Sequence record: OR352942.1
Length of the DNA stretch: 64,000 nt
Direction: 5' to 3' (one strand)
Source: Escherichia phage AV112
Of this stretch, positions 1 through 64,000 are shown one piece after another. A program made the translations under genes and the position numbers. Positions within the stretch are counted from its first letter, which is position 1. Each line of letters begins with the position of its first letter. The notes beneath the pieces were generated by a model, which was not told where the DNA came from, made no database searches, and saw only the letters and a list, made by a program, of their open reading frames with translations.

Positions 1-1101
1 TTCACCTGTAATAACTTTTTTGATGAAGTGTGCCCTAGCAAAAGCCAGTTTAAATGCTTTTTCAGATTCAAGGATTTTGTTGTCAATACGTTTCTGAACG
101 TAAGTCTTACGGACTTCAACAAAATCTTTGATTAAGTCCACTACGTTATCGTAGACAGCTAATTTACCCTTTTCATTAATCACTGTGATGTTTTGTGAAC
201 GACGTTCGATGAGACTAAAATCTTTCATGATTTTTTCATGACGTAGCTCTTCATCATCAGGAAGCGAGTACTCTTTACGGAACTTCACCTTAAACCCAAA
301 GCCGTGTTCACCGCAATCATCTTCCCATGAGATTAGACCTTTGTCTTCCAACGGGTCAAGAACCTTACTCACATACGTTTCACGGTCGAATTTATATGGG
401 ATTTCAGTTATCTGCATTTGAGTGCGAGATGTGAACTTATATGTTCCGTGAATCTCATAACGCCCATCAACTTCATGTACTTCACCACGGAATTCCGGAA
501 ATTCAACTTTTGGCTTAGTGACATTTTTACCTTGAAGAGCTTGTAATACAGCCTTTTTGACTGATTTAAAACTATGAGGCAGAATATTTGTTGCGTAACC
601 GGTTGCAATACCAGAGACGCCATTCAAAAGAACTGTCGGAATAATAGGAAGATAGAATTTTGGTGGAATGTGTTCTTTATCTTCATGAGCCGGAGCATAT
701 TCAGTATCTTTATATACGTTATAGAAATTTTTACTTACACGAGCAAAAATATAACGAGATGCTGCAGCTTTTTGGACTGTTCGAGAACCAAAGTTGCCTT
801 GGCCATCTAACAGTGGATAGTTGTTGTTCCATGTGTTAGCCATCAATGCACCTGCATCTTGTGCAGAAGATTCACCATGGTGATAACCTAAATCTGCAAC
901 ACCGCCTGCAATTGACGCAAGTTTATGAAATTTTTCTTTATTACCACGAGCCAAATCTAACGCACGATGAACCACAAAACGTTGAACCGGCTTAAATCCA
1001 TCAATCATGTTTGGGATTGCACGGTTTTCAACGGTGTACATCGCATATGCTAAGGCTTCGTTATCAATAATACTTTTTAGATTACGAGAATTCAATTGCA
1101 T
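1..1101 (-). CDS. 52: DNA topoisomerase II medium subunit (GyrA-like), partial; C-terminus lies beyond the window start
   Basis: Minus-strand ORF with ATG at 1099-1101; N-terminus MQLNSRNLKSIIDNEALAYAMYTVENRAIPNMIDGFKPVQR is the GyrA/ParC-type region and matches T4 gp52 as recalled. Confidence 0.9.
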   Translation of the reverse strand, partial: MQLNSRNLKSIIDNEALAYAMYTVENRAIPNMIDGFKPVQRFVVHRALDLARGNKEKFHKLASIAGGVADLGYHHGESSAQDAGALMANTWNNNYPLLDGQGNFGSRTVQKAAASRYIFARVSKNFYNVYKDTEYAPAHEDKEHIPPKFYLPIIPTVLLNGVSGIATGYATNILPHSFKSVKKAVLQALQGKNVTKPKVEFPEFRGEVHEVDGRYEIHGTYKFTSRTQMQITEIPYKFDRETYVSKVLDPLEDKGLISWEDDCGEHGFGFKVKFRKEYSLPDDEELRHEKIMKDFSLIERRSQNITVINEKGKLAVYDNVVDLIKDFVEVRKTYVQKRIDNKILESEKAFKLAFARAHFIKKVITGE

Positions 1102-1105
1102 ATTT

Positions 1106-1246
1106 TCACCATATTAATGAACGAATAACCATTATAACATCTGAAATGAAAAGCACTACTTGGATTAGCCCAAACATCACACCGTAGTACAGAACCGTAA
1201 GCAACAACAAGAGCCCGAAGGCTCCTGCTAAGATTTTCTTAATCAT
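1106..1246 (-). CDS. small hydrophobic membrane peptide (46 aa), below ORF-track cutoff
   Basis: Hand translation MIKKILAGAFGLLLLLTVLYYGVMFGLIQVVLFISDVIMVIRSLIW; ATGA-type overlap with the next small ORF. Confidence 0.3.
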   Translation of the reverse strand: MIKKILAGAFGLLLLLTVLYYGVMFGLIQVVLFISDVIMVIRSLIW

Positions 1247-1392
1247 TGCTCGCCTTTTAATACGTTAAGAAGAGCTAAGACCGCTAAGGTACCTTGTGAC
1301 ACAGCCTGTTGAAATACTGTTGTTTCGCCTGTAACTAAAGTGTTAACGAATAAAAACGACCAACACAGCAATGCAATAATCCATGCTACCAT
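1243..1392 (-). CDS. small hydrophobic membrane peptide (49 aa), below ORF-track cutoff
   Basis: Hand translation MVAWIIALLCWSFLFVNTLVTGETTVFQQAVSQGTLAVLALLNVLKGEQ; stop overlaps downstream ATG. Confidence 0.3.
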   Translation of the reverse strand: MVAWIIALLCWSFLFVNTLVTGETTVFQQAVSQGTLAVLALLNVLKGEQ

Positions 1393-1404
1393 TTTAATTA
1401 CCTC

Positions 1405-1437
1405 AAAAATAAATTAAAGGCCTAGCTTAATAGGCCC
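1405..1437 (-). terminator. rho-independent terminator-like hairpin after the ndd-like gene
   Basis: Minus strand reads GGGCCTATTAAGCTAGGCC followed by TTTAATTTATTTTT. Confidence 0.45.
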
Positions 1438-1444
1438 GTATAAA

Positions 1445-1891
1445 TTAGTAACTCTGCAGAATGAATTTGAAATTATCGGCCAGAAGACGGTTCATTTCAG
1501 TGAGTGTTTGATATTCTGATGTATGATTACGAGTGAATACCAGAGCCAATTGTCCTTTACCATAACCAGTAGTCAGGGGTTTCATGTTCTTAGCTGCAAC
1601 AAAGATTACATCGTATTCAATATTGTTAGTGCCCATAGTACGGGCTAGTTGCGAACGGCCTTGTCGAATGTGAGAAAGAATTGCATCCAACCCTTGTTTA
1701 GAACGTTGGCGTCCTACAAAGAATCGTGCTGCTACTTGTCGCCAATCAGATGAACCTTTAACAAAGAAGTAAAAACCTTCACGAGAACGAAACTCTTTAG
1801 AAACTTCAGAACCGTATTCGCCATTACGAACTACTGCAACAACTTCACCACCAACTGCCAGAAGGTCTTTACGAGTTAAATATTTGGACAT
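1445..1891 (-). CDS. ndd: Ndd-like protein (nucleoid disruption), 148 aa
   Basis: Length and C-terminal motif [38 protein letters not shown] match my recollection of T4 Ndd; position near rIIB is syntenic. Confidence 0.5.
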
Positions 1892-1924
1892 GCTAATTTC
1901 CTCAATTAATTAATGTTTTTGTAA

Positions 1925-1964
1925 TCCATGAGAGCATTATACTCTGCTCTCAAGAGTTTGTACA
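1925..1964 (-). promoter_or_regulatory. PeSL-like early promoter/stem-loop cassette
   Basis: Minus strand TTGTAC-N18-TATAAT with 8-bp inverted repeat TGAGAGCA/TGCTCTCA flanking the -10; same 38-bp unit recurs at 47231-47268. Confidence 0.5.
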
Positions 1965-1967
1965 ATT

Positions 1968-2168
1968 TTATTCGGTTATATCAGAACGTTCAAAAAGCTC
2001 TTCAACAGTTAAACATTCGGTGTCATCCTCAATAAAGAATCGGGTCCAACACGTTGGGGCGATGCAGTTATGAGTTTGCCCGGCTATAGAAGCTACACGA
2101 ATAAGCTGCTGACCATTATTCAGGACAAATTTTTCACCAATTTCAACATCTTTAAAAAGCTTAGCCAT
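1968..2168 (-). CDS. hypothetical protein (66 aa)
   Basis: ORF between two PeSL-like cassettes; no recognisable motif. Confidence 0.4.
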   Translation of the reverse strand: MAKLFKDVEIGEKFVLNNGQQLIRVASIAGQTHNCIAPTCWTRFFIEDDTECLTVEELFERSDITE

Positions 2169-2226
2169 TTTGTATTCCTCATGTTTTGATAGGACTACTA
2201 TACCATAATCCTACCTTGATGTAAAC
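2169..2226 (-). promoter_or_regulatory. PeSL-like early promoter/stem-loop cassette
   Basis: Minus strand GTTTAC-N18-TATAGT, inverted repeat TAGGA/TCCTA, GAGG Shine-Dalgarno before the ATG. Confidence 0.5.
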
Positions 2227-2418
2227 AATTAAATTACATTAAAATATGTTAAAGCCAACCATGTTCCGGTGAACGAACATGCGATGTAAAAACCTGTATC
2301 ACAAATTGTTCTTAGTACAATAATAAGTGCATTTTTCATAAGTACCTCAATGCAATTGAAAATATTATACAAATCATAGGGATACTAAGCAACCATATTC
2401 CGATCCACATTTTAGAGC

Positions 2419-2682
2419 TCATATCTCAACTTCCGCGAGTTCCATATATCCTTTGTTGATAACCTCTTTAAGGTCTTTAGAAAGAATAACACTAAAATGG
2501 TTGTTCATATGTCCATTAACCAGACGAGTTATTTCGGCTTCAGATGACATATAAGGCACGTCTGAGTCCCAATGAGATAGACCCAAATGGGTATAAATCA
2601 TCCCTTCGTCATCTGCAGTGTTGTACATTGAAACAAATTCGCCTGTTACTTTATGTTTTGCATAGAAAAATTTAAATTTCAT
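2419..2682 (-). CDS. hypothetical protein (87 aa)
   Basis: ORF directly downstream of a PeSL-like cassette. Confidence 0.4.
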   Translation of the reverse strand: MKFKFFYAKHKVTGEFVSMYNTADDEGMIYTHLGLSHWDSDVPYMSSEAEITRLVNGHMNNHFSVILSKDLKEVINKGYMELAEVEI

Positions 2683-2738
2683 GATGTTATCCTCTTTTAG
2701 ATAGGACTACTATATCATAGTCCTACTTAGTTGTAAAC
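2683..2738 (-). promoter_or_regulatory. PeSL-like early promoter/stem-loop cassette
   Basis: Minus strand GTTTAC-N18-TATAGT; perfect 8-bp inverted repeat TAGGACTA/TAGTCCTA. Confidence 0.5.
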
Positions 2739-2750
2739 ACTTTTATGAAA

Positions 2751-3371
2751 TTAAAGTTGAAGATACCACCCGTTGTAGTTGCTCTTGCGGACGATTTTCT
2801 TTAGATCTTCATGGTCTCCCACGAACTTTATAGAATAAGAGAAGACGTCAGGTGAGGTTTCTTTGACATCTAATATAATAATGCAATCTGCGACTCGATG
2901 GTTCAAGAAAGGCCCTATATTGATTCCATTACCACCCGGATAATCACCACTGTATCCTGTGGTAACAGAAATCCATTTAGAATCTATCTGGTGTGTCTTG
3001 ACTTCTACACGAATTCCACAATACTTGGGATGGGCTAACACGTCCCATGCATACGTGTACGGGTCTTCTACGTCTTCAATACCTTTATTAACATATCCGT
3101 CTAGCCAATTTGCTACTACATACTCTGCAAAGACCGCAACCTTACAACGTCGAACTACATCTTCTTTGTTTTGGTCAGGATTTTGGCTCAGGGAATACCG
3201 AGCAGTGTCAGCAATCTTCACCTTCATTTCACTAGTCAAAAACTCATTCGACAGGATAAATGTCGGAAGATTCTTCAGTCTCAACAGTCCCAAGTTCGTC
3301 TTTACCATAGATACCTCTGATGTGTAGTTCGCCAAAATAAATGCGGTCACCTTCTTCAAGATATTCTGCAT
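2751..3371 (-). CDS. hypothetical protein; true start probably internal (ATG at 3227, about 159 aa) because the first ATG overlaps the upstream ORF by about 128 nt
   Basis: ORF-track ORF; sits where T4 has denB but I see no diagnostic motif. Confidence 0.4.
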   Translation of the reverse strand: MQNILKKVTAFILANYTSEVSMVKTNLGLLRLKNLPTFILSNEFLTSEMKVKIADTARYSLSQNPDQNKEDVVRRCKVAVFAEYVVANWLDGYVNKGIEDVEDPYTYAWDVLAHPKYCGIRVEVKTHQIDSKWISVTTGYSGDYPGGNGINIGPFLNHRVADCIIILDVKETSPDVFSYSIKFVGDHEDLKKIVRKSNYNGWYLQL

Positions 3372-3531
3372 CTACCGGTGGGATTTCAATAACAACTTCG
3401 TCGCATTCTAACCAGCCGTAGTGTGCATCACCAGGATGTTTTACCAATTTAGCGCAATAAACTGATTTACACTTATGATGACCACGAAGATTAGCAATTT
3501 TGGATTCTGATACGTCAAATGGATGAATCAT
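3244..3531 (-). CDS. hypothetical Cys/His-containing protein (about 95 aa)
   Basis: ATG at 3531 with AGGGG Shine-Dalgarno immediately after the rIIB terminator; sequence MIHPFDVSESKIANLRGHHKCKSVYCAKL. Confidence 0.4.
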   Translation of the reverse strand: MIHPFDVSESKIANLRGHHKCKSVYCAKLVKHPGDAHYGWLECDEVVIEIPPVDAEYLEEGDRIYFGELHIRGIYGKDELGTVETEESSDIYPVE

Positions 3532-3545
3532 AATTACCCCTAAAG

Positions 3546-3570
3546 AAAAAAAGGGGACCAAAGTCCCCAA
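3546..3570 (-). terminator. rho-independent terminator downstream of rIIB
   Basis: Minus strand GGGGAC-tttg-GTCCCC followed by TTTTTTT. Confidence 0.6.
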
Positions 3571-3573
3571 TTA

Positions 3574-4521
3574 TTATTCTGCAAATAATTCAGTAACGTC
3601 TGAAATTACTTCATAACGACAAGTACGCATCTTAGCATCACCATAGTCAACTGGGATGGACACAACATCACGTGGATGAACTTTAACCTTAACAACTTTA
3701 TCTGAGCTAGAACCAAAGTAACGAATATATGATTTAGCACAAACATGTAGACCACGGGAACAAGTTTGTGTATCGTCATCGTTAACACGAGTACGAGGCA
3801 TTGAAACAACTTTACCAGGCGAGTTATCAAATGTGCCGCTATAGCAATCTAAATAGTCTTTACGAACTACTTTCCATGCATAGAAATGCCCATCTTCAGT
3901 GATTTCAATATCGTTTGCAACCAAGAAGTCGAATAAACGTTGTACAGCTTTTTCGCTTGGGTTTTCTAACAGGTTTTCAAGGAATGGCAGATAGAATTTA
4001 AAGTCTTCGCCTTTTTCCATGGAATCAATAATACGGTTAACCAGTCCTGAACGAATTTCTATACCTTGATAAAATAAACTACCACCTTCAATAGTAACAT
4101 TACCGTCAACAAACTTACTAATAGCTTTCTTGATGTTAATAAGTTCGACAGCTTTACTAAGGTTTCCTGCGACCAAATTAGCTTTAATTTCTTCAAAATT
4201 TGCATGACTTGATGGGGTCGCATTGTATGCTACGCGTCCTTCAATAATTGAAATAAATTTAGATGACGCGTTCCATACGATTTCTGGACGATGACCGCCG
4301 ATAATAGGTTCATCATTTTCTGGAACTTCTTCGATTACATAAGAGGCATCGTTTGCTTCAGGGACAACGCCTTCTGCTTTAAAATTCTTAACAATCTTAC
4401 GAAGAGTATCTGTTGAAATGTCGAAGTAATCGGCAATTTCTTTACGAGTCCATTTGCCTGATTCAACCAGGCCATAAGCTTCTAACTGTTCTTCTTGGGA
4501 CAAGCATTTAATATTGTACAT
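3574..4521 (-). CDS. rIIB: rIIB protein (315 aa)
   Basis: Length and N-terminus MYNIKCL resemble T4 rIIB; immediately downstream of rIIA as in T4. Confidence 0.7.
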   Translation of the reverse strand: MYNIKCLSQEEQLEAYGLVESGKWTRKEIADYFDISTDTLRKIVKNFKAEGVVPEANDASYVIEEVPENDEPIIGGHRPEIVWNASSKFISIIEGRVAYNATPSSHANFEEIKANLVAGNLSKAVELINIKKAISKFVDGNVTIEGGSLFYQGIEIRSGLVNRIIDSMEKGEDFKFYLPFLENLLENPSEKAVQRLFDFLVANDIEITEDGHFYAWKVVRKDYLDCYSGTFDNSPGKVVSMPRTRVNDDDTQTCSRGLHVCAKSYIRYFGSSSDKVVKVKVHPRDVVSIPVDYGDAKMRTCRYEVISDVTELFAE

Positions 4522-4530
4522 AATGTTTCC

Positions 4531-6744
4531 TTATTTGGCCGCTTCCACGGCCTTCATGAATTTAACGATTTGAGCGACTTGTTCTTTAGAAAGAGTACCA
4601 CGTCGTCCCATGTAGTCTGACACAATATGATAATTGGTTTCGAATTCAATAACCATTTTATCATCATTATCGTAAGCATTATCTTTAAGCTTATCGAAAA
4701 TTTTAGCACACAATTCTAACTTCTTATTCAGTTCTGTATTAGTAGCACCTGCGAATCGATTCCATCCCCAACGATTATTTACTGTTGAGAGTTTTGCAAA
4801 ATCTTTACTGATTTCTTTGTTTTTAGAGCTAAAATACTTACTAAGGAAGTTAAGCTCTTCATTACGAGTAATATGATTCAAATAAGGCTGTGCTCTACGA
4901 CTTGGTGATACATACTCATCATAATCCACTTTATCGATTAGCGTAATATAGTCATTAATTGATTTTTCGAACAAGCATTCTACTTCACCAAGTTTACGAA
5001 CTTTCTTAGCAATCTGTGGACGAACTACAGTGAACTCTTTAATACCTGACAAATCAGCAATACGGGTCAAGAAATTGGAGTCATAGTTCAACCAACCTTT
5101 ATCTGCGTCAAGACATTCAGCATTAGAACGATTACGAACTATAGCATAACCTTGGATTTTATCAGCTTCACTCGCTGGAATAAAGAGATCTTCTGATACC
5201 CAAACATCGTTTTCATTCTTAAAGAACCGATGAGCACTTGGGGATTTAGGACGAGGCCCATTAGAACGAGTCTTGACTTCAATCCATGGCTTAACGATTT
5301 GTAAAAGCTCTGAAGTCTTGTACATGTTAATGTTGTCGCCATCAAAGATAACTTTAAGGCGTTCCAGAAGTTTCATTGCATCTTCGTCTGTAGGGTCAAC
5401 GAATAGTACGCTTTTACCAAAACCGCGTGGAACTTTACCGGTTAATTTAACCTCGTCTTTAGACATTTCAATTGAATTAAGAGCTCGCATTAATGGAACA
5501 CGTCCCTTAACGTCGTCAATAACAATTTCAACGTTTTTAATGTTAATACCAATCAGACTGTTAATTGAAATAGTTGCAGATGAGCTACCACTTTCACGAA
5601 TACGACGAAGACGAGGGTCTTCAATGATATCGTATACGACGCCGAGATTACACCATTCAGGTCCCATTTTAAAACGTTTGTACAACTCTGAATAAGTTAG
5701 TTGTTCTTTAGAGTATTTCAGTGATTCAATATTAGACCCAGCCTTTTCCATGTATTTACGAGCAGTATAGCCAAGAGAATCAATTTCACGGAACACATGA
5801 CGCGGGTATTTACAATCAATCCATTTCTTAGAATCTTCAGCGAACAATTTAGCATCGATTTCTGCAACGCGTTTATGGATATTTGCTACTGTACGTTTAT
5901 CAAATGACAATGCTTCACGAGACGGGGCTACATCTAGTTCACCCATAGGGAATTTAATATAAGCTGTAGTGCATCGCGTCATCATCCATGTTTGTTCTTT
6001 AATAACACTTCCGATTGGATATACAATACCACCATAAACAGCCATGATATTACCACGTTCACCCCATGGAGCTTCCTTGGCTAAATAAACATCGTCGAAT
6101 TCCGGGAAGTATTTGATATCTTTAACACCACGAACTTCTGCAATATCACCGAGAGGACGCATAACATATGCAATTTCAGATGCGAACTTTTCAAAATCTT
6201 CTGGGTTAACCGGTACAACTACTTCTACACCAGTACGATCATCAGGACCCATCTTATCTACGAAGGTTGGCTTAATCTGTGGACCACTGTCATCTTGATA
6301 AATTACATAACCACGAACTTCACCGTTGTGATAAGACGTAAGGTTAAACGTATCGGTATATGCTAGTGGAGCTTTAGAGCCGAGACCGAATCCACCAATG
6401 AAATCGTTACTCGATGTTTTAGTTGAAGCAAAATATGAGTTATAGATTCCTGGCTCTTCGTCATTACCTCGAATGGTGAAATCACTCATACCAGGACCAA
6501 AGTCTCGAACTACAAAACGTGGGTCTAAACGACCTGGGGCCTGAACAATAAACTTATCAGTGCAACCATTAAGAATTTGACCATCGATACAGTTTGTGAT
6601 TAATTCACGTACACAAGCCAATTCTTTGTTTGTATAAAGGTCATTAGACAAAATCTTATAAACTTTGCTATTGCCTTGAATAGTAAATGCTGTGCTCTTA
6701 CCGCCTGAACCAATAATCGTTTCTTTAGCCGTTTCAATAATCAT
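4531..6744 (-). CDS. rIIA: rIIA protein (737 aa) with N-terminal GHKL-type ATPase fold
   Basis: GHKL-like motifs ELITNCIDG, VRDFGPGM and GGFGLGSKA; size close to T4 rIIA; synteny with rIIB and 39. Confidence 0.8.
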   Translation of the reverse strand: MIIETAKETIIGSGGKSTAFTIQGNSKVYKILSNDLYTNKELACVRELITNCIDGQILNGCTDKFIVQAPGRLDPRFVVRDFGPGMSDFTIRGNDEEPGIYNSYFASTKTSSNDFIGGFGLGSKAPLAYTDTFNLTSYHNGEVRGYVIYQDDSGPQIKPTFVDKMGPDDRTGVEVVVPVNPEDFEKFASEIAYVMRPLGDIAEVRGVKDIKYFPEFDDVYLAKEAPWGERGNIMAVYGGIVYPIGSVIKEQTWMMTRCTTAYIKFPMGELDVAPSREALSFDKRTVANIHKRVAEIDAKLFAEDSKKWIDCKYPRHVFREIDSLGYTARKYMEKAGSNIESLKYSKEQLTYSELYKRFKMGPEWCNLGVVYDIIEDPRLRRIRESGSSSATISINSLIGINIKNVEIVIDDVKGRVPLMRALNSIEMSKDEVKLTGKVPRGFGKSVLFVDPTDEDAMKLLERLKVIFDGDNINMYKTSELLQIVKPWIEVKTRSNGPRPKSPSAHRFFKNENDVWVSEDLFIPASEADKIQGYAIVRNRSNAECLDADKGWLNYDSNFLTRIADLSGIKEFTVVRPQIAKKVRKLGEVECLFEKSINDYITLIDKVDYDEYVSPSRRAQPYLNHITRNEELNFLSKYFSSKNKEISKDFAKLSTVNNRWGWNRFAGATNTELNKKLELCAKIFDKLKDNAYDNDDKMVIEFETNYHIVSDYMGRRGTLSKEQVAQIVKFMKAVEAAK

Positions 6745-6756
6745 ATTTTTCTCTCA

Positions 6757-6957
6757 TCACAAGTTACGTTTAAAAATTTCTGCTACTTCAAGAAGTTCTT
6801 CTTTAGTAGCTGTATCGGTTTGTATTTTATATCGAATTTCTTTAAAGCGTTCTTTAAAGGACTCTGCTGACTCGATATCAAAAAATCTTTGGATAAGCCG
6901 GAATTCCCGGAGCACCGCTTTATCAAAAAGTTCCAAGTCCACGTTATATGTTCTCAT
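6757..6957 (-). CDS. hypothetical small protein (66 aa), rIIA.1 position
   Basis: ORF upstream of rIIA. Confidence 0.4.
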   Translation of the reverse strand: MRTYNVDLELFDKAVLREFRLIQRFFDIESAESFKERFKEIRYKIQTDTATKEELLEVAEIFKRNL

Positions 6958-7049
6958 AATATTCTCTTCAGTAGATTCCTAGGGCACTATTACTAAAGAC
7001 CATATAATCTATCATCTTATGTGTAATAGTGCCTCAGGCGATTCAGGAT

Positions 7050-8150
7050 TTACGCTGTGAAGATTTTATCCCACATCGCAACAACTGCATCTCGGTTATA
7101 CTTTTTCCATACTGCTTCAGCACGTTTAACTCGAGCTTCGTATGTGTCAGTGAATTCTAATACAGCTTTTGTGTAAAGCGCAACTACTTCTTTCTTAGGA
7201 GTAGAGGAATCAATTTCTACACGCACAGTATCTGGGTCGTATTCGAATGTCGCATGAGGATAATCCTTAAAAACTAACTGGATTACAGGGACACCTTTAG
7301 AGATGGCTTCAATAGAACTATTCTCTACTGTACCTGTGTCAGGACACGTATTAATAAGTGCTTTAGCTGTTTTAAGACGTTCCATGATTTCACTGTGTGG
7401 AGCATCAATAATAACAGGATATTTAGCTGGTGGTGCCCATTTACTAGGACAGTATCCTACACCATTTTCGCCTAGTGCTTTAATTGCTTCAAGAGCAACA
7501 TCGGTGCGGCGCATCTTAGTGTCATAACGTTGTGCACTAATAATCAGATCAGTCGCCGGAAGAACTTCAGGTTTCTCATTCAAACAAATAACCGGGTAAT
7601 CTTCGGCTTCAAACAACGGATTTGCTCGCCAATAATCATAATCAATTTTGTCAGTCAGAGCTGAAGTCATATGGCAATATTTACGTTCAAATTCACGGAA
7701 GGCTTTAGTAGGAGCATAACTCTTACCACCGTTCTTATGAATTTGAATAGTCTGGTCCCAAATTTGAACAATGCCACGAGATACCGGTTCAAATGGTGTT
7801 GCCATAAAATTCTTATGAACTTTAGAGAGACCTGCGTCTTTAATTGCCTGAACGGTTAGTTTAGTCGGTTCCATAGTAACAACAAAATCGTATTCATGGA
7901 TGCCGGCTAGTTCAACAATCTTACGAGCCATAGTATAACTCATACCTAGACTGAATTTAGTCAGATGACCAACAGGATGGTGTGTAACTTTCCAGTCACC
8001 AAACGTGTCATTATCAAAGCCGATATAATCAATATCAGCACCAATAGAAACTAAATATTTCAACACATTTAAATGTACTGCTTCAAGGCCACCTTGTACA
8101 CGGTCAGGATTAAATGGGACTGCACGAGATGGGATAAACATAACTTTCAT
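7050..8150 (-). CDS. putative GT-B glycosyltransferase (366 aa), candidate DNA sugar transferase
   Basis: N-terminus MKVMFIPSRAVPFNPDRVQGGLEAVHLNVLKYL resembles the GT4-family start; lies between rIIA and 39. Confidence 0.55.
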   Translation of the reverse strand: MKVMFIPSRAVPFNPDRVQGGLEAVHLNVLKYLVSIGADIDYIGFDNDTFGDWKVTHHPVGHLTKFSLGMSYTMARKIVELAGIHEYDFVVTMEPTKLTVQAIKDAGLSKVHKNFMATPFEPVSRGIVQIWDQTIQIHKNGGKSYAPTKAFREFERKYCHMTSALTDKIDYDYWRANPLFEAEDYPVICLNEKPEVLPATDLIISAQRYDTKMRRTDVALEAIKALGENGVGYCPSKWAPPAKYPVIIDAPHSEIMERLKTAKALINTCPDTGTVENSSIEAISKGVPVIQLVFKDYPHATFEYDPDTVRVEIDSSTPKKEVVALYTKAVLEFTDTYEARVKRAEAVWKKYNRDAVVAMWDKIFTA

Positions 8151-8192
8151 AATTAAGCCTTATTAAAATTAAAATGAAACTCCCGAAGGAGC

Positions 8193-10010
8193 TTAGGACA
8201 TCCATTCTTTACGAAGTTCTGAATCGTCACCCAACAACATTTCAAAGAGTTCTTTCCAATTTTCAGGAAGTTTAACTACGTCGTACACAGGGTTCTGAAT
8301 CATTTCACGATATTCTGACTTTTCAAGGGAGCCTAATCCCTTGATGTATCGAATACTATGCTTAGGAAGTGTATCTTTAGCTTCTTCATACTCAGCTACA
8401 GTATAAAACCATTTTTGAGTTTTGCCAATTTGTGCAATAATTACAGGCGTTTTAACAAAGCGAATACGTCCTTGTTCAAACAATTCAGGCCAATTACTAA
8501 AGAAAGCAAGCAAAGCCGGATAAATACTTCCAAGACCATCATGATCGGCATCGGTCATAATTGCAATATTACGATAGTTCGTATTCTCTGCCTTTTCACC
8601 AAGAATAAGACCTGTGATAGCACAGATATCAAAGAGCTCTTTGTTCTTCATCATATCGGCATATGACATACCCCAGCTATTCATCACCTTACCACGTAAT
8701 GGGAATCCGCCGTGTAGTTCACGGTCACGAACATCAATGAGATAACCAATTGCCGAATCACCTTCTGTTAAAAACAATGTCGTATCTGCATCTTTACCAC
8801 ATTGGTTAGCTTTAATATGCTTATGAACCTTAGCTTTAGTTGCCTTTTTAGCTGCTTTAGTTTCTGCAGCCTTTTCTGCCGCCAATTTACGAGCTAATGC
8901 TGCTTCAACAATAGGCATAATCAAGGCTTCGTTTTTAAGAAGTGCCTGAGCAATTTTCTTAGCATCTAATTGGATATGATTACGAATATCACCATACGTT
9001 GACGTTAAACGTTCTTTAGTCTGAGAATCAAAACGCATGTTGCTCATGTCTCTAATAAACATCAACATTGTGAGGCATTCTTTAACACGAGCTTTAGTGA
9101 CTTCAATACCCTTATATTTCTTTTTAATGCCAGGCAAAAGATGTTCGCAAATATCATCCATTACACATTCAACATGATGACCACCATTTTTAGTATGGAT
9201 GTTATTCACATAAGTTAAATGACGGAAGCCATCTGGTGATGTTGTGAATGCTATAGAGACTTTATCATTTTCTTGAATGATGTTATCTTCACCAAATTGT
9301 TTAGCAAATCGTTTAAAATTACCATCAACCTTTTTACCATTAAATGTGAACTTGATATCAGGATAAACGACTGCCAATGTTTGAAGACGGTCTAAAGTAA
9401 TATCTAAATAAATTTGAGATAAATTATGCTCTTCAAATGAAGAGAAATCAGGAGTGAAGATTACTTTAGTGCCTTTACCTTTAGATTTCTTAGAAGACCA
9501 TGATTTGTTTTCCATTCCGTTTGAACAGTTAACAGTGATTTCATTTTCGCCATCTGACGTGATGCCTGTAAACAACGTAGAGAAGATATTAGTTAAACTA
9601 CTCCCGACGCCGTTCATACCACCAGTCTTGCGTTCAGAGTCGTCACCAAAGTTACCGCCAGCCTTTGGAATAGTCCAGGCTGCTACAGGCCCAGGAATCT
9701 GTTCACCATTTTGGTCGGTGACCATTGCTTGAGGAATACCACGTCCGTTATCTTCCACTGAGACTTGATTATTTTTAATTTGCACATCAATTTTATTTGC
9801 AAACTTAAATGATGTACGAATAGCTTCATCAACCGAGTTGTCAATAATCTCATCGATTAATTTAACCAGACCAGGAACATATTCAACTTGTTGATATTTA
9901 CCAAACAAAAAACGCTCGTGGGCTTCTTTGGCCGAAGAACCAATATACATGCCACTACGTTTCTTAATATGTTCTACATCTGACAATACCTTAATTTCAT
10001 TTTTAATCAT
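8193..10010 (-). CDS. 39: DNA topoisomerase II large subunit (GyrB-like ATPase), unsplit 605-aa form
   Basis: GyrB-type N-terminus with motifs IDEIIDNSVDEA and EDNGRGIP plus a Toprim-like C-terminal half; no separate gene 60. Confidence 0.9.
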   Translation of the reverse strand: MIKNEIKVLSDVEHIKKRSGMYIGSSAKEAHERFLFGKYQQVEYVPGLVKLIDEIIDNSVDEAIRTSFKFANKIDVQIKNNQVSVEDNGRGIPQAMVTDQNGEQIPGPVAAWTIPKAGGNFGDDSERKTGGMNGVGSSLTNIFSTLFTGITSDGENEITVNCSNGMENKSWSSKKSKGKGTKVIFTPDFSSFEEHNLSQIYLDITLDRLQTLAVVYPDIKFTFNGKKVDGNFKRFAKQFGEDNIIQENDKVSIAFTTSPDGFRHLTYVNNIHTKNGGHHVECVMDDICEHLLPGIKKKYKGIEVTKARVKECLTMLMFIRDMSNMRFDSQTKERLTSTYGDIRNHIQLDAKKIAQALLKNEALIMPIVEAALARKLAAEKAAETKAAKKATKAKVHKHIKANQCGKDADTTLFLTEGDSAIGYLIDVRDRELHGGFPLRGKVMNSWGMSYADMMKNKELFDICAITGLILGEKAENTNYRNIAIMTDADHDGLGSIYPALLAFFSNWPELFEQGRIRFVKTPVIIAQIGKTQKWFYTVAEYEEAKDTLPKHSIRYIKGLGSLEKSEYREMIQNPVYDVVKLPENWKELFEMLLGDDSELRKEWMS

Positions 10011-10032
10011 GTTGTCTCCTCGTTATGAAGGT

Positions 10033-10060
10033 ATTCTATCATCCGAAATCTAAAGCAAAA
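10033..10060 (-). promoter_or_regulatory. MotA-dependent middle promoter for gene 39
   Basis: Minus strand tttTGCTTTA (MotA box) - 12 nt - TAGAAT; the MotA box directly abuts the upstream terminator U-run. Confidence 0.55.
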
Positions 10061-10075
10061 AGGGCCGAAGCCCTT
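10055..10075 (-). terminator. UUCG-tetraloop terminator hairpin
   Basis: Minus strand AGGGC-ttcg-GCCCT followed by TTTTT. Confidence 0.55.
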
Positions 10076-10499
10076 ATTTAAATTTAATTTTCTGAAGTGC
10101 ATCAATTGCAGCCAAACGCCCTTGTTCACTTTTAACTGTAATGACCACATCGCCTGATACGATCACCGAACCATCAACAAATTCTATAGAGCCTTTTTTG
10201 AAATCGACAGCTGTATCTGGTTCCGGAACTTCTTCAAAGAATTTAAATTCTGCACCATAAATCAGAATATCACCTTGCATACTATGAATAGTTCGGCCAT
10301 AATCGCCTACGGCTTCTACAGCAATCACCGAAACGCCGTAACCAATCATCTCTTCCACAATAAAATCTTTGGACAATAAAGTAGTATGCAGATTAGTATT
10401 AAGACGTTTACCAGTCGTATTAAGCATTCTCAAGAAATTATCTTCTTGACCTTTGATAATACGATATTTCTTACCAACTTCAAAACCTTTAAAAGCCAT
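10074..10499 (-). CDS. hypothetical protein (141 aa); possible goF-like by position and length
   Basis: ORF immediately upstream of gene 39; no motif recognised. Confidence 0.4.
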   Translation of the reverse strand: MAFKGFEVGKKYRIIKGQEDNFLRMLNTTGKRLNTNLHTTLLSKDFIVEEMIGYGVSVIAVEAVGDYGRTIHSMQGDILIYGAEFKFFEEVPEPDTAVDFKKGSIEFVDGSVIVSGDVVITVKSEQGRLAAIDALQKIKFK

Positions 10500-10501
10500 A
10501 A

Positions 10502-10681
10502 TTAACCCTTCTTAAGTAAGTCGTAAAAACCACCGTTCACATGTTTAGGAGCAGAAACCCGACGAGTAGACAGACGATGACATTCAGGGCAAACATCGGT
10601 TTCTCGTTCAGAAATCCTTTTAATTTTTTCATATTCATGACCACAATCTTCAGATTGACATTTATAGTCGTATAACGGCAT
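10502..10681 (-). CDS. zinc-ribbon protein (59 aa), below ORF-track cutoff
   Basis: Hand translation MPLYDYKCQSEDCGHEYEKIKRISERETDVCPECHRL with two CxxC pairs. Confidence 0.4.
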   Translation of the reverse strand: MPLYDYKCQSEDCGHEYEKIKRISERETDVCPECHRLSTRRVSAPKHVNGGFYDLLKKG

Positions 10682-10683
10682 TA

Positions 10684-11094
10684 TTATTCCTTAAAATGTG
10701 CTTTCAACATTTGATACAAAGACCATGCCTGGTCGTTATTTTCGATAGTAATCGTCATCACCGGAAATTCAGACAATTCGTCAAGTTCATCAGAATCTTG
10801 CTCTTCGGACGCTTGATATGGATTTTCAACTTCATCAAAGAACTCTGCTTCATTCGTGGAGAGCCAGATAAAGTTTTCATCAAGGATATCACCACCTGTT
10901 GCGTATCCAACCGTGCCAGTAGATGTCACAATTTTAGTAGGACGTCCGAGATGGTCAACATCTAAAATTTTAAAAGGTTCCATGCCAAGACGTCGTGCAT
11001 AAATCCCATTATCAGTGTGGTCTTTAATAAACTCTTCTTGGGCACGTTTATCTATAAATTGGTACCATGAGTTAACTCGGAATTTATTAGCCAT
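10684..11094 (-). CDS. hypothetical acidic protein (about 136 aa; start taken at MANKF)
   Basis: ORF-track ORF 10684..11112; ATG at 11094 overlaps the stop of the upstream ORF. Confidence 0.4.
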
Positions 11095-11321
11095 TAGTAA
11101 GTTTCCTTCCAATAAGTTGTACCATTTTCAGTGATTTCACGGAAGATACCATAGATAGGCATTTCATCACCGAGTTTTTCGTAAACGTAAACCACTTCAG
11201 TGTAGCATAAAAATTCTGTCCAGTTTTTCTGTACAACAACTAAATCAGGATTAAACAGAACATCTTCAAACTCATCGATGTTTGAATCAGTAGTTACGTT
11301 TTTAATGATTTGACGTTTCAT
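11094..11321 (-). CDS. hypothetical protein (about 75 aa; start taken at MKRQ)
   Basis: The ORF-track first ATG (11366) lies inside the PeSL cassette; internal ATG at 11321 has a GAGGAG Shine-Dalgarno. Confidence 0.4.
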
Positions 11322-11378
11322 AATATTCTCCTCTTGTTTTGATAGGTCTATAGTATCATAGGCCATAGTTGTTGTACA
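11322..11378 (-). promoter_or_regulatory. PeSL-like early promoter/stem-loop cassette
   Basis: Minus strand TGTACA -35-like, TACTAT -10-like, GAGGAG before the ATG. Confidence 0.4.
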
Positions 11379-11903
11379 TCATTTTAGCAAAATAAAATCA
11401 ACTTGTTCTGCCAATGAACGTCTGAACATTAATTGACAACTTCCGAGGATGAAATCAGGTGCTTCATAGACCGCGATGTAGTATCCTTTAGCTTTCAAGA
11501 GTTCAACATCCACCTGGTCATCAAACCATGCATAAACCGCGTCAACACTTTCAAATCCAAAATAGAGCCCTTTAGCCCAATCTTCACTCAATTCAAATGT
11601 TTGCTCAATTCTATAGTATCTTAAGATATTTTGTTCAAGGAGTTTGTCTTCATTTACTGTAGGACGATTAGGGACATTATAGTTGTCGCCGTGATGGTAG
11701 AAGTTACCTGAGAGTATTCCATGCTTATCAAGGAACTCCCATGTTTCTTCAGAGTTGTCGGTGCCCGTCCAACCGTATGGCGAACGAGGTTCTTTATTCC
11801 AAGAGGTTTCCCAAATTCTGACGGCTTTACCATCTTCGATAGCAATTCCTGGTAATGATTCACGTTGAGTACAAAAACTACGTTCTACGCGGTAAACTAA
11901 CAT
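11379..11903 (-). CDS. hypothetical protein (174 aa)
   Basis: ORF with its own PeSL cassette; no recognisable motif. Confidence 0.45.
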   Translation of the reverse strand: MLVYRVERSFCTQRESLPGIAIEDGKAVRIWETSWNKEPRSPYGWTGTDNSEETWEFLDKHGILSGNFYHHGDNYNVPNRPTVNEDKLLEQNILRYYRIEQTFELSEDWAKGLYFGFESVDAVYAWFDDQVDVELLKAKGYYIAVYEAPDFILGSCQLMFRRSLAEQVDFILLK

Positions 11904-11958
11904 ATTATTCTCCTCTGGTTGATATGGTTATAATATCAAAACCAGAGGAGAAGTAAAC
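11904..11958 (-). promoter_or_regulatory. PeSL-like early promoter/stem-loop cassette
   Basis: Minus strand GTTTAC-N17-TATTAT; perfect 12-bp inverted repeat TCTCCTCTGGTT (11909-11920) / AACCAGAGGAGA (11940-11951) enclosing the -10 and containing the SD. Confidence 0.55.
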
Positions 11959-11962
11959 AACT

Positions 11963-12382
11963 TTATGCAAAAGATGCTGGACAATATTTTTTGATTTGGA
12001 ACTCAGGAACTACCATGAACTGTCCAGCGAAAACGATGTTATAAAGCTTAACACCATCTTCTACCCATTGGTCCGAAATAAAACCAGCAACTTGATTCGT
12101 TGTCCATGGAGACCCGTCAGTTGCAGAAGCAATAGTAAATTCATGGTCTTTTACAACTAAAACAGACCTGCATAGTTTCCATTTGAACGCTTTTTCTTCT
12201 GATTCAATGAATTGGCTTTTAACATAACCAATGTTACCATCGGCGTCACGAACTTTAACTTCGTTACGTCCAAAAACCGGATCACTCACAGAAAGAACTT
12301 CAACCAACTTCCCGGCAACTTTAGAGCGAGAAGCAACAGATACATATACGTAATCACCTGTAGAGAGATTTACAATATTCAT
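11963..12382 (-). CDS. hypothetical protein, member A of a tandem paralogue triplet (139 aa)
   Basis: Shares VSVASRSKVAGKLVEV and FISDQWVEDGVKLYNIVF motifs with the next ORF. Confidence 0.5.
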   Translation of the reverse strand: MNIVNLSTGDYVYVSVASRSKVAGKLVEVLSVSDPVFGRNEVKVRDADGNIGYVKSQFIESEEKAFKWKLCRSVLVVKDHEFTIASATDGSPWTTNQVAGFISDQWVEDGVKLYNIVFAGQFMVVPEFQIKKYCPASFA

Positions 12383-12391
12383 AATAATTCC

Positions 12392-12847
12392 TTAAGCTTT
12401 AAGAGGAGACACATAGCGAGTGATTTCAGATTCTTTAACAACTCGGAAGTCACCTAAGAATACGATATTGTATAACTTTTCGCCATCTTCAACCCATTGG
12501 TCACTAATGAAGCCACACATAGTATCAGTTTTGCTTGGATAACCGTATTCGTCGATGTAATCAAATTCTTTATCGGTTATAAATTCAACGCCTTTGCAAA
12601 GAGCCCATTTGAACTGTACATTAGGTTCAGTAGAAGCAAAATGAGCGCTCACACGAGTTTCCAGGAATTTAGGACTTACGTAAGCGTACTGAGTATCCTG
12701 ACGTCCAAAACTAGGAATGATTCGAACTTTAACTTCTTTAATGCGTCCCATGCCATTTGTGCGAAGTCCGACAACTTCAACCAGACGACCTGCGGCTTTA
12801 GACCGGGATGCAGTTGATACACGCTTAATTTCACCAATAGTAATCAT
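12392..12847 (-). CDS. hypothetical protein, member B of the paralogue triplet (about 151 aa; start at MITIGE)
   Basis: Motifs VSTASRSKAAGRLVEV and FISDQWVEDGEKLYNIVF; ORF-track start 12910 lies inside the promoter cassette. Confidence 0.5.
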   Translation of the reverse strand: MITIGEIKRVSTASRSKAAGRLVEVVGLRTNGMGRIKEVKVRIIPSFGRQDTQYAYVSPKFLETRVSAHFASTEPNVQFKWALCKGVEFITDKEFDYIDEYGYPSKTDTMCGFISDQWVEDGEKLYNIVFLGDFRVVKESEITRYVSPLKA

Positions 12848-12906
12848 AATTTTTCTCTCTTTGTTTAAGTTGAATTCATTATACTCCATCCGTCCTTGGA
12901 TGTACA
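12848..12906 (-). promoter_or_regulatory. PeSL-like early promoter/stem-loop cassette
   Basis: Minus strand TTGTACA-N-TATAAT; inverted repeat CATCC/GGATG; core ATTATACTCCA shared with 13431-, 55878- and 56871-type copies. Confidence 0.5.
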
Positions 12907-12909
12907 ACA

Positions 12910-13404
12910 TTAATTTAGAATATTAACTACTGCACTACGTGGAACCACACTAAAATCACCGGCATGAACAACGTTCAGAAGTTCAACACCGTCTTCAATC
13001 CACTGGTCAGTTACCCATCCATTTACTGGACCATCGAATGGGCGTCGAATTGAAACATATTTACACAATAAATCAGTAGGCTCAATAGGCTTAATCAGAG
13101 TACCGTACATACAAACGATATCCATATCAAAGTGGAGACCATCTTTAACAGGTGCTTCTTCAATCAACAGTTCAAAGTCAGTGCTTGGAAGGGCAGTAGT
13201 AGAAATTGTACCGTATGAATTTTTAATTTCTAAGAATAACCAAGGGCCTTCAACTTGTTTAATGAAGTTAACAATAGTGAAACTATTACCTTGAGTGGCG
13301 CCTAAAATTTCACAAAACTTTTCATAAGCTCGCACTGAAGCACCGTACCAGTTGATTTGTTTTTCGTCTTTCAGGATGTAAGTAGCCGTAGTATTGATAT
13401 TCAT
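12910..13404 (-). CDS. hypothetical protein, member C of the paralogue triplet (about 164 aa; ATG at 13404)
   Basis: C-terminal motif WVTDQWIEDGVELLNVVHAGDFSVV matches the family; the ORF-track start is a TTG inside the cassette. Confidence 0.45.
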   Translation of the reverse strand: MNINTTATYILKDEKQINWYGASVRAYEKFCEILGATQGNSFTIVNFIKQVEGPWLFLEIKNSYGTISTTALPSTDFELLIEEAPVKDGLHFDMDIVCMYGTLIKPIEPTDLLCKYVSIRRPFDGPVNGWVTDQWIEDGVELLNVVHAGDFSVVPRSAVVNILN

Positions 13405-13464
13405 AATGTTTTCCCGTTTGGTTAAGATAGAAAGATTATACTCCAACCATCCTTGGTTGTAAAC
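13405..13464 (-). promoter_or_regulatory. PeSL-like early promoter/stem-loop cassette; member of a roughly 45-70-bp direct-repeat family
   Basis: Minus strand GTTTAC-N18-TATAAT; GTTAAGATAGAAAGATTATACTCCAACC[A/G]TCCTTGGTTGTAAACTG recurs at 55862-55907. Confidence 0.55.
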
Positions 13465-13468
13465 TGTT

Positions 13469-14161
13469 TTATCGCTGTTTTACACTTAACGGGTCAGGAT
13501 TCTCAGGGACATCTTCAAGGCCAAGCGCATAACGCTGAGCATATTTTAACATCAAAATATCTTTAGCACAATCATGAATACTATCATGGGCAACGAATCC
13601 TTTTAGCGTACCCATCGGTAATGGACACATACTTAATCCTCGTGTCAACGAGTAAGCTTCGATTGCCGTACGAATATCGCGTTGAGCCCAGAATTTAACC
13701 GGTTCTAATTTATCAGTATCAATATCTGGTTCAAGAACACCTTCATCACGATAGAGGTCACGAATCAAATCGACCAATATCGGGAAGTCAAAGCTCATAC
13801 CACGGCACCACATCTGTGATTTCCATTGGTCAACTTTATTAGCTCGGCAATAATCTAAAAAGATTTTAATGCCTTCAAGCGTAGTGACATCGTCTTCAGA
13901 CGGAGCCAAGTTTTTACGTGCTTCAGCCGATTGTTCTTTCCACCATTTCATAGTGGATTTAGCAAAAACTCGCTTCCCTTTCTGAGAAGCCAAATTAAAT
14001 TTAATTCGCTTACCTCGTTGAACAAGTTCTTCAAATGATTCAACAACTTCAGGGTCGGAATTATATGCAATAACCGCAAGGTCAATAACAGCCGCTTTTG
14101 ATGTATTGCCGAATGTTTCAAAATCTATAATAACATCAGTGCTCATAATTTTCTCTCTCAA
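13469..14161 (-). CDS. dexA: exonuclease A (DexA), DEDD-type 3'-5' exonuclease
   Basis: Motif VIIDFETFGN at the N-terminus (DEDD exonuclease motif I); size near T4 DexA; directly downstream of dda. Confidence 0.75.
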   Translation of the reverse strand: MREKIMSTDVIIDFETFGNTSKAAVIDLAVIAYNSDPEVVESFEELVQRGKRIKFNLASQKGKRVFAKSTMKWWKEQSAEARKNLAPSEDDVTTLEGIKIFLDYCRANKVDQWKSQMWCRGMSFDFPILVDLIRDLYRDEGVLEPDIDTDKLEPVKFWAQRDIRTAIEAYSLTRGLSMCPLPMGTLKGFVAHDSIHDCAKDILMLKYAQRYALGLEDVPENPDPLSVKQR

Positions 14162-15471
14162 ATAAAATGGACGTCAAACCGACCACGAGTTGTGCCGACA
14201 TACAATAACTGTTTAGCTAATTCTGAATCGGCATAATGGATACACGGTGTATAAACAAAGGCCGTGTCAACAGACATACCCTGGGCCTTATGGAAGGTCG
14301 ATACTGGTAGTGCCTTCACCTTAGTGAACATACGTTTAGCATCCCAGAATTCGCTCCATGGAGCTTTACCACCTTTATTCCAAAATTTGTATGTTTCTGC
14401 GGTCTTAGCCAAAAACAAATTGAATTTATAAAGCTCTTCTTCAGAAGAAATAACCTTTATATCTTCGCGGATGTATTCTTCGTCGTCCCCATATGTTTCT
14501 ACTGTAAGATTCCAGTATCGTATCATATATTCGCCTGAAACACCACGTGCTTTAACAAATGTAGACGTTTCTACAGCATCTCGAATACGAACGAATTGGC
14601 CGTTATTGAAAAGCATTTCGGTAATATTTTTACCATCTAGCTTATATGTCTTAGTAAATGGCTCCTGTAGAACAATGACTTCGTCTTTAATAAATGGTTT
14701 TTCTGTTTCAAGAAGTTTTCGTCGAATAATTGAATTTAACTTGTCCACTGACTTATTTGTGAATGCCATCATTCGATTTTCGAAAAGGTCTTCAGGAGTT
14801 TTAACGACGTTAAAATAGTTCATCATATACGATTTAAGGTCTGTATATCCATGAACACCGTGCCCATCAACTACTTTATCGTAAATCCATTTGCCGTTAC
14901 GAATATCAGTCGCAACATCAATAATTGGTGCGTTGCTACGTTTAACTTCTGTAAGGTTGCATTGCACGAAGTCTTTGTGAGTGAAGAAAGGACTTAGATA
15001 CGCAGTTGATTCGCCTGGGTCTACCGGACGAATCTGGCATCGGTCGCCGATTCCAATTACTGTACACCATTTAGGGATACTAGCTAACATTATTTTAAAC
15101 AGAGAACGGTCGCACATTGACGCTTCATCAAATAACAGTACACGACACAAGGCTAAGTCGGGAACCTTTTTCTGTTCAAACAATACGTTTTCTTCGTATG
15201 TAGTTGGGTTGATTTTAAGAATGCTATGAATAGTCGATGCTTCTTGACCCGCAAGTTTGCTTAGAACCTTTTTAGCAGCATGTGTAGGGGCTGCTAAAAT
15301 AATACCTGATTCTCCAGAAGAAATAAGGGCTTCAACGATGAATCTAGTAAGGGTTGTTTTACCTGTACCGGCAGGCCCATTAATAGTTACGTGATGTTTC
15401 TTTTCTTTAATAGCGTTCATAACAACGTTGAAGGCGTTTTTCTGGCCTTCGGTCAAATCATCAAATGTCAT
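14158..15471 (-). CDS. dda: Dda DNA helicase (SF1B), 437 aa
   Basis: Walker A GPAGTGKTT, Walker B-like LLFDEASM; size and position as in T4. Confidence 0.9.
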   Translation of the reverse strand: MTFDDLTEGQKNAFNVVMNAIKEKKHHVTINGPAGTGKTTLTRFIVEALISSGESGIILAAPTHAAKKVLSKLAGQEASTIHSILKINPTTYEENVLFEQKKVPDLALCRVLLFDEASMCDRSLFKIMLASIPKWCTVIGIGDRCQIRPVDPGESTAYLSPFFTHKDFVQCNLTEVKRSNAPIIDVATDIRNGKWIYDKVVDGHGVHGYTDLKSYMMNYFNVVKTPEDLFENRMMAFTNKSVDKLNSIIRRKLLETEKPFIKDEVIVLQEPFTKTYKLDGKNITEMLFNNGQFVRIRDAVETSTFVKARGVSGEYMIRYWNLTVETYGDDEEYIREDIKVISSEEELYKFNLFLAKTAETYKFWNKGGKAPWSEFWDAKRMFTKVKALPVSTFHKAQGMSVDTAFVYTPCIHYADSELAKQLLYVGTTRGRFDVHFI

Positions 15472-15779
15472 CGTAAAGTCCCTGCAATTGGAATACTAAC
15501 AATACGGCCTGTGTCCAGGATTCGTTGATATAATTTTTGCGTCTCCGCATCTAGTTTAATGTGTTTCATTTCAAGCTTATTAAACCAGAACTTACGCGGA
15601 GTTTCGACCATTCTTAGAACTCCCATTTTTAAATCTGTTTTATACTGTGTTTTCAAAGTATCGAAAACTTTATCTGCAATATCCTTTCTAAAAAATACTG
15701 CAGGACGATGCTCATCAAGTGGAACCGGAACAGTAAATCCTTCCATATCTCGATAAACTATTGCATATACATAAACCAT
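15468..15779 (-). CDS. hypothetical protein (103 aa), dda.1 position
   Basis: ORF overlapping the dda start by 4 nt. Confidence 0.45.
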   Translation of the reverse strand: MVYVYAIVYRDMEGFTVPVPLDEHRPAVFFRKDIADKVFDTLKTQYKTDLKMGVLRMVETPRKFWFNKLEMKHIKLDAETQKLYQRILDTGRIVSIPIAGTLR

Positions 15780-15781
15780 AA

Positions 15782-16528
15782 TTAACCTTTAATCAGTTGG
15801 AATAATGATGCGCTAAGTGGTAAGCCACGTTTCAATTTTAATTTACCAATTAAACCAATCTTTTCAAAACGTTGCAGACCTTGGATAACTTTATCATATG
15901 TATCGAAAAGCGATTCAGCGTCAGTTAATTTAGTTTTAGTTTTCCAGTCAGAGCCTTTAAGAAGAACGTTGAGTTTAGTAAGTTCATGGCCTTCTGCTTG
16001 ATGTGAGCCATTAATGCGTGCTTTCAAAGCAACAATTCTAAGTTTAGATTCGTTAGATAAAGGTTGATTTTTCATCATGTTCGCCATATGCTTAACACGG
16101 TTTTCACGTTTTGCTCGGATTTTTAAAATAGTACCATAAACCTTTTTAATTTGGGCCCATTTCTTCTCGTCGAGATTAAGTTTCTCTACTTTACGGGCAG
16201 AAGGATTAGCGATACGTCTTGCAATGGCATCACGTTTCTCAATAAGTTCTTCTAATGTTAAATCAGAACGAGCCGTGTTATATTTTTTCTTAACTGGGAT
16301 AACATTACCTTTAATGTAGCCGATATCGTTATTAAAACGTTCTAAGGATAATTTCTCACCTTCAACAGAGTTATTGAAAGATTCACCTGAGTAAGCGCAG
16401 ACCTTTTGATCAAGAATGTTTTTAAGGTAATTAAAGTCTAAGTTAAAATCCTTAGAGCGTCTCTTTGCAGAAGCTCTGGTGTGGTCAAGACGACGATTGA
16501 TTTTGTTAATTTTATTATTTGATAACAT
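15782..16528 (-). CDS. srd: Srd-like protein (248 aa), basic/helical
   Basis: Size and position between dda.1 and modA as in T4; highly basic sequence; assignment from synteny. Confidence 0.5.
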   Translation of the reverse strand: MLSNNKINKINRRLDHTRASAKRRSKDFNLDFNYLKNILDQKVCAYSGESFNNSVEGEKLSLERFNNDIGYIKGNVIPVKKKYNTARSDLTLEELIEKRDAIARRIANPSARKVEKLNLDEKKWAQIKKVYGTILKIRAKRENRVKHMANMMKNQPLSNESKLRIVALKARINGSHQAEGHELTKLNVLLKGSDWKTKTKLTDAESLFDTYDKVIQGLQRFEKIGLIGKLKLKRGLPLSASLFQLIKG

Positions 16529-16606
16529 AATATTTTCCTCTGTCTTACGGACGTTAGGTCATTTAGCTGATAGGGTTATAATATCATGCCCTCAGGTAGT
16601 GTACAC
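16529..16606 (-). promoter_or_regulatory. PeSL-like early promoter cassette upstream of srd
   Basis: Minus strand TGTACA -35-like, TATTAT -10, GGA Shine-Dalgarno. Confidence 0.4.
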
Positions 16607-16616
16607 TCTTTTTTCG

Positions 16617-16647
16617 TAAAATGCTTTAATTTTTTATGTGTTATAAT
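16617..16647 (+). promoter_or_regulatory. plus-strand MotA-box middle-promoter-like sequence antisense to modA
   Basis: Plus strand aaaTGCTTTA (16618-16628) - 13 nt - TATAAT (16642-16647). Confidence 0.3.
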
Positions 16648-16680
16648 GGTTCTGAGTTCCATCCGGTTATTCCAATCCGG

Positions 16681-17289
16681 TCAGTAACCGACAATAGACA
16701 GATTCCAGATTGTATAACGTCCATCTTGAATAATAGAATCTACACGCAGTGTAGTCCCTATAGGGAGCATAAATTCACATTCGTCAGATATAAGTCTAGC
16801 ATTAGACCGTCTTGTCGCTTCAGGGAAAGCTCCATTGAACTCACAAGATGGTGCAGCCAGAATCATATTAAGCATATGTTCACGGAAGTTGAAAGCAAAT
16901 GGTGCATCTTTGATGCAGAACATATTAAATGTTCCATAAAAATTATATGAAGCGAAGTTACGTGCTACACCAAACACCGGACTAAAGCTCATTACTCTGT
17001 CAAATTTAATAATACTACCAATGCCTTTATCATCGAGTGTGGCCATAGTTTTCTTAGAGATTCCACGATACATTGTCTCAGGAACAGAAGACGTCCAATT
17101 TCTACGAACAATTGCACTTAAATCTTGTTGGATGCTGTCTGGCTTGTTTTCCATACATTGCCATAGTACACTTTGTTCAATGTCGCTGAATTGCTCATCG
17201 ATTTTGTACTGAAGCATATCTTGATAATCCGGGCATTGAGCACGTCGAACCATTTCTTCAATTTCACACTCGTTATACGGCATAAACAT
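16681..17289 (-). CDS. modA: ADP-ribosyltransferase (ModA-like), 202 aa
   Basis: ART motifs: YRG (Arg), FSPVFGVAR (STS-like), acidic motif near the C-terminus; paralogous to the next ORF; T4 synteny. Confidence 0.65.
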   Translation of the reverse strand: MFMPYNECEIEEMVRRAQCPDYQDMLQYKIDEQFSDIEQSVLWQCMENKPDSIQQDLSAIVRRNWTSSVPETMYRGISKKTMATLDDKGIGSIIKFDRVMSFSPVFGVARNFASYNFYGTFNMFCIKDAPFAFNFREHMLNMILAAPSCEFNGAFPEATRRSNARLISDECEFMLPIGTTLRVDSIIQDGRYTIWNLSIVGY

Positions 17290-17346
17290 TTAGATTTCTC
17301 CTGTGGTTGATAAAGGTATAGTATCATCATCGGAAGAGTTTGTACA
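17290..17346 (-). promoter_or_regulatory. PeSL-like early promoter cassette upstream of modA
   Basis: Minus strand TGTACA ... TACTAT, GGAGA Shine-Dalgarno. Confidence 0.4.
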
Positions 17347-17928
17347 CTAAAAATTCAACATTTTCAAATGAATGATTTTGTATAATCGAGATAAAGGGTC
17401 ATATTCTAAGTCTTCAATTTTCACAATCTCAAATCTAGAGATACCTGAGACCATGTACTCTTGTTCAGATTCAATCATATCTAGGACATCGATACGAGTT
17501 TCTTCCATAACATGCTTAGGGTTCTTTCCGGCAAGTACAATGTTAACCATGTTTTGGTAGTAATCAAAAATGAATGGAGCATTCCTGAGACTAAGAATAG
17601 TGTACGTCTGATATTCCCAGCTCCCGGAGAATTGACGAGCTGTACTGAAATCAGTTGTGAACGATGTTACTCGTCCAGGAGACCAATGACATCCAACAGA
17701 AAGAAGGGAAAGACGTTCTACTTCTTCTGGAGTTACACCGCGGTAGAGTTCTACTGGTACTGTAGAAGTCATATGCTTACGAACAAGATGGTCTAATTCA
17801 TAGTGGAAATCCGGGTCTTCCTTAGAATCAGTGCAAGCCCAGAGAATGTTTTGTTCTTGGCGGGTGAATTTGCTATCAATCAGATTTGTTAGGTATTCAC
17901 GTTCTTGAAGTTCAGATTGACATGTCAT
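17347..17928 (-). CDS. modB: ADP-ribosyltransferase (ModB-like), 193 aa
   Basis: ART motifs YRGV, SFTTDFSTARQF and EQEYMVSG; paralogue of modA. Confidence 0.65.
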   Translation of the reverse strand: MTCQSELQEREYLTNLIDSKFTRQEQNILWACTDSKEDPDFHYELDHLVRKHMTSTVPVELYRGVTPEEVERLSLLSVGCHWSPGRVTSFTTDFSTARQFSGSWEYQTYTILSLRNAPFIFDYYQNMVNIVLAGKNPKHVMEETRIDVLDMIESEQEYMVSGISRFEIVKIEDLEYDPLSRLYKIIHLKMLNF

Positions 17929-17984
17929 GATAGACCTCCATTTAAAGATAAGCCTATCATAACACGAGAGGAGGGAATGTAAAC
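17929..17984 (-). promoter_or_regulatory. early promoter cassette upstream of modB
   Basis: Minus strand GTTTAC-N17-TATGAT, GGAGG Shine-Dalgarno. Confidence 0.45.
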
Positions 17985-18144
17985 TACTTTTTAAGCTTTC
18001 CTACTAAAGGTCCATCAGGGCCGGGTTGTTCTAACATGAATAAGGATGCTTTAAAAAGCAATGTCAGCCCTTTCACCATTCGATACCATGTCTCAAAGTC
18101 TTTTTCCTTGATTTCTAGTAAGAATTTCTCTTTAAATTTCTCTT

Positions 18145-18333
18145 TCATTTCCAAGGACTCCATGGTGGAGGGTCGTCATAATAAGAGGCAAGGTCTTTCA
18201 GGGCTTCAACAGGTAAACTAAAGCCGTGACGTTGTATAATACTATCTAGTTCATCAACAAGTTCACTACGATGCACTTTAGGAGCCTCAACTTCGGGCTC
18301 ATCAAACATACTCATCAAGTCCATATTATTCAC
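18145..18333 (-). CDS. hypothetical acidic protein (62 aa)
   Basis: ORF-track ORF. Confidence 0.35.
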   Translation of the reverse strand: MNNMDLMSMFDEPEVEAPKVHRSELVDELDSIIQRHGFSLPVEALKDLASYYDDPPPWSPWK

Positions 18334-18790
18334 CGAGATAAAAACTAGCAGGTTCAGAGAATGTTTCTAGTGCTACGCCTTTTGTCTTAAAAAATTTCCA
18401 AATAGCTCGTTGCAAATGGATTAAATCTGCTAATGATGTAATAAAGTATTTTTTAGCAAAATACTTATGGTCTCGTTTTTCAAACAAATCTAAACGCTTT
18501 TCTGGATTCACATAAACGGCATTTTCCGTAGATTCATAACCTAAGTCCTTTATGCCTTCTTCAAGACTAAATGGAGAATTTTTAGAATGAGTAATAGCTC
18601 CAACTCGCTCTACACGAATTTTGTAACCTTTAGGAATCTGCAATTTGCAGAATTCTTCTACGATATATTGCGGATTATTTAGACTTTTGTTAATGAGAAT
18701 AGCTATTTCTAGTGGAGTCTTATCTTCTACTGGTATATGTTTAAACGACTTGGCTTCAAGCAAATACATTTTAAATAACATAGCATCCAT
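18326..18790 (-). CDS. hypothetical protein (154 aa); Mrh position
   Basis: ORF between soc and modB where T4 has mrh; no motif recognised. Confidence 0.4.
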   Translation of the reverse strand: MDAMLFKMYLLEAKSFKHIPVEDKTPLEIAILINKSLNNPQYIVEEFCKLQIPKGYKIRVERVGAITHSKNSPFSLEEGIKDLGYESTENAVYVNPEKRLDLFEKRDHKYFAKKYFITSLADLIHLQRAIWKFFKTKGVALETFSEPASFYLGE

Positions 18791-18996
18791 TATAATTTCC
18801 TCGATGGTTCACCCATATAAAGTTTTACAATACGTTCGCCTTCATCTTCGATGAGCTTCTCTTCGTGTTTCTGGAATTCTTTAGCCATATTCTCTTCAAG
18901 AACATCCAGCCAATCTTCCGGACCGACACCATCGTCCCAGCTTTTAAACCATCTTACCACTCTGTTCATTCGCAGCTCCCTGAGCTTGAACCACAA
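18790..18996 (-). CDS. hypothetical protein (68 aa)
   Basis: ORF-track ORF. Confidence 0.35.
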   Translation of the reverse strand: MWFKLRELRMNRVVRWFKSWDDGVGPEDWLDVLEENMAKEFQKHEEKLIEDEGERIVKLYMGEPSRKL

Positions 18997-19166
18997 TCAG
19001 AATAACTTGTCCCAGAATCACCAGGCCAAGACGATACGTATGAATGATTATAATCGGAAGAGCTTGAAGCATTAACCTGTTTTGTTTTTGGACGAACAAC
19101 TTCTTCCATCATTCCGTCGCCGATATATTCCCAACTTTTTTCGTGTGTATCAGGAATAGGCATCAT
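18966..19166 (-). CDS. hypothetical protein with Ser-rich, Cys-containing C-terminus (about 66 aa; start at MMPIPD)
   Basis: The ORF-track ORF 18966..19289 overlaps the upstream gene; internal ATG at 19166 follows its stop with a GAAGG Shine-Dalgarno. Confidence 0.35.
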   Translation of the reverse strand: MMPIPDTHEKSWEYIGDGMMEEVVRPKTKQVNASSSSDYNHSYVSSWPGDSGTSYSDCGSSSGSCE

Positions 19167-19179
19167 ACCTTCGCCTGGT

Positions 19180-19407
19180 TTAACAGCAAACAACTTCTTC
19201 AGCATCGTAAGCATTAATTGTTCCTCGAACAAAACGAACACCACCATCGTCCCAACGGATTTCGGCGTTAAATTTGACGTCTTCACCATCCATCATGAAT
19301 GAGTGTACGACTACATCATCGTAATATCCAAGACCGTATTTCAACGAAACTTCTTGAGCAATCAAAGCACCTAATGTGTTATTAGGTTTAATCCAACGAT
19401 TTAACAT
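19180..19407 (-). CDS. hypothetical protein (about 75 aa; start at MLNRW)
   Basis: ORF-track start 19476 lies in the promoter/terminator region; ATG at 19407 has a GAGGAG Shine-Dalgarno. Confidence 0.4.
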   Translation of the reverse strand: MLNRWIKPNNTLGALIAQEVSLKYGLGYYDDVVVHSFMMDGEDVKFNAEIRWDDGGVRFVRGTINAYDAEEVVCC

Positions 19408-19465
19408 ATTGTTCTCCTCTTGAGTAAGTAAGAATATCTTAACACAGTTTTTAGTGTTTGTAAAC
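19408..19465 (-). promoter_or_regulatory. early promoter cassette
   Basis: Minus strand GTTTAC-N18-TAAGAT; inverted repeat ACAGTTT/AAACTGT. Confidence 0.4.
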
Positions 19466-19472
19466 TGTAGAA

Positions 19473-19498
19473 ACAAAAAAAGGAATCCCGAAGGATTC
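19473..19498 (-). terminator. rho-independent terminator downstream of soc
   Basis: Minus strand AGGAATCC-ttcg-GGATTCCT followed by TTTTTTTG. Confidence 0.65.
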
Positions 19499-19508
19499 CT
19501 TAAATTAT

Positions 19509-19745
19509 TTAACCACTTACTGGTGTAGGGGTAAACATTGCAGCATTCTTAGTTTTCCAATCAGCTGCATCAGAAACTACAGTAGAATATGCTGCCTTTT
19601 CTGATGGAAAGATTTGGTAATGAGAATCTGCAATCCGATGTTCGTTTGAATAAATCTCAAACGGCACAGAAACTTCCATACCTTTAACTTCTTTGCCTTC
19701 ACCAGCAGGATGCGTAAAGGTTTTGATGTTTACATAACCACCCAT
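19509..19745 (-). CDS. soc: small outer capsid protein Soc (78 aa)
   Basis: Sequence GYVNIKTF...YQIFPSEKAAYSTV matches my recollection of T4 Soc; preceded by a late promoter. Confidence 0.8.
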   Translation of the reverse strand: MGGYVNIKTFTHPAGEGKEVKGMEVSVPFEIYSNEHRIADSHYQIFPSEKAAYSTVVSDAADWKTKNAAMFTPTPVSG

Positions 19746-19776
19746 AATTAACTCCTTTGTTGTTTAATTACAGGTG

Positions 19777-19784
19777 TATTTATA
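19777..19784 (-). promoter_or_regulatory. T4-type late promoter (TATAAATA) for soc
   Basis: Plus strand tatttata is TATAAATA on the minus strand, about 32 nt upstream of the soc ATG; the only exact match I found in the window. Confidence 0.6.
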
Positions 19785-19790
19785 ACTTAA

Positions 19791-20312
19791 TCAGTAACCA
19801 TTATCCTGGCGTTCAAAGTTGTGTTGGTTTTTCAAGTAGTAAAGTTTAAAGATTTCTTCAGCGGAAAGACCCAGACCTTGGAACATGTTCAGGACAAAGT
19901 GGAGGATATCAATCATCTCGAATTTAATTTCAAGCTGGTCTTCAGGAGACAGTTCATCGATACGACGATTTCGATATTCAGCATGTTGAGCTTTCCAAGG
20001 CTTCCATACAGAGCTAGCGGCTTTTTCACCATTGCTCATACCACCAAGTGAAGTCAACAGTTCACGGAATTCATCATCAATATAATCTTTCTGATTACGC
20101 AGCCAATCAACAACATCGCCAGCAGTGGCTAATTCATCAGGATGTTTGTTATGTTCAGGCTTGTCATTTGCCAGACGAACCTGTAAAGATTTCTGCATAT
20201 CAAGCATTACCTGCAGAGGGTCTTTATCTTCGTGAATCAGAGCATTAAAATAAGCTTCTTCTGCTTTATCAACACCAGAAATAAGTTGTGAACATTCGTT
20301 AAAGTGTGCCAT
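19791..20312 (-). CDS. 56: dCTP pyrophosphatase (dCTPase/dUTPase, MazG-like), about 173 aa
   Basis: Position next to soc; size close to T4 gp56; ATG at 20312 (MAHF) with AAGGAA Shine-Dalgarno, the ORF-track start being an upstream TTG. Confidence 0.75.
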   Translation of the reverse strand: MAHFNECSQLISGVDKAEEAYFNALIHEDKDPLQVMLDMQKSLQVRLANDKPEHNKHPDELATAGDVVDWLRNQKDYIDDEFRELLTSLGGMSNGEKAASSVWKPWKAQHAEYRNRRIDELSPEDQLEIKFEMIDILHFVLNMFQGLGLSAEEIFKLYYLKNQHNFERQDNGY

Positions 20313-20402
20313 TATTTTTCCTTTCAATTCAGTATAAGAGAGTTTAATTCTAACATTAATTTTATAAAGCGTAATAAATAATAAGGTAACTAAGGAGATA
20401 TT

Positions 20403-20600
20403 ATGTTTAAACTTCCATCGTTAATCAACGCTATTAAAGGCAATAAAAAGAAAACTGCTATCGCTGCAATAGTTGTAGGTGGCATTATTTCATGGAACTT
20501 CGGGATTGCGCCATTGTTAGTTGCCCATGGTGTTATGGTTCCTTCTGTTCCATTGGATACTGTAGTTGATTTGGCCTTTGCTATTATAGGGCTTGTCTAA
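20403..20600 (+). CDS. small two-helix membrane protein (65 aa); only convincing plus-strand gene in the window
   Basis: Strong TAAGGAG Shine-Dalgarno 5 nt before ATG at 20403; hydrophobic sequence; stop converges on and overlaps the gene 61 stop. Confidence 0.45.
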   Translation: MFKLPSLINAIKGNKKKTAIAAIVVGGIISWNFGIAPLLVAHGVMVPSVPLDTVVDLAFAIIGLV

Positions 20601-21619
20601 ATCTTAGAATAACGAGATAATCTCATTTTAGCATGCAACCCACTTGAAATATTCTGTTTCATATATTCTAAAATTTCTTGTGGTGTTGCATTTTCTTTCA
20701 TTACCATATCATTCACATCCTTTGATCTCCACGGAGCTCGGTCCCAGAACATGACACGTTCGCCTGCATCAACTAATCGCTTCATGCGAGCTATAGTATC
20801 CGGATGCCTAGGTTCATTATCCATTACCCATACCCGACGTTCTTTAAATGGTACAACATCTAAATCTATTGAGCCGCCTGTAATAGCGATTGCATTGGGT
20901 ATGAATAAACTATCAATAGGGCCTTCCATTACCCAGACGTCTCCTTCCTTAACACGTTCAACACCATAAATTTTTGTTGCAGACTCAAACGCTTTAATAG
21001 TGATATATTTCTGAGGAGCATCTTTACGAAGTGCACGTCCTTGGAATGACTCAGCCTTCCCGTCTTTATTAAAAATAGGAATCACTAAACGTGGTTCGGG
21101 AATCTCTTTTTTATATGTACCGGGTTGAATCTTGTTGACCAATTTAGGCCATTCTAATGTGAACCATAATCTGTTCCATGATTCTTTAGGAATGCATCGA
21201 GACTTAACATATTTCACAATAGGATGCTCTTCAGGCAGCTTGTCCAGACGAGAACAAGACGGCAAAGAATTTATAGTCTTTTTCTCTGGTTCTGGTTTAT
21301 GTTCAGGAACCTTTTCAATCTTTGGTTCCATTCTAGCTTTTTCTTTACGAACTTCCATTAGATATTCGCGATAAAGCTCTTCATCATACTCTTTTAAGTA
21401 TCCGGAAATTGTATTGTGGTATTGACAATTATAGCAATGTACATTACCAGGAGTACCGCCATAATACCATCCGCGAGCTTTCATTGCATCTGTCTGGGAG
21501 TCGCCACAAACTGGACATCGAAACGTTAATTTAAATGTGCTTGAATTATTGATTTGTCTAAAACGAGGTAGGTGAGAAAACGCACGATAAGCAAATTCAT
21601 TATCTATCCATTCAGCCAT
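20597..21619 (-). CDS. 61: DNA primase (340 aa)
   Basis: N-terminal zinc ribbon CPVCGDS...CYNC and Toprim-like core; size of T4 gp61. Confidence 0.85.
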   Translation of the reverse strand: MAEWIDNEFAYRAFSHLPRFRQINNSSTFKLTFRCPVCGDSQTDAMKARGWYYGGTPGNVHCYNCQYHNTISGYLKEYDEELYREYLMEVRKEKARMEPKIEKVPEHKPEPEKKTINSLPSCSRLDKLPEEHPIVKYVKSRCIPKESWNRLWFTLEWPKLVNKIQPGTYKKEIPEPRLVIPIFNKDGKAESFQGRALRKDAPQKYITIKAFESATKIYGVERVKEGDVWVMEGPIDSLFIPNAIAITGGSIDLDVVPFKERRVWVMDNEPRHPDTIARMKRLVDAGERVMFWDRAPWRSKDVNDMVMKENATPQEILEYMKQNISSGLHAKMRLSRYSKI

Positions 21620-21658
21620 AGTATTCTCCAGAGGCCTTAAATTAATAAGGCCATCATA

Positions 21659-22153
21659 TCACAACTTATTAATATTTACTTTAATTCGCTTTCTTTTCTT
21701 GGAAGGAATTTGTTCTGGACCTTTATTTACGACTGCACCTGTAGTTGTTCCTGATGCAATAGCTTGAGGACTACCGCCTGAATCACCAGCAACCATATCC
21801 TCAAATAAAGGGAGTTCTTTAAATATTTCTTTCTGTTGTTCTTCCGTAATGTTATAGCGTGAAGCTACAGCACTCCAGGCAGACATCATTGAGGCCATTC
21901 CATTAAGACCTGGAACAGTGCTCATCATTCGCTTCATTGAACGAACTGACGCATGAAAAGGTGTATACGCAGCTTTCTCTTCGGGAGTAGAAGGACGTTT
22001 AAGAACACTTCCACGTTCATCGATGATTTTGGCTTCGTATGCTTTCCATTCGGTAAAAGGTTTTTGCATTAGTCGAATAAACTTATATGCATAAACAGAA
22101 TCTATTGCAGTGTTAATAATACCCATAGGTACCTCCTGAGTATATTTAATCAA
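21659..22153 (-). CDS. hypothetical protein (164 aa), 61.1 position
   Basis: ORF-track ORF. Confidence 0.4.
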   Translation of the reverse strand: MIKYTQEVPMGIINTAIDSVYAYKFIRLMQKPFTEWKAYEAKIIDERGSVLKRPSTPEEKAAYTPFHASVRSMKRMMSTVPGLNGMASMMSAWSAVASRYNITEEQQKEIFKELPLFEDMVAGDSGGSPQAIASGTTTGAVVNKGPEQIPSKKRKRIKVNINKL

Positions 22154-22343
22154 TTACAAAGATTGCTTTGTCACCATTTATATCTGTGACTTCATACGTA
22201 GTGCCTTCATACTGCGGAATATTCCAAATTACACCATCATTAGCTTTTACGCTAATATGGTATTGGTGTTTTGAAACAACTTCATAATCTTCAAAACTTG
22301 TAAAAACACTAATTTTAGAACCAGTGCAAATTGCAGTAGTCAT
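22146..22343 (-). CDS. hypothetical protein (65 aa)
   Basis: ORF-track ORF. Confidence 0.35.
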   Translation of the reverse strand: MTTAICTGSKISVFTSFEDYEVVSKHQYHISVKANDGVIWNIPQYEGTTYEVTDINGDKAIFVID

Positions 22344-22344
22344 T

Positions 22345-23004
22345 TTAACCTCGATTCATAAATGCATTAAATATTTGGTCATCAACAGAAATTTCTAATT
22401 CGACTTCAATTGCTTCAGCCTTTTCTTCAGGTGGTAATTCGTATCCACACACTACAATTTTTTCATCGATATCAAAATATACAGAAGCAATATGATTAAT
22501 GTTATTTTCGGTTAAGTCTAAATCAACATCAACATCTTTTTGACCTACACTTAAAGGATAACTAATACGGGTTATTTTATTATCTTTAACAAAGAGTCCA
22601 CCGACATACTCTGTGCTATGTTTGAAGCTTACACGTTTCCGAAATGAAAGATATGATGCATCTTTACCGTGAGCTCGGCTCATAGGACATAATGAATAGC
22701 TAGAATAAGAGATGTCAAATCCTACACCTTCAATATGAGCCAACGTGTCATGATTAAACCAATTATAATCATATGCCAAATCCATTATATTGTAATACGT
22801 GAAAGGCACCGGATTAACATCATACGTTGTACCTTTAAAATCTGCCCAGGCAACGATTTCGTTATCTTTAACAATTACAAAAATTACACCAATATGGTAT
22901 CCATTATTATTTTCGTTCGGCGTTATATTATAACATTGTGCATTAGGAAATTTACCATATTTAAATGGTGCGTTTTTGTGCATGTAATAAATCATATTAT
23001 TCAC
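22345..23004 (-). CDS. hypothetical protein (219 aa)
   Basis: ORF-track ORF. Confidence 0.4.
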   Translation of the reverse strand: MNNMIYYMHKNAPFKYGKFPNAQCYNITPNENNNGYHIGVIFVIVKDNEIVAWADFKGTTYDVNPVPFTYYNIMDLAYDYNWFNHDTLAHIEGVGFDISYSSYSLCPMSRAHGKDASYLSFRKRVSFKHSTEYVGGLFVKDNKITRISYPLSVGQKDVDVDLDLTENNINHIASVYFDIDEKIVVCGYELPPEEKAEAIEVELEISVDDQIFNAFMNRG

Positions 23005-23290
23005 CTGTGATTTCGGTTACGATATCTTTGTTATCGAAATTAGGGTCACAATACAAAACATAATTGTACTGCATGATACCACCAGACTTAAGTTGTTCAA
23101 CAACTTTATTAACCATATTAGGACGGTCTCGTTTAGTGATGTTCATAATATCAGAGAAGATTTGTTGTTCAACATCTTCTTGATTTGCAGTCATTGACCA
23201 CTCACAGAGGTCTTTATCATAACCTGCCGTAACTGGAGCTGGTGCGCATGATACTGCAAGTAAGATTGCTGCCAATGATAACTTTTTCAT
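22997..23290 (-). CDS. sp: Spackle-like periplasmic protein with signal peptide/lipobox (97 aa)
   Basis: Signal peptide MKKLSLAAILLAVSC; motifs AGYDKDLCEWSMT and QYNYVLYCD as I recall for T4 Sp; 97 aa; position between 61 and 41. Confidence 0.55.
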   Translation of the reverse strand: MKKLSLAAILLAVSCAPAPVTAGYDKDLCEWSMTANQEDVEQQIFSDIMNITKRDRPNMVNKVVEQLKSGGIMQYNYVLYCDPNFDNKDIVTEITGE

Positions 23291-23349
23291 TTTAACTCCT
23301 TAGTTGATTTGATAGGACTACTATACCATAGTCCATCTATAATGTAAAC
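23291..23349 (-). promoter_or_regulatory. PeSL-like early promoter/stem-loop cassette upstream of sp
   Basis: Minus strand GTTTAC-N18-TATAGT; inverted repeat TAGGACTA/TAGTCC; GGAG Shine-Dalgarno. Confidence 0.5.
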
Positions 23350-23353
23350 AACT

Positions 23354-23602
23354 TTATTCTTTTTCGCGAATAATAATTACTTGTTGAGGCTGCTGGGCAG
23401 ATTTCTTTTCGGCAACGATAGACCAAATTAAAGTTCCAATCCAACCAATCATCGTCCAGTTAAAGAGTAAAGATATAAAGAAGATTGCTGTTGTGCTTTT
23501 TGTGCCACGAATAAGTGCGATTACCCAAGGCAACATGTAAATGATGATTGAACCAATACCTGCGATTAAAACTGCTACTGAACTAGCTACGAATAATTCC
23601 AT
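23354..23602 (-). CDS. small membrane protein (82 aa, two or three TM helices)
   Basis: Hydrophobic sequence. Confidence 0.4.
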   Translation of the reverse strand: MELFVASSVAVLIAGIGSIIIYMLPWVIALIRGTKSTTAIFFISLLFNWTMIGWIGTLIWSIVAEKKSAQQPQQVIIIREKE

Positions 23603-23663
23603 GTTAATTTCCTCTTGATTTGTTATGTTTATAATATCTTGTTTTAACTTTGGTGTAAACCAA

Positions 23664-24032
23664 TTAATTAAATTTGTTTAAACGTTCAATACACTGGACG
23701 TAGTTATTTGCGATTTGTTTCTGGGTGGGCTCTTTACCAGTTGTTTCAACATAGCGAATGAATGCGATTTCAGTAGCCTGTAGACAATGTTCTTTAACGC
23801 GTTGTTCTTTTGACAATGCTACAGTATCAGAGTCACGATAACGTTGAGCATGGGCATCAGCTTGAATCATTCGATTACCTACAGTAACCGGGTCTTCCAC
23901 TTCAACTTTAGGTTGGTCATACTGTTTAACATTCGGATTGTAAATCAGTTGGCCAACGTTATTAGGGATAAAGCCATGGGCACCACATCCGGTTAATCCA
24001 AATACCATTGCTAAAGCGATTAATTTTTTCAT
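23664..24032 (-). CDS. putative lipoprotein (122 aa)
   Basis: Signal peptide with lipobox LTGC. Confidence 0.45.
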   Translation of the reverse strand: MKKLIALAMVFGLTGCGAHGFIPNNVGQLIYNPNVKQYDQPKVEVEDPVTVGNRMIQADAHAQRYRDSDTVALSKEQRVKEHCLQATEIAFIRYVETTGKEPTQKQIANNYVQCIERLNKFN

Positions 24033-24090
24033 TTCAATTTCCTCTGTAGTTGATAGAAAGATAGTAACACAGTATGTGGTGCTTGTAAAC
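24033..24090 (-). promoter_or_regulatory. PeSL-like early promoter cassette
   Basis: Minus strand GTTTAC-N18-TACTAT; GAGGA Shine-Dalgarno. Confidence 0.45.
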
Positions 24091-24092
24091 AG

Positions 24093-24350
24093 TTATTTTA
24101 AACTTTTGCGAAATTTGCGTTTTTCTTGACGAATCTGTCGTTTAGTCGGACGTACAGCAAATTTAACGAAGTCCACTTTGCCGTGTGGAAACTTTTCAGA
24201 TGCTTCACAGTCCATCATTAGTTCCCATCCTTCCAGAATAAGAGCTTTCCATTGTGTAGTTGATGCAAATTCGTATGTTGATGGTTTAAACACAGTTGAA
24301 TACATATTATCCTCTGAAATCAGCTTCAAAAACTTTCTCGTCATTAACAA
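24093..24350 (-). CDS. hypothetical protein (85 aa)
   Basis: ORF-track ORF. Confidence 0.35.
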   Translation of the reverse strand: MLMTRKFLKLISEDNMYSTVFKPSTYEFASTTQWKALILEGWELMMDCEASEKFPHGKVDFVKFAVRPTKRQIRQEKRKFRKSLK

Positions 24351-24498
24351 ATGCTTTAACTAATGCGTTGTTCACTTCAGCAAGTTGTACCGTAACCCAC
24401 TCGATTTCTTCGCGATCACCTGATAACATAATATCTTTAGTGAACATCTCGCCGCTTTTAAACCAACCTATAAAAGTAACTTTAGTTAATTTGCTCAT
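24307..24498 (-). CDS. dmd: Dmd antitoxin-like protein (about 63 aa; start at MSKLTK)
   Basis: Sequence FIGWFKSGEMFTKDIM...AEVNNALVKAFVNDEKVFEADFRG closely resembles T4 Dmd as recalled; position upstream of 41. Confidence 0.65.
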   Translation of the reverse strand: MSKLTKVTFIGWFKSGEMFTKDIMLSGDREEIEWVTVQLAEVNNALVKAFVNDEKVFEADFRG

Positions 24499-24812
24499 AT
24501 TTCCTCGCAAAATGCCCATTCAGCGTGATAAACTGTAGCACCTTTAGTATCATTCATTTGAACTACGTCTACCGGAGAAATTACTCGATAGAGACGTGGT
24601 TCACCTCCATAAGAGCGTGCTGCTCGTCCTGCATAAATCTTTGCTAAACCGATATCTTCAGTAAAGAATACACGATCCAAGTTTTTCTTACGTCCAGTTT
24701 CAGACAGAACTCCTGTTTCCTCAGGAGGACAAAGCATGTTTTCGATGTTAGCTGAACTACTTGAACCGTGATAAAAAATCTTAAATTCTGCTTTACAATC
24801 GATGGTTTTCAT
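24495..24812 (-). CDS. hypothetical protein (105 aa)
   Basis: ORF directly downstream of a PeSL cassette. Confidence 0.4.
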   Translation of the reverse strand: MKTIDCKAEFKIFYHGSSSSANIENMLCPPEETGVLSETGRKKNLDRVFFTEDIGLAKIYAGRAARSYGGEPRLYRVISPVDVVQMNDTKGATVYHAEWAFCEEI

Positions 24813-24868
24813 TTTGTTCTCCAGTAGTTGATAGGTCTATAATAACACAACTACTGGAGAAGTAAACT
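24813..24868 (-). promoter_or_regulatory. PeSL-like early promoter/stem-loop cassette
   Basis: Minus strand GTTTAC-N17-TATTAT; perfect 12-bp inverted repeat CTCCAGTAGTTG (24819-24830) / CAACTACTGGAG (24848-24859); 31-bp core identical to 58491-58521. Confidence 0.55.
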
Positions 24869-25242
24869 TAAAAACGTAATTTAGATACGTCTGCGTTGAT
24901 TTCGTTTTGGTTTGCGTCGTATGCAATTAAACGAACCGCTTTAGATTGGTCATTCAATGCATAGAAATGATGGAACATTGCTCGAACGATATCACCATTT
25001 ACGAGTTCTACCTGGATAGGAGAACCTTTTTCGAGTTGGAAATGTTCATAAGCTTTGATGGTTCGCAGATAATCAAGTTTTTGATTTCCGGCTCCAACAA
25101 TTTGTACGATACGTTTGCCCATGTTTTCCATACGAGATACAATAGTTTTAGGAGCAAGAATAACGTAGGTTGCCAGCGGAGAAACTACTTCAACAGTTGT
25201 GTTTTCGGTGATTGCAGTAAAAATTGCTTGAGACATATTCAT
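24868..25242 (-). CDS. hypothetical protein (124 aa)
   Basis: ORF-track ORF. Confidence 0.4.
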   Translation of the reverse strand: MNMSQAIFTAITENTTVEVVSPLATYVILAPKTIVSRMENMGKRIVQIVGAGNQKLDYLRTIKAYEHFQLEKGSPIQVELVNGDIVRAMFHHFYALNDQSKAVRLIAYDANQNEINADVSKLRF

Positions 25243-25301
25243 AATGTTTTCCTCTTGGTTTGTGTAAGTACATCATATCATGCCTAGAGGAAGATGTAAA
25301 C
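25243..25301 (-). promoter_or_regulatory. early promoter cassette
   Basis: Minus strand GTTTAC-N18-TATGAT; GAGGA Shine-Dalgarno. Confidence 0.45.
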
Positions 25302-25305
25302 CCCG

Positions 25306-25330
25306 AAAGGAGACCGAAGTCTCCTTTTTG
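25306..25330 (-). terminator. UUCG-tetraloop hairpin immediately downstream of gene 41
   Basis: Minus strand AAAGGAGAC-ttcg-GTCTCCTTT. Confidence 0.5.
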
Positions 25331-26773
25331 TTAAAATTTTAACTCATTGGCTAAGCTATCTAGGTCAGCACGTGTTGCTTTGGCTTTACCTACGCGTTCC
25401 GTACGATTCGCCTCTGCCTGACGCATCTGAGCACCTGCGTTTTCATTTACTGTGTTAGGTGTGTTCATGCCTTCTTGCTCAATCTCAACCCATTTCTGGT
25501 TGCCTTTGCGTACACCCATCAGGAATTTATTCCACTTATTCTTATCGCCGTATCGTGATTTGATTTGTTTGATAAGTTGTTGTTCAGCTTGTGCAAGTTC
25601 TTCGGTTTCAATTACGGCCAACATGAAATCTGCTGTTGCTGGTAAACCTGCTGATTCTGCAATATCACTCATGTTCATATCCGAAGCATCCCATGCTGCA
25701 CGTCCTACTTGAGCTGCAGTCCATAGAACTGTTTCAGATTCTACTGCTAATGCACGAAGTTCTTCTGCGATAGCTTTAACTAATGTGTAGCTATTTTCAG
25801 TGTAAACTCTGATACGACAAGACCCACAAATACCTAAGTAATCAACCATGATTACAGATGGCACAAAGTTCTTCTTGAGTTTCAATTCATTAAGCAATGC
25901 ACGGAATGTATTAGCATTAGCTCCGCCAGTAGGATACTGTTTAACTACTAAACGTCCTAATGTGGATTTTGAACGCCATTTTTCCATCTTGGCTTTATAT
26001 TCAGCATAAGATACGTTACCATCATCAATATCATCAAGTGATACGTCAAGCATGTTTGCATCTATACGCTTAGCGCAAACTTCTTCGGCCATTTCCATGG
26101 AAATATAAAGAACATTATGACCTGTTTGAAGATAATCTGCAGCAAGTGAACAAAGGCCTAAAGATTTACCAACGTTAACACCAGCCATTAAAACGTTTAG
26201 TGTACCAGTTTCAGCACCACCTTTAGTGATTTTATTCAGAATGTTTAATTTGAACGGGACCTTACGTGCTTTGTTCAGATAAGAAAGCCAGCGTGCTTCA
26301 TAGTCTTCCATCCAGTCATGTCCAACATAACTATCAAACGAAATTGAAAGTGCTTGACGCATAATATCAGGAATAGCTCCTACGTCAGGCATTTTCTTGT
26401 TACGTTGTTCTGGAGGTAGTTCAGCATTAGACTGAATCTCAATGATTTTGGACGTAGCGTTATACATCGCTTTTTGCTGGACGTATTTCTCAGTTTCTTT
26501 AACCAACCATTCGTGGTCTTCAGGAGTATCAGCCAATTTTTCAATTAGGTCTGAAGTTCCTTTATATTCAGCTTCAGTTAAAGAACTGTTATCTAAAGCC
26601 ACCTTTAATGCATTTATAGACGGCATTGCATTATATTCGTTAACGTGGCTCTTTATAATTTTAAAGACATTTTTTGCCGGTCCACGCTCAAAATACTCAG
26701 AATCCATATAAGGCCAGACCTTAGAAAAATAAGCCTGGTCATATACTAGATGAGACAAAATAATTTCTACCAC
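25331..26773 (-). CDS. 41: replicative DNA helicase (DnaB-like), 480 aa
   Basis: RecA-like core with Walker A GVNVGKS; size and position as T4 gp41. Confidence 0.9.
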   Translation of the reverse strand: MVEIILSHLVYDQAYFSKVWPYMDSEYFERGPAKNVFKIIKSHVNEYNAMPSINALKVALDNSSLTEAEYKGTSDLIEKLADTPEDHEWLVKETEKYVQQKAMYNATSKIIEIQSNAELPPEQRNKKMPDVGAIPDIMRQALSISFDSYVGHDWMEDYEARWLSYLNKARKVPFKLNILNKITKGGAETGTLNVLMAGVNVGKSLGLCSLAADYLQTGHNVLYISMEMAEEVCAKRIDANMLDVSLDDIDDGNVSYAEYKAKMEKWRSKSTLGRLVVKQYPTGGANANTFRALLNELKLKKNFVPSVIMVDYLGICGSCRIRVYTENSYTLVKAIAEELRALAVESETVLWTAAQVGRAAWDASDMNMSDIAESAGLPATADFMLAVIETEELAQAEQQLIKQIKSRYGDKNKWNKFLMGVRKGNQKWVEIEQEGMNTPNTVNENAGAQMRQAEANRTERVGKAKATRADLDSLANELKF

Positions 26774-26782
26774 GATAACTCC

Positions 26783-27124
26783 TTAAAAGAATTTAAATTT
26801 TTTCTTGGTCCGTTCATTAAAAGCTTGTTGTACTTGCATTGTAACACATTTTTCAACATGCGGTGCAAGTTCTGCTTTTCTGTCCTGGTCAAGAACTGCA
26901 AAGTCCATTACGATTTTACCATCAACCCAGTCTAGTTTTGTAATATAGACTATATGATGAGAACCATCTTCAAGTGTAATCAGAATCTCTTGAATGACAT
27001 TTTCCATTGCTGAACGGATAATTTTAAGAGATTCATTAAACACTCGTTCTTTGCGAATGTCTTCCCCTTCCGAAGAAGGGGATTCATCAACGATTTCTAG
27101 ATTTAAATCATCGAGATTATTCAT
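26783..27124 (-). CDS. 40: gp40-like protein (about 113 aa; start at MNNLDD overlapping the uvsX stop)
   Basis: Position between uvsX and 41 as in T4; call by synteny only. Confidence 0.45.
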   Translation of the reverse strand: MNNLDDLNLEIVDESPSSEGEDIRKERVFNESLKIIRSAMENVIQEILITLEDGSHHIVYITKLDWVDGKIVMDFAVLDQDRKAELAPHVEKCVTMQVQQAFNERTKKKFKFF

Positions 27125-28289
27125 CGAAATCTTCCATTTCGTCAAGGTCATTTTCTATATCTGCTGCAGACGGAGCATCAGAAGTTTTAACCGGAACTTT
27201 AGTTGTTGCTTTGCAATTAATAAGGTCGTTAACAGCGTCATCAACTTCTTTAATAGAAGAGATAGCACCTAGTTTATATTTAGTTTCAATTGCATCTCGG
27301 AAAGGTTTGTGTTTAAACAACGGTCCCCAGAATTCTACACAATCAGTAGCTTTAGCACGCCATGATTTTTCTTCACGAATCATTTCGCCTGTTTCTTCGT
27401 CAAGGAATTCACGAGCATACCACCCGGCTTTAGGCTTAACTACAAAACCAATTTCAGTTGCCATTTCTAACAAGCCACTGAACGGGTCGATACCACCATC
27501 AAAATTAACTGTGATTGGGAAAGTAGATTTTTCTTTAACGGTGCGAGATTTTTCTGCTTTCAACGTGAAGTCATAACCGGTCAATTCTGTACCTTCTTTA
27601 ACCTGACGTTTAGAGATAAAGAATACAGTGTTAGCAGAGTAAAGAATACCTGTACCACCACCCATAATCTCTTTAGGATACAATCCGCCGATTTCCATTG
27701 CTGTATGGTTAATTGCAACACACGGAATATCTTTAATAGTCAGATAAGGAGTCACAATGCGGAACAGAGATTTAAGTGCCTTAGCACGAGACATATCACC
27801 TACAACTTTCTCGTTCAATGCATCTTCGGTTTCTTTCTTAGATGCAGTATTACCGATTGAATCGATAAAGATAATAACTTTATCACCGCGTTCAATCGCG
27901 TCAAGCTGATTAGTCATATCAACTTTAAGTTGTTCGACAGATTGAATCGGAGTATGAACTACACGGTCTAAATCAACACCCATTGAACGAAAATAAGATT
28001 CTGAAGCACCAAATTCTGAATCATAGAACAAACAAATTGCATCTTTATATTTCTTCATATATGCTGCAACCATGGTCAGTCCAAACAACGTTTTAAAGTG
28101 TTTAGAAGGAGCAGCAAAAATAGTTAAGCCTGATTGCAACCCAGCATTCAGTGCACCACCTAATGCAATATTCAACATCGGAATACGAGTAGGGACTTCA
28201 TCACGATTATTAAACAGCTTAGACTTAGTCAAGTCTGCAGTCATTTTAGAAGTAGAAGCTTTAATCAGACGAGATTTTAAATCAGACAT
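27117..28289 (-). CDS. uvsX: UvsX recombinase (RecA/Rad51-like), 390 aa
   Basis: RecA-like core, Walker A-like SKHFKT region, acidic C-terminal tail; size of T4 UvsX. Confidence 0.9.
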   Translation of the reverse strand: MSDLKSRLIKASTSKMTADLTKSKLFNNRDEVPTRIPMLNIALGGALNAGLQSGLTIFAAPSKHFKTLFGLTMVAAYMKKYKDAICLFYDSEFGASESYFRSMGVDLDRVVHTPIQSVEQLKVDMTNQLDAIERGDKVIIFIDSIGNTASKKETEDALNEKVVGDMSRAKALKSLFRIVTPYLTIKDIPCVAINHTAMEIGGLYPKEIMGGGTGILYSANTVFFISKRQVKEGTELTGYDFTLKAEKSRTVKEKSTFPITVNFDGGIDPFSGLLEMATEIGFVVKPKAGWYAREFLDEETGEMIREEKSWRAKATDCVEFWGPLFKHKPFRDAIETKYKLGAISSIKEVDDAVNDLINCKATTKVPVKTSDAPSAADIENDLDEMEDFDE

Positions 28290-28342
28290 TGTATTTTTCC
28301 ATAGGCATCATTATATTTTACTCATGTTTAAAAGATAAGACG

Positions 28343-28370
28343 ATTATATACTAAGGGTTATACAGCATTT
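28343..28370 (-). promoter_or_regulatory. middle-promoter-like sequence for uvsX
   Basis: Minus strand aaaTGCTGTA (one mismatch to the MotA box) - 12 nt - TATAAT. Confidence 0.35.
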
Positions 28371-28382
28371 AAAACTTTAAAC

Positions 28383-28399
28383 AGGCTCTTAACGAGCCC
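28383..28399 (-). terminator. terminator-like hairpin after the P-loop kinase gene
   Basis: Minus strand GGGCTC-gttaa-GAGCC followed by a T-rich run. Confidence 0.4.
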
Positions 28400-28937
28400 A
28401 TTTGATAATTTCTGTAATCAAATTATTACGTTCGCTTGCATTAAATCCTATAACTTTGTTAGCACCATCATGATTAAGTAATTGATACGTTTGGATTTTG
28501 TTATGAATTGCAAACTCTTCAAAATATGAAATGACTGTATTAAAACCGAATGAAGACAAAGTAATAAGGTCGTCTTCAAAACTTTCAGTCATTTCGTTAC
28601 GTGTTAAAATAATTGTGAACACATCATGGTTTTGGCAAAGACGAACATAATCCTGTTCATAAACGTCAAGAACCGAGTCCACATCTTGTCGAATACGTCC
28701 ATAAACCCAGTTACTAATATATCCACGGTCTAACAGATAAATCTTAGTAGGGTCTAAATAATTCAACATCGTTTCGAAACAGCCAACTTCATTTCGAGAT
28801 TTAACATCGAAACGTCCATCAACTGTTCGTTTAGGGAAATCAATCTTTACATATCTTTCACTAATTTCCATTATGTCATTAATGAAAGTTGTTTTACCAG
28901 CATTATCCGGGCCATCTACTAAAATAATTTTAGCCAT
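28389..28937 (-). CDS. P-loop nucleoside/nucleotide kinase (thymidylate-kinase-like), 182 aa
   Basis: Walker A GPDNAGKTT near the N-terminus and LLDRGYIS (DRY-like) motif. Confidence 0.5.
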   Translation of the reverse strand: MAKIILVDGPDNAGKTTFINDIMEISERYVKIDFPKRTVDGRFDVKSRNEVGCFETMLNYLDPTKIYLLDRGYISNWVYGRIRQDVDSVLDVYEQDYVRLCQNHDVFTIILTRNEMTESFEDDLITLSSFGFNTVISYFEEFAIHNKIQTYQLLNHDGANKVIGFNASERNNLITEIIKWAR

Positions 28938-28938
28938 T

Positions 28939-29838
28939 TTATTCCTCGATTACGACATCTTCATATTTAGGTATATTATACGGTGAAGAAATTAAAGCAT
29001 TAAAGTAGATGAACTCACCAAGACCTGGATGGAATACTTCTTCAGGATTTTCGAAATATTGAATCTTCGGTCTTCCTTTAAGAATTTGATAGTACTCAGT
29101 TTTAGTTGGTTTAAAAATTCGAATCAGTGCTTCTTCAGGATACTTATTTCTGTCGAAGCTACTATTTGGATCGGTTATATAAAGCGGTTGACCTAATTGA
29201 ATTGCACATTCAACCACTTGTTCAAAACGATAACACGGGTCACTAATTCGAAATGGATGAAAAATACCATCTAGATGAATAGGAGCCAAATCACCTACAA
29301 GACGCTGCATGATGGAAGGACGTATAACTTTCTGGGTTACGATAATCTTATTACCATCTGCACCTGCGTTAACCAGCACTTCTTTTTGACGTTCATTCAA
29401 CACAGTAGTTTGAAGTGAACGATTAACCGACAACATGTCGGTTTTTAAGAATTCGTCAATGTAAAAACGTGGTTTATTAGGGTCTGCAGTGATATTGAAA
29501 TTGAATTCTACATCAAAAGCGCCGTCATATCCAGTGATATCTGTGATTAGAAAATCACAATCATAATAAGCAATTAATGAATCAACCACAAATTCATTTT
29601 CAGACCAGAAATATTTACGAGTGTTATACGCGTTATCTTTATACCATAATGGAACAAACTTAAATTCTGGGAAAAGACGTTCGCATTCTTTAATATCAGA
29701 TGCATTACGTGGATATGTAATCACATCACCCGGATTAGCACGGTGCAAATGAAGTTGGAAGTTGCCATCCTTAAGGATAGCATACTGTCCAGTTTCATAA
29801 GACCGCATACTCAAGATAGGTACGCGGAAAATAGCCAT
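28939..29838 (-). CDS. hypothetical protein (299 aa) occupying the T4 beta-glucosyltransferase position
   Basis: ORF between uvsX and 42; no similarity to T4 beta-gt that I can recognise. Confidence 0.45.
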   Translation of the reverse strand: MAIFRVPILSMRSYETGQYAILKDGNFQLHLHRANPGDVITYPRNASDIKECERLFPEFKFVPLWYKDNAYNTRKYFWSENEFVVDSLIAYYDCDFLITDITGYDGAFDVEFNFNITADPNKPRFYIDEFLKTDMLSVNRSLQTTVLNERQKEVLVNAGADGNKIIVTQKVIRPSIMQRLVGDLAPIHLDGIFHPFRISDPCYRFEQVVECAIQLGQPLYITDPNSSFDRNKYPEEALIRIFKPTKTEYYQILKGRPKIQYFENPEEVFHPGLGEFIYFNALISSPYNIPKYEDVVIEE

Positions 29839-30554
29839 TAGTCAAGAAATCCTTTAACATAATCAAAATCACGTTCAAACACATGGGCACTTACCATGGT
29901 ATGAGTATAATCACCAACTTCTACACCACATTCGTTAGCGATATAATGAAGTAATTTTCCTTGGAGATAAAAATCCAACTGCATAACAACAGCACAGTTC
30001 TGAGAACGCATATGACAGTGGGTATAAAGCTTACCATCACGAATATAATAAGTCACTGAGTCGGTACATGGATATTCAAGTGTTTCGTCTGAATCAAGCA
30101 AAGCCTGATCAGAACTTTCTAGAATTTGGAACACAACTCTTCGAGAGTTAGGTTTTTCTTTAAGTTCTTTTAGAAGAGTTGGTAACTGGGCCGCAATGCG
30201 AGGACCATAGAAAGTGTTGAAGTTCGCAGGCAAAGCATCTGATTTTGGTTTAGAAATAAATTTAGCGACGTTAGGATATGCCTTAAATGCTTCTTCTGCA
30301 TCAGTACCACCAGAAATCATAAATTTCCAGAAATCTTCAGCATATTCATAAGAGATGCGATTAATACGTGGGTCGGTCATTTTGAATGATGAAGGGGTAT
30401 CAACAACTACTGTCATAGACCCAATTTCATTACAACGTCCAATACGAGAATCAGTTACGAATTCCGGGTTTTCTAAAATTTCACGATTGACGGCTTTAAA
30501 TGCGGATTGAAAATCTGCGGCTTTAATATATTTCATTGTGTTATGTTTTCCCAT
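29838..30554 (-). CDS. 42: dCMP hydroxymethylase (thymidylate-synthase fold), 238 aa
   Basis: Motifs SRRVVFQI and CTDSVTYYIRDGKLYTHCHMRSQN parallel T4 gp42 SRRGIMIY and CTNTVQYLIRD...NMRSND as recalled. Confidence 0.75.
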   Translation of the reverse strand: MGKHNTMKYIKAADFQSAFKAVNREILENPEFVTDSRIGRCNEIGSMTVVVDTPSSFKMTDPRINRISYEYAEDFWKFMISGGTDAEEAFKAYPNVAKFISKPKSDALPANFNTFYGPRIAAQLPTLLKELKEKPNSRRVVFQILESSDQALLDSDETLEYPCTDSVTYYIRDGKLYTHCHMRSQNCAVVMQLDFYLQGKLLHYIANECGVEVGDYTHTMVSAHVFERDFDYVKGFLD

Positions 30555-30738
30555 GTTTACCTCAATACAGTTATTATATACTCAATTCATAAAGCTTATT
30601 TGAATTTCTTAGCGATGTTGATATAACGTAGAGCTTCGGCATCGATACTTCCAAGGACGCTATGAAGGAACGCGTCGACATAGTATTCTAGTTGAACATG
30701 TTCTCTTTAATCACTTTAGCCGCTTTAGTTTCAAACAG

Positions 30739-30757
30739 GCCCATAAGGGCCTTTTTA
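30739..30757. other. GC-rich hairpin with flanking T/A runs in the 42-to-U32 intergenic region
   Basis: GGCCC-ataa-GGGCC followed by TTTTT on the plus strand and preceded by A-run on the minus strand. Confidence 0.3.
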
Positions 30758-30833
30758 AGAATTTGTTCGTTGTTGTTAATTTTAATAGTCAAAATCTCTT
30801 CGTTAAGTTGGTGGTTAAAAGTTTTTCTAGAAA

Positions 30834-31994
30834 TCATTCTGGGTACCTCAAAGCGTCATCAGAGTTAGTTATATCAATAATAGATATAGAGTTTTCCGAT
30901 AACCCATTTTTAGATAACTGACGTTTATAATATCTTTCACAATATGTACACGTCGTCCCACAGATTTCATTAGCACAATCGAAATCTGGATGTTTGAACC
31001 ACCTTTTTTCTAAAAAGCCATCTAACAAAGAGGTTTCAATATTTACCGTATGTGAAAACTCAGTCTCATTTTCAAGAGTGAAAATGGTCTCTAAAGGCTT
31101 CCACAATTCCAACAAATTACCTTCAAATTTTTCAGAAGCATAAGCTTCAAGAACTTTCAAAATGTAGTCTGTGCTACCTGTACGTCCTGAAACTTTGAAT
31201 TGAGTGATACCAATATCATTATAAAGTTTCAAATCTTGAGGACGAACAAAACGAGTTCTCAACCAGTTAAATGGATCTGTATCACGAGCTTTAATACAGT
31301 GCTGCATTGGATATCCATTTAAGGATTTGGCATCATCTACTGTAACATCAGTGCTATGGAAAATATAGCAAGAGTCACGATAACTACAATGTGTTGTATA
31401 CCCTTTACCAGCATTAGAACAGAACTCATTTACAAGAACTTCAAATATTATATTGTTCTTATTACAAAACTCTGCTGCACGCTTCAGGAAAGAAACTGAA
31501 CGGTTCTTATGAATTCCACAGCAGACCTTTTTGATATTATATTGGTCATGCAAGTATTTGATTTGAGTTACAGCATCGACATGTAGAATTGTTGAAACTT
31601 CAATCTCAATGTCTTTATTGACTTCACGAACAATTTCCATAACAACAGGGTTAGCGATAGTAATACGCCAAACGCCTATTGACCAAAGATACTGAACATA
31701 ATCCTGAATAGCTTTCTTCTTCCACTCAACTAGTTCTCTTTTTGAACCAGGATTTATCGTGTTGAGTGTATAGTTAAAGCAAATACCTAATTCGTTACAA
31801 CGTTTAACGTAATCTTCTAACATCTTTTTGTCAACGTCAGGAAGCCTAAAATCAGGTCTGGCTGCTACAAAAGCCATTTCTCTTGTAGAGCCGTATACTT
31901 CGTTTATCAAGCTATTAGGATAAGTTTTATTGAGCTCTACGATTTTATCAAGAAGAGCTAAATCAAAATTCGTTCCGATTTTAAAGGTATTCAT
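30834..31994 (-). CDS. U32-peptidase-family-like protein with C-terminal Cys cluster (386 aa)
   Basis: N-terminal region VYGSTREMAFVAARPDF resembles the U32 start; central NEFCSNAGKGYTTHCSYRDSC resembles the U32 signature; C-terminal CANEICGTTCTYC. Confidence 0.35.
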   Translation of the reverse strand: MNTFKIGTNFDLALLDKIVELNKTYPNSLINEVYGSTREMAFVAARPDFRLPDVDKKMLEDYVKRCNELGICFNYTLNTINPGSKRELVEWKKKAIQDYVQYLWSIGVWRITIANPVVMEIVREVNKDIEIEVSTILHVDAVTQIKYLHDQYNIKKVCCGIHKNRSVSFLKRAAEFCNKNNIIFEVLVNEFCSNAGKGYTTHCSYRDSCYIFHSTDVTVDDAKSLNGYPMQHCIKARDTDPFNWLRTRFVRPQDLKLYNDIGITQFKVSGRTGSTDYILKVLEAYASEKFEGNLLELWKPLETIFTLENETEFSHTVNIETSLLDGFLEKRWFKHPDFDCANEICGTTCTYCERYYKRQLSKNGLSENSISIIDITNSDDALRYPE

Positions 31995-32048
31995 TTTTGC
32001 ATCTCGCGTTAATTGTTGCGATGGTTTTTGCAGGTCTTACTTAAATTA

Positions 32049-32450
32049 TTATAGATTCGGTTTATATGATTTAAATGTTTCGAATTCGCCTTTATTCATA
32101 AGAGCTTTGAATTCGTCAGGACGCATAGCTTTGTCGTCGATAATCCAATCATATACTGGTTTATGTGTTAGCAAATTATGGTACTTCAATCCAATGTTTG
32201 CCAAGTTCTGAATCAGACTTGGGAGAATGTCAATTGCTATACGACCAGGACCGACTGACTTCATACCACGAGCAGTGTAAAGCGTTATGGTATGCCCTGC
32301 ATCATACAGGGCATTAATGGCAGACACCATTTCGACGTCTGGTTTGAAGTTCACGTAATCACGATTGTTATTCCACTCTGTTATACAATCATCGACATCA
32401 AAACAAAGATTAAGCATGTTTTTTACACGGGGCATTAGATTCGTTCCCAT
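32049..32450 (-). CDS. HAD-superfamily phosphatase-like protein (133 aa)
   Basis: Motif I-like FDVDDCIT, motif II-like TLYTARG, motif III-like DWIIDDK. Confidence 0.45.
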   Translation of the reverse strand: MGTNLMPRVKNMLNLCFDVDDCITEWNNNRDYVNFKPDVEMVSAINALYDAGHTITLYTARGMKSVGPGRIAIDILPSLIQNLANIGLKYHNLLTHKPVYDWIIDDKAMRPDEFKALMNKGEFETFKSYKPNL

Positions 32451-34120
32451 TGATGAGTGATATCGCCACCGATTGGACGATAGGAAACACCAGTTTCTTT
32501 ATCAGTTAGTACCCATTTACCAGGATTTTTTGTAATCAGAGTAGCCGTTACAGGTTCTGCTACGTCATAACTAATAGAGCCGTCCTGAAGTACACGGCCC
32601 ATGTTACGTAATTGCTTAGTCAGAAGTTCCATACCTTTATAATATGCGGCTACCGCTTTAAGTGGATTATTCTTGAAATAACCACCTAATGCAATCCAGA
32701 TAATTGCCACTGCCAAATGATGATACTCGTTAAACGAACTCATCTTTCCATATTTGTAAACTAATGGATTGATGTTAATAGTCACATTACAAGTTGTTTC
32801 ATCAATAGTAAACTGTCCCCAGGTCGGATTAGCGTTGAATTCATCATACCCTGAAACAGCATAAAGCACTTTAGCTTCGTCATACAATTTTGGTCCGTAA
32901 ATCTTGGTTTCGCCAAAATATCCACGAGGGTCGATAAACTTGACTTCGCCGTTATCAGTAATCATAGTATTACTGAAGTTCGGGTCACCATGAATAACAG
33001 AGTACTGTCCCTGAGAACGGTTATGATAACGAATAAGGTGTTCTAAAGCTTGTTTCAACATTGGCTTCAGACGCCCAATCTTAGTGTAGTTCACATGTGT
33101 GATTTTACCAAATGAATCAATCAGTGGTTGAATACTTTCACAACGATCAATAACTTTCGTATAGAATTCTTTAGTGAAATCACGACGAACAGTTTCAGGA
33201 CTTACAAAATAAGTGTCTGTGCTGAATTTCAGTGCGTCTAAAATTGCATCAACAATTTGTGGACGAGCAAGACTCGATTTGGATTTAATATATTCAAATG
33301 CTGGCTTACCTTTAATGCGTTCCATTTCAAAGTTATTTTCATTAACAGAAACTAACTGAGGAACTGAATCTGATTTCACTTTAAGATACCATGAAATCTC
33401 ATCTTTCTGAAGAGCTCGGCCCTGTTCGGTTAATGCGAATTTAGTTACAGTTTCTTCACCAATTTCAACGGCATTAAAACTACGATTAAGTTCACGAACT
33501 TCATGAGCTTTTTCAAGTTTAGGCATATCACCTAAATCAATTAGATTCATAAGCTCTGATTTATTGAATGCACTGCCGTAAAGGAATTCTACGAAATCAC
33601 GTCCTTTGCAGTATTCATGAATTTCCTCATCAGTAGAACCCATATAGAATTCCCAGTCTTTGAACTGATAAATTCCTACAACATTACCACCTGTTGAACC
33701 TACGTTAGTGATATTTTCACCGTCGAAATTATATCGACATTCGTCGCCCTTAACATAGATTGCGTTAACATTCCAAGACCACGAACCAAAATCAGGAATA
33801 ATATCACACCAGTTAACAATTACATTATGGCCGTCTAAATCTTTGTGCAATTTAGCAAGAGCATAAGCAGAACCATATGCTTCATCAACTGTACGAATAG
33901 TCACATTGAACCCTTCTTGCTCACAATAAGCTCGAACAGTTTCAGCAAATTTTGAATGAACTACTACAATAATTTCATCTGCGCCAAGGTCAGAATAAAT
34001 TGTATACAAATTGCTCAGAATAGTGTCTTGTTTATAGTTAACAAGCACCTTAGGAATATGATGCGTTATTGGATACAAACGAGTTGCCAGTCCAGCACCA
34101 AGAATAACAGCTTTTTTCAT
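32435..34120 (-). CDS. bifunctional sugar-1-phosphate nucleotidyltransferase / sugar kinase (561 aa)
   Basis: N-terminus MKKAVILGAGLATRL (G-x-G-T-R nucleotidyltransferase motif); C-terminal kinase motifs HGDPNFSN and FIDPRG. Confidence 0.6.
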   Translation of the reverse strand: MKKAVILGAGLATRLYPITHHIPKVLVNYKQDTILSNLYTIYSDLGADEIIVVVHSKFAETVRAYCEQEGFNVTIRTVDEAYGSAYALAKLHKDLDGHNVIVNWCDIIPDFGSWSWNVNAIYVKGDECRYNFDGENITNVGSTGGNVVGIYQFKDWEFYMGSTDEEIHEYCKGRDFVEFLYGSAFNKSELMNLIDLGDMPKLEKAHEVRELNRSFNAVEIGEETVTKFALTEQGRALQKDEISWYLKVKSDSVPQLVSVNENNFEMERIKGKPAFEYIKSKSSLARPQIVDAILDALKFSTDTYFVSPETVRRDFTKEFYTKVIDRCESIQPLIDSFGKITHVNYTKIGRLKPMLKQALEHLIRYHNRSQGQYSVIHGDPNFSNTMITDNGEVKFIDPRGYFGETKIYGPKLYDEAKVLYAVSGYDEFNANPTWGQFTIDETTCNVTININPLVYKYGKMSSFNEYHHLAVAIIWIALGGYFKNNPLKAVAAYYKGMELLTKQLRNMGRVLQDGSISYDVAEPVTATLITKNPGKWVLTDKETGVSYRPIGGDITHQWERI

Positions 34121-34161
34121 GTTGTGGTCCTCATTGGTAAGTAGGAGTATTGTACACTATT

Positions 34162-34305
34162 CTAGTTAAAGCATTCATACTTTGCTTGTAGTCCAATCAT
34201 AATCCATCCGATTATAAGAGTCGGAATCATTACTGGAGCCGTTAAGCTCCAGTAGATAGTCATGACAAGCATCAATAGTAAAAGTCCTATTGTTATTGCT
34301 TTCAT
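34162..34305 (-). CDS. small membrane peptide (47 aa), below ORF-track cutoff
   Basis: Hand translation MKAITIGLLLLMLVMTIYWSLTAPVMIPTLIIGWIMIGLQAKYECFN; ATGA overlap with the SIS gene stop. Confidence 0.35.
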   Translation of the reverse strand: MKAITIGLLLLMLVMTIYWSLTAPVMIPTLIIGWIMIGLQAKYECFN

Positions 34306-34937
34306 TGTTCGCCTCGTAACATGGCACCTAGTGCACCGCCAGGGTGGAACTTAAGGAAGTCATTAGAGGTAAATCCACGTTCAGACGAAAGGTTGATAGC
34401 AAACGTATCGATAAGCGCTAACAACAATGTAGTGGACATGGTCGGAGCCAGAGAATTCTCATCAACCTCTACTGCGATGCCTGTACAGAACGTATAATCA
34501 AAAAGAGCTTCGTATTCTTGTGGAATGTCCGGGTTACAATGCAACAGAATCTGTTTGACGTTCGGACGAATCATTTTAAGATGCTTAGCCACGCCTATCA
34601 TTTCTTCAGTTTTACCAGAACGACTAATATGAATCAACACATCATTAGGCGCAATGAATCCTGCATCACCGTGAGAATAATGTCCAGTGTTCAAGTACAT
34701 ACTCGGGATACCGAGTGAAGCAAATGTCTCAGAAGCTTTAGTTGCAATATTAGCATTCTTACCAACACCTGTAATAATTACTCGGCTTTCATAATTACTA
34801 AGTCCAGGACGTCGAAGAGTTTCTAGAATAGCATTATAACGAGCAGGGTTTTGACTAATTACTTTGGCCATAGCGGCCAAAGAAGAAGCTTGTTTTATGA
34901 TTGCGTCAATAGCGATAGTAATAGGAGTAGTTTTCAT
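34302..34937 (-). CDS. SIS-domain sugar-phosphate isomerase (arabinose-5-phosphate isomerase / GmhA-like), 211 aa
   Basis: SIS-domain features: ITGVGKNANIATKASETFASLG and HISRSGKTEE. Confidence 0.55.
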   Translation of the reverse strand: MKTTPITIAIDAIIKQASSLAAMAKVISQNPARYNAILETLRRPGLSNYESRVIITGVGKNANIATKASETFASLGIPSMYLNTGHYSHGDAGFIAPNDVLIHISRSGKTEEMIGVAKHLKMIRPNVKQILLHCNPDIPQEYEALFDYTFCTGIAVEVDENSLAPTMSTTLLLALIDTFAINLSSERGFTSNDFLKFHPGGALGAMLRGEQ

Positions 34938-34977
34938 ATTTCTCTCATTTAATTAGTTTGCCGTCCATGTCATTATA

Positions 34978-37689
34978 TCAAAAATCGAACATATCGAACA
35001 GAGATGCTTTCTTCTCGTAATCGAGTTTCGCTGCTGATGTGAATCCTTCAAGTGGTTTAATAAATGTCTTCTCAAGGAGAACAGTGTAGTCCATCCAATG
35101 AAGTACGTCGTCTTTAATTAAATCTGTGATTTCAGTACCAGAAGGCCATGCGATACATTTATCACCGAATGGGTTTCCTTCACGTAAAGGCAGAACATAT
35201 ACTTTTTCACCTTCTACAACTTGTGGTGCATCGATATTACCTTTGATAGCACGGTTATACGTCAGAATTCCACGAATATGGAATGGGCATTTAGGACCAG
35301 GGAATCCACCTACATCATATTTAGCAATGTTATTCGCAGAAGATACTGACGCGATGCTAATATAATTCAATTGACGGAATTCTTTTTCAAACTCTTTAAA
35401 ATATTCTTGTAATGATTCTTCGCCTTCCTGAAGCATACGACGAATACATTCTTTAAGAGCTTTCTGTACTGCTTTAGGAGTCGAAGATTTCTGAGTCTCT
35501 AGACCCATGATTTTGAGTTTAGGCTCAGCGTATCTGGTTCCTTCCATATCCCACACGTTTAATGCATAACGTTTCTTACCAGTCCAGAATCCACCAATAC
35601 CTTTAGAACCGAGTGGAGGCCCAGCGATAGCTTCTCGGTCCATGAACATTAAGTGTTGTTTATTGTTCATGTATTCACACATTTCACGGAAACCTCTATC
35701 AATAGCTGGTTCCATACGTTCACGTGCAAACTTATCTAAGAAGTCTACCCAATGGTTGGTATCACGGAATTTAGATTCACCAACCTTATCGATAATTTTA
35801 TCAGCAGATACGTAAATAGAGTCTGTATCACCATAAAGAACGAAAGCTTCACCTTCTGTGCCACAAACTTCATTCAGATATTCATTAACTTTACGTTCAA
35901 TCCACTGTAAAGCCATTTGCCCGAATGTTGTGATTGCAGTAGCATTACGCAAATCGTAATAACGGAACCAAACGTTGCCAAGTGCACCATAAAGTGAGTT
36001 GATAAGCAATTTACGGTTAATTTGGGCAGTCATACCTGCAACTTCAGTACGTTGAGCTCTAAACAACATTTCATTAAGAGATTTAGCAGACAACTTTTTA
36101 ATCTTTTCTTTAATCTCATCACTGAAGTCGAAACGATAATCAACATCTAATGGTTCGTCAACAGAAAGATTAGGATTATGCAATGCCTCTTTAATTATTT
36201 CACCATTACGTTGAGCTGCAAGCATGTAACCTTTATGTTCTTTACGTTGATTAAAGACCTTAGTGATTTCAGTTGGAACAACACCGTCACGGTCTTTATA
36301 ATACATCATGCCGTTAGGAGAACAACTGTACACATCAGAAGGACGTTCAGCAACAGCGTTAATATAATCATGTAATGGAGCTACTTTAAACGTTCCTGCT
36401 ATTGTTTCTGGGCTAATATTCACTTGGCGAATAATACTTGGATACAGAGATGTAAGGTCGAAACTCATTACATATTTGTATCGATTTGGAATAGGTTCCT
36501 TAACAAAAGCGCCGGGATAAGGTTGAACCGGATGAGAACGACCTTGTGGAATCACCTTGTTCTGCTCTTTAAGGCTATTAAAAATAATAGCATCCCATGT
36601 TTTAATTGGGCTAAACACAGATTGAATCTGTATCTTAGCATAATAACCCATGTCCAAACTCAAGTTGATGAACTGACGTTTAGCATCAATTTGCAATACA
36701 CGATACACGTCGATAATGTTATAAGAAATATATCGTTGGTGATTGCTTTCACGAAGCTTAGAAATAGGGCCGTCATATTTCAGTTTACCAACGTTCAATT
36801 CAAATTCTGAAATGTAATCCAGAGAATACGACGGTTGATTGGTAAAAGAGAATTTTTTGTAAAGGTCAATGTAATCAAGAACAGAGATACCGAACAATGT
36901 AATGATTTCACGAGAACCATACATGTTTTCGATAACTTTAACACGAGTTTTACGATGTGGTGATAAACGTTTCGCAGTAGATTCGCCAAAAATATTCTTG
37001 ATTCGGTTATACACATATGGAATATCAAATGACTCAACGTTCCATCCAGTCAAAATGACAGGAGTTTTCTGTTGCCAGAAGTTGAGATATTCCATCAACA
37101 ATTCTTTTTCGTTATCGAACGGCATATAAATGATTTTATCGATAATTTCGGATGGGACTTCATCACCGCCTTGTTCTTGAAGCTTAGCCGCAATTTCGAT
37201 AGACCATTCTTCCACATTCCCGTATGGAGAATTCAAAAGGTCAAATACGTAGAACCTGTCGTCAATTGAGTCATAATGAGTGATAGCATCAATCGGATGT
37301 TTTGCTTGTGACGGCTCAGGGAACCCGTCTGGAGATGTTACTTCGATGTCGAAGTTAGCCACACGAATTTTTGTATGGTCGTATTTGATTTCATAGTTAT
37401 AAGTGTCAGACAAATACGCCAATTTGAAATCGTCCATGCCAAGTGCTTCAAGTCCGATATCTTCCATGCGTTTAATCCATTGGGAGGCATCACGCATATT
37501 GGCGAACAACTTACGAGTACACGGCTTACCGTAGATATCGAAATATTTCGTAGCCTGACTTTCCGGACAATGAGCAAACAGTGATGGTTTATATTCTACT
37601 TCACGAGTACGTTCACGGCCGTTAGAATCGATGTAACGTTCAAAAATTGAATCACCAATCTGTTCAACCGTTAAGTAAAATTCTTTCAT
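34978..37689 (-). CDS. 43: DNA polymerase (family B) with 3'-5' exonuclease, 903 aa
   Basis: Exo motif FDIEV, polymerase motifs SLYPS and YGDTDS; size of T4 gp43. Confidence 0.95.
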   Translation of the reverse strand: MKEFYLTVEQIGDSIFERYIDSNGRERTREVEYKPSLFAHCPESQATKYFDIYGKPCTRKLFANMRDASQWIKRMEDIGLEALGMDDFKLAYLSDTYNYEIKYDHTKIRVANFDIEVTSPDGFPEPSQAKHPIDAITHYDSIDDRFYVFDLLNSPYGNVEEWSIEIAAKLQEQGGDEVPSEIIDKIIYMPFDNEKELLMEYLNFWQQKTPVILTGWNVESFDIPYVYNRIKNIFGESTAKRLSPHRKTRVKVIENMYGSREIITLFGISVLDYIDLYKKFSFTNQPSYSLDYISEFELNVGKLKYDGPISKLRESNHQRYISYNIIDVYRVLQIDAKRQFINLSLDMGYYAKIQIQSVFSPIKTWDAIIFNSLKEQNKVIPQGRSHPVQPYPGAFVKEPIPNRYKYVMSFDLTSLYPSIIRQVNISPETIAGTFKVAPLHDYINAVAERPSDVYSCSPNGMMYYKDRDGVVPTEITKVFNQRKEHKGYMLAAQRNGEIIKEALHNPNLSVDEPLDVDYRFDFSDEIKEKIKKLSAKSLNEMLFRAQRTEVAGMTAQINRKLLINSLYGALGNVWFRYYDLRNATAITTFGQMALQWIERKVNEYLNEVCGTEGEAFVLYGDTDSIYVSADKIIDKVGESKFRDTNHWVDFLDKFARERMEPAIDRGFREMCEYMNNKQHLMFMDREAIAGPPLGSKGIGGFWTGKKRYALNVWDMEGTRYAEPKLKIMGLETQKSSTPKAVQKALKECIRRMLQEGEESLQEYFKEFEKEFRQLNYISIASVSSANNIAKYDVGGFPGPKCPFHIRGILTYNRAIKGNIDAPQVVEGEKVYVLPLREGNPFGDKCIAWPSGTEITDLIKDDVLHWMDYTVLLEKTFIKPLEGFTSAAKLDYEKKASLFDMFDF

Positions 37690-37720
37690 TTAATTTCCTT
37701 TAGACGAGTTATTGTCTTTT
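37690..37720 (-). promoter_or_regulatory. gene 43 translational operator hairpin plus Shine-Dalgarno
   Basis: Minus strand AGAC-AAUAACUC-GUCU followed by AAAGGAAAUUAAAUG; the 8-nt loop equals the wild-type T4 gp43 operator loop as I recall it from the SELEX literature. Confidence 0.55.
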
Positions 37721-37747
37721 GTTTGTTGATGAACTTATTATACTCCA

Positions 37748-37767
37748 AATGGGACCGAAGTCCCATT
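37748..37767 (-). terminator. UUCG-tetraloop hairpin immediately downstream of regA
   Basis: Minus strand ATGGGAC-ttcg-GTCCCAT; a TATAAT -10 (37737-37742) follows. Confidence 0.45.
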
Positions 37768-37770
37768 GCT

Positions 37771-38139
37771 TTAATTACCAATTGTATATTTTGCTTTCAA
37801 AGTCCAGTCATCTTTCTGTTTAAAAGAGATAACACGGAAGTTATTAGTCAGACCAAACAGATCTTCACGAGCAGAGTCTTCAATAACAATCAATCCCCAG
37901 TCTTCAAGCAACTGAGCAATCGAATCACGTCGCTGATAGTCTTCACCATCAATATCAACCTGACGTCCATCCATACGCAGCATTTCTTTAAAGTGGACGA
38001 TATAGTATTTACCTTGCTTTTGGAGGATATGACAAGACTGGTAAAGGACTTTATCCTTGTTATTAGCGATGCCCATACGGGTCAAAGTCTCTTTGACTTT
38101 CAGAAAATCTTCAGGGTTCTTCAATTTAATTTCAATCAT
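37771..38139 (-). CDS. regA: RegA translational repressor (122 aa)
   Basis: 122 aa, identical length to T4 RegA; syntenic between 62 and 43. Confidence 0.8.
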   Translation of the reverse strand: MIEIKLKNPEDFLKVKETLTRMGIANNKDKVLYQSCHILQKQGKYYIVHFKEMLRMDGRQVDIDGEDYQRRDSIAQLLEDWGLIVIEDSAREDLFGLTNNFRVISFKQKDDWTLKAKYTIGN

Positions 38140-38142
38140 TTT

Positions 38143-38706
38143 TTACCATTCCAATGCTATTTTTTTAAATTGTTTTTGTTCTTTCACATTTTTTGTAACT
38201 TCTTTGAGAAACTCATCAGTGACCATGGCCTTCAGTTCTTTAAGGACTATTGGCAACTTGTTATTTTTTTCAAGGAGCCGCTTATACTCAGTAGCATCAT
38301 TCATGTTTATTGTGTAATGTTTCATCAACAGTTTGATAACTAGTAACTCTGAAGTGTCTTCGACTAGTTTAGCCCATTTAGAGAATCGACGACCACGCGG
38401 AATTGCCGCCATCATATAGTTGAAGTGCGCTTCATCACTTAATTCAGAACCGACTAAGTTCATCATGTAAACAGCTGGCATACATTCTGGGAACTGGGAT
38501 AATGAGTTCTCAACCATAAATTTTGAGTAGTCGACCTGAGCAATTGACATAGATTTCTTTTCATTAATAGCATTAATGATTTTAAAGAATTCGTTCTCAG
38601 GTTTTTCTTTAAACATATCAGCACATTTTTGAATCGCATCAGCGTCATTAGACTTCCATGCAATTTGGTGCTCGTTAAGCCGGACGTCATCATCGAATAA
38701 GTTCAT
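38143..38706 (-). CDS. 62: clamp-loader small subunit (187 aa)
   Basis: Length identical to T4 gp62; follows gene 44 with a 2-nt gap. Confidence 0.75.
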
Positions 38707-38707
38707 A

Positions 38708-39670
38708 TTATTTCCAAGTCAGTTCGCATGTCAGTTGAAGAAGCATATACATAACATGTAATTCAATATTACTTGCTAATCCATGAAACTTATTGTTTTC
38801 GCCTGCAATTTCATAAAGCGAAATAATACTTTTACCAGGTGCAACTTGGTCATAACATTCTGAAACTAATTTATCGATGAACCATGAATAATCTGCGGCA
38901 TATTTTGGAGCTAATGCACGAAGCTGTTTGATATCTTTGTTCTTCATTGCTTCGATAACATCAGAGACTGTGCCACGGTCATTAGTTACGATAGACAAAA
39001 TACCCGCATCAAGAACACCTTTAGACGAGTACTGGTCTAATTGGCCAATTGTGCGACGAAAGTCCGGGAAGTTCTTTTTAACCAGAGCTGCAACAACTTT
39101 CATATCAGCGATTTCGATATTTTCGTTCTTACAAATTTCAACCATACGATGAATCATTTTCTTCATCATCGATATTTTATCTTCTTCGGTTGGACGTCCG
39201 AATTCGATAACTCGACAACGACTACGTAATGGTTCAATAATTCCATCGATGTTGTTAGCAGTAATAATAATAGAGCAGTTACTAGAGAATTCTTCCATAA
39301 ACGTACGAAGGTGACGTTGTGATTCGGCGAGGCCACTACGGTCAAATTCATCAATAACAATAACTTTCGGCTTGCCTTCCATTGAGACTGAACGAGCGAA
39401 TGCGGTTAACGGTCCCCGTACAAAATCAATCTTACAATCAGAACCGTTGACGAACATCATTTCGGCATTGATATCATTACATAATGCTTTTGCTACGGTT
39501 GTTTTACCTGTACCAGGAGAAGGAGAGTGCAAAATAATATGAGGAAGTTTTCCTTTAGATACTAAAGACTTGAATGTTTCATGGTCATACGCAGGCAGAA
39601 TACATTCGTCAATGGAAGAAGGACGATATTTCTGTTCTAGAATGTGTTCTTTGGAATTGATAGTAATCAT
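38708..39670 (-). CDS. 44: clamp-loader ATPase (AAA+), 320 aa
   Basis: Walker [11 protein letters not shown], Walker [12 protein letters not shown]-like motif RSRC. Confidence 0.9.
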
Positions 39671-39745
39671 GTAATTTTCCTCATTAACATTAAACTGGAG
39701 GATTTCTCCTCCATAATCATATCACAATAAACGTAAAGCTTTGAC

Positions 39746-40432
39746 TTAGAAGTCGTGAGTAGAATCGGCTTCCATAGCAATAACATAACTTACTTGAGAG
39801 CTTTCAAACTTGGCTGCAACTTTATCACCAGCTCCCCACAACATTACTTTATAGTTACCTGGCTGGATTTTCATATTAGCCATATTGATTACGAAGTTAA
39901 AATTGTTAGAACCGTCATAATCGGTAAGAGTCAAAGAATACTTAGGACGAGTTAGTCCAGAATCTTCAACTTTATTATAGCCATTGATAACAATTTTACC
40001 ATCTTTATTTGTAATAGCAATTGTATCAATCTGAAGACCACGTGAAACTCGAAGCAATTGTTGAAGGTCTTCAGCTTTAATTTCAGTAATCACAGAAGCC
40101 ACTGGGAATTGAATTGGTTTATTAGGAAAAACAATGGTGCTCTTGTCAGCGGCAGGCCAATAAACCGTGGAACGTGTATCTGCAATTTTAATATTACCAT
40201 CGGTGTGCATTGAAATTTCAGCATCATCAGACACTAGACTCAAAATGCTTAAGAAGCTATTCAAATCATAAAGTGCTACGTCAAAATCAATTTCATCGGA
40301 GATATTTGCTTCCGCATAAGTGGTGCCATTAACTGCACGAGTCATAATAAATTTACCTTGACTCAGCAGAATGCCGGAGTTAATAGAGGCAAAGTTTTTC
40401 AGAATAGCGATAGTATCTTTAGACAGTTTCAT
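39746..40432 (-). CDS. 45: sliding clamp (about 228 aa; start at MKLSKD)
   Basis: Size and N-terminus match T4 gp45 as recalled; TATAAACT late-like element upstream. Confidence 0.8.
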   Translation of the reverse strand: MKLSKDTIAILKNFASINSGILLSQGKFIMTRAVNGTTYAEANISDEIDFDVALYDLNSFLSILSLVSDDAEISMHTDGNIKIADTRSTVYWPAADKSTIVFPNKPIQFPVASVITEIKAEDLQQLLRVSRGLQIDTIAITNKDGKIVINGYNKVEDSGLTRPKYSLTLTDYDGSNNFNFVINMANMKIQPGNYKVMLWGAGDKVAAKFESSQVSYVIAMEADSTHDF

Positions 40433-40474
40433 TTTATTTCCTTTCAAGACAATTCAAAGTTTATAACAAATTTA

Positions 40475-40891
40475 TTACGCAGCAACCATTTGCTTTTTAA
40501 TAGCTTCAGGCAGTGATTCAATATATTCTGGAATTTTAGAAGCAACAATTTCGCCAGCTGCAATTAGTTGTTCGTCGGCATCAACACAGTAGAAATCTTC
40601 CAGACGCTCAGAACCATCTTTATCAAGAACGATTTTTCCGCCGGCTTCAATAGAATCTTTATAGTGCTTACGCATCAGATGAATCCACATATCAGATACA
40701 TCATTATCAATAAAACCATAAATCATAAAACGAGTTTCTTGTGGCAAAGATTGGAGTTTTTTAGCACTTGCGTCATCACAATGCAGGACCCATGCTTTAC
40801 GAACACGATTATGGTTATGTGGGTTAGCGTCAGTACGGATAGAAGTAACTTTCAGATCAGCAGCGGTGAAACCTTTAGCAGTAGTAAACAT
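40475..40891 (-). CDS. hypothetical protein (138 aa); RpbA position
   Basis: ORF between 45 and 45.2-like as in T4; no motif recognised. Confidence 0.4.
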   Translation of the reverse strand: MFTTAKGFTAADLKVTSIRTDANPHNHNRVRKAWVLHCDDASAKKLQSLPQETRFMIYGFIDNDVSDMWIHLMRKHYKDSIEAGGKIVLDKDGSERLEDFYCVDADEQLIAAGEIVASKIPEYIESLPEAIKKQMVAA

Positions 40892-40903
40892 ATTATTTCT
40901 CTC

Positions 40904-41104
40904 TTATTCGTAGAAGTCGGTAACTGTCCATGCGGAATTGCGATTAGACATTATTTTATTATACTCATCTTTAAAAGCAGATTTGAGCATTTGTTCAGTA
41001 ACAATATGTTCTTCACCTGAAAACGTATTGGTCAAAACATATTTTTTAATTTCAGGGACAACGAGAAGATGTTGGCCGGTTGAATACTCCATGTTGTTCT
41101 CCAT
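40904..41104 (-). CDS. hypothetical protein (66 aa), 45.2 position
   Basis: ORF-track ORF. Confidence 0.4.
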   Translation of the reverse strand: MENNMEYSTGQHLLVVPEIKKYVLTNTFSGEEHIVTEQMLKSAFKDEYNKIMSNRNSAWTVTDFYE

Positions 41105-41146
41105 TTAATTTGATGTGGTCATTATAACCACATCTTGTTAAAGCGT

Positions 41147-42835
41147 TTATGAAACAGTCATTACCGTAAATCGTCCAACTTTGCTCATTTGAAGATGTTG
41201 TCCATAACGTTGAGGGTCATGGTCTCGATGAGAGATAATGAACACATTAGTATTTTGTAAACTTCCAAGAATGGTATCTATAGCCTTAACAGCCTCAGAA
41301 TCGACAGCACCATCAAAAACCTCATCAAGAATCAGAGTGTTGATTTTAACACCAGAGACCTTTTCAGCAATATCTCGCCATGTAAACAACAATGCGATAT
41401 CGATACGTGCCTTTTCACCTTGACTAAATGAAGCATAACTAAAATCTTCACGACCACGTGATTTTATAGATTCATTGAATTCTTCGTCAATAGAAAACAC
41501 GTAATCAGCTTCCATGATTTTAAGATAATAGTTAATCTGCTTGTTGAACAGAGGCACATATTTTTTAATGATAGCACCTTTAATACCAGAATCTTTTAAC
41601 ATATCTGTGATAATACCACGATGGTATTTTTCAAGAACGATATCAGATTTTGTTTTAATGATTTTATCAAGTTCTTTTTGAAGCAAAGCTATCTCATCAG
41701 CATGGTCGATAAATTCCGCCGAGGCTTGTTCTATTGCAGCTTTAACTTTCTTAGCTTTATCAATAGTGGCAATCATTGCTTGTTTCTTGGTACGAATATC
41801 AGATGCAAGGTCCTGTTTAGTCTTAACATTAGCTCTATATTCGTCCACTAGGACACTCAGATTATCTCTGTGGCATGTAAGTTGCTCGAATGAGTGATTA
41901 CATTCGTGAAGCTTATCGGTAATCTTAGAGACAATAGGATCACCCTGGTGCAACTGCGATGCACAAGTAGGACATGTACCACCATCATGATACATCTTAA
42001 TAACTTTGTTATATGAGTCGATTTTAGATTTAATCAAGAATGCTTCTTGTCCGATCTTGTTGAATGCCTCAGTAGGGTCTTCGTCAAGAACGATATTAAG
42101 TAGACGCTCATTAGCTTCTTCAATTTCTGCTTTTAATGAACGAGCTTCTTTGGCTAGGTCGTCATACATATTCTGTAGACGCGCTACATTATCACCAGAT
42201 AATTTCTTTTGTCGTTCGATATTCTCGTTATAAATCTTAATTTGTTGGATAACACCATCTTTCTTGGCATCGAGAACTTGTCCCTGGGAATTAAGTTCTC
42301 GAACTTGAGACTTATTGATTTTATCCATTTCAGCGAGTGTGCCGACTTCTAAAAGGTCTTCGACAAGTTTTCTGCGAGCAGGGGTGCTAAGAGCCATGAA
42401 AGGGGTATACCCTGCCGTCCCAAGCACAACGATTTGTTTAAAAGACGCGTATGACATTCCGATGCTGCGTTCAAATTCTTCTTGGAAGTCACGACTGCTG
42501 GCAGATTCATCAAGACGAACACCGTCAACGGAGATTTCGAAAATATTGGGCTTTTGGCCACGTTTAATGAAGTATTTTTTACCATCGAATTCCATCCAAA
42601 GCTCAACTAAGAGCTCTTTCTTGTTCGTGCTATTAATGATTTGCCCTTTCTTAACATCACGAAATGGTTTACCGAAAAGTCCGAAAGTAATGGCTTCTAA
42701 CATCGTAGATTTGCCACCACCATTTTTACCAGTGATTAATGTCTTTTGGACTTTATCTAATTGGATATCGATAAAATTTTGCCCAACAGACATTATATTT
42801 TTATAACGAACACGATTTAATTTAAATGTTTTCAC
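41147..42835 (-). CDS. 46: recombination endonuclease subunit (Rad50/SbcC-like ATPase), 562 aa
   Basis: Walker A GKNGGGKST, long coiled-coil with CPTC zinc hook, Walker B/signature LILDEVFD. Confidence 0.9.
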   Translation of the reverse strand: MKTFKLNRVRYKNIMSVGQNFIDIQLDKVQKTLITGKNGGGKSTMLEAITFGLFGKPFRDVKKGQIINSTNKKELLVELWMEFDGKKYFIKRGQKPNIFEISVDGVRLDESASSRDFQEEFERSIGMSYASFKQIVVLGTAGYTPFMALSTPARRKLVEDLLEVGTLAEMDKINKSQVRELNSQGQVLDAKKDGVIQQIKIYNENIERQKKLSGDNVARLQNMYDDLAKEARSLKAEIEEANERLLNIVLDEDPTEAFNKIGQEAFLIKSKIDSYNKVIKMYHDGGTCPTCASQLHQGDPIVSKITDKLHECNHSFEQLTCHRDNLSVLVDEYRANVKTKQDLASDIRTKKQAMIATIDKAKKVKAAIEQASAEFIDHADEIALLQKELDKIIKTKSDIVLEKYHRGIITDMLKDSGIKGAIIKKYVPLFNKQINYYLKIMEADYVFSIDEEFNESIKSRGREDFSYASFSQGEKARIDIALLFTWRDIAEKVSGVKINTLILDEVFDGAVDSEAVKAIDTILGSLQNTNVFIISHRDHDPQRYGQHLQMSKVGRFTVMTVS

Positions 42836-43697
42836 TTAAATTTTTCCTCATGAATTCAGAAACTAAAGCCTGTAAAGAACTTTGTATAGGATATCCTAAA
42901 TTGACTAAATTTTTAGAAAAAGTCACATATTTAGGTTTGTTCATTTTAACCCATTCATCGTAAAGCATATCAAAATTTTCCCAATGATATCCTTTTCTTC
43001 TAGATTTCAAATGAGTGTCTCTAACTTTAGGATTTTTCCAACTGCGTGAAACTCCAGCCGATAATGATTCTCTATATTCGGCTGTTTTAGATATTTTACG
43101 ACAAGCATCCAAATGTTTTTGTTTATTAATAGGGTCACTAAACCACTTTTGGGTCATAATAGAGACGGTTTCTTTAAATTCCTTTGAACTTGTCATAATT
43201 CTGTGTTTCTTTAAATTTTCCGGATTTTTAAACCATGCTTTTAAAGCTTGACTAATCTTAATTCTATTATCCTGATTGGAATAGTATAATGTCATTTTTA
43301 TAGAATTAACTTTACAAACATTTTCGAATTCTAAAGAATACGCCTCGGCTATATTATTTAGTTCATGCGTTGTACAATTTAAATTAAATCGCCCGGTATA
43401 CATTCTTTGAAGCGCGTTAATCATCTTGTGGTTGCCAGTTTTTGCCAAAATGCTATGTGCAATAAAATGGTTATAATGACTTAAATGACACAAGTTCCAT
43501 TTACATGTTTTAAAATCTGGAAAAATAGATTTTGGTAGTATATGGTGAACCTGAGTCAGTCCTTTTACTTTATTAGTTGAATTAGTTTTTATAAAGTTTA
43601 AATACTCATCAAGTCCTTCCCACGAAGGGAAGGAGGTTTTAAGAATTTTATAAATTTGAGTTTCATAATCAGTCTTCGTCATTATACGCGTCCTCAA
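42822..43697 (-). CDS. freestanding HNH homing endonuclease with C-terminal NUMOD-like repeats (291 aa)
   Basis: HNH motif VHHILPKS...WNLCHLSHYNHFIAHS; three repeats of W(F/K)(K/S)(N/D)P...KH; overlaps the gene 46 start. Confidence 0.65.
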   Translation of the reverse strand: MRTRIMTKTDYETQIYKILKTSFPSWEGLDEYLNFIKTNSTNKVKGLTQVHHILPKSIFPDFKTCKWNLCHLSHYNHFIAHSILAKTGNHKMINALQRMYTGRFNLNCTTHELNNIAEAYSLEFENVCKVNSIKMTLYYSNQDNRIKISQALKAWFKNPENLKKHRIMTSSKEFKETVSIMTQKWFSDPINKQKHLDACRKISKTAEYRESLSAGVSRSWKNPKVRDTHLKSRRKGYHWENFDMLYDEWVKMNKPKYVTFSKNLVNLGYPIQSSLQALVSEFMRKNLSENI

Positions 43698-43926
43698 TAC
43701 ACGCTTCAGCCATTTTAAGAATAGAGCCAGGAGTATCGTTGTCCATTATATTAAAGCTAAATTCAACAGCCCAGTCGGTGCAGACATGAACTGCTTTAAC
43801 TTCATTACCTTCAACGCGTAATGGCTCAATCCAATACTTGATAGTGTTCTCGAATCCATCATCATCTTTAACGTCCATTTCAACTTCAAGCCTGAGTCCA
43901 GCATTGTTAAATTCATCTAAAGTCAT
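43669..43926 (-). CDS. hypothetical acidic protein (85 aa)
   Basis: ORF between gene 47 and the HNH gene. Confidence 0.4.
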   Translation of the reverse strand: MTLDEFNNAGLRLEVEMDVKDDDGFENTIKYWIEPLRVEGNEVKAVHVCTDWAVEFSFNIMDNDTPGSILKMAEACIEDAYNDED

Positions 43927-44942
43927 TGTGTTGCCTCAATATAAAGTTCGTTGGAATATTTGACCAGCGCTTCTCTGTCTTCGTCTGAGATATCTGGAAT
44001 CGCGTCAATATATTCTTTAATGATATCTTGAAGAGATTTAATCTCGATTTCCTGGTCGTCATCAGATTCAACACTGTTATCAACTTTAGAAACCATACGA
44101 AGAGAGTGAACTACTTTTTCAAGTTCAGATTCAAACTTAGTCAACTCTGAATCAATTTCTGATACTATAACACGTACGGCTAGATTAGTATAATCAGAAT
44201 AATTGATTTTGCCTTTAAACGGATAAGTGATTCGTCGATGCCATGTTGTTTCGTTAGGAATAAATTCCATACGTTCAACATCAGTGTCAAATACCCAAAA
44301 TCCGCGCGGGTCGTTCTCATCACCTGCAGTAAGGGTCCATGGTGTCCCAATATATTTGACGTTAGCAGCTTCAGAGATTGTGTGGAAGTGGCCGGACCAG
44401 ACTTGTTTATAGGTCTTTAAGAAATCAGGTTCAAGCCCATGAGACTTCATTCCTTTATAGAAATAAAAACCATTCAGTTCCCAGTGCCCAACACAATACG
44501 CTGCGGAAGAAGTCTTGATGTGCTCTAAGATTTCACCTGTATTTTCTTCGCACATCCATGGAACGATATCAATCAGACATCCGTCAAAATCTACAGTAGT
44601 TGGATGCTCGTAAATAGTAAAGTTTTCAAATTGAGTTAACAATTCAGAAACAGTGTTAGGTGTTATTGTATTCTTAAACGCCATGTCATGGTTTCCTATC
44701 GTGACATGAACGTGAATGCCTGCTTTAGAAATCATATCAACGATTTCACGATTGAATTCCATTGTACGATGTGTTATTGCTTTACGGACGTCAAACCAAT
44801 CACCGTACTGAATCCAAGTTTTAATCCCATGTTTCTTAGAGTATTCAATTGCTTGACGAATACCATCACGTTGAATATCTTGAACCCATGGGTCGTCTTG
44901 TTTGACTCCGATATGGAAGTCGCCTAAGTGCAAAATTTTCAT
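43923..44942 (-). CDS. 47: recombination endonuclease subunit (Mre11/SbcD-like phosphoesterase), 339 aa
   Basis: Calcineurin-like motifs LHLGDFH, GDWFD, GNHD; size equals T4 gp47. Confidence 0.9.
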   Translation of the reverse strand: MKILHLGDFHIGVKQDDPWVQDIQRDGIRQAIEYSKKHGIKTWIQYGDWFDVRKAITHRTMEFNREIVDMISKAGIHVHVTIGNHDMAFKNTITPNTVSELLTQFENFTIYEHPTTVDFDGCLIDIVPWMCEENTGEILEHIKTSSAAYCVGHWELNGFYFYKGMKSHGLEPDFLKTYKQVWSGHFHTISEAANVKYIGTPWTLTAGDENDPRGFWVFDTDVERMEFIPNETTWHRRITYPFKGKINYSDYTNLAVRVIVSEIDSELTKFESELEKVVHSLRMVSKVDNSVESDDDQEIEIKSLQDIIKEYIDAIPDISDEDREALVKYSNELYIEATQ

Positions 44943-44966
44943 ATTATTTCCTCATTAGTTAATTCA

Positions 44967-44993
44967 TTCTATCATCCGCTTATAAAGCAAAAA
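44967..44993 (-). promoter_or_regulatory. MotA-dependent middle promoter for gene 47
   Basis: Minus strand tttTGCTTTA - 11 nt - TAGAAT, immediately after the terminator U-run; same architecture as the gene 39 promoter. Confidence 0.55.
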
Positions 44994-45014
44994 AAGGAAC
45001 TCCGAAGAGTTCCT
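44985..45014 (-). terminator. rho-independent UUCG-tetraloop terminator
   Basis: Minus strand AGGAACTC-ttcg-GAGTTCCT followed by TTTTTTG. Confidence 0.65.
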
Positions 45015-45186
45015 ATCCACATAGTACACCATACAGAGGCTCATTTGAACTTTTAAATCGAATGGGCTTGTATGTAATAGTTCCTTCGGCTTTAGCTTTA
45101 TCATAAGACTCTTTAAAACGCCTCATTCTTTCTGCTTTGCCTTTACGGATTTTATCGAAATTTTCAGAGGTCAGGTCGTTCGTCAT
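45013..45186 (-). CDS. small basic protein (57 aa), below ORF-track cutoff
   Basis: Hand translation MTNDLTSENFDKIRKGKAERMRRFKESYDKAKAEGTITYKPIRFKSSNEPLYGVLCG; GAGGTG Shine-Dalgarno. Confidence 0.35.
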   Translation of the reverse strand: MTNDLTSENFDKIRKGKAERMRRFKESYDKAKAEGTITYKPIRFKSSNEPLYGVLCG

Positions 45187-45225
45187 GCATAATCACCTCT
45201 CAGAAAATACCTAAATCGATTTCTC

Positions 45226-45447
45226 TCATCGTTTCCACCATTTCTTAACTTGAAATGAGTCAACCCACACGAGTTGTTTTGGGTCGGCCCTTACAACAGG
45301 TGGACAAATTTCTGTAATAGAACTGTCGTGATATTCCTTTTCAGAGATTTTAACACAAAGAGGACCTCCCAATTTAAGGGTGAACCCTGCGTTCAGCTTA
45401 AGACGTTTAAACTTTGTTTGAACTAGCGCCATTAATGATGTCCTCAA
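45226..45447 (-). CDS. hypothetical protein (73 aa)
   Basis: ORF-track ORF. Confidence 0.35.
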   Translation of the reverse strand: MRTSLMALVQTKFKRLKLNAGFTLKLGGPLCVKISEKEYHDSSITEICPPVVRADPKQLVWVDSFQVKKWWKR

Positions 45448-45730
45448 TAGCCTGACGAGTAGTAACCCACTGGATTTTAATTAACTTGTCATTATATGGT
45501 TGTCGTAGAATATCCCGAGATTTCTTAATAGCATATTCGTAAGCTTCGAAGTTGTTTTGAATTGCTGCTTCTTGAGCATGAGCATAAAGACGGTTTAGTT
45601 CAAAACGATTCTTTTTAAGAATCTTTTCGGATTTTTTACGTGCTTCAGCTTCATTTTTCTTTTGGATTTCTTGTAGCATTTTAGCTACTGCATCTTCTGC
45701 TTCTTTATTTTCAATAATCTCGGTAGTCAT
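45407..45730 (-). CDS. hypothetical helical protein (107 aa)
   Basis: ORF-track ORF. Confidence 0.4.
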   Translation of the reverse strand: MTTEIIENKEAEDAVAKMLQEIQKKNEAEARKKSEKILKKNRFELNRLYAHAQEAAIQNNFEAYEYAIKKSRDILRQPYNDKLIKIQWVTTRQAIEDIINGASSNKV

Positions 45731-45731
45731 A

Positions 45732-45941
45732 TTATCTCATTAAATTAAAATAAAAACGTCCATCCTCTTCAATACGGAACTCATACTCAACCGGAGTCCC
45801 ATTTATCGAAAATGACACGTCATGTGGGTTCAAAGGGTCGATGTCAAAATTAATTTTAAATTCACGACCCAACAGTTTTACCAAATAAGGGATTGCTTCG
45901 TCAAAAGGTTCTTCTAAGTAGTTAGAGATGTCAATTGTCAT
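45732..45941 (-). CDS. hypothetical protein (about 69 aa; start at MTIDIS)
   Basis: The ORF-track ORF 45732..46025 overlaps gene 55; an internal start removes most of the overlap. Confidence 0.35.
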
Positions 45942-46488
45942 CCTCATATAAAAAATCCAAACTAGGCGAATCGCTAACAACTTCCTTCTTTTCAGCCCCA
46001 GGAGCTTTATAAGCGGATTCTTCATAATGCGTCATTTTATCGTAGATGTCTTGAATAAACGTTTCATCTACCAACGCTACCATATCATCGTCATGACTGT
46101 CGTAGACGTTATGAACGAAGTAACTATATTTCTTTGCAACTTCCTTACGTTCTTTTTTGATACGTTGGACAAAAGCATTAAAACAAGCTCGAGTTATGTA
46201 TGCATGTGGGTTATTGTACTTAGTTTCGTCGAAATTATGAAGTCCCTTAATAGAGGCTTCAATCCCATCTGCAATCATCTCCTGCTTCCAAGACTGGGTA
46301 TATCCTGAAAAGTTGAAACGTTTGGACAGGCCTTCGGCGATAAGCATAATTGCTAAACCGATGGTATCATTCTGACGAATAATTTTGTTTGGGTCTTTAT
46401 TATTTAAGAGCTCCTTTTTCCACTCGATTATAGCGGCGAGAAGCTCTTTATTATTCACATAGTTATTTTTAGGTTTTTGTTCAGTCAT
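45931..46488 (-). CDS. 55: late-transcription sigma factor (185 aa)
   Basis: 185 aa, identical length to T4 gp55; helical sigma-like protein; located upstream of gene 47 as in T4. Confidence 0.85.
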
Positions 46489-46552
46489 AAGTACCTCTTA
46501 GCTCAATTCATAGGTCTATTATATCATAATATTTAGAGACCTATCTTAAAGC
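46489..46552 (-). promoter_or_regulatory. promoter/stem-loop cassette upstream of gene 55
   Basis: TATAAT flanked by 8-bp inverted repeat ATAGGTCT/AGACCTAT; TGCTTTA MotA-box-like sequence further upstream. Confidence 0.4.
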
Positions 46553-46643
46553 ACGAGATACTACCAAAGATACGTAACTTTCATAAAGTTGTCGACTTAA
46601 AATTCACCAAACTTTTATTCGGTTATAGTAATTCGAGATAGTT

Positions 46644-46871
46644 TCATTCTATTTCCTTTGCTGCAAATAAGGCAGCATCCAACGAATCAAATTGGTCAAC
46701 GAAATCAATATTCAATGCATCGTCATCCGTAGCATATAACCACCATTGTTTGAATTCGTATTCTAGAATAAATCCAGGACCTTCAATCTGAGGAAGACCT
46801 AGACTATTTGTACTAACTTCATAACCAGCTAGACGCAGGTCATTAATCAAAGTTTCTGTTAATACGTTCAT
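46644..46871 (-). CDS. hypothetical acidic protein (75 aa)
   Basis: ORF-track ORF. Confidence 0.4.
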   Translation of the reverse strand: MNVLTETLINDLRLAGYEVSTNSLGLPQIEGPGFILEYEFKQWWLYATDDDALNIDFVDQFDSLDAALFAAKEIE

Positions 46872-47200
46872 TTTACCGCCTTAACAATTTTCAGGTCAAC
46901 GAATTTTTTCTTACGTTGATTTTTCATACGACGGATAGTCTTTTCAGAGATTTCATGTTTCTGATAAGCTTTAGATTCAACACCAAATGCAGCAACGTCA
47001 AATTCAGAAAGAATATATTGTACTAGAATTTCACGAATAGAATTACGTCCAATTTTCTGGTCGTGTTTTTGCATGATTTCATAAAGACGGAATTCCCACG
47101 CGTCAAGAACTTGAGGAGTAACAATATTGCCGGATTCAAGAAGAGCAACAACTTTATCGAAAGCGAAAGAATTAACTACGTTTTTGATTTTAGTAGACAT
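46868..47200 (-). CDS. hypothetical protein (about 110 aa; start at MSTKIK)
   Basis: ORF-track first ATG (47239) lies in the PeSL cassette; internal ATG has a GAGGAA Shine-Dalgarno. Confidence 0.4.
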   Translation of the reverse strand: MSTKIKNVVNSFAFDKVVALLESGNIVTPQVLDAWEFRLYEIMQKHDQKIGRNSIREILVQYILSEFDVAAFGVESKAYQKHEISEKTIRRMKNQRKKKFVDLKIVKAVK

Positions 47201-47266
47201 ATTATTTTCCTCGGTTATTTTATTATCCAATGAGAGCATTATACTCTGCTCTCAAGAGTTTGTAAA
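47201..47266 (-). promoter_or_regulatory. PeSL-like early promoter/stem-loop cassette; near-identical copy of 1929-1964
   Basis: TGAGAGCATTATACTCTGCTCTCAAGAGTTTGTA shared between the two loci. Confidence 0.5.
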
Positions 47267-47269
47267 TCG

Positions 47270-47482
47270 TTATCCGAACTTTTTAGCGCCTTTCCAGCCT
47301 TCGTACATAACTGCACAAGTCAGTAATACAGCGTGCTGGCATTCTTTGTATTTGTAAATCCAGAACCAGCGTAAAAAGTCTTCATCCTCAACACCGTTGA
47401 GTTTCATGTTGGCAAAGAATTCGGCACGTTCTTCACGAAGTTGCCATGACACAATATTTTCAGGATTCATTTTGTGTTCCAA
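47270..47482 (-). CDS. hypothetical protein (70 aa)
   Basis: ORF-track ORF. Confidence 0.35.
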   Translation of the reverse strand: MEHKMNPENIVSWQLREERAEFFANMKLNGVEDEDFLRWFWIYKYKECQHAVLLTCAVMYEGWKGAKKFG

Positions 47483-47601
47483 GCCCCGTTTTCGTCGATG
47501 AACTTAATCCAGTCATTTACAGACCATTTAGTTGTATCACCCTTTAGATTAACATTTAAAGTATATAATCCCTGCTTAAAAAGCATTCGTTTGATATTCA
47601 T
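47467..47601 (-). CDS. hypothetical small protein (about 44 aa)
   Basis: Internal ATG with GAGGAA Shine-Dalgarno just after the stop of the upstream ORF. Confidence 0.3.
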   Translation of the reverse strand: MNIKRMLFKQGLYTLNVNLKGDTTKWSVNDWIKFIDENGAWNTK

Positions 47602-47608
47602 AATTTCC

Positions 47609-47902
47609 TCAACTGTAACGATAACATTCGTTAGCTTTACGTTTGGCTTCAGTATGAGAAGTATTATAATCATAATCTTCTTTACTGTAAACATCTTTTT
47701 TCAACTTACGAACTTCTTTGCGGAGTTGTCGATTCATTTCGTTCTTGACTTCAGAATCAACGCCTTTCATACGTTTCCATTTATCCGAGCGGAAAATGTT
47801 TTCAACCATGTCTTTGTGGCTAACACCGTCAGGAGCTTTACGTTTACCAAAATAGTCGTAATCACGAACTTTCAAATCTTTACGACGATACGTTTTACCC
47901 AT
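47609..47902 (-). CDS. hypothetical basic protein (about 97 aa; start at MGKTYRR)
   Basis: GAGGT Shine-Dalgarno before the ATG at 47902; Lys/Arg-rich. Confidence 0.4.
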   Translation of the reverse strand: MGKTYRRKDLKVRDYDYFGKRKAPDGVSHKDMVENIFRSDKWKRMKGVDSEVKNEMNRQLRKEVRKLKKDVYSKEDYDYNTSHTEAKRKANECYRYS

Positions 47903-47909
47903 AAGTACC

Positions 47910-48158
47910 TCAGAGGTTGATTGATACAATGCGTTTGATAAAATTCACTTCACTTACTGAAAGGTCTTTAAGACCGATTGATTCTAAACGCTGAGTAAGC
48001 GTCAACATCGGGATATAGTCCCAATGTGTTTTAGACGTTTGATAAGTACGGGCGCCATTAGCAATTTCAACGTTCAAATCAGAAATGGTAATGAATACCA
48101 GACGTTCGTTGTTTACATTAAGAGTTAGAACAACTTTCTTCGAATTCAGACTAATCAT
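47910..48158 (-). CDS. hypothetical protein (about 82 aa; start at MISLNSKK)
   Basis: GAGGAA Shine-Dalgarno before the ATG at 48158; GTTTAC-N17-TAAGAT promoter upstream (48159-48216). Confidence 0.4.
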   Translation of the reverse strand: MISLNSKKVVLTLNVNNERLVFITISDLNVEIANGARTYQTSKTHWDYIPMLTLTQRLESIGLKDLSVSEVNFIKRIVSINL

Positions 48159-48306
48159 TTTGTTTTCCTCTATAGTAGATGGTTTAATCTTAACACATCT
48201 ATTGAGGATGTAAACTGTTTTATGAAAATATTTTCGATTTGAGAGGGGCACAAGGAGATAGTGAAGTGAAGATTCCAATGGATTATATTAGAAATGAGAT
48301 AAAGAA

Positions 48307-48325
48307 GACCAGGCGGCACCTGGTC
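48307..48325 (-). terminator. terminator-like hairpin at the 3' end of the nrdH-like gene
   Basis: Minus strand GACCAGG-tgccg-CCTGGTC followed by a T-rich run. Confidence 0.4.
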
Positions 48326-48647
48326 AATCTTCTATGATATCAGAGTCATATCCTAATGAAATCAAGGACTTTTTAAACTCTGCAATATTCTTTTGTTTCT
48401 TATCATTTAAAAATATGACAGGATAACGAATATTAAGTGAAGTGAATCCTGCACGTTTAGCAAGAGATACGATTAAAGGACGGTCATATTCAATCTTACC
48501 ATTATTAGTGAGGACTTTATAAAATGTATAAGGAGCATTGAGCTCCTTTAAAAGTTTTGTAACAGTATAACATCCTGGACAACGTCCTACTTCTTCAGGG
48601 ATGCCATAGATTTCAATCTTGTTCTTTAAGTTCGAGTTTTGTTCCAC
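48324..48647 (-). CDS. nrdH: glutaredoxin-like redoxin (NrdH position), about 107 aa with putative GTG start
   Basis: C-terminal part of ORF 48324..48776 has KIEIYGIPEEVGRCPGCY (CxxC redox motif); the N-terminal 40 codons overlap another ORF, so a downstream GTG start is proposed. Confidence 0.45.
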   Translation of the reverse strand: MEQNSNLKNKIEIYGIPEEVGRCPGCYTVTKLLKELNAPYTFYKVLTNNGKIEYDRPLIVSLAKRAGFTSLNIRYPVIFLNDKKQKNIAEFKKSLISLGYDSDIIED

Positions 48648-48930
48648 GAGAAATAATTCCTTGGTAAGCCCAATAAGGAGGATTAACAGAATCCTCGCCA
48701 GAGTTTTCTTCAGGAAAATAAACCTGGATAACAAATCCAGATTCATCAAAGGTAAAATAAACTGTAGGTAATTCACCTAACAATTCAGCACGATTATTAA
48801 TTTCTTCGAGTTCTCGTTCGCATCCAGCCCAAAAACTAGGATTTAGACTACATTCATAGAAATAATAGTCATTACCGAACATATCAAAACCATTCCAACT
48901 CTCAACCACATACCGCTCAAAACTAATCAT
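48613..48930 (-). CDS. hypothetical acidic protein (105 aa)
   Basis: ORF-track ORF. Confidence 0.4.
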   Translation of the reverse strand: MISFERYVVESWNGFDMFGNDYYFYECSLNPSFWAGCERELEEINNRAELLGELPTVYFTFDESGFVIQVYFPEENSGEDSVNPPYWAYQGIISRGTKLELKEQD

Positions 48931-48932
48931 AA

Positions 48933-49172
48933 TTAAGCCTTTTTATCAAGAACAGAATTCAGTTTATTAGTAATTTTGTCCAAACGTTCATTGAATTCGC
49001 TGGAAGATAAACCCTTTTCAGGAGAAATTAAACTAATCACGAAAAATACAACAGTAAAAGGAATAAGAAAAATAGCTCCAACTGCCATAAACAAAAAGAA
49101 CGTTACAGTTGTAAGAAAATCAGCTAAACCTTTACGAAATTTATACATATTTACCCTTAATTGATTAACCAA
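48933..49172 (-). CDS. small membrane protein (79 aa)
   Basis: Hydrophobic core FLTTVTFFLFMAVGAIFLIPFTVVFFVISLI. Confidence 0.4.
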   Translation of the reverse strand: MVNQLRVNMYKFRKGLADFLTTVTFFLFMAVGAIFLIPFTVVFFVISLISPEKGLSSSEFNERLDKITNKLNSVLDKKA

Positions 49173-49262
49173 ACATTGATAAACACTAAACTATATTGCG
49201 AATAAAATTCTGGACCAAAACGAAAAATCATATCATTTATAGTATCCATAGTGTAATTCAAT

Positions 49263-49733
49263 TTAATCATGTTTCCACACCCCGTCGGTATTTGTCCAAA
49301 GTCGCTGATTATCTGATCCTCGCCACAGTTTTTTGGTCGGAAGATTTTTCTCATACTTCCCATCAATAATAACATCAACATATTTAAGCATTTCTAGTTG
49401 TTTAATATCTTCAAACTTATATCCTGTCCACAACCAAATGCTTTTATTGGGATAAAGTTTTTTTACTGTTTGAACAATGCAATGAACAACATCTTGGTTA
49501 TCAGGATAGAGAGGGTCTCCTCCAGTTATAGTTAATCCTTCTATATAATCATTATTCAAACATTCAATTAATTGTTCCAGCGTTTCACCGGTGAATGGGA
49601 TACCATTTCTAGCGTTCCATGTTGATTTATTATAACACCCCTCGCATTTATGCAAACAACCTGTAACGAAAAGAACGACCCTGCAACCGGGGCCATTCAC
49701 AAAATCGCAAGGATAAAATCTATCATAATTCAT
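49263..49733 (-). CDS. nrdG: anaerobic ribonucleotide reductase activating protein (radical SAM), 156 aa
   Basis: Cys cluster CLHKCEGC; 156 aa; directly downstream of nrdD. Confidence 0.85.
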   Translation of the reverse strand: MNYDRFYPCDFVNGPGCRVVLFVTGCLHKCEGCYNKSTWNARNGIPFTGETLEQLIECLNNDYIEGLTITGGDPLYPDNQDVVHCIVQTVKKLYPNKSIWLWTGYKFEDIKQLEMLKYVDVIIDGKYEKNLPTKKLWRGSDNQRLWTNTDGVWKHD

Positions 49734-51547
49734 TGGTGTTTAACCCTATGCATGATTTCTTTATTTTTGCCGAGATTAAATCCGCGTTCGTTCGGATTTC
49801 CAAGATAACCGCATGTTCTTCTTATTGTGTTCATCTTTTTAGGATCAGTTTCTCCGCAAACTGAACAAACAAATCCGGTTTCAGTAGGAGTCATTTCATG
49901 AGTACTTCCACATGTAAAACATTTATCTACTGGCATATTAACACCAAAATAATCTAAATGTTGTGCAGCATAATCCCATACAGCCTCAAGACCTTTTAGG
50001 TTATTTTTCATATCAGGAAGTTCAACATAAGAAATGTGACCACCAGTCGCAATGAAATGATATGGCGCTTCACGAGAAATCTTTTCAAACGGAGTAATAT
50101 TTTCTTCTACTGAAACATGGAAACTATTAGTGTACCAGCCTTTATCAGTAACATCTTTTACACTTCCATATTTTTCTGTATCAAGTTTACAGAAGCGATA
50201 ACAAAGGTTTTCAGCAGGAGTAGAATACAAGCTAAAAGCAAAACCGGTTCTTTCAGTCCACTGCTTAAGACGAGCATTCATTTTAGTTAAAATTTCTTGC
50301 CCAATATCACGTCCGGCAAGAATATTCAATTCGTGAATACCAATGTATCCTAAAGACACTGAACTTCTACCGTTTTTAAATAACTCAATTATATCGTCAT
50401 CAGGTTTAAGACGAACCCCGAATGCACCTTCTTGGTAAAGAATAGGAGCAACAGTAGCTTTAACTCCTTTTAAGGAACTAATTCTACACATCAAAGCTTC
50501 AAAACACAAATCCATTCGCTCATTGAACAATTCGATAAATTTCTGTTCATTGAACTGTGTTCCAATATAAGAATCTAACGCAATGCGAGGAAGATTCAGT
50601 GTTACAACACCGAGATTATTACGTCCATCAAGAATTTCATTACCAGTCGAATCTTTCCATACGCTCAAGAAACTACGGCAACCCATTGGAGAAACAGGAA
50701 TAGACGAACCAGTGATAGCTTTATTGTTCTTAACTGAAATAATATCAGGATACATTCTTTTGCTTGCGCATTCTAAAGCAAGCTGTTTAATATCATAGTT
50801 CGGGTCGTCTTTATAAAGATTAACACCCTCTTCAACGAACATAACAAGTTTAGGGAAAATAGGAGTTATTCCATCACGACCAAGGCCTTTAATACGATTT
50901 TTCAGAATTGCTTTCTGAATCATTCGTTCAGTCCAGTCAGTTCCAGTACCAAATGTAATTGTTACAAAAGGCGTTTGTCCGTTTGAACTAAAGAGAGTAT
51001 TTACTTCGTATTCATACGCTTGGAATGCATCATATACGTCTTTTTCTGTTTTAGATTGAGCATAATTCAACGCATCAGCGATTTGCCATTTTTCTGCATC
51101 TTCAATATGTTTTGCATAGGTGCGTTTAACATAAGGAGAAAGAACTTTATCGACATTCGCAAATGTAGTTCCACCATACTGATGCGAAGCAACCTGTGCG
51201 GTAATTTGTGCCATAATTGCAGTAGCAACACCAATCGATTTAGGCGTTTCAATTTGAGCATTGCCTAATTTAAATCCATTCTCAAGCATTCCTTTTAAAT
51301 CTACTAAACAGCAATTAGTAAAAGGCAATGATATACTGTAATCTAAATCATGAAAATGAATTAATCCAACATTATGTGCATTTACAATATGACTTGGAAG
51401 AATACGACAAGCGATATGTTTAGAAACAATACCGGCCATTAAATCTCTTTTTGTTGGAAAGACACGAGAATCTTTGTTGGCGTTTTCGGTATTTAATTCT
51501 TTATCTTTATTTGAAATAAAATTTAAAACATCTTTCTCTAAAGACAT
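49730..51547 (-). CDS. nrdD: anaerobic ribonucleoside-triphosphate reductase (class III), 605 aa
   Basis: C-terminal Cys-rich zinc ribbon CFTCGS...CSVCG and glycyl-radical-type tail RTCGYLG; 605 aa as in T4. Confidence 0.9.
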   Translation of the reverse strand: MSLEKDVLNFISNKDKELNTENANKDSRVFPTKRDLMAGIVSKHIACRILPSHIVNAHNVGLIHFHDLDYSISLPFTNCCLVDLKGMLENGFKLGNAQIETPKSIGVATAIMAQITAQVASHQYGGTTFANVDKVLSPYVKRTYAKHIEDAEKWQIADALNYAQSKTEKDVYDAFQAYEYEVNTLFSSNGQTPFVTITFGTGTDWTERMIQKAILKNRIKGLGRDGITPIFPKLVMFVEEGVNLYKDDPNYDIKQLALECASKRMYPDIISVKNNKAITGSSIPVSPMGCRSFLSVWKDSTGNEILDGRNNLGVVTLNLPRIALDSYIGTQFNEQKFIELFNERMDLCFEALMCRISSLKGVKATVAPILYQEGAFGVRLKPDDDIIELFKNGRSSVSLGYIGIHELNILAGRDIGQEILTKMNARLKQWTERTGFAFSLYSTPAENLCYRFCKLDTEKYGSVKDVTDKGWYTNSFHVSVEENITPFEKISREAPYHFIATGGHISYVELPDMKNNLKGLEAVWDYAAQHLDYFGVNMPVDKCFTCGSTHEMTPTETGFVCSVCGETDPKKMNTIRRTCGYLGNPNERGFNLGKNKEIMHRVKHQ

Positions 51548-52359
51548 AATTCTAATTTATCCTTTTGAAATTCTTCGTCTAAATATGGGTTCCAACCCAT
51601 TTTAAACCTTTTGATGAAATTATCAATTCTAAATTTCGGTAAGTTTAAATCCGCAAAAATAGATGATTTACTTTTAAAATCTGGACCTAAATAATCATAT
51701 AAAATTTCTGCGTATTTTAACCATAATATACAAGTACCAGATTTAATTGCGTTCGGAGTTTTCCAAGGTTTTACACCATACATCGGATTTCCACTTCCTT
51801 TATGCCTGATAGAAGATGAAATTCCAATTTTAATTTTAGCTTCCTTTGTATGCGAAAATCCACGATGCGGATTTTCTTTCCAGTATTTTTTAGAAGCTTC
51901 TGATATTTTCTTTCTGGCTAAATTAGTATGATGCTTTCCATAAAATCCATGATTTTTGCCTTTATTACGATTTCTTTTAATCATGGTTATTGATTGCTTT
52001 TCTCTAGTTTCTTTAGAAGGAGAAATACCATATGTCGTAAATTTGCCATCAGCATATGCTAAATTAAAATACTCTTTATTCCATACATCTTTTTCTATAT
52101 TCTTTTGAAATTCAGCTTCAATGCTAGTTATTTGTTCATCTCCGACTAATTGAAAATATAATATTTCAACTTTCGGCGTTTCTTTCAATAAGGCTTTTTG
52201 AAATTCGGAAGATGACGAAGACGAATAATAAAATTTACCATTTTTATCAATAATATTCGTTCCATCAAAAGTGCAATTGGTTTTACTTCCAATGTAATAA
52301 TATGGTGGGGTTTTAGCATTAATTCTATTAATAAATGATAGTTTATATACTACATTCAT
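51538..52359 (-). CDS. freestanding GIY-YIG homing endonuclease (Seg-like), 273 aa
   Basis: N-terminal VVYKLSF...YYYIGSKTN (GIY-YIG); repeated KNHGFYGKHHT and NPMYGVKPW motifs typical of Seg/I-TevI-type linkers. Confidence 0.65.
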   Translation of the reverse strand: MNVVYKLSFINRINAKTPPYYYIGSKTNCTFDGTNIIDKNGKFYYSSSSSSEFQKALLKETPKVEILYFQLVGDEQITSIEAEFQKNIEKDVWNKEYFNLAYADGKFTTYGISPSKETREKQSITMIKRNRNKGKNHGFYGKHHTNLARKKISEASKKYWKENPHRGFSHTKEAKIKIGISSSIRHKGSGNPMYGVKPWKTPNAIKSGTCILWLKYAEILYDYLGPDFKSKSSIFADLNLPKFRIDNFIKRFKMGWNPYLDEEFQKDKLELCL

Positions 52360-52829
52360 TTTAAACTCTTTCTAAGCTGCTTTTTGAATGAAGCTATTAA
52401 TTGTGTTTTGGTATCAGATTCATTATATTCAAATCCTCTTTGAAGCATCTCGGCCATCATTTCCTCTTTACCTAGTCTTGAGAACTCTTTAGTTTTGTCT
52501 GGAACAAAATTAGGATGGATATTATTATCAGAATAATCTTGTTTCAAATAAGCGAGAAGAGCTTCAAGCCATTCGAGGTAGTCGACATCACGTCCTTTAA
52601 GACCGGAACGGTTGAACTTATGCTTCATTTGACCTTCTGCTGCGTTGCACAGATTACAGAGTAATCCACGAACTCTACCGGCTTTTGGCCCGTTTAATTC
52701 ATGGTCGTGGTCAAGATGGTTACCTTGAACATCAGGGTCTAATTCACGGTGGCAAATAGGACACTTACCGTTCTGTGCATCATAAAATTTTTGTTTTTCT
52801 TCTTTATATTTTGCGCCTGATAATAACAT
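52356..52829 (-). CDS. 49: endonuclease VII (Holliday junction resolvase), 157 aa
   Basis: Zinc motif CPICHRE...HLDHDH...CNLCN; 157 aa as T4 gp49. Confidence 0.85.
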   Translation of the reverse strand: MLLSGAKYKEEKQKFYDAQNGKCPICHRELDPDVQGNHLDHDHELNGPKAGRVRGLLCNLCNAAEGQMKHKFNRSGLKGRDVDYLEWLEALLAYLKQDYSDNNIHPNFVPDKTKEFSRLGKEEMMAEMLQRGFEYNESDTKTQLIASFKKQLRKSLK

Positions 52830-52864
52830 GATAAACCCTTACCTTAAATAGATAAGGGTATTTA

Positions 52865-53290
52865 TTAACTTAAACGTCTTTCTAAATATTCAATGTATTC
52901 TGCGGCTGCTTGCATCAGGTTACCTTCATAGCCGTCGTTATTTTCTTGTCCAGCTAATTTAGCTAATGCATAAGAAATTCGTTCACCTTCGAATTCACCA
53001 AGTTTACTACCTAGCACATCCGCAATATCAGCCGAATCAATTTCTTCGAGTTCATCTATTGAATGGGATTCCCAGAAGCACCAAAGAGAAGTATCACGGT
53101 CATAGATGCAAAGTTTCTCACCTGTGTTCAACATCACTTCGATAATGCCATGGCCGCCATAACCATCTTCGGTAGTAGTACCAATTACCTTGATGATTGT
53201 TCCTTTCTTTAATTCAGGAAACTTGTCTTGTAGTTCTTCATCTTCTTTAACAATCTTGAACCATTTACCGCGAGTTTCAGAAATATTCAT
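52865..53290 (-). CDS. hypothetical acidic protein (141 aa)
   Basis: ORF-track ORF. Confidence 0.4.
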   Translation of the reverse strand: MNISETRGKWFKIVKEDEELQDKFPELKKGTIIKVIGTTTEDGYGGHGIIEVMLNTGEKLCIYDRDTSLWCFWESHSIDELEEIDSADIADVLGSKLGEFEGERISYALAKLAGQENNDGYEGNLMQAAAEYIEYLERRLS

Positions 53291-53291
53291 A

Positions 53292-53489
53292 TCAATATCC
53301 TCTATAAAAGTTGCGATGCGTGCGTTTCGCTTTGCGAAGCTGACGTTTAGTTGGTCGAACCGTAAATGGTCGTCCGGAGAAAAAATTTGGTTCAGTTTTA
53401 ATCAACACATACCAATCGTGTTCGCCACTTTTTAATAAACGGTACAATAATTTAACTTGCATAATAATCTCTTCCCATTTCCAAATCAA
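53292..53489 (-). CDS. hypothetical basic protein (65 aa)
   Basis: ORF-track ORF. Confidence 0.35.
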   Translation of the reverse strand: MIWKWEEIIMQVKLLYRLLKSGEHDWYVLIKTEPNFFSGRPFTVRPTKRQLRKAKRTHRNFYRGY

Positions 53490-53590
53490 TCATATCGTTT
53501 ACTGTAGGTTCATCATAACACGTTTCTTTGTCGTTGTAAACTGTTTCGACGTCTGGCTCGACAGTTTCCCATCGAGCCGAATACCATGGT

Positions 53591-53926
53591 TTAACCCCGG
53601 AGTTTATTGAGCTCTTCATAATCAATCCAGGATTCTAGCCCTGACGGCAGGTCACATTCAATGTTCCACAGAAGCTCTTCGATGGCTTGTAGGCGATTAT
53701 ATTCTTCAACAGTAATAGTAACCATTGTTTCAGGCTTTTTAACCATCATGTCATTCATCAGAATGTACAGGTCTTCACAAACAGCCGGGTCGTCCCATGT
53801 CCATATTTCAGCATCTCGAACTAATGAAGTCGGAATCGAATTTAAAACTTCAAGCTTAGTAGGAGCGTCAGGGCCGAGAAGAGTTGCTACAAATTTATAC
53901 GCTCTGGCGAAATCAATATCATTCAT
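53591..53926 (-). CDS. hypothetical protein (111 aa)
   Basis: ORF-track ORF. Confidence 0.4.
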   Translation of the reverse strand: MNDIDFARAYKFVATLLGPDAPTKLEVLNSIPTSLVRDAEIWTWDDPAVCEDLYILMNDMMVKKPETMVTITVEEYNRLQAIEELLWNIECDLPSGLESWIDYEELNKLRG

Positions 53927-54186
53927 TTAAAATATTCTCGCAGTTGGTCGAATCCACCAATGTGACTTCCGTCAGGAGCAAACACTTGAGGCATAGTCAA
54001 TCCGACTTGTGATTCACGTCCAAGCTTAACCAGAAGCTCAGCAATTTTCTCATCATCAAAAACACCTTTTTCTGGCATAACATTAATGAATTCGAATGGC
54101 TGTTTCTTAACAGTCAGTAATCGTTTCGCATTATCGCAATAAATGCATTTATGAATAGTAGAGTCATACCCGTACACTTTAAACAT
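53923..54186 (-). CDS. nrdC: thioredoxin/glutaredoxin-like protein NrdC (about 87 aa; start at MFKVYG)
   Basis: MFKVYGYDSTIHKCIYCDNAKRLL ... MPQVFAPDGSHIGGFDQLREYFK, near-identical to T4 NrdC as recalled; CxxC motif. Confidence 0.85.
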   Translation of the reverse strand: MFKVYGYDSTIHKCIYCDNAKRLLTVKKQPFEFINVMPEKGVFDDEKIAELLVKLGRESQVGLTMPQVFAPDGSHIGGFDQLREYFK

Positions 54187-54592
54187 TATTTTTCCTTTCA
54201 TCGATTAAATATGCAACGCCAAATACAATACATGTAATAAAACCTGTGATACAGATAGAAACCAACAACACTGTACCAAAGAACCAAATCAAGTTATCTT
54301 TAGTAGTTTGTTTGATATCCATCTCACGAATTTCTATAGCTATTGTATCACCTTTATTCAGAAGCGTATAAAACGACGGTGATACATGCCTGTCAAAAAC
54401 TCGACCTTGTTCATCTTTATAAACTGCAATAAATTCCAGTTTAGAATATTTTCCTGTAGATTGACCTGAAATTAATTCCACTACCTCCACAGGAATTACT
54501 TTAGTTTCCATGTAAGTATTCTGGCTGTTCCAAATGAATGGAATGATGGCAAAAACTAAAGCTACAATAAAACAACGAAGGCTATATCTCAT
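54179..54592 (-). CDS. membrane protein (137 aa)
   Basis: N- and C-terminal hydrophobic helices. Confidence 0.4.
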   Translation of the reverse strand: MRYSLRCFIVALVFAIIPFIWNSQNTYMETKVIPVEVVELISGQSTGKYSKLEFIAVYKDEQGRVFDRHVSPSFYTLLNKGDTIAIEIREMDIKQTTKDNLIWFFGTVLLVSICITGFITCIVFGVAYLIDERKNNV

Positions 54593-54897
54593 TATAATGT
54601 TCTCTCAAATTTGTGGAAGCATTTACGGCATTTCAATTTCAAGTTATCAGTGGTCCAGTTAACCAGTTGGACTTGGATAGTTCCACATTCCGGGCATGGA
54701 TGTTTTGCTGCCGATTTGGCAGCATTTTCACGTCGTTCAACCATTTTCATTATTTCGTTCCATGCCGGAGGAACGAACTCTTCTTCACCGTGGATTTTAT
54801 CTCGCTGAACAAATTCAATCTTTGAACTATCGTCAATAAACTTAACCAAGCTGTGATTAGTGCTCATGTCAATATCCTCTAAAAGACGTAGTTTCAT
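54592..54897 (-). CDS. zinc-ribbon protein (101 aa)
   Basis: CPECG ... CRKC pairs near the C-terminus. Confidence 0.4.
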   Translation of the reverse strand: MKLRLLEDIDMSTNHSLVKFIDDSSKIEFVQRDKIHGEEEFVPPAWNEIMKMVERRENAAKSAAKHPCPECGTIQVQLVNWTTDNLKLKCRKCFHKFERTL

Positions 54898-55847
54898 TAT
54901 AAAACCTCAATGGCATTTCGTAAACCATCCGCTTTTGCATTCAGAGCTTTTAATGATTTAGTTTGTTCTGCAATCTGGGCTTCAACTTCTTTCAGACGAG
55001 ATTTGAGGTATTCGCGTTCTTCTCTTAAGTTATCAACTTTTTCTGCTTTAGGCTCTTTAATAGGCTTAGGTTTATACGTATTAGGGTTCTTCAGTTTAAT
55101 TAGAATGCGTGAACTGTACAGCATTGAACCATTATCTTCGGTTTCGTCATACATTTCCACTACGTCCATCATCTCCACCATCGTGCAGAGTTTATAAGAC
55201 AACGAACGAATAGTTTTGTTGTGCTTATTAATTTCTTTAGAGTTCATGGTGCCTAGATTACGCGAGTAGTAATAAGGAACCTGGATATCAACTGACAATG
55301 ATGCGTTACCATTGCCAGTTGGTTTGAATACTGCAGTAACCCAATCTTTAACATGAACTTTATTTGTACGGCCATCACCGCCAGTGAATAATTTACGAGA
55401 ATGTTTAAAAAGCATATTCACTTGGTTATTGAATTCACAAGCAAATTTATCAGCAAATTTAGTTTCAGGAATGGTAGATAACCAATCAGCTAAATGAGTC
55501 TTTTTAACATCGTTAATAATAGTAAATTCAACCAAATCAGTTTTAGATGTCACAGATTTAATAAAGCTCGGCTTCATAAAGTTTTTAATGTTATCGCGAG
55601 CTACAGTAGAAGATAATAAACGAGAACGTTTGAACCATTGAAGCAGTGTCCCTAATGAATGAGAATACGCATTCTGAGTATCTTTACAGATATGATTTTC
55701 TTGGCCTGTGTATGTACCAAAATCGCGAAGAATACCGCTTACTACAACTCGGTGTGGAACATCAAATCCTAATGAACCAGAAGCACGTTGGGCATGAACG
55801 TTAGCGATAAGACCTGCAAAATAATCAATGTAATGTGAACGTGTCAT
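54897..55847 (-). CDS. hypothetical protein with C-terminal coiled coil (316 aa)
   Basis: C-terminal heptad-rich stretch KVDNLREEREYLKSRLKEVEAQIAEQTKSLKALNAKADGLRNAIEVL. Confidence 0.45.
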   Translation of the reverse strand: MTRSHYIDYFAGLIANVHAQRASGSLGFDVPHRVVVSGILRDFGTYTGQENHICKDTQNAYSHSLGTLLQWFKRSRLLSSTVARDNIKNFMKPSFIKSVTSKTDLVEFTIINDVKKTHLADWLSTIPETKFADKFACEFNNQVNMLFKHSRKLFTGGDGRTNKVHVKDWVTAVFKPTGNGNASLSVDIQVPYYYSRNLGTMNSKEINKHNKTIRSLSYKLCTMVEMMDVVEMYDETEDNGSMLYSSRILIKLKNPNTYKPKPIKEPKAEKVDNLREEREYLKSRLKEVEAQIAEQTKSLKALNAKADGLRNAIEVL

Positions 55848-55905
55848 AATATTTTCCTCTCGTTAAGATAGAAAGATTATACTCCAACCGTCCTTGGTTG
55901 TAAAC
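55848..55905 (-). promoter_or_regulatory. PeSL-like early promoter cassette; direct repeat of 13405-13464
   Basis: GTTAAGATAGAAAGATTATACTCCAACCGTCCTTGGTTGTAAACTG: 45 bp with 1 mismatch to the copy at 13421. Confidence 0.55.
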
Positions 55906-55909
55906 TGAT

Positions 55910-56842
55910 TTATGATTTTAATGCATTCATTGCGTTAAAAAGTTTAGAGTACTGCAACTGGAGCTTGGTAACTACTTGTTGAGCATCACGAAGCTTAGCT
56001 TGTGCTTTGTCAAGTTCAACAGACAGTTGATCCACAGTGCCTTTGATTTGATTATAATAGTAATCTTCGGCAGGAAGAAGGCCGTTAGAGATTTCCAGTT
56101 TAGTCGTCGGTGTGCCGTTAAACATAACAGGTTGTGCTGAAGCTGCATTAATCTTACCGATAGTCGGGGCGACAATAATTGACGCTTCGAACGTTGCATT
56201 TTCCTTTTTAAGATTTTGATAGTATTCAGAGTCTTTGTGCCACCATGGCGCAGGAACCTTTTTACCAATAGATACACGAGCCTGGATAGCGATATGGCCC
56301 TTATTCTTGATAACGTCGATAATATTAAGCTCACGAGAATAAATTGCTTTAATCTGGTGAATATTATCACCTAACACTTCCAACGCTTGGTGGAATACAC
56401 GAGCAACGTTATCATTCTTAGGTTTATACGTAAGAGTGAACTCGTTCTCACTGATAACCATGATTTCTAACTTATCGTAAGTATATTTCAAATGTTTCAT
56501 GTTAATTGCTTGAGGACGAATACGAGAAGCAATGGCCATCAGATTGTTAAGGTTATTCCGGAACTGCTTAGCGAAATATTGTCCTTCACCACCAATACAA
56601 AAATTACGAAGTTTCTGTTTGGCTAATAAACGGCTGAACTCACCGTTTTTAATGAACTCTTTAACGGGTGTGTTAGTAACGCATTCAAATTGAGTAAACT
56701 TACGAGAAGTAATCCCATAATATGAACAGATTTCCTCAATCTCTTCAGGAGTCTTTACAGGCATACGGATAGGATTAGGACCTGGGGTATATGCGTTCGA
56801 GGTAAATTCTTTGATAAGTTCTCTACGTGTAATAGAAGCCAT
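55910..56842 (-). CDS. hypothetical protein with C-terminal coiled coil (310 aa)
   Basis: C-terminal DQLSVELDKAQAKLRDAQQVVTKLQLQYSKLFNAMNALKS. Confidence 0.45.
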   Translation of the reverse strand: MASITRRELIKEFTSNAYTPGPNPIRMPVKTPEEIEEICSYYGITSRKFTQFECVTNTPVKEFIKNGEFSRLLAKQKLRNFCIGGEGQYFAKQFRNNLNNLMAIASRIRPQAINMKHLKYTYDKLEIMVISENEFTLTYKPKNDNVARVFHQALEVLGDNIHQIKAIYSRELNIIDVIKNKGHIAIQARVSIGKKVPAPWWHKDSEYYQNLKKENATFEASIIVAPTIGKINAASAQPVMFNGTPTTKLEISNGLLPAEDYYYNQIKGTVDQLSVELDKAQAKLRDAQQVVTKLQLQYSKLFNAMNALKS

Positions 56843-56897
56843 TTTATATTCCTCATGTTGAAAAATTTATTATACTCCAACCATCCTTGGTTGTACA
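56843..56897 (-). promoter_or_regulatory. PeSL-like early promoter cassette (same repeat family)
   Basis: TATTATACTCCAACCATCCTTGGTTGTACA. Confidence 0.5.
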
Positions 56898-57893
56898 TCA
56901 TTCCTTAAGAAGTTTTACTACTTGAATAAGATTAGCTCGTTCTGTTTTATTTTTACCGTTTAAGCCTGCTAATCGTGAGATTTCATCGTCAGTCTGTTGA
57001 ATAGTTACATTAAGTTCGTTAATCAAAGCTTCAAAGTATTTGATTTGCTCAGCATGTTTTGATTCAAATTTCTGAACCGGAATAACGTCTTGGTTTAGTT
57101 CATCAATAAGGTCTTTAAGAGCATCTTCTTGATTGATATCATATTCAACTTCTTTTATTTCTTCAACGAGCTCGTCTTTATATCTAACGTCTTTTAGTCC
57201 TGGTGCTGGTCCTGAAATCTCTTCTTTAAGAGTACAAACATATCCAATACGGTATCCAATGCCGTCTCGCTTGATATCAACTTCGTCAATAAATCCACAA
57301 TGTTTAAGACCAGAGCCGATTAAGTCAAAATATCCTTGACGACGTCCTTCAAACGTTACACGAACTACTAAGACAGTTTTACCTGCAACCTTTTGAAGCT
57401 CACATTTATAAAAGTTTGTTGAACCTGAATAACGTGGATGAGTTTTAAAGTTCATCTGACGATCTAGGCCCATTTGTAAGCGTGCTGATACGGCCATAAA
57501 ACGTGTTTGGTTCTCGTTAAGATGAGCAACAATCCATTTCAAAGGCATTTTACACTGTTCACGACCGAACAAATCAGTACGTCCTAGATTACGCAGGATG
57601 TTGTTAGAGTTAATCATCGACAGAACATTAAGTTTATTCAGCGCGCTGAAGATTCCATCAGCCATTGATTTTCCGTAACCTTTACACGCTTTAATAAGCG
57701 CTCGCGGTAGATTAGCATAGATTTCAGACGGCATATGAAAATCAAATTTACTAGTCAGTAATTGATGAACTTGGATAGCAATTTGCTCATAATTAAGTGC
57801 TCTGCGATCATTATGATCTTTAAACCACACTTTAATCTGTGAAGCACATAAACCGTTAATTTCATGTTTTACCGCATCAGATGTAATGCTCAT
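56898..57893 (-). CDS. hypothetical protein with C-terminal coiled coil (331 aa)
   Basis: C-terminal EQIKYFEALINELNVTIQQTDDEISRLAGL... Confidence 0.45.
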   Translation of the reverse strand: MSITSDAVKHEINGLCASQIKVWFKDHNDRRALNYEQIAIQVHQLLTSKFDFHMPSEIYANLPRALIKACKGYGKSMADGIFSALNKLNVLSMINSNNILRNLGRTDLFGREQCKMPLKWIVAHLNENQTRFMAVSARLQMGLDRQMNFKTHPRYSGSTNFYKCELQKVAGKTVLVVRVTFEGRRQGYFDLIGSGLKHCGFIDEVDIKRDGIGYRIGYVCTLKEEISGPAPGLKDVRYKDELVEEIKEVEYDINQEDALKDLIDELNQDVIPVQKFESKHAEQIKYFEALINELNVTIQQTDDEISRLAGLNGKNKTERANLIQVVKLLKE

Positions 57894-57955
57894 ATCTATT
57901 TCCTCAGATTGAATTGGAACTCAAAACCATTATAACCCGTCCTTGGGTAAAGCGT
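57894..57955 (-). promoter_or_regulatory. degenerate promoter cassette (MotA-box-like aaaCGCTTTA - 13 nt - TATAAT)
   Basis: Minus strand CGCTTTACCCAAGGACGGGTTATAAT; related to the repeat family. Confidence 0.35.
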
Positions 57956-58483
57956 TTATGCGTGAACCGTCTTTAAACGTTCTTCAAATTTCCGAAGAGT
58001 ACTAATACGTTCTGCTTTCTGTTTTGTATAGTTTGCAATACGTTCTGAAGTGAGAGCGTATCGTTCGTTTACTGTTTCTTTCATGAAGTCAGGGATTTCA
58101 CGAGAAGCTTTAATTTCATCAAACTTATCGAGTACTGCCTGGTCTTCAGCGATTAAATTTTCGTACATCTCGATATCTTTCTTGATGAAGTCGATATCTT
58201 CCTGGGTTACTTTGGATAAACGAGATGCTTTATCCTTTTTGTATTGCTCGTTAGTTTCACGAGACCAGAATAATGTACGTTTTTTGTTAGTGTTTTTGTA
58301 GACTTCCACAATTCCAACTGAATCGATGATAGCAATCCAATTCCAGCGAGATTTGAAAATCTGACCTCCGTCCACGGTAATCTCGTTACCATAAGCAACA
58401 TCATTAAAGAACTTGCTTTGTGCTTCAGATTTAAATTTACCGTCGTTATAATTTACCAGGTTGAAAATATCTTTAGCGTTCAT
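57956..58483 (-). CDS. hypothetical protein (175 aa)
   Basis: ORF-track ORF downstream of a PeSL cassette. Confidence 0.4.
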   Translation of the reverse strand: MNAKDIFNLVNYNDGKFKSEAQSKFFNDVAYGNEITVDGGQIFKSRWNWIAIIDSVGIVEVYKNTNKKRTLFWSRETNEQYKKDKASRLSKVTQEDIDFIKKDIEMYENLIAEDQAVLDKFDEIKASREIPDFMKETVNERYALTSERIANYTKQKAERISTLRKFEERLKTVHA

Positions 58484-58540
58484 GTTTTACCTCCAGTAGT
58501 TGATAGGTCTATAATAACACAACCATAGACCTTGTAAACA
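58484..58540 (-). promoter_or_regulatory. PeSL-like early promoter/stem-loop cassette
   Basis: Minus strand GTTTAC-N17-TATTAT; shares a 31-bp core with 24819-24849 but the downstream stem arm is replaced by ATAGACC, which pairs with GGTCTAT. Confidence 0.55.
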
Positions 58541-58541
58541 A

Positions 58542-58829
58542 CTAAAAGAAACTTTTTTCGGTATTTTTTCCACTGAACCAAACCGACTTCGGGACTTTCT
58601 GTAATTTTTCGGATTTAAGTTTCTCTTCCTGTTCTTTCTTATATGCATCCTTGTCGTACTGGAACAATTCTAAGGCATTCTTTTGTAGACGGTCTAAGGT
58701 AATTAAGGCTTTAGTTTTTCCTTTCAAGGAAGAGTCCTGGCGAACCTCCTCGCTATATTGCATCGTAGAACTAACCATACGATGAGCATACAGTTCGACT
58801 GCGGCTTTAATTTTTTGCATAAAATCCAT
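58542..58829 (-). CDS. hypothetical protein (95 aa)
   Basis: AGAGGA Shine-Dalgarno before the ATG. Confidence 0.4.
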   Translation of the reverse strand: MDFMQKIKAAVELYAHRMVSSTMQYSEEVRQDSSLKGKTKALITLDRLQKNALELFQYDKDAYKKEQEEKLKSEKLQKVPKSVWFSGKNTEKSFF

Positions 58830-58967
58830 AACATATCCTCTTTGATTTGTACACCATTATTTTTAAATATTTCTATGCCCTCAGTAGGTTCCTGGTGTCC
58901 TTCTTTGAGGTAAGCCATATGATTATTCATCTTTATGGCTTTTGTTACCTCAGAACTTCCTATAAGC

Positions 58968-59948
58968 TTATTTCAGTAAAGTAACTTCAGAGATTTCCTC
59001 CCAACCATCTTTATCAGTTGAAATAAAATCTGCTACATAAAGAGCCGTACGTAATGATACATTGCGAAGACGAGATACATTAGCCTTCATCCAGGACAAT
59101 GCTTTATACGTTTCTGCATCTGTCAGACCACGTTTCTGCATCATGTCAGTAGATAATATTACATCTTCAACTCGAACCATAATCTCTTCATTAGAGTGTA
59201 CTCCAAGGTCGAGATACACTGAACGAGATACTAAAGCTTGAAGGTGTGGGGCAAGTTTCGAACCGCGTTCTAACTCTTTATCGATATCAACGTTTGTAAT
59301 GAAAACGATAGTACCTTCAAACTCAAATTCTTTATCAATACCCTTATCATCGAGATAAGATGACGCAGTGCTCCAACAAACTTTGCGTTTATCTCCAGTA
59401 TCTAATGCTGCTTTAAGAAGGTTCAAGATGTCCATATCTGAGAATACGTCAACGTCGTCGATTAAGAGAACGCTGTCTGCATCACGGTTGAGCCAAAGTT
59501 GTTCGTAAAGGCCAATACCGGAGATTTTACCATTAATGCTTTTGTATTTGATGAAACCATTATCATTAGCGTTATTAAGTGCTTTATCCAGAGAATACGT
59601 CTTACCAATACCGGCTGCACCTGAAATAATGAGTGAACGAATTTTGCCATCGATAATGCCATTCGTCATCATGTTCATTACTTTAAAGCGTTTGTTGATA
59701 CGAGTTTTCATATCTTCAGTGCTTTCAACAACTGCAACTGGTGACGTCTCAACTCCTTCCATTACGATGTCTGATTTGAAGACCCATACTCCACGTTCAG
59801 ACCCATCAATCATAACGAAAATTTTACCATCACCTAAGTGGGAACATTCAGGATTAAGCTTTGCTGGGAACCATGTCTTTGTGGCAACATAAGAACCAGA
59901 GATTTCGTTATTACGATAAATACCTTTTTTGATTTGAACGTTGAACAT
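58968..59948 (-). CDS. P-loop (AAA-like) ATPase, about 326 aa (start at MFNVQ)
   Basis: Walker A GAAGIGKT, Walker B LLIDDVD; the second ATG has a GGAG Shine-Dalgarno. Confidence 0.5.
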   Translation of the reverse strand: MFNVQIKKGIYRNNEISGSYVATKTWFPAKLNPECSHLGDGKIFVMIDGSERGVWVFKSDIVMEGVETSPVAVVESTEDMKTRINKRFKVMNMMTNGIIDGKIRSLIISGAAGIGKTYSLDKALNNANDNGFIKYKSINGKISGIGLYEQLWLNRDADSVLLIDDVDVFSDMDILNLLKAALDTGDKRKVCWSTASSYLDDKGIDKEFEFEGTIVFITNVDIDKELERGSKLAPHLQALVSRSVYLDLGVHSNEEIMVRVEDVILSTDMMQKRGLTDAETYKALSWMKANVSRLRNVSLRTALYVADFISTDKDGWEEISEVTLLK

Positions 59949-60015
59949 TTTATTCTCCAATTTACTCATTTCGTTTCGATAGGTCTATAATAACATGTTT
60001 AAAGCAAAAGTAAAC
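59949..60015 (-). promoter_or_regulatory. PeSL-like early promoter cassette
   Basis: Minus strand GTTTAC-N17-TATTAT with GATAGGTCTATAATAAC core. Confidence 0.45.
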
Positions 60016-60017
60016 AA

Positions 60018-60236
60018 TTATTTGCGACGAGATTTTTTGGTAAGAGGTTGAAAGAACACTGCTTTACCTGCTGGGGTTAAGGTGACTCGTAATGCATTAC
60101 CGATTCCTAAGGATGCTTTAACTAGACCTTTAGCTTTCAGTTCACCGAATGCTTGACGTTGGTCTGCATCACGAGTGTTAACCATAAGACCTTTATCACC
60201 TGCTTCACGAATCATTTCTAACATTTTGGTTTTCAT
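60018..60236 (-). CDS. hypothetical basic protein (about 72 aa; start at MKTKM)
   Basis: ORF-track first ATG lies in the PeSL cassette; GAGGAG Shine-Dalgarno before the internal ATG. Confidence 0.4.
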   Translation of the reverse strand: MKTKMLEMIREAGDKGLMVNTRDADQRQAFGELKAKGLVKASLGIGNALRVTLTPAGKAVFFQPLTKKSRRK

Positions 60237-60292
60237 TTTGTTCTCCTCTTGTTTTGATAGGTCTATAATAACATATCCTAAAAGCATGTACA
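60237..60292 (-). promoter_or_regulatory. PeSL-like early promoter cassette
   Basis: TGTACA -35-like, TATTAT -10, GATAGGTCTATAATAAC core. Confidence 0.45.
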
Positions 60293-60314
60293 CTACTTTT
60301 TAAAAATATTTTAA

Positions 60315-60340
60315 CCCCCTAAAGGGACCCGAAGGTCCCC
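60315..60340 (-). terminator. UUCG-tetraloop terminator hairpin
   Basis: Minus strand GGGGACC-ttcg-GGTCCC followed by TTTAGGGGGTT. Confidence 0.5.
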
Positions 60341-60344
60341 ACAT

Positions 60345-60626
60345 TTACTTATCGCACTTAGCAACATAATTAGGCATATCACAGAATACGGAGCGAGTAA
60401 CTACTCGGCCCTTTGACCATGCTTCAGTTGCTTGTCCGGCTGTGCTATTAATATAGCTTGATCTAATGTTCTCAATACCCTGAGAATGTGATGCATTTAC
60501 CGAACCATTAGAAGACCCAGAAGACTGGTTACCACCAGCTCCTGCGCTACCGCTGGCTGCACCCGTGGTAGCACCAACAGAGAATGCCATCATTACTGCG
60601 AATAAACCAATTACTATTTTTTTCAT
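60345..60626 (-). CDS. secreted Gly/Ser-rich protein with signal peptide (93 aa)
   Basis: MKKIVIGLFAVMMAFSVGA signal peptide; low-complexity G/S region; two C-terminal Cys. Confidence 0.45.
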   Translation of the reverse strand: MKKIVIGLFAVMMAFSVGATTGAASGSAGAGGNQSSGSSNGSVNASHSQGIENIRSSYINSTAGQATEAWSKGRVVTRSVFCDMPNYVAKCDK

Positions 60627-60657
60627 ATTTACCTCAAGTTAATGGTTATTTATCTAC

Positions 60658-61647
60658 TTATTTATAGTAAGAATTATGATTTTCGAGATAGACTTGTTCA
60701 AGGAAGTCATCCCAGAAACTCATATCTACTTTTTGTTGCATACCGTTCTTGGCAGCTTGTTCTGATGCATGTTCAACTTGGTCAACGATATCTTCTAGGA
60801 ATTCTTGTACAGTTTTAAACGTATGTTTACCAAGCTTAACATCGAGAATAAATGGAGCATCCTGAAGTGGGTAAACCAGGTCGCCGGTTTTATAAATTTC
60901 TAATAGTTGAAGTCCACCACGACATGCATGACTCAATGCTTTCCAGTCAATACCTTCGTTAGCTTCTGCCTTACGAGCACGTTCACCATAGTTCTCTTCC
61001 AGTTTAACCAGGATGGCATTGAACTCTTTATTGGTTAACGTGTCTTGGAATTTACGGTCTAACAGATTATAGAATGTTTGCTTACCTGTTTTCTCGTTTT
61101 CAGTTTCAACCCACGAAGCAAATTCACCTACAGGCAGAACATTCTTCATATGTGATAAACGAATTACTGCACCATTATCAAAGTATTGTCCCCATTCATT
61201 AGAACGTTTAAGGGCTTGACGAAGAACAGCCAGTCGAGAACCCTTGACACCGTATTTAGAAGCTTGTTTACGGACATACCCTAAATAAGATTTCATGTTA
61301 GTGGTATAGAAACGAGACCTGTTATCTTGAATATACTTCCATACATCAGGCAAATCGGATTTAACTACTAAACTTGGTGGAGTGTGAAGCATATCTAATG
61401 CGACGGTTTCGCCATCTGCAGCTAGTTTAAAGAAATATTTGAGACTATACAACTCATGGTCCACGTCGTCTTTTGTGTTCTTAGAAGATGTGTTATTTGT
61501 GTTCTTGCTCATATGTTCTTTAACGTTACCGGTCAAGATATCACGAGCATGAGGGACATAAATTTCTTTAAAATCGACGTCAGATTCAGGAGTAGACGTT
61601 CCATAAAGGTGGCTACCAAAGTAGCCTTTCATAATTGTTTTCATCAT
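60658..61647 (-). CDS. nucleotidyltransferase-fold (pol-beta superfamily, MNT-like) protein, 329 aa
   Basis: N-terminal GSHLYGTSTPESDVD matches the G-S-x(9-13)-D-x-D NTase motif. Confidence 0.45.
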   Translation of the reverse strand: MMKTIMKGYFGSHLYGTSTPESDVDFKEIYVPHARDILTGNVKEHMSKNTNNTSSKNTKDDVDHELYSLKYFFKLAADGETVALDMLHTPPSLVVKSDLPDVWKYIQDNRSRFYTTNMKSYLGYVRKQASKYGVKGSRLAVLRQALKRSNEWGQYFDNGAVIRLSHMKNVLPVGEFASWVETENEKTGKQTFYNLLDRKFQDTLTNKEFNAILVKLEENYGERARKAEANEGIDWKALSHACRGGLQLLEIYKTGDLVYPLQDAPFILDVKLGKHTFKTVQEFLEDIVDQVEHASEQAAKNGMQQKVDMSFWDDFLEQVYLENHNSYYK

Positions 61648-62117
61648 TTGGCCTTATATTCGAGAGTAGGACAGATTTTTTCTTTACGAGCTTTAAGGTA
61701 TTCACCTATTAATGATTTCTTACGTTCAATAGGCTCAAGACCATTTTTAATTCGTTCTTGGTTTTGTGCAATGAGCTCAATTTCTTTATAATATTTTCTG
61801 TCGTTATATTTGTCTAACAACCAAGACGGACCAATTACCAACCCGGTAGCAATAAAAGCCATGACTGCTACCATTAAAATGCCTACACCAATTGAGGCCG
61901 GAACTAATGTCCATAGACTGCTAAAAACAAAGAATCTAGTTAAAATTTCCTGGCCAATGATTACTACTGCTGCTAAAATAGCAAATCCAATAATTGAAAC
62001 AGACAATACTGGGATTAACGTTTTCCAAAAATAAGCACACAACGTTTTCGGGCGATTCCATGTACTATTGAACGCGGCATAAATTTTAAAGTGCCAAGAG
62101 TTTTCATTGATAATCAT
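61644..62117 (-). CDS. membrane protein (157 aa, about three TM helices)
   Basis: Hydrophobic segments; overlaps the start of the NTase-fold gene by 4 nt. Confidence 0.45.
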   Translation of the reverse strand: MIINENSWHFKIYAAFNSTWNRPKTLCAYFWKTLIPVLSVSIIGFAILAAVVIIGQEILTRFFVFSSLWTLVPASIGVGILMVAVMAFIATGLVIGPSWLLDKYNDRKYYKEIELIAQNQERIKNGLEPIERKKSLIGEYLKARKEKICPTLEYKAK

Positions 62118-62126
62118 AATAATTCC

Positions 62127-62657
62127 TTATTTCAAAGTCGGGATAATAGAATCAAGATAAGCTTTAAGAGCAACTGCTTCATCTTTGTCTAATGTAATGA
62201 TATGTTGACGAAGGTCATCAATTTGACGAATAACTACGACATCGCCATCTTCATAAGAAGGATTAACGCCTAAGACCGTTGTAGAGTCAGGGTTGGCCGG
62301 ATTTGTAATAAAAGCATTACGGCATTTAGCCCATTGAAGTTTGGCCTTTTTGGCTGTTTCAGATTCCACGAATTCTTTCACCTTAGTGACGAATGTTTTC
62401 CAATTATTAATAGAAAAACATTCGTCTTCAGTTTCGATATTAACCCCACTATAAAGTCCATGATAAAAACGAACTTGAAGGTCTTCGTCAATGTTAATTA
62501 CAGATGCATGGCCCGGTGGATTGAGTTTCAAAATCTTGTCCAGTTCCATAGGAAGAATAGTAGCAGCATCATCTTCTTGTGTCAGAACATACACATAACC
62601 ACGTTTTTCGATACATAAATCACCAAACAACTCGGTTGTTTCAATTACAGTTTTCAT
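62127..62657 (-). CDS. hypothetical protein (about 176 aa; start at MKTVIE)
   Basis: ORF-track ORF; the first codon in the track is TTG. Confidence 0.4.
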   Translation of the reverse strand: MKTVIETTELFGDLCIEKRGYVYVLTQEDDAATILPMELDKILKLNPPGHASVINIDEDLQVRFYHGLYSGVNIETEDECFSINNWKTFVTKVKEFVESETAKKAKLQWAKCRNAFITNPANPDSTTVLGVNPSYEDGDVVVIRQIDDLRQHIITLDKDEAVALKAYLDSIIPTLK

Positions 62658-62658
62658 A

Positions 62659-62837
62659 TTATTCACCAATTAAAGTTTCAACAAAATTCACCAAAGCATT
62701 CTGGCAAGCATCAACCTGATTTTCATAAAAGTCTCCGTTATCATTTACCGCATGATAAGCTACATCATTCAAATCTGAATCGGCTTCACGTAAGTCACGG
62801 ATAAGGTCCATCAATTTATTAGCTTGTTCACGGGTCA
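62659..62837 (-). CDS. small acidic protein (about 58 aa), below ORF-track cutoff
   Basis: Hand translation MTREQANKLMDLIRDLREADSDLNDVAYHAVNDNGDFYENQVDACQNALVNFVETLIGE. Confidence 0.3.
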
Positions 62838-62945
62838 TTTTACCATACTCGTTTCAATAAGATTCACTATGCCGTTTACCATGTTATAAGTAAACATCGG
62901 ATAATTGTATTGTACTACAACATAAGCGATAAGCAAAAGTTTCAT

Positions 62946-63003
62946 TTTGTTCTCCATTTGTTTTGGTAGGATTACTATATCATAGTCCTACCAAGACGTA
63001 AAC
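62946..63003 (-). promoter_or_regulatory. PeSL-like early promoter/stem-loop cassette
   Basis: Minus strand GTTTAC-N18-TATAGT; inverted repeat GGTAGGA/TCCTACC; GGAG Shine-Dalgarno. Confidence 0.5.
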
Positions 63004-63236
63004 TACCGATTGTGTTTTAAATGTTGATAAAGTTCTTCAACTTGTTTAGGGTCCAAAACAATTAAGTCATTTTCTTGGCGAAGATAAATCCATCCCTTAT
63101 CCCCAGGGCCATTTTTACAAAACATCACCACCGTATCATCATCTTCAGCGCTTTCAGGTAAAAGTTCAAGTACACCGTCTTCAGATTTTCCAGTATAATC
63201 GTAAAGCATAATGTCCTCACATAATCTCGTTAACAT
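63003..63236 (-). CDS. hypothetical acidic protein (77 aa)
   Basis: ORF-track ORF. Confidence 0.4.
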   Translation of the reverse strand: MLTRLCEDIMLYDYTGKSEDGVLELLPESAEDDDTVVMFCKNGPGDKGWIYLRQENDLIVLDPKQVEELYQHLKHNR

Positions 63237-63396
63237 ACATTTGTAATTCGGTGTGGGCTTCGGCCATCTTTTTCATAGCTTTGTTAATGTCGATGTCTCC
63301 ATCTTCGCATCCATGAGCATTTTCCCAATCAGATACCGCATTAGCGTACTCTTCAATCAAAAACATTAACTTAGAAATTTTTTCTTTACGTGTCAT
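63217..63396 (-). CDS. hypothetical protein (about 59 aa; start at MTRKEK)
   Basis: ORF-track first ATG lies in the PeSL cassette; GGAG Shine-Dalgarno before the internal ATG. Confidence 0.35.
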   Translation of the reverse strand: MTRKEKISKLMFLIEEYANAVSDWENAHGCEDGDIDINKAMKKMAEAHTELQMYVNEIM

Positions 63397-63452
63397 AACG
63401 TTCTCCTCTAGTAAGTAAAGACTACTATAACACAACCTGAGGAGAAGTAAAC
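63397..63452 (-). promoter_or_regulatory. PeSL-like early promoter cassette
   Basis: Minus strand GTTTAC-N17-TATAGT; inverted repeat TCTCCTC/GAGGAGA. Confidence 0.5.
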
Positions 63453-63457
63453 TGCTA

Positions 63458-63492
63458 AACGCAAAAAAGCCCCAACCATAAGGAAGGGGCTA
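63458..63492 (-). terminator. rho-independent terminator-like hairpin
   Basis: Minus strand AGCCCC...GGGGCT followed by TTTTTTG. Confidence 0.45.
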
Positions 63493-63497
63493 GTAAA

Positions 63498-63800
63498 TTA
63501 GATAGATGTAGGCTCTAATTTTATTTTCATGAACTCGGCAAATTGTCTGGCAGTTTTTATGCCTTGTTCATGACATTCAAATGCATCATCACAGGGGCTA
63601 TTTTTGTAATGCTTTGCCATATACTTATAGAATTTTTCAGAATTCTCGACATTTTGAATTTCAAACAAAGTATATACGTTTTTAATCCCTGATTCCATAA
63701 AGTTATCAAAATATGGGTCGGTATACGCAGTACCAACGTTAGGAGTTGTTGCTGCAAAAAACCCCAGCATCGCCATGACAGCTATCGCTCTTAAGGCCAT
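63498..63800 (-). CDS. secreted protein with signal peptide (100 aa)
   Basis: MALRAIAVMAMLGFFAATT signal peptide; strong AGGAGG Shine-Dalgarno. Confidence 0.45.
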   Translation of the reverse strand: MALRAIAVMAMLGFFAATTPNVGTAYTDPYFDNFMESGIKNVYTLFEIQNVENSEKFYKYMAKHYKNSPCDDAFECHEQGIKTARQFAEFMKIKLEPTSI

Positions 63801-63812
63801 ATAGGCCTCCTG

Positions 63813-64000
63813 TTAATTTTGGCCAGTATTTATTTTTCGCCTTTGGACGGCCTTAACATCTGTGAGGTATTTTTCCAGCTTGCGCTTGCGTGTATAATCA
63901 GCTTTAGAACCAGTTTGACGGATATCCTCGTTTAAATGAGAAATAGAATGTCCTAATTCTCTTCGGATTTCATCCAATTGGGTTACAGTAAGATTACGAA
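63813..64000 (-). CDS. hypothetical protein, C-terminal fragment (N-terminus beyond window end)
   Basis: Open minus-strand frame running to the window edge, ending ...[20 protein letters not shown]. Confidence 0.35.

Follow-up and report, generated by a model that had tools for sequence, protein, structure and literature searches.

The U32-family gene of Escherichia phage AV112 is an accessory member of an arabinosyl-5-hydroxycytosine gene cluster. With a little more confidence than doubt, we propose that its product is an O2-independent, prephenate-dependent C5-hydroxylase of dCMP, which would act in parallel to the O2-dependent synthase encoded in the same locus. The proposal was derived from gene neighbourhoods; Fe–S binding, hydroxylase activity, the dCMP substrate, the prephenate donor and the anaerobic role are all predicted properties of the protein. 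The analysis covered 64,000 nucleotides of record OR352942.1 (the window), and the features discussed are collected in Table 1.

Table 1. Position of the U32 gene, its motifs and the other genes discussed in the window.
Feature	Position	Strand	Basis
Thymidylate-kinase-like nucleotide kinase, RB69 gp45 orthologue	28389..28937	-	phrog_761 thymidylate kinase, 7e-45
DNA arabinosyltransferase 1 homologue, RB69 gp46:47 ("GT46")	28939..29838	-	phrog_3891; PMC13326640 Table 1
Thymidylate-synthase homologue, RB69 gp48 orthologue, 5-hydroxy-dCMP synthase	29838..30554	-	Pfam Thymidylat_synt, 1.9e-15; PMC13326640
Truncated 49-aa ORF, overlaps the U32 stop codon (ATGA)	30688..30837	-	Copy of a 79-aa Mosigvirus gene, phrog_8601
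U32-family protein, RB69 gp50 / RB69p050 orthologue	30834..31994	-	ORF, PF01136, phrog_5757, AF2 model
C-terminal Cys cluster C340-x4-C345-x3-C349-x2-C352, candidate second metal or Fe–S site	30939..30977	-	Conservation
Pfam Peptidase_U32 profile match, residues 94–286	31137..31715	-	Pfam
Variant U32 Cys motif, residues 190–233, candidate [4Fe-4S] site	31296..31427	-	Conservation, RlhA alignment
HAD-type phosphatase, AfhF / RB69 gp51 orthologue, UDP-arabinose pathway	32049..32450	-	phrog_1238; PMC13326640
Bifunctional nucleotidyltransferase and kinase, AfhE / RB69 gp52:53 orthologue	32435..34120	-	Pfam NTP_transferase, 8.5e-10; weak kinase matches
SIS-domain arabinose-5-phosphate isomerase, RB69 gp55 orthologue	34302..34937	-	Pfam SIS, 1.7e-10
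NrdD activase NrdG, 156-aa ORF with CxxxCxxC	49263..49733	-	ORF
Anaerobic ribonucleotide reductase NrdD	49730..51547	-	Pfam NRDD, 3.6e-171; Gly_radical, 2.6e-25

DNA identity to Mosigvirus records, including HY126, was 98–100%, and the source phage is a Mosigvirus, that is, an RB69-like coliphage. The U32 gene is an ATG-started ORF of 386 aa, and its product was 100% identical in Escherichia phage AV113. Comparison with Pfam PF01136 (Peptidase_U32) yielded 42.4 bits, above the gathering cut-off of 22.4 (E = 6.3e-11), with profile positions 2–192 of 233 aligned. The U32 membership put forward in a sequence-only reading of this DNA was borne out by this match. Its confinement to the N-terminal region was not, as the match is central and the barrel comprises the first ~300 residues. 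The gene is under strong purifying selection, with dN/dS values of 0.03–0.08 at a saturated dS, which was likewise saturated in the neighbouring genes. Across T4-like genera, U32 identity was 83–89% versus 65–79% for the DNA polymerase, and the U32 protein was the most conserved among those of the locus. Such dN/dS and identity values show that the gene is no chance ORF.

The AlphaFold2 model was of high confidence (mean pLDDT 90.8, pTM 0.90) and displayed the TIM barrel that had been anticipated. The top solved-structure match in Foldseek was the U32 protein Mk0906 (5D88; E = 1.5e-7, target TM 0.67), the only solved U32 structure that we found. The other matches were generic TIM barrels, the weaker ones including sugar-phosphate TIM barrels. 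A PDB search with the sequence returned no match at E ≤ 1. Similarity to RlhA, TrhP and UbiU was marginal at the sequence level, and the ranking varied with the method: hhalign placed RlhA first (E = 4.8e-6), hmmsearch placed TrhP first (12.5 bits, with 9 bits for RlhA), and NCBIfam returned only the UbiU model, at 19.4 bits against a cut-off of 440. Assignment to one characterised subfamily failed, both preferences being weak, and owing to the disagreement we do not claim RlhA as the closest relative. The phage U32 profile retrieved only 1,692 representatives at E ≤ 1e-3 among 1.84 billion. Within the U32 TIM-barrel enzymes, putatively iron–sulfur, the protein falls into a subfamily of its own that is mostly viral.

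The central Cys-containing segment described earlier is present. It reads E190-F-C192-x10-C203-x5-C209-Y-I-F-H-x19-C233, or NEFC192...HC203SYRDSC209YIFHS...C233. The classical U32 signature is E-x-F-x2-G-[SA]-[LIVM]-C-x4-G-x-C-x-[LIVM]-S, and this pattern was not matched by the corresponding phage stretch (N-E-F-C-S-N-A-G-K-G-Y-T-T-H-C-S-Y-R-D-S-C-Y-I-F-H-S). The four-Cys motif is CX6CX15CX3-4C in E. coli RlhA and TrhP and CX6CX16CX38C in UbiU, as opposed to C192-x10-C203-x5-C209-x23-C233 in the phage. Relative to RlhA, the phage motif carries an insertion and CX5C spacing, and retains only the C-Y-I-x-H end. In the hhalign alignment, phage C203 and C209 were matched with Cys169 and Cys176 of RlhA, which are essential (PMC5727448). 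The C-terminal Cys cluster also exists, although with the spacing given in Table 1 and not as CxxxCxxxxCxxC. Ten Cys residues were invariant in 40 close homologues. In the wider family, represented by 121 more distant members, C192 and C233 were near-universal, the four C-terminal Cys occurred in 78–90% (C345 being the lowest), and C203/C209 in about 60%. The K-[IL]-E-G-R motif of a late barrel strand reads F-K267-V-S-G270-R271-T in the phage; K and R were found in 121/121 members and G in 107/121, with E replaced by S/T. The loss of the canonical Cys spacing and of the E of K-I-E-G-R speaks against the hydroxylase assignment.

The U32 gene lies between the DNA polymerase and UvsX genes, together with API, AfhE, AfhF, synthase, glycosyltransferase and kinase genes, in the early nucleotide-metabolism cluster and away from the head genes. 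Its position beside a gene-42 homologue and sugar-activation genes (ORF map, Pfam), within a DNA-modification locus (synteny with the RB69 gp45–gp55 type cluster), had been recognised correctly. The chemistry implied by the name gene 42 had to be revised. RB69-like phages use 5-hydroxycytosine with an attached arabinose, not hydroxymethylcytosine; the "gene 42" neighbour encodes a 5-hydroxy-dCMP synthase that depends on FMN and on O2, its oxygen source according to 18O2 labelling (PMC13326640). AfhE and AfhF have a demonstrated role in converting arabinose 5-phosphate to UDP-arabinose, a dCTPase is listed for RB69, and the U32 gene is named "sugar or heterocycle reductase" in the published table (PMC13326640). 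The synthase and the kinase alone were enough for aerobic 5-hydroxy-dC formation in E. coli without U32 (PMC13326640), so no role of U32 was observed. NrdD and NrdG are predicted to equip the phage for O2-free DNA synthesis.

These data bear on the earlier suggestion that U32 performs an extra chemical step on the base or the sugar. The RB69 modification as published has no chemical step left to assign. JS98 and the Acinetobacter phages DLP3 and AM101 have the same cluster without U32, and DLP3 DNA was shown to contain arabinosylated 5-hydroxycytosine (PMC13326640). U32 is thus not required for the modification, and it fits an alternative, O2-independent way of the same hydroxylation better than an additional step.

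We read the gene content within ±10 kb of each U32 homologue in 28 lineages. A gp46:47-type glycosyltransferase (GT46) was carried by 17/28 and an AfhE-type enzyme by 9/28, and the enterobacterial T4-like lineage was the only one with a ThyA-like synthase. The sole non-T4 match of an HMM of the ThyA-like synthase (L030) was discarded as a carrier, being a canonical thymidylate synthase (Pfam 2.6e-72). In 16 non-T4 lineages, U32 was accompanied by a DNA glycosyltransferase, often also by sugar-activation, kinase or MazG genes; a thymidylate-synthase-like hydroxylase was not found within 10 kb of U32 in these lineages. The gene order in PolIII-alpha-type contigs was MazG-like, kinase, glycosyltransferase and U32. 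In a distant T4-type contig with U32 (L047), the region from polymerase to UvsX held no homologue of thymidylate synthase. The steady partners of U32 were dNMP kinases, MazG/dUTPase-type enzymes and DNA glycosyltransferases.

Among cultured phages, U32 occurred only in genera with the 5-hydroxycytosine-type synthase, with matching per-genus counts. The synthase was found without U32 in about 124 phage records. Synthase and AfhE were both present in 57 Acinetobacter phage records, and no Acinetobacter phage was among the 221 U32 matches that were listed or counted by name. Acinetobacter is a strict aerobe. The Acinetobacter phages represent few independent lineages. Dhakavirus and Gaprivervirus coliphages (JS98 and relatives) carry the synthase and no U32, and because they infect the same facultative anaerobe, the correlation with host oxygen holds in one direction only. 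GTDB matches to U32 were mostly metagenome-assembled genomes of anaerobes. Of the two routes in the cellular dual pathways, facultative anaerobes have both, anaerobes only the U32 route and aerobes only the O2 route. The phage U32/synthase distribution mirrors this pattern.

A link to prephenate, the product of chorismate mutase, was found in the neighbourhoods. In Enterobacter phage Entb_45, a chorismate mutase of the 75–79-aa type is encoded between U32 and the synthase (Pfam CM_2, 2.4e-10). Phage chorismate mutase was detected by tblastn in 51 phage records, all T4-like, and it adjoined the synthase or the U32 gene wherever the annotation of the match named the neighbours. It stood at or near U32 in 13/15 T4-like IMG/VR loci and in five further lineages. 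Some lineages encode a DAHP-synthase::chorismate-mutase fusion beside U32 (6e-24 and 2e-24 for the two domains in L043). A profile HMM made from 25 phage chorismate mutases had no match anywhere in the 64-kb window. This absence weighs against the proposal; AV112 would depend on host PheA/TyrA. The 49-aa ORF, which has a 2-bp insertion relative to L014, occupies the slot of chorismate mutase in related phages. The small ORFs after U32 were rejected as a decayed chorismate mutase (no Pfam match, BLASTP alignment or HMM match), and so was the intact 79-aa Mosigvirus version (hhalign probability 0.1%). The association of cellular U32 proteins with RNA and quinone hydroxylation, noted earlier, agrees with the literature on RlhA, TrhP and UbiU/V. 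RlhA makes 5-hydroxycytidine and needs prephenate and Fe–S (PMC5727448), TrhP is prephenate-dependent and O2-independent, and prephenate is the oxygen donor for UbiU/V (PMC10990095). Hydroxylation by a U32 protein has yet to be demonstrated in vitro (PMC10990095). A full-text literature search of incomplete coverage returned nothing relevant that tied U32 to arabinosylation, phage chorismate mutase or prephenate/hydroxycytosine.

In the proposed mechanism, U32 would convert dCMP into 5-hydroxy-dCMP at the pyrimidine C5 without O2. The oxygen atom would be taken from prephenate, as with RlhA, TrhP and UbiU/V, and two electrons would pass through the Cys-bound cluster or clusters. The neighbouring enzymes would then phosphorylate this 5-hydroxy-dCMP, incorporate it into DNA and arabinosylate it. 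The thymidylate-synthase homologue gives the identical product via FMN and O2. The phage could thus obtain its obligatory replacement for cytosine both aerobically and anaerobically, in parallel to NrdAB/NrdDG of T4-type phages and to TrhO/TrhP and UbiIHF/UbiUV of E. coli.

A prephenate-dependent hydroxylase could also act on another substrate or at another level, such as cytosine in DNA, dUMP or another nucleotide, or host rRNA/tRNA. RlhA and TrhP do work on polymers, a dCMP deaminase gene lies directly upstream of U32 in some megaphage-type contigs, which would suit dUMP, and in the genomes of anaerobes U32 is the last gene of a module that includes a guanylate-kinase::methyltransferase fusion. 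We nevertheless consider such a substrate unlikely in view of the confinement of cultured-phage U32 to genera with the 5-hydroxycytosine-type synthase and of its steady nucleotide-metabolism and glycosyltransferase partners. Moreover, T4-type phages keep dCTP out of their DNA, so the replacement base must arise at the nucleotide level, which argues against a post-replicative reaction. A lower probability was assigned to a sugar-pathway TIM-barrel enzyme (epimerase, isomerase or reductase) that makes or alters the NDP-arabinose donor. The location among SIS, AfhE and HAD genes, the nine lineages shared with AfhE, the weaker fold matches to sugar-phosphate barrels, and annotations such as "putative enzyme involved in UDP-arabinose biosynthesis" and the published reductase label all point in this direction. 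However, GT46 and U32 occur without AfhE or SIS in eight lineages, the arabinose genes occur without U32 in JS98 and the Acinetobacter phages, DLP3 DNA being arabinosylated, and AfhE and AfhF produce UDP-arabinose from arabinose 5-phosphate (PMC13326640). A sugar enzyme would account for neither the chorismate mutase/DAHP synthase genes nor the Cys clusters.

The vicinity of the FMN-dependent synthase and the potential of the Cys clusters to carry electrons would be compatible with a redox helper that supplies the flavoenzyme with, for example, reduced FMN or electrons and is no hydroxylase itself. This is very improbable, since U32 occurs without the synthase (±10 kb) in 27 lineages, the synthase occurs without U32 in the records counted above, and it works in E. 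coli on its own (PMC13326640). The name "collagenase-like peptidase U32" in most database records, a historical family name repeated in many GenBank annotations, is the sole support for a protease, which we set aside as scarcely credible: the characterised cellular members are tied to hydroxylation and not to proteolysis, the locus serves early nucleotide metabolism and not head formation, and the conserved residues are Cys clusters.

We return to the dCMP hydroxylase, for which a wider claim can be made, held with slightly more reserve than conviction. The viral U32 subfamily may be the first prephenate-dependent hydroxylase on free deoxynucleotides. It may constitute the main, possibly older, route to 5-hydroxypyrimidine hypermodification in phages of anaerobes, fed by their own chorismate mutase/DAHP synthase. 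Enteric T4-like phages may have kept it beside the O2-dependent enzyme for fully substituted DNA in the anoxic gut. If true, this would fill a gap in the 5-hydroxycytosine pathway, the only known synthase of which needs O2, while RB69-like phages have gut bacteria as hosts, clear dCTP from the nucleotide pool and encode an anaerobic ribonucleotide reductase. It would explain how these phages copy their DNA in the oxygen-free gut, and prephenate-dependent hydroxylation, known from RNA and quinones, would reach DNA precursors as well. With about 62,000 cytosines in a 168-kb genome of 37% G+C, a single burst would call for millions of hydroxylations; the phage chorismate mutase and DAHP synthase genes would be suppliers of the stoichiometric oxygen donor. 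A 386-aa single chain with a small soluble nucleotide as substrate would be the first tractable in vitro system for U32 chemistry, far easier to work with than ribosomes, tRNAs or membrane quinones. Under the proposal, the host range of therapeutic Mosigvirus, Dhakavirus and Acinetobacter phages and the modification state of their DNA should also depend on O2.

Comparison with known systems places the phage protein as follows. Mk0906 of Methanopyrus kandleri has 247 residues, an unknown function and 12% identity, and lacks the phage C-terminal Cys tail. The RB69 gp48 / DLP3 gp80 synthase belongs to the same locus, and U32 would share its product, kinases and arabinosyltransferases. Its fold (thymidylate synthase superfamily) is unrelated, however, and its use of FMN and O2 was shown experimentally, whereas the U32 function was deduced. 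RlhA (E. coli YdcP, the 5-hydroxycytidine synthase for 23S rRNA C2501) has in common with phage U32 the U32 TIM barrel and Cys pair and, as proposed here, the hydroxylation of cytosine C5; C-terminal Cys residues are essential in RlhA, and the phage protein has a conserved C-terminal Cys cluster. RlhA is a 653-aa protein with large extra domains acting on one rRNA residue, whereas the 386-aa phage protein would act on a free deoxynucleotide consumed stoichiometrically. The motifs also differ: CX6CX15CX3C in RlhA and CX10CX5CX23C in the phage, plus the latter's own CX4CX3CX2C tail. In the TrhP/TrhO and UbiU-UbiV/UbiI-H-F pairs, a prephenate/U32 route and an O2 route lead to the same product, which is the logic proposed for the phage. 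They act on tRNA U34 and on a prenylated precursor of quinone, respectively, compared with the proposed dCMP. UbiU–UbiV is a heterodimer with one cluster in each subunit, whereas phage U32 has its two Cys groups in one chain.

Pfam assigned the U32 protein to Peptidase_U32 (42.4 bits against a curated cut-off of 22.4; residues 94–286). UbiU was matched below the NCBIfam threshold only (19 vs 440 bits), and a PDB sequence search returned nothing at E ≤ 1. The AlphaFold2 model, built with 40 homologues as input, was confident (pLDDT 90.8, pTM 0.90); its top solved-structure match was the U32 structure 5D88, and the remaining matches were generic TIM barrels. Ten Cys residues were invariant in 40 homologues (C158, C177, C192, C203, C209, C233, C340, C345, C349, and C352). 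The U32-like Cys-cluster protein of the sequence-only reading was thereby confirmed, except that the C-terminal cluster, written there as CxxxCxxxxCxxC, is CX4CX3CX2C, two spacings having been transposed. When the comparison was widened to 121 more distant members of the family, C192, C233, K267, and R271 were present in all or almost all of them; C203/C209 were kept in ~60%, and the four C-terminal Cys in 78–90% (C345 lowest). Likeness to characterised U32 enzymes is marginal, with the first rank varying by method, and the canonical U32 signature is not strictly kept. The subfamily is compact: 468 representatives of 50%-identity clusters at E ≤ 1e-30 and 1,692 at E ≤ 1e-3, among 1.84 billion proteins.

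The 1161-bp gene is 100% identical in Escherichia phage AV113 and 98–99% identical in ~150 Mosigvirus (RB69-like) records, HY126 among them. Across T4-like genera, the other locus proteins are less conserved than U32 (Table). Its dN/dS was 0.03–0.08, and dS was saturated as much as in the neighbouring genes, which indicates constraint, not recent transfer. The phage is also equipped to make dNTPs without O2 by means of its dedicated NrdD/NrdG; immediately upstream of nrdD, and overlapping the start of that gene, is a homing-endonuclease-like ORF carrying a NUMOD3 motif. A 366-aa ORF (phrog_8302, without a Pfam match) sits between the topoisomerase gene and a 737-aa ORF that we take to be rIIA from size and position only. 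By position, it is the homologue of RB69 gp3, a proposed second DNA arabinosyltransferase.

Table. Features of the window, a segment of a T4-type phage genome in which the genes around U32 are all on the minus strand; identities are those of the window protein to counterparts across T4-like genera.
Feature	Coordinates	Strand	Identity	Detail
737-aa ORF	4531..6744			
366-aa ORF	7050-8150	-		phrog_8302
Topoisomerase gene	8193..10010			
gp41 helicase	25331..26773	-		
UvsX	27117..28289	-		
Thymidylate-kinase-like protein	28389..28937	-		
299-aa protein	28939..29838	-		
Thymidylate-synthase homologue (ThyA-like synthase)	29838..30554	-	73-82%	
Slot after U32	30555-30840	-		
35-aa ORF	30574..30681	-		
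49-aa ORF	30688..30837	-		
U32 ORF	30834..31994	-	83-89%	386 aa
HAD-type protein (AfhF)	32049..32450	-		133 aa
Nucleotidyltransferase-kinase fusion (AfhE)	32435..34120	-	42-73%	561 aa
SIS-domain isomerase	34302..34937	-		
DNA polymerase gp43	34978..37689	-	65-79%	
NrdD, anaerobic ribonucleotide reductase	within 49263-51547	-		605 aa; Pfam NRDD 3.6e-171
NrdG-like activase	within 49263-51547	-		156 aa; CxxxCxxC
273-aa ORF	51538-52359	-		NUMOD3
Glycosyltransferase, gp46:47 type			51-72%	

The U32 gene itself is already known and was noticed in RB69. GenBank names it peptidase, collagenase-like protease, or 'putative enzyme involved in UDP-arabinose biosynthesis', and an earlier survey listed RB69p050 as having 'homologs among peptidases' (PMC8056088). 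We found no assigned function for gp50/U32 in the accessible literature. The hydroxymethylcytosine context implied by placing the gene beside gene 42 did not hold, as cytosine is replaced by arabinosylated 5-hydroxycytosine in RB69 and in Acinetobacter phage DLP3, which has no U32 gene (Lee et al. 2026, PMC13326640). In that study, the thymidylate-synthase homologue gp48 is an FMN-binding enzyme that turns dCMP into 5-hydroxy-dCMP, taking up 18O when given 18O2, and AfhE and AfhF make UDP-arabinose; He et al. 2026, as cited there, obtained a flavin-bound crystal structure and proved O2 as the oxygen source in vitro. RB69 gp50 appears in Table 1 of Lee et al. only, undiscussed, as a 'sugar or heterocycle reductase' matching 5D88. 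According to the discussion in that study, the two pathways that hydroxylate pyrimidines in RNA (the RlhA and TrhP papers) 'do not use homologs' of the synthase; that gp50 belongs to the RlhA/TrhP family goes unremarked. A June 2026 paper still calls the Mosigvirus pathway not fully characterised (PMC13390438).

To compare loci, ORFs from 53 U32 loci and 10 added GTDB loci were clustered (28 U32 lineages at 70% identity) and viewed ±10 kb around each U32 homologue. The RB69 gp46:47 DNA arabinosyltransferase homologue was present in 17 of the 28 lineages, the AfhE-type enzyme in nine, SIS isomerase and a thymidylate-kinase-like kinase in seven each, dUTPase in six, and MazG-like pyrophosphatase in five. 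Within this range, the ThyA-like synthase occurred in a single lineage, the enterobacterial T4-like phages; the only other match to its HMM was a canonical thymidylate synthase (L030). Typical strings were GT, SIS, AfhE, (DAHPS::CM), HAD, U32, and U32, CM, GT, AfhE, HAD, GT, and MazG-like, kinase, GT, U32, PolIII-alpha. One distant T4-type contig (L047) encodes family-B polymerase, HAD, two GTs, SIS, AfhE, U32, UvsX, gp41, and gp32, with no thymidylate-synthase homologue in 19 kb. Conversely, in Acinetobacter phage AM101 the HAD gene is followed directly by the synthase, and JS98 (Dhakavirus) has the HAD gene, a thymidylate-kinase gene, and the synthase; both lack U32 and CM. The two hydroxylase candidates therefore behave as independent, interchangeable modules. 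This speaks against a sugar-pathway role for U32 and against its obligate partnership with the synthase.

Other U32 contexts differ in their neighbours. In six or seven lineages from bacterial and archaeal assemblies, mostly anaerobic (Phocaeicola faecalis, L070 3044-7137; also L002, L062, L067-L069), U32 ends a conserved four-gene module: GP88 (PF17338), a guanylate-kinase::SAM-methyltransferase fusion, a ~267-aa protein of no named function, and U32. This order suggests nucleotide hydroxylation followed by O-methylation. Near the U32 gene of L002 there are also NT5C, dNK, a gene for a radical SAM protein, and another U32 paralogue. Three megaphage-type contigs (L001, 466 kb, 7447-9086; L006; L007) encode PolIII-alpha, in one copy joined to a UDG domain, and have dCMP deaminase as the next gene upstream of U32. 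A glycosyltransferase is absent from the surrounding 10 kb; the modification may be unglycosylated or of the 5-hydroxyuracil type. Two loci (L005 and L036, ~7.7-16.2 kb) combine U32 with a gp46:47-type GT, TAGT-like proteins, dUTPase, and UDP-galactopyranose mutase (GLF), a hint that the hydroxylated base may carry a galactofuranosyl group and not an arabinosyl one.

Enterobacter phage Entb_45 has an annotated chorismate mutase gene (79 aa; Pfam CM_2 E = 2.4e-10) between U32 and the synthase. The product of this enzyme is prephenate. With Entb_45 CM, tblastn found 51 phage records, all T4-like, from Klebsiella, Serratia, Yersinia, Enterobacter, Edwardsiella, Erwinia, Pectobacterium, Providencia, Morganella, Kosakonia, and Shewanella, as well as Escherichia phage EcS1; where the annotation names neighbours, CM adjoins the synthase or U32 gene. 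It directly follows U32 in 13 of 15 T4-like U32 loci (IMG/VR), and lies at or near U32 in five further, unrelated lineages, as a free 107-151-aa protein or a DAHP-synthase::chorismate-mutase fusion (L043, DAHP_synth_1 5.9e-24, CM_2 2e-24; L053). No prephenate-using enzyme other than the U32 candidate was found in these neighbourhoods. RlhA (5-hydroxycytidine in 23S rRNA; PMC5727448) and TrhP (5-hydroxyuridine in tRNA, O2-independent; PMC6599085) need prephenate, which has been proven to donate the oxygen in the case of UbiU/V (PMC10990095). Nothing in the searchable literature mentions CM linked to U32, modules with U32 only, or the split between aerobes and anaerobes.

For phages, genes for the entry enzymes of the shikimate pathway are an unusual auxiliary cargo. 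Fusions of 340-372 aa or a DAHP-synthase-family protein alone stand beside U32 in L039, L041-L043, and L053 (IMG/VR) and in L004, where the gene adjoins U32 at 11145-11891. The window has no CM. Where other genera have CM after U32, Mosigvirus has an unrelated 79-aa ORF (phrog_8601); a 2-bp insertion relative to L014 11158-11397 (TTAAAGAGAAC vs TTAA--AGAAC) frameshifts it into the 49-aa and 35-aa ORFs of the window. The slot is empty in a Klebsiella-phage-like locus (L015).

Phage records with the synthase number 345 and those with the AfhE-type enzyme 366; each set contains 57 Acinetobacter phages, which represent few independent lineages. For U32 there were 221 records, each with an identity of 80% or more; neither the ten most frequent names nor the 60 matches listed include an Acinetobacter phage. 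Acinetobacter is a strict aerobe. A search of 185,579 species genomes (GTDB) gave only 10 U32 loci. Most are from MAGs assigned, as reliably as their binning allows, to anaerobes (Romboutsia, Oscillospiraceae, Erysipelotrichales, Tannerella), and one is from an isolate of Phocaeicola faecalis; several of the loci have the same architecture as the viral contigs. U32 alone goes with anaerobes, the O2 enzyme alone with aerobes, and both together with phages of facultative anaerobes. The exception is the Dhakavirus and Gaprivervirus coliphages, which lack U32. These ~45 records (JS98, locus L009, among them), with the O2-dependent synthase and arabinose genes and without U32 or CM, are a natural control group for the oxygen dependence of phage growth.

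U32 is probably a prephenate-dependent hydroxylase that serves the DNA modification, one whose viral role and class of substrate would both be new; its narrower assignment as a putative O2-independent dCMP 5-hydroxylase is only slightly favoured. The interpretation proposed from sequence is supported in part, and the underlying observation is confirmed. In the proposed mechanism, dCMP supplied by the phage dCTPase would bind with prephenate in the U32 barrel. U32 would perform a two-electron oxidation at cytosine C5, and prephenate decarboxylation would deliver hydroxide there, giving 5-hydroxy-dCMP and phenylpyruvate, a scheme proposed for UbiU/V; in vitro reconstitution has yet to be achieved for any U32 enzyme (PMC10990095). 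Electrons would exit through a cluster bound by C192/C203/C209/C233 and perhaps also through a second site (C340-C352). Phage kinases and DNA polymerase would then incorporate 5-hydroxy-dCMP, and gp46:47 and the gp3 homologue would add arabinose. A 168-kb genome at 37% G+C contains ~62,000 cytosines, so prephenate use would run to millions per burst; such demand would explain CM or DAHP synthase on many relatives. The window Mosigvirus, without CM, would depend on host PheA/TyrA.

The MazG-like/kinase/GT/U32/PolIII-alpha string follows the logic of T4, which combines a dNTP pyrophosphatase, a base-modifying enzyme, a kinase, and a glycosyltransferase; in the string, U32 fills the position of gp42. 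The division between phage U32 and synthase repeats the aerobe/anaerobe split described for TrhP/TrhO by Sakai et al. (PMC6599085).

Follow-up and report, generated by a model that had tools for sequence, protein, structure and literature searches.

The spacer between regA and gene 43 of Escherichia phage AV112 reads as a three-part control region on the minus strand, consisting of a UUCG hairpin, a middle promoter of the P43 type and a leader that carries the gp43 operator. We put the probability of this reading at about 0.88. The three signals (transcript-end hairpin, middle promoter and operator) are textbook features of T4-type phages, already known and without novelty. The evidence for them differs in kind: the operator is backed by experiments on the identical RB69 sequence, the promoter by homology to T4, and the terminator or stabilizer by structure, position and conservation.

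The window analyzed here is a stretch of 64,000 nucleotides (record OR352942.1), and the features described below are on its minus strand unless the plus strand is named. The list of open reading frames gave gene 44 (38708–39670), gene 62 (38143–38706) and the ORF of the translational repressor regA (37771–38139), the last also supported by the RB69 annotation of the homologous locus. Gene 43 (34978–37689, with its AUG at 37687–37689) encodes the 903-residue DNA polymerase gp43 and is repressor and regulated gene in one; the cognate family-B polymerase is thus encoded immediately 3′ of the operator. All control features lie within the regA–43 spacer, which measures 81 nt from the regA stop to the AUG (37690–37770); the 78 bp given for it by an earlier, sequence-only reading is the length of the T4 spacer. 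As RNA, the region reads UAA-AGC-(AAUGGGAC-UUCG-GUCCCAUU)-U-GGAG-UAUAAU-AAGUUCAUCAACAAACAAA-(AGAC-AAUAACUC-GUCU)-AAAGGAAAUUAA-AUG.

A megablast search with about 800 nt of this region matched 158 phage records. Escherichia phage AV113 was 100% identical over the 801 nt searched, and RB69 was 98.3% identical over 800 nt. The identity with RB69 was 100% in the 160 nt 5′ of gene 43 and in residues 1–596 of gp43, and the 903-residue protein matched the RB69 polymerase structures 1CLQ and 1IG9 over its full length. Judged by these matches, the window belongs to the RB69 group (Mosigvirus), and the translational operator in its regA–43 spacer is that of RB69 gene 43, characterized by the Karam laboratory. 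Because of the identity in the 160 nt and in gp43, the results obtained on the RB69 gene 43 leader should apply here unchanged.

In the mechanism that we propose, the C(UUCG)G hairpin would mark the end of the 45-44-62-regA transcripts, terminating them inefficiently and mainly protecting their 3′ ends from exonucleases. The P43 homologue, with its TATAAT at 37737–37742, would then restart transcription near position 37730 (by homology to the mapped T4 start), presumably from a non-consensus MotA box, TGGGACTTCG, inside the hairpin DNA. The leader made in this way, about 41 nt long, would carry the operator, composed of the hairpin AGAC-AAUAACUC-GUCU and of the single-stranded AAAGGAAAUUAA with the Shine–Dalgarno sequence. 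Free gp43, not engaged on DNA, would bind the leader hairpin and the Shine–Dalgarno region and block ribosome loading, so that the enzyme would limit its own synthesis according to how much of it is free.

The UUCG hairpin and the proposed middle promoter

The C(UUCG)G hairpin, AAUGGGAC-UUCG-GUCCCAUU (37748–37767), lies 3 nt downstream of the UAA that ends regA (37771–37773) and is followed by UGGAG. Its 8-bp stem contains four G–C pairs and has a predicted stability of −11.7 kcal/mol; the UUCG loop is closed by a C–G pair (GGGAC-UUCG-GUCCC), as is typical of the extra-stable tetraloops. The element AUGGGAC-UUCG-GUCCCAU that had been noted before was indeed present, but longer by one A–U pair, which brings the stem to 8 bp. 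Across 17 versions of the UUCG-type hairpin, 94.9% of the pairs were preserved and double-sided changes occurred at eight of the eight pairs, indicating that the hairpin has been selected as an RNA structure of the sense strand. On the opposite strand, the G·U pairs found in relatives would read as C·A mismatches. In the relatives, too, the hairpin is rich in G+C and comes soon after the stop codon of the gene before it. Their tetraloop was mostly UUCG, with UACG, UCCG, UUAC and GAAA also represented, and a U-rich tail followed on the 3′ side.

With its G+C-rich stem-loop closing a transcription unit, the hairpin shows one of the two features expected of an intrinsic (rho-independent) terminator. 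The tail after the AV112 hairpin, AUUUGGAG, contains three U in 8 nt, short of the five or more in eight usual for such terminators; the corresponding count was five in T4 and four to six in the other relatives. A scan for the terminator consensus did not call the UUCG hairpin on the sense (minus) strand. The same hairpin was called in the antisense direction, a result that we ascribe to the A-tract preceding it and not to antisense transcription. Owing to its short, weak U run, the hairpin is probably an inefficient terminator that mainly serves in exonuclease protection. The transcript-end stabilization proposed by the sequence-only reading is plausible as far as the conserved structure goes, but the weak U-tract and the missing sense-strand call count against a terminating function, and we take the hairpin for no more than a leaky terminator or a 3′-end stabilizer of the 45-44-62-regA transcripts.

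Hairpins of this kind abound in the window. CTTCGG occurred 32 times against 16 expected, a number reached in none of 100 shuffles. Nine strong C(UUCG)G hairpins were found, all on the transcribed strand and eight of them intergenic, and four started 3–7 nt after a stop codon. For T4 and RB69, transcript mapping of the region is said to have been carried out by Hsu and Karam in 1990 and by Yeh, Hsu and Karam (Yeh et al.) in 1998.

The −10 hexamer TATAAT (37737–37742) is preceded directly by GGAG (GGAG-TATAAT, 37737–37746). GGAGTATAAT is conserved across genera, and so is the hexamer itself, a canonical σ70 −10 element homologous to that of T4 P43. When the minus strand was scanned at this site for σ70 promoters with two hexamers, neither a promoter nor a −35 element was returned. 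The start of the T4 middle promoter P43 is listed at position 29933 (Hinton review, PMC2988021, Table 1), which in the T4 genome sequence falls 5 nt after the homologous TATAAT. We validated the T4 coordinates on P45 and P42, whose listed starts lie exactly 7 nt after the −10 element, with consensus MotA boxes upstream. Transferred to AV112, the position of the −10 element and the T4 P43 start predict initiation at the A in position 37730 (±2 nt) and a leader of about 41 nt, vs 40 nt in T4. The TATAAT would then belong to a middle promoter that depends on MotA and AsiA and is the homologue of T4 P43. A promoter at this hexamer had been claimed from the sequence alone, and homology supports the claim; the MotA-dependent middle type, without a −35 element, had gone unrecognized.

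The consensus of the MotA box is (a/t)(a/t)(a/t)TGCTTtA, and a spacer of 12 ± 1 bp separates the box from the downstream −10 sequence TAtaaT (PMC2988021). By its geometry relative to T4 P43, the candidate box in AV112 is TGGGACTTCG (37756–37765), made up of the loop of the hairpin and its flanks. It is a poor match, agreeing with the consensus at five of 10 positions, 13 bp from the −10 element, and having the core ACTT instead of GCTT, a variant known from T4 P46 (PMC2988021). Relative to the predicted start, the ACTT of AV112 occupies positions −31 to −28; in T4, the sole upstream GCTT is the one in the tetraloop, at −31 to −28 of the listed P43 start. In relatives whose hairpin lies 18–21 nt from the −10 element, a separate MotA-like box (TTTTACTTTA or TTCTGCTATC) is found in between, at the canonical 11–13 bp, and the filling of the gap by such boxes supports the assignment to the middle class. 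Some other relatives have a GAAA loop and no CTT and retain the TATAAT, for which reason we can only infer a MotA box in the loop. In the window as a whole, the pattern TGCTTYA-N11-13-TANNNT occurred 15 times against 1.6 expected, an excess of about 9-fold.

Two other C(UUCG)G hairpins on the minus strand (10033–10075 and 44966–45014) are directly followed by a consensus MotA box, TTTGCTTTA, with TAGAAT 11–12 nt after the box. At both of these junctions between a terminator hairpin and a middle promoter, the U-tract also supplies the A/T portion of the MotA sequence.

The plus strand, too, bears a MotA-like pattern near the hairpin. The AAGCAA located 5′ of the hairpin reads TTGCTTTA on that strand (37766–37792), a perfect MotA-box core, with TATATT 11 nt further on; the whole amounts to TGCTTTA-N-TATATT at 37767–37792. 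An antisense promoter is nonetheless unlikely, because the −10-like part consists of regA codons that are themselves conserved, and it is lacking in relatives with a different ORF before the hairpin. AAGCAA itself is conserved in all lineages in which the hairpin abuts the −10 element, and it is missing from those with a separate MotA-like box on the sense strand.

One extension of our reading, possible albeit on the doubtful side, is that the terminator hairpin and P43 are fused. The DNA of the tetraloop (A/G-CTT-C-G) would be the MotA box, with CTT at −30 to −28, and the GGAG a target of RegB in read-through transcripts. If so, some 35 bp would end, process and restart transcription, and read-through from upstream could interfere with MotA binding at P43. 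In the reviews consulted, we found no description of such an overlap between a hairpin and a MotA box.

The GGAG just before the −10 element (37743–37746) is a putative RegB site, present in most relatives. The segment GGAGUAUAAUA agrees at nine of 11 positions with the RegB consensus GGAGRAYARAA, given as GG*AGRAYARAA for strong sites (PMC3014915), and in the centroid structure its GGAG stays single-stranded. GGAG-UAUAAUA might hence be mainly an RNA signal and not a promoter, namely, a putative site for the RegB endoribonuclease on read-through transcripts, where a cut would leave the upstream mRNA ending past the protective UUCG hairpin and would free a separate gene 43 message. Such a role could explain why GGAG stands before TATAAT in most genera, though a −10 hexamer does not need it. 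We nevertheless regard this explanation as unlikely. It leaves aside the T4 middle-promoter start listed 5 nt after the TATAAT (PMC2988021), and relatives alter GGAG to GTAG, AGAG, GGGG or TGGG while retaining TATAAT; moreover, most middle transcripts are RegB-resistant (PMC3014915). The two roles, RegB site and promoter, are in any case not mutually exclusive.

A considerably more improbable proposal is that the UUCG hairpin matters as DNA only, by carrying the MotA box for gene 43 transcription, and has no role as an RNA structure. The exact placement of the T4 loop GCTT at −31 to −28 of P43 would suit this proposal, as would the ACTT at the same place in AV112 with its canonical 13-bp spacer. 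It is, however, difficult to reconcile with compensatory changes at all eight stem pairs, including G·U pairs whose counterparts in the opposite strand are C·A mismatches, or with the retention of the hairpin with other stable tetraloops (UACG, GAAA and UCCG). Furthermore, the hairpin is kept at 18–21 nt from the −10 element even where a separate MotA-like box, TTTTACTTTA/TTCTGCTATC, lies between the two.

The gp43 operator hairpin

The operator hairpin of our three-part reading, AGAC-AAUAACUC-GUCU (37702–37717), is identified by its sequence, by folding, by identity with RB69 and by covariation. Its 8-nt loop, AAUAACUC (37706–37713), has the core UAAC. Two nucleotides (AA) separate the hairpin from the AGGA that forms the Shine–Dalgarno sequence of gene 43 (37696–37699), which is contained in the single-stranded 3′ part of the operator, AAAGGAAAUUAA (37690–37701); from the end of the loop to the AUG there are 16 nt, so that the hairpin is situated at the ribosome-binding site. 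The short stem with an 8-nt loop that the sequence-only reading had reported just 5′ of this Shine–Dalgarno sequence is therefore where it was said to be. That reading had also equated the loop with that of the T4 operator, a claim that would fall if the T4 loop were different; a check against the T4 genome (AF158101, hairpin AGCCU-AAUAACUC-GGGCU) and the reviews found the two loops identical.

The stem comprises only 4 bp (−2.2 kcal/mol). The folding that had been suggested as a check placed the hairpin in both the minimum free energy and the centroid structures of the region, with a pairing probability of 0.87 in the predicted leader. According to the review by Uzan and Miller, the gp43 operator consists of a hairpin and a sequence overlapping the ribosome-binding site; the hairpin measures 18 nt in T4 and 16 nt in RB69, the loop is common to both, and RB69 operator RNA crosslinks to gp43 (PMC3014915). 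The T4 loop of 8 nt was the one randomized in the first SELEX experiment (Gold's account, PMC4661202). Binding of gp43 and self-repression have been reported for RB69 (PMC3014915), which is identical in sequence here. Going by that identity, gp43 of AV112 should bind its leader RNA and repress its own translation, as has been established experimentally for the RB69 sequence; experiments have demonstrated such self-limitation for T4 as well.

The 8-mer AATAACTC occurred five times in the window against 4.1 expected, i.e., at chance frequency. With a stem of only 4 bp in addition, the operator sequence taken alone is statistically unremarkable, and the frequency of the 8-mer was our reason for gathering the upstream regions of relatives. 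The loop recurs in one more hairpin, GAUGG-AAUAACUC-CUAUU, at 50858–50875 inside an ORF of 605 residues (49730–51547). That hairpin is probably due to chance, since the 8-mer occurs as often as expected.

An Rfam scan of positions 37400–38100 at a permissive E-value returned chance hits only and no curated family for the operator. A full-text literature search for AAUAACUC and AGCAACCU, the latter a variant loop described below, returned unrelated papers on siRNA and miRNA alone.

The operator in related phages

We compared the regions upstream of gene 43 in 15 named phages of different genera and in 62 IMG/VR contigs. Most Tevenvirinae lineages have a hairpin with the loop AAU[A/C/U]ACU[C/U/G] before the Shine–Dalgarno sequence. 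The stem varies by lineage, with either 4 bp (AGAC/GUCU, AGUC/GACU and AGGC/GUCU) or 5 bp (AGCCU/GGGCU, AGACU/GGUCU, AGACC/GGUCU, AGUCC/GGACU, GGUCU/GGACC and AUUCU/GGAAU), while the loop stays almost the same from genus to genus. Over 19 distinct versions of the helix from many genera, pairing was preserved to 91.6% and double-sided changes affected four of the five pairs. The observed covariation was not reached in any of 500 shuffles, and registers slid along the sequence paired to 45% at most. The U·G and G·U pairs seen in the operator stems of relatives are possible on the sense strand only. As judged from this pattern of substitution, the operator stem is a real, selected RNA helix.

It is the position at the gene 43 Shine–Dalgarno sequence, the 100% identity with RB69 and the covariation in relatives that lift the operator beyond chance. 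It is scarcely credible that the AAUAACUC hairpin is fortuitous or vestigial and gp43 of AV112 not self-regulating: the chance frequency of the 8-mer, the 4-bp stem and the existence of T4-related phages that reportedly do not autoregulate (PMC3014915), together with the lack of the hairpin in Krischvirus, Roskildevirus and others, are outweighed by the strong covariation, by a loop that hardly changes between genera and by identity to an RB69 sequence with reported repression and RNA binding (PMC3014915).

Among the loci compared, the operator hairpin was missing in Krischvirus (RB49-like), in Roskildevirus and in more distant lineages. This agrees with the remark in the review that some T4-related phages differ or reportedly do not autoregulate (PMC3014915). 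Erwinia phage Cronus (locus L009, 1390–1522) is without the AAUNACUC hairpin and has, before the Shine–Dalgarno sequence, a duplicated AAGGUACAUUAAUUUGUACCUU hairpin and a stem with a 4-nt loop, AGCC-ACAC-GGCU. Escherichia virus KFS-EC, a Krischvirus (locus L012, 1277–1358), is likewise without the AAUNACUC hairpin, and a full σ70-type promoter, TTGACA-N17-TATAAT, takes the place of the operator hairpin.

In several genera, a small hypothetical ORF of 53–75 residues is inserted between regA and the hairpin, and the module of hairpin, promoter and operator downstream of it is unchanged. Such an ORF was found in Gaprivervirus, some Tequatrovirus, Mosugukvirus, Karamvirus, Bragavirus, Kanagawavirus and Jiaodavirus (loci L004, 992–1198; L006, 964–1185; L007, 977–1195; L010, 1381–1542; L011, 1277–1504; L013, 984–1202; and L015, 1275–1475). 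It is absent from the AV112 window and from RB69.

Two Serratia phages carry a different loop at the homologous place before gene 43. The hairpin is GUCC-AGCAACCU-GGAC in phage PS2 (NC_024121; locus L044, 660–690) and GUCC-G-AGCAACCU-GGAC, with an extra loop G, in phage Muldoon (NC_049464; locus L045, 660–690); in both, it is followed by GUUAAACUAA...GAGGAAA-AUG. Megablast with the Muldoon and PS2 regions as queries added Cronobacter phage VP8 and Serratia phage SP1 as probable carriers of such a hairpin. AGCAACCU differs from the wild-type loop at four positions and has the core CAAC; we take it to be the "major variant" loop that was selected beside the wild type in the 1990 SELEX experiment of Tuerk and Gold. 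Uzan and Miller, writing in 2010, hoped that the "-CAAC-" variant might be found naturally in some phage (PMC3014915), and the identity that we presume for AGCAACCU fits the variant that they had in mind. The change from A2-U7 to G2-C7 suggests a base pair, or covariation, inside the loop. When IMG/VR was searched for exact copies of the AGCAACCU hairpin pattern, 50 matches were obtained, of which only two were in T4-like contigs (PS2 and Muldoon); the search revealed no further T4-like carriers, and the other matches fell in unrelated contigs of up to about 40 kb.

For a motif that is not in Rfam, the comparison thus shows, with the support of covariation, the natural variation of the loop (AAU[A/C/U]ACUC), the classes of 4- and 5-bp stems and the lineages that have lost it.

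Comparison with known systems

The discovery value of the AV112 operator is small, given that the gp43 operator is the classic RNA of the invention of SELEX and that the RB69 version has been studied biochemically. It may rather be of use as a positive control, a small and weakly folding regulatory RNA recognized from sequence alone.

From the RB69 operator we could detect no difference. At least 160 nt are identical, the 16-nt hairpin AGAC-AAUAACUC-GUCU is located at the Shine–Dalgarno sequence in both, and the cognate gp43 is the same, AV112 being another isolate of the same phage group. The RB69 operator is reportedly the subject of work by Wang, Pavlov and Karam (1997) and by Petrov and Karam (2002), both cited in PMC3014915.

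The comparison with the T4 regA–43 region that the sequence-only reading had called for showed the same order of the three elements and the same loop, AAUAACUC. The T4 sequence (AF158101) reads UAA-GC-(AAGGGGC-UUCG-GCCCCUU)-AUUUGGAG-UAUAAU-AUAUCAAG-(AGCCU-AAUAACUC-GGGCU)-AUAAACUAAGGAAUAUCU-AUG. T4 and AV112 share the upstream UUCG hairpin and GGAGTATAAT, as well as an operator hairpin with an identical 8-nt loop, placed 5′ of the Shine–Dalgarno sequence in a leader of about 40 nt. They differ in the operator stem, which has 5 bp in T4 (AGCCU/GGGCU, closed by U·G) and 4 bp in AV112, and in the distance from the end of the loop to the AUG (23 nt vs 16 nt), the AV112 hairpin being 7 nt nearer the AUG. 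Conversely, 8 nt separate the −10 element from the operator hairpin in T4 and 19 nt in AV112, whose leader is correspondingly longer 5′ of the hairpin. Work on the T4 operator is said to include that of Andrake et al. in 1988 and of Tuerk and Gold in 1990. Wang et al. (1997) reportedly found that T4 gp43 acts specifically on the T4 operator and that RB69 gp43 represses both.

The T4 promoter P43 resembles the AV112 element in its homologous TATAAT, in the GGAG and tetraloop hairpin that precede it, in having no −35 element and in the CTT at −30 to −28. The core of the box is GCTT in T4 and ACTT in AV112, and the spacer from the box to the −10 element is 15 bp and 13 bp, respectively; the start has been mapped for T4 P43, whereas that of AV112 is a prediction.

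In T4, C(UUCG)G hairpins between cistrons were reported by Tuerk et al. in 1988 (described in PMC4371310). Like these, the AV112 hairpin is intergenic, follows closely on a stop codon in the transcribed strand and has a UUCG loop closed by C–G. There is no difference of note, save that the DNA of the AV112 hairpin overlaps the expected position of the MotA box.

Finally, the operator of T4 gene 32 is similar in that a replication protein, when free of DNA, turns down translation of the mRNA that encodes it (PMC3014915, PMC535899). The two operators are built differently: that of gene 32 consists of a pseudoknot and an unstructured A/U-rich tract to which the protein binds cooperatively, whereas that of gene 43 is a single small hairpin together with the Shine–Dalgarno region.

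Follow-up and report, generated by a model that had tools for sequence, protein, structure and literature searches.

The window analysed here, a 64,000-nt stretch of Escherichia phage AV112 (OR352942.1), an RB69-like Mosigvirus, carries on its minus strand a gene assigned by homology to the homing endonucleases (homing endonuclease gene, HEG; HEG+ and HEG− denote phages with and without it). The gene is flanked upstream by gene 47 (43923..44942), which is Mre11/SbcD-like according to the Pfam model Metallophos and to the annotations in relatives, and downstream by gene 46 (41147..42835), which is Rad50/SbcC-like, starts with GTG and was recognised by the Pfam models AAA_23 and SMC_N and by the annotations in relatives. 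The initial annotation had correctly placed the ORF between these genes but overlooked gene 46.2 (43669..43926, minus strand), which encodes 85 aa (Pfam T4_Y03C, PF25721, 3.6e-44) and lies immediately upstream of the HEG. The 291-aa ORF described there is real; however, its TTG start at 43697 only marks the longest version in the ORF list (42822..43697, minus strand). The ATG at 43682 is the likelier start, since a GAGGA read directly in the sequence (43695-43691) precedes it by 8 nt and the same start is annotated in GenBank for AV113 and for the sister phages SQ17, PNJ-9, pEK20 and UKE1. With this start, the gene would span 42822..43682 (286 codons plus stop) and encode a protein of 286 aa. 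At its two ends it shares 14 nt with the end of gene 46.2 and 14 nt (42822-42835) with the start of gene 46, the latter exactly as initially reported. Judged by comparison with its relatives, the ORF is far beyond a chance reading frame, since the 14 copies examined are all intact and 776 representative homologues were found at E ≤ 1e-3.

By homology, the gene is a free-standing HEG of the T4 Mob (HNH) family. The homing-endonuclease identity proposed for the ORF was borne out by profile comparison, with matches to PHROG 655 'homing endonuclease' (1e-31) and PHROG 12434 'HNH endonuclease' (2.9e-12), and by tblastn, with identities of 36% to mobC (2e-18), 29% to T4 mobD (4e-13) and about 37% to the mobE-like gene of RB43 (9e-9). 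In addition to sequence homology with MobA-E, a free-standing position between conserved genes, a patchy presence and signs of spread were found, as is typical of Mob genes. The HNH (His-Me finger) core was located at residues 43-80 (43443..43556, minus strand; residues counted from ATG 43682) from invariant columns and from AlphaFold topology. It contains the motif QVHHILPKS...WN...H..H, whose residues H46, H47, N63, H72 and H76 are unchanged throughout alignments of 15 and 80 relatives, so that the HNH core claimed initially was confirmed. The AlphaFold models predict a beta-beta-alpha topology, in which a beta strand (43-47) ending in H46-H47 is followed by N63, a second beta strand (64-68) and a helix (69-80) with H72 and H76, with pLDDT >90 in the core and 90.5 for the domain model. 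The invariant residues correspond to the HNH/His-Me finger catalytic motif, with a His (general base) ending the first strand, a structural or metal-binding Asn and a His in the next helix. In the Pfam/NCBIfam scan, the protein itself matched no NUMOD model and, even at E ≤ 1, no curated HNH model (Pfam PF01844, PF13392, PF13395 or PF14279), its hits being noise below the threshold, GerD for example. Of the 80 relatives, 8 reach a Pfam HNH model at E < 0.01. Searches of PDB chain sequences with the single protein or with the 80-sequence profile gave nothing meaningful, and PDB fold searches gave no clear match to the protein.

The C-terminal region (42984..43262, minus strand) is predicted to be helical, with helix-turn-helix-like elements, and a motif scan identified in it three copies of the pattern S-x6-W-x1-2-(N/D)-P-x5-6-H, at W150, W180 and W215. 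Three repeats thus exist as first described, but the strict W-x-N-P form occurs only in the third, the first two reading W-x-x-(N/D)-P. The repeats are kept, in varied form, in homologues from Gelderlandvirus and Tequatrovirus, and the modelled helical region is presumed to be the DNA-binding domain. NUMOD3 (PF07460) is matched in the equivalent part of 23 of 80 family members; in the C-terminal part of the protein itself, no Pfam match to this module was found. Regarding its organisation, the protein resembles MobC, MobD and MobE, which combine an N-terminal HNH domain bearing HH...N...H with a distinct, presumably DNA-binding C-terminal part in about 210-290 aa. Their genes, like this one, stand free between conserved genes, lack a promoter of their own, overlap the ORF before them (PMC2988022) and are patchily distributed among close relatives. 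They differ in location, the Mob loci being nrdG/nrdD, nrdC.11/mobD.1 and nrdB/nrdA, whereas the HEG lies at 46.2/46 with the 5′ end of gene 46 as presumed target; in the repeats, which are not recognised as NUMOD3 in the HEG; and in that MobE is a proven nicking enzyme, whereas the HEG product is a predicted nuclease. A further likeness is offered by I-HmuI of Bacillus phage SPO1 (PDB 1U3E), a nicking homing endonuclease of the HNH type that binds DNA through modular helical elements and whose NUMOD-like Pfam domain is matched by 4 of the 80 relatives. However, I-HmuI is intron-encoded and the HEG free-standing, no sequence or fold match was detectable between the two, and I-HmuI belongs to His-Me finger group 2 and the T4 Mob proteins to group 1 (PMC5714182).

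The initial annotation had described the ORF as inserted between the two recombination genes. Junction mapping by BLAST and MAFFT against five HEG− Mosigviruses revealed instead a replacement, in which a cassette of 825 nt (42836..43660, minus strand) occupies the place of 214 nt of gene 46.1 (DUF5487), a gene annotated in PhAPEC2, Shf125875 and APCEc01. Alignments of HEG+ and HEG− phages indicated that the start signals of gene 46.1 are reused, since the GAGGA, the ATG and the first seven codons (MTKTDYE) of the HEG (43661..43695, minus strand) are exactly as in gene 46.1 of the HEG− relatives and homology stops at 43661/43660. The opposite order of events, with the HEG ancestral and gene 46.1 arriving later, was ruled out, gene 46.1 being common to T4 and RB69 and the HEG being far less diverse than its flanks. 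The site, initially considered notable for a mobile endonuclease, is not an unusual one, since free-standing endonucleases of T4-like phages are typically found as promoter-less cassettes between conserved genes, overlapping the upstream ORF, and the T4 mob and seg genes also embed promoters for the genes downstream (PMC2988022). Replacements of the SegH/Hef type and marker exclusion of the SegG/SegF type in T-even phages offer a parallel, in that an endonuclease gene takes the place of a different small gene of the relatives and a variant flank of the adjacent conserved gene is co-inherited with it (co-conversion). The Seg enzymes are of the GIY-YIG class, whereas the HEG is HNH, and for them experiments have established both the sites of cleavage and the exclusion. 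Overall, the gene is an ordinary member of a class known from T4, which fits the mob/seg picture and holds nothing conceptually new. The literature searched yielded no paper describing an endonuclease gene at the 46/47 locus, nor any test of cleavage or preferential inheritance for the HEG or the homologues nearest to it.

Gene 46 has, in its first 66 nt (42770..42835, minus strand), 13-14 cassette-linked substitutions, including ATG to GTG, S3T, Q12K, G19Q and P21F. All 14 HEG+ copies have exactly the same patch, which differs by 20% from the sequence of most HEG− phages and represents a candidate target or immunity region. The ribosome site of gene 46 is also altered, given that a GAGGA located within the HEG coding sequence (42845..42849, minus strand), 9 nt before the GTG, takes the place of the AAGAGAATACAT-ATG of HEG− phages. 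However, the part of the patch covering codons 12-24 may be an older hitch-hiking polymorphism rather than an immunity change, since it is also present in five HEG− phages that keep gene 46.1. These codons resemble Tequatrovirus and Gelderlandvirus sequence, while codons 4-11 are Mosigvirus-like, so that the patch is not clearly the product of plain co-conversion from some distant donor.

Homologues of the same clade lie directly upstream of gene 46 in two further genera, and for this reason the 5′ end of gene 46 is the likely endonuclease target. Those of Gelderlandvirus (Melville gp047, UoN_LG358_1; 55-56% identity) share with the Mosigvirus HEG the 14-nt read-through into gene 46 and a MotA-like site inside the gene, but overlap the end of gene 47, with neither 46.1 nor 46.2 in between. 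Those of Tequatrovirus (PhiZZ23 gp057, KIT03, Lutter; 45% identity) are clean insertions after codon 6 of gene 46, using the old gene 46 start and six codons and bringing a new gene 46 start, with gene 46.1 kept intact. The start signal therefore differs in each genus, as the Mosigvirus HEG uses that of gene 46.1, the rest of which is deleted. T4 itself has no endonuclease gene at the 46 locus, and the Tequatrovirus homologue is frameshifted in T2 and RB68, as expected late in the life cycle of homing endonucleases.

Upstream of gene 47, pattern searches identified a promoter-like site with a MotA box (TTTTGCTTTA, 11 nt, TAGAAT; 44966..44992, minus strand), which is preceded by a terminator-like hairpin (45014-44995) and is also conserved in HEG− Mosigviruses. 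The ORF had been placed upstream of the gene 47 middle promoter, a position that has to be corrected, since it lies about 1.3 kb downstream of this site (44992-44966). The predicted MotA-type promoter is the probable source of the transcript carrying the HEG; at its 5′ end, the cassette itself lacks a promoter. A second MotA-like site (ATATGCTTTA, 12 nt, TAAAAT; 42943..42970, minus strand) is found in the 3′ end of the HEG, 132 nt upstream of gene 46, and is, as a pattern match, a candidate middle promoter for gene 46. In the Gelderlandvirus homologues the site falls on the same codons, a conservation that is confounded by that of the amino acids. Between genes 47 and 46, the pattern searches detected no MotA-like site in HEG− Mosigviruses or in T4. 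Additionally, no T4 late promoter (TATAAATA) occurs within 17 kb of the HEG, no RNA hairpin was found that would mask the ribosome site in the manner of certain intron-encoded endonucleases (fold z-score +0.9), and a generic scan for sigma-70 promoters and terminators gave no enrichment over shuffles, except for the hairpin upstream of gene 47.

Among the records sharing at least 90% DNA identity, 9 of 154 (about 6%) carry the HEG, and the remaining 94% or so have gene 46.1 in its place. Presence of the ORF in all relatives, which the initial annotation had regarded as evidence against a mobile gene, was thus checked and does not hold. The 14 copies differ by 2-5 nt in 861, whereas their flanks differ by up to 139 nt in gene 47 and 82 nt in gene 46. 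Among the HEG+ phages of GenBank, nucleotide diversity amounts to 0.003 for the cassette and 0 for the 66-nt patch, compared with 0.067 for gene 47 and 0.042 for gene 46 outside the patch, and HEG+ flanks often have their closest neighbours in HEG− phages. The same pattern of near-identical cassette and diverged flanks was verified in six more copies from metagenomes. The order 47, 46.2, HEG, 46 is kept in every contig examined among those listed with the exact protein (8 of 24). In these comparative data the HEG shows signs of recent spread, the cassette being near-identical on backbones with far more divergent flanking genes. The free recombination of T4-like phages, together with a recent origin, could give a low cassette diversity without endonuclease drive.

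Taken together, these observations are best accounted for, with a probability of roughly 0.7, by a Mob-family HEG cassette that would have replaced gene 46.1 in a minority of Mosigviruses and spread by homing at the 5′ end of gene 46. In this proposal, the HEG would be transcribed by read-through from early promoters and from the MotA-type promoter upstream of gene 47. During co-infection with a cassette-less phage, the enzyme would nick or cut the DNA of the latter, either around the 46.1/46 junction or around the 5′ end of gene 46, and recombination-dependent repair of the T4 type would copy from the cassette-bearing genome, bringing in the HEG and the adjoining gene 46 variant together. Carrier genomes would be spared from cleavage by a site that is interrupted or recoded, and gene 46, lying beyond the added 0.6 kb, may regain middle-mode transcription from the internal MotA-like site. 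Such behaviour would have precedents in MobA and MobE, which are nicking enzymes inherited at high frequency (PMC2988022).

An active enzyme could also have its target in gene 46.1 or elsewhere at a distance, in which case immunity would come from the loss of gene 46.1 and the patch would be a hitch-hiking older allele. The occurrence of codons 12-24 of the patch in five HEG− phages with gene 46.1 intact, and thus independently of the HEG, is consistent with this, and SegG, which reportedly cuts away from its insertion site, was counted in its favour. The T4 Seg and Mob enzymes can likewise cut away from the insertion site (PMC2988022). However, a target of this kind is unlikely, considering that gene 46.1 is retained beside the Tequatrovirus homologue at codon 6 of gene 46, that neither 46.1 nor 46.2 separates gene 47 from the HEG in Gelderlandvirus, that the 5′ end of gene 46 is the only neighbour common to the three genera, and that 0 of 14 HEG+ genomes lack any of the 66-nt patch.

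The HEG may otherwise be homing-derived by descent but now an inactive or barely active passenger, which was acquired once and recently and then carried by ordinary recombination among co-infecting Mosigviruses. The flanking genes are indeed extensively shuffled in all Mosigviruses, HEG+ or HEG−, the Tequatrovirus homologue has already been frameshifted in T2 and RB68, and the frequency of the HEG is only about 6%. On the other hand, all 14 copies are intact with invariant catalytic residues, and among the aligned copies (7/7 intact) synonymous changes exceed non-synonymous ones (7 versus 4), with the HNH core untouched. Moreover, many independent transfers would have been needed quickly to place cassettes 2-5 nt apart in backbones whose gene 47 identity ranges from 88 to 99%, so that a passenger is decidedly unlikely. 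Domestication of the nuclease for phage benefit, by excluding competitors or attacking parasites or host DNA, is very improbable: defensive nucleases derived from HEGs are known, such as Odn of ICP1 (cited in PMC10448857), and cutting a competitor's gene 46 would give marker exclusion, but this is itself a classical outcome of homing that requires no separate function, about 94% of close relatives manage without the HEG, its homologues have decayed to pseudogenes in T2 and RB68, and its anatomy, a cassette at a specific position, is typical of selfish elements.

Beyond homing at gene 46, a tentative and rather doubtful extension would be that endonuclease, recoded gene 46 5′ end (ribosome site and GTG) and internal MotA-dependent promoter form a three-part mobile unit. 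If so, each homing event would rewire both transcription and translation of gene 46, which is the recombination nuclease processing the element's own breaks, and one clade would have followed this end of gene 46 across three genera, with a different start signal captured in each.

Should the enzyme prove active, the homing loci mapped in T-even-type phages would be joined by a further one, the 5′ end of gene 46. Natural controls are available in HEG− relatives with either of two gene 46 alleles and in intact copies from three genera, with the decayed T2 and RB68 copies as a further one, and target recognition, immunity and co-conversion are directly testable. For the engineering and comparison of therapeutic Mosigviruses, the HEG contributes to the local mosaicism of the region that holds the recombination genes, and it is of practical relevance in that it gives gene 46 a different start codon and ribosome site and possibly a different promoter. 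In the records of sister phages, the gene already carries the labels 'MobD-like homing endonuclease' or 'mobile endonuclease'.

Escherichia phage AV113 (OR352943.1), a Mosigvirus (RB69-like T-even phage) from Danish wastewater, matches the 4.1 kb around the ORF with 100% identity. All local genes lie on the minus strand and are transcribed in the order 47, 46.2, endonuclease ORF and 46, namely the Mre11/SbcD-like gene 47 (43923-44942; Pfam Metallophos), gene 46.2 (43669-43926; Pfam T4_Y03C, 3.6e-44) and the Rad50/SbcC-like gene 46 (41147-42835; Pfam AAA_23 and SMC_N). The initial annotation rightly placed the ORF between 46 and 47, although gene 46.2, which separates it from gene 47, went unmentioned. 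The 291-aa frame proposed there (42822-43697) is valid as the maximal ORF, with a TTG start, but the more likely start is the ATG at 43682 (286 aa), which is preceded by GAGGA 8 nt upstream and is the one annotated in AV113 and sister phages. The proposed 14-nt overlap was confirmed, the stop codon (42824-42822) falling 14 nt inside gene 46.

The endonuclease protein was left unrecognised by Pfam and NCBIfam searches. It matched PHROG 655 'homing endonuclease' (1e-31) and PHROG 12434 'HNH endonuclease' (2.9e-12), and tblastn detected homology to mobC (36% identity, 2e-18, N-terminal 60%), T4 mobD (29%, 4e-13, across 82% of the length) and an RB43 mobE-like gene (about 37%, 9e-9). An exhaustive HMMER search returned 776 representative relatives at E<=1e-3, chiefly via the N-terminal ~110 residues, and in an alignment of 80 drawn from these Y27, H46, H47, P50, N63, H72 and H76 were invariant; Pfam identified NUMOD3 in 23 of the 80, HNH models in 8 and an I-HmuI NUMOD-like domain in 4. 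The motif HHILPKS...N...H read by the initial annotation is present and, together with the PHROG and Mob matches, supports its designation as an HNH homing endonuclease; the three repeats also reported there exist as Trp-containing repeats (W150, W180, W215), but only the third carries a strict W-x-N-P. In AlphaFold models, H46/H47 end a beta strand (43-47), N63 precedes another (64-68) and H72/H76 lie in a helix (69-80), so that the predicted HNH core (domain pLDDT 90.5) has a beta-beta-alpha-metal topology; DNA binding presumably falls to the helical C-terminal region with the repeats. T4 Mob proteins are classed in group 1 of the His-Me finger nucleases (PMC5714182). On the strength of homology and motif, the product is assigned to the Mob family of HNH endonucleases, and it is highly probable that the ORF is a Mob-type homing-endonuclease gene. 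The names 'MobD-like homing endonuclease', 'mobile endonuclease' and 'HNH endonuclease' are already in use for it in several GenBank records; the AV113 record labels it hypothetical.

An insertion into the 46/47 operon had been proposed. An extra endonuclease gene is indeed found there, but alignment with five Mosigviruses devoid of it revealed an exchange rather than a plain insertion, with 825 nt (43660-42836) in place of 214 nt of gene 46.1, a 79-aa DUF5487 gene homologous to 46.1 of T4 and RB69. The left junction lies immediately past the gene 46.2 stop, and gene 46.2 and the endonuclease gene overlap by 14 nt. Because the latter retains the ribosome site, ATG and seven initial codons (MTKTDYE) of 46.1, the endonuclease uses the translation start of the gene that it displaced. 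The right junction is the gene 46 start codon, GTG in the window and ATG in the Mosigviruses lacking the cassette; the endonuclease TAA is formed by gene 46 codons 4-5, after a 14-nt run into that gene, whose own GAGGA (42849-42845) is located inside the endonuclease coding sequence. Neither a late promoter near the endonuclease gene nor a ribosome-site hairpin at its start was found. T4 mobA, mobC, mobD and mobE have been described as promoter-less cassettes overlapping the upstream ORF (PMC2988022), and the present cassette follows the same style.

All carriers also have in common a set of 13-14 substitutions at the 5' end of gene 46 (first 66 nt, 42835-42770), comprising ATG to GTG, S3T, Q12K, G19Q, P21F and silent changes, which amount to 20% divergence from most non-carriers; past this patch, gene 46 is no longer associated with the endonuclease. 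The codon 12-24 variant (K12, Q19, F21) is not exclusive to carriers, since it accompanies an intact 46.1 in five non-carriers, PTE-Eco05, G2285 and WFL6982 (1800-1870 of their respective loci, L018, L019 and L020), WFK and ESCO47, G2285 differing from the carrier haplotype solely in the start codon. This variant may be the allele of the first-invaded lineage, a resistant allele or a remnant after endonuclease loss.

The initial annotation would have been contradicted by an inactive ORF at the same place in all relatives; the ORF was found in only 9 (8 phages) of the 154 phage records with at least 90% DNA identity over the region. The exact protein occurs on 24 contigs, metagenome assemblies included, with the order 47/46.2/endonuclease/46 in all 8 places listed for it. 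Among GenBank carriers, the cassette had a nucleotide diversity of 0.003 and the first 66 nt of gene 46 one of 0; gene 47 (0.067) and the remainder of gene 46 (0.042) were more diverse. Likewise, in six metagenomic copies the endonuclease gene differed at 2-4 of 861 nt, whereas gene 47 showed 13-139 differences and gene 46 showed 24-82. The closest neighbours of carrier flanks are often non-carriers, and the body of gene 46 in AV113 has 99.0% identity with its counterpart in the non-carrier S143_2 versus only 94-95% with those in the carriers F2, SQ17, pEK20 and phiEC1. In PNJ-9, pEK20 and a metagenome locus (L027), gene 47 is about 88% identical to that of AV113 (111-139 differences in ~1 kb) and the endonuclease genes differ by 2-5 nt, a sharp mosaic boundary falling within some 300 nt 5' of the cassette. 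All 7 aligned GenBank copies are intact; of the changes among them, 7 are synonymous and 4 non-synonymous, and the catalytic core is free of any. Such low diversity on diverged flanks is what the recent spread of an element through diverged genomes would be expected to leave.

Homologues adjoin gene 46 in two further genera. In Gelderlandvirus (Melville, UoN_LG358_1), a 55-56% identical homologue directly separates 47 from 46 and likewise runs 14 nt into gene 46. In Tequatrovirus (PhiZZ23 and many others), comparison of the PhiZZ23 locus (L003, 2432-3320) with that of T4 (L015, 2470-2540) revealed a 45% identical homologue cleanly inserted after gene 46 codon 6, with 46.1 kept and the 9-nt TTTAAACTT repeated at both junctions; it takes the original GTG and six codons of gene 46 as its start, and supplies gene 46 with a new one (ATG-AAA-TCA-TTT-AAA-CTT) at its 3' end. 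The homologues in T2 (1932-2784 of its locus, L017) and RB68 (KM607004.1, 34387-35159) each consist of two ORFs separated by a frameshift and are therefore decaying genes. Since the gene 46 5' end is the only neighbour common to the three genera, this region, the 46.1/46 junction included, is the most likely target. T4 endonucleases of the Mob and Seg kind are able to act away from their insertion site.

The ORF had also been placed upstream of the gene 47 middle promoter, which proved incorrect: a MotA-box middle-promoter-like site (TTTTGCTTTA, 11 nt, TAGAAT; 44992-44966, minus strand) lies just upstream of gene 47, and the endonuclease gene is therefore ~1.3 kb downstream of it. This site is also kept in phages without the endonuclease, and is directly preceded by a terminator-like hairpin (45014-44995, minus strand; AGGAACTCTTCGGAGTTCCT then a T-run). 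A second consensus-matching site (ATATGCTTTA, 12 nt, TAAAAT; 42970-42943, minus strand) is contained in the 3' end of the endonuclease gene, 132 nt upstream of gene 46. Gelderlandvirus homologues carry a MotA-like site at the same codons and Tequatrovirus homologues ~270 nt before gene 46; none was found between genes 47 and 46 in T4 or in Mosigviruses lacking the endonuclease. The internal site is a pattern match with a chance expectation of perhaps 3-10%, and its conservation is confounded by that of the amino acids. In the window as a whole, 38 occurrences of TGCTT-N13-16-TANNNT were counted, against an expectation of 15.8; most are on the minus strand.

As its anatomy suggests, the endonuclease gene would be transcribed by read-through from upstream promoters and translated from the borrowed 46.1 start. 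Co-infecting genomes lacking it would be nicked or cleaved near the gene 46 start and repaired by the phage recombination machinery with the carrier genome as template, the recoded gene 46 start being co-converted along with the endonuclease gene. We put the probability that this whole scenario holds, with the enzyme still active and its target at the 5' end of gene 46, at roughly 0.7. With gp46 and gp47 counted among the exonuclease functions believed to act on breaks of this kind (PMC2988022), it is somewhat ironic that the candidate target should be the gene for gp46. The replacement of 46.1, the linked patch, the internal MotA-like site and the borrowing of starts in three ways in three genera are conventional for a Mob-type element. 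Unlike the carriers, T4 has no endonuclease gene 5' of gene 46, a locus absent from its fifteen endonuclease genes (PMC2988022, Table 1), and a literature search found no paper analysing a homing-endonuclease gene at the 46/47 locus.

Other endonuclease genes occur nearby. Some Mosigviruses carry, between 45.2 and 46 on the opposite strand, a second, unrelated putative homing endonuclease of 238 aa (F2, L005 674-1390; G2469, L021 474-1190; G2285, L019 3485-3745), with zinc-ribbon-like motifs and a weak Pfam HNH_5 match, and in these phages an endonuclease gene stands on either side of gene 46; AV113 lacks it, the corresponding stretch of the window being intergenic (41105-41146). In PhiZZ23, a 207-aa ORF immediately 5' of gene 47 (L003, 368-991) is annotated 'HNH endonuclease'; its sole Pfam match, falling just short of the cutoff, is to GIY-YIG (E 3e-4), which makes it a probable Seg-type rather than HNH-type endonuclease. 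If this ORF is an endonuclease, endonuclease genes lie on both sides of gene 47 in that phage.
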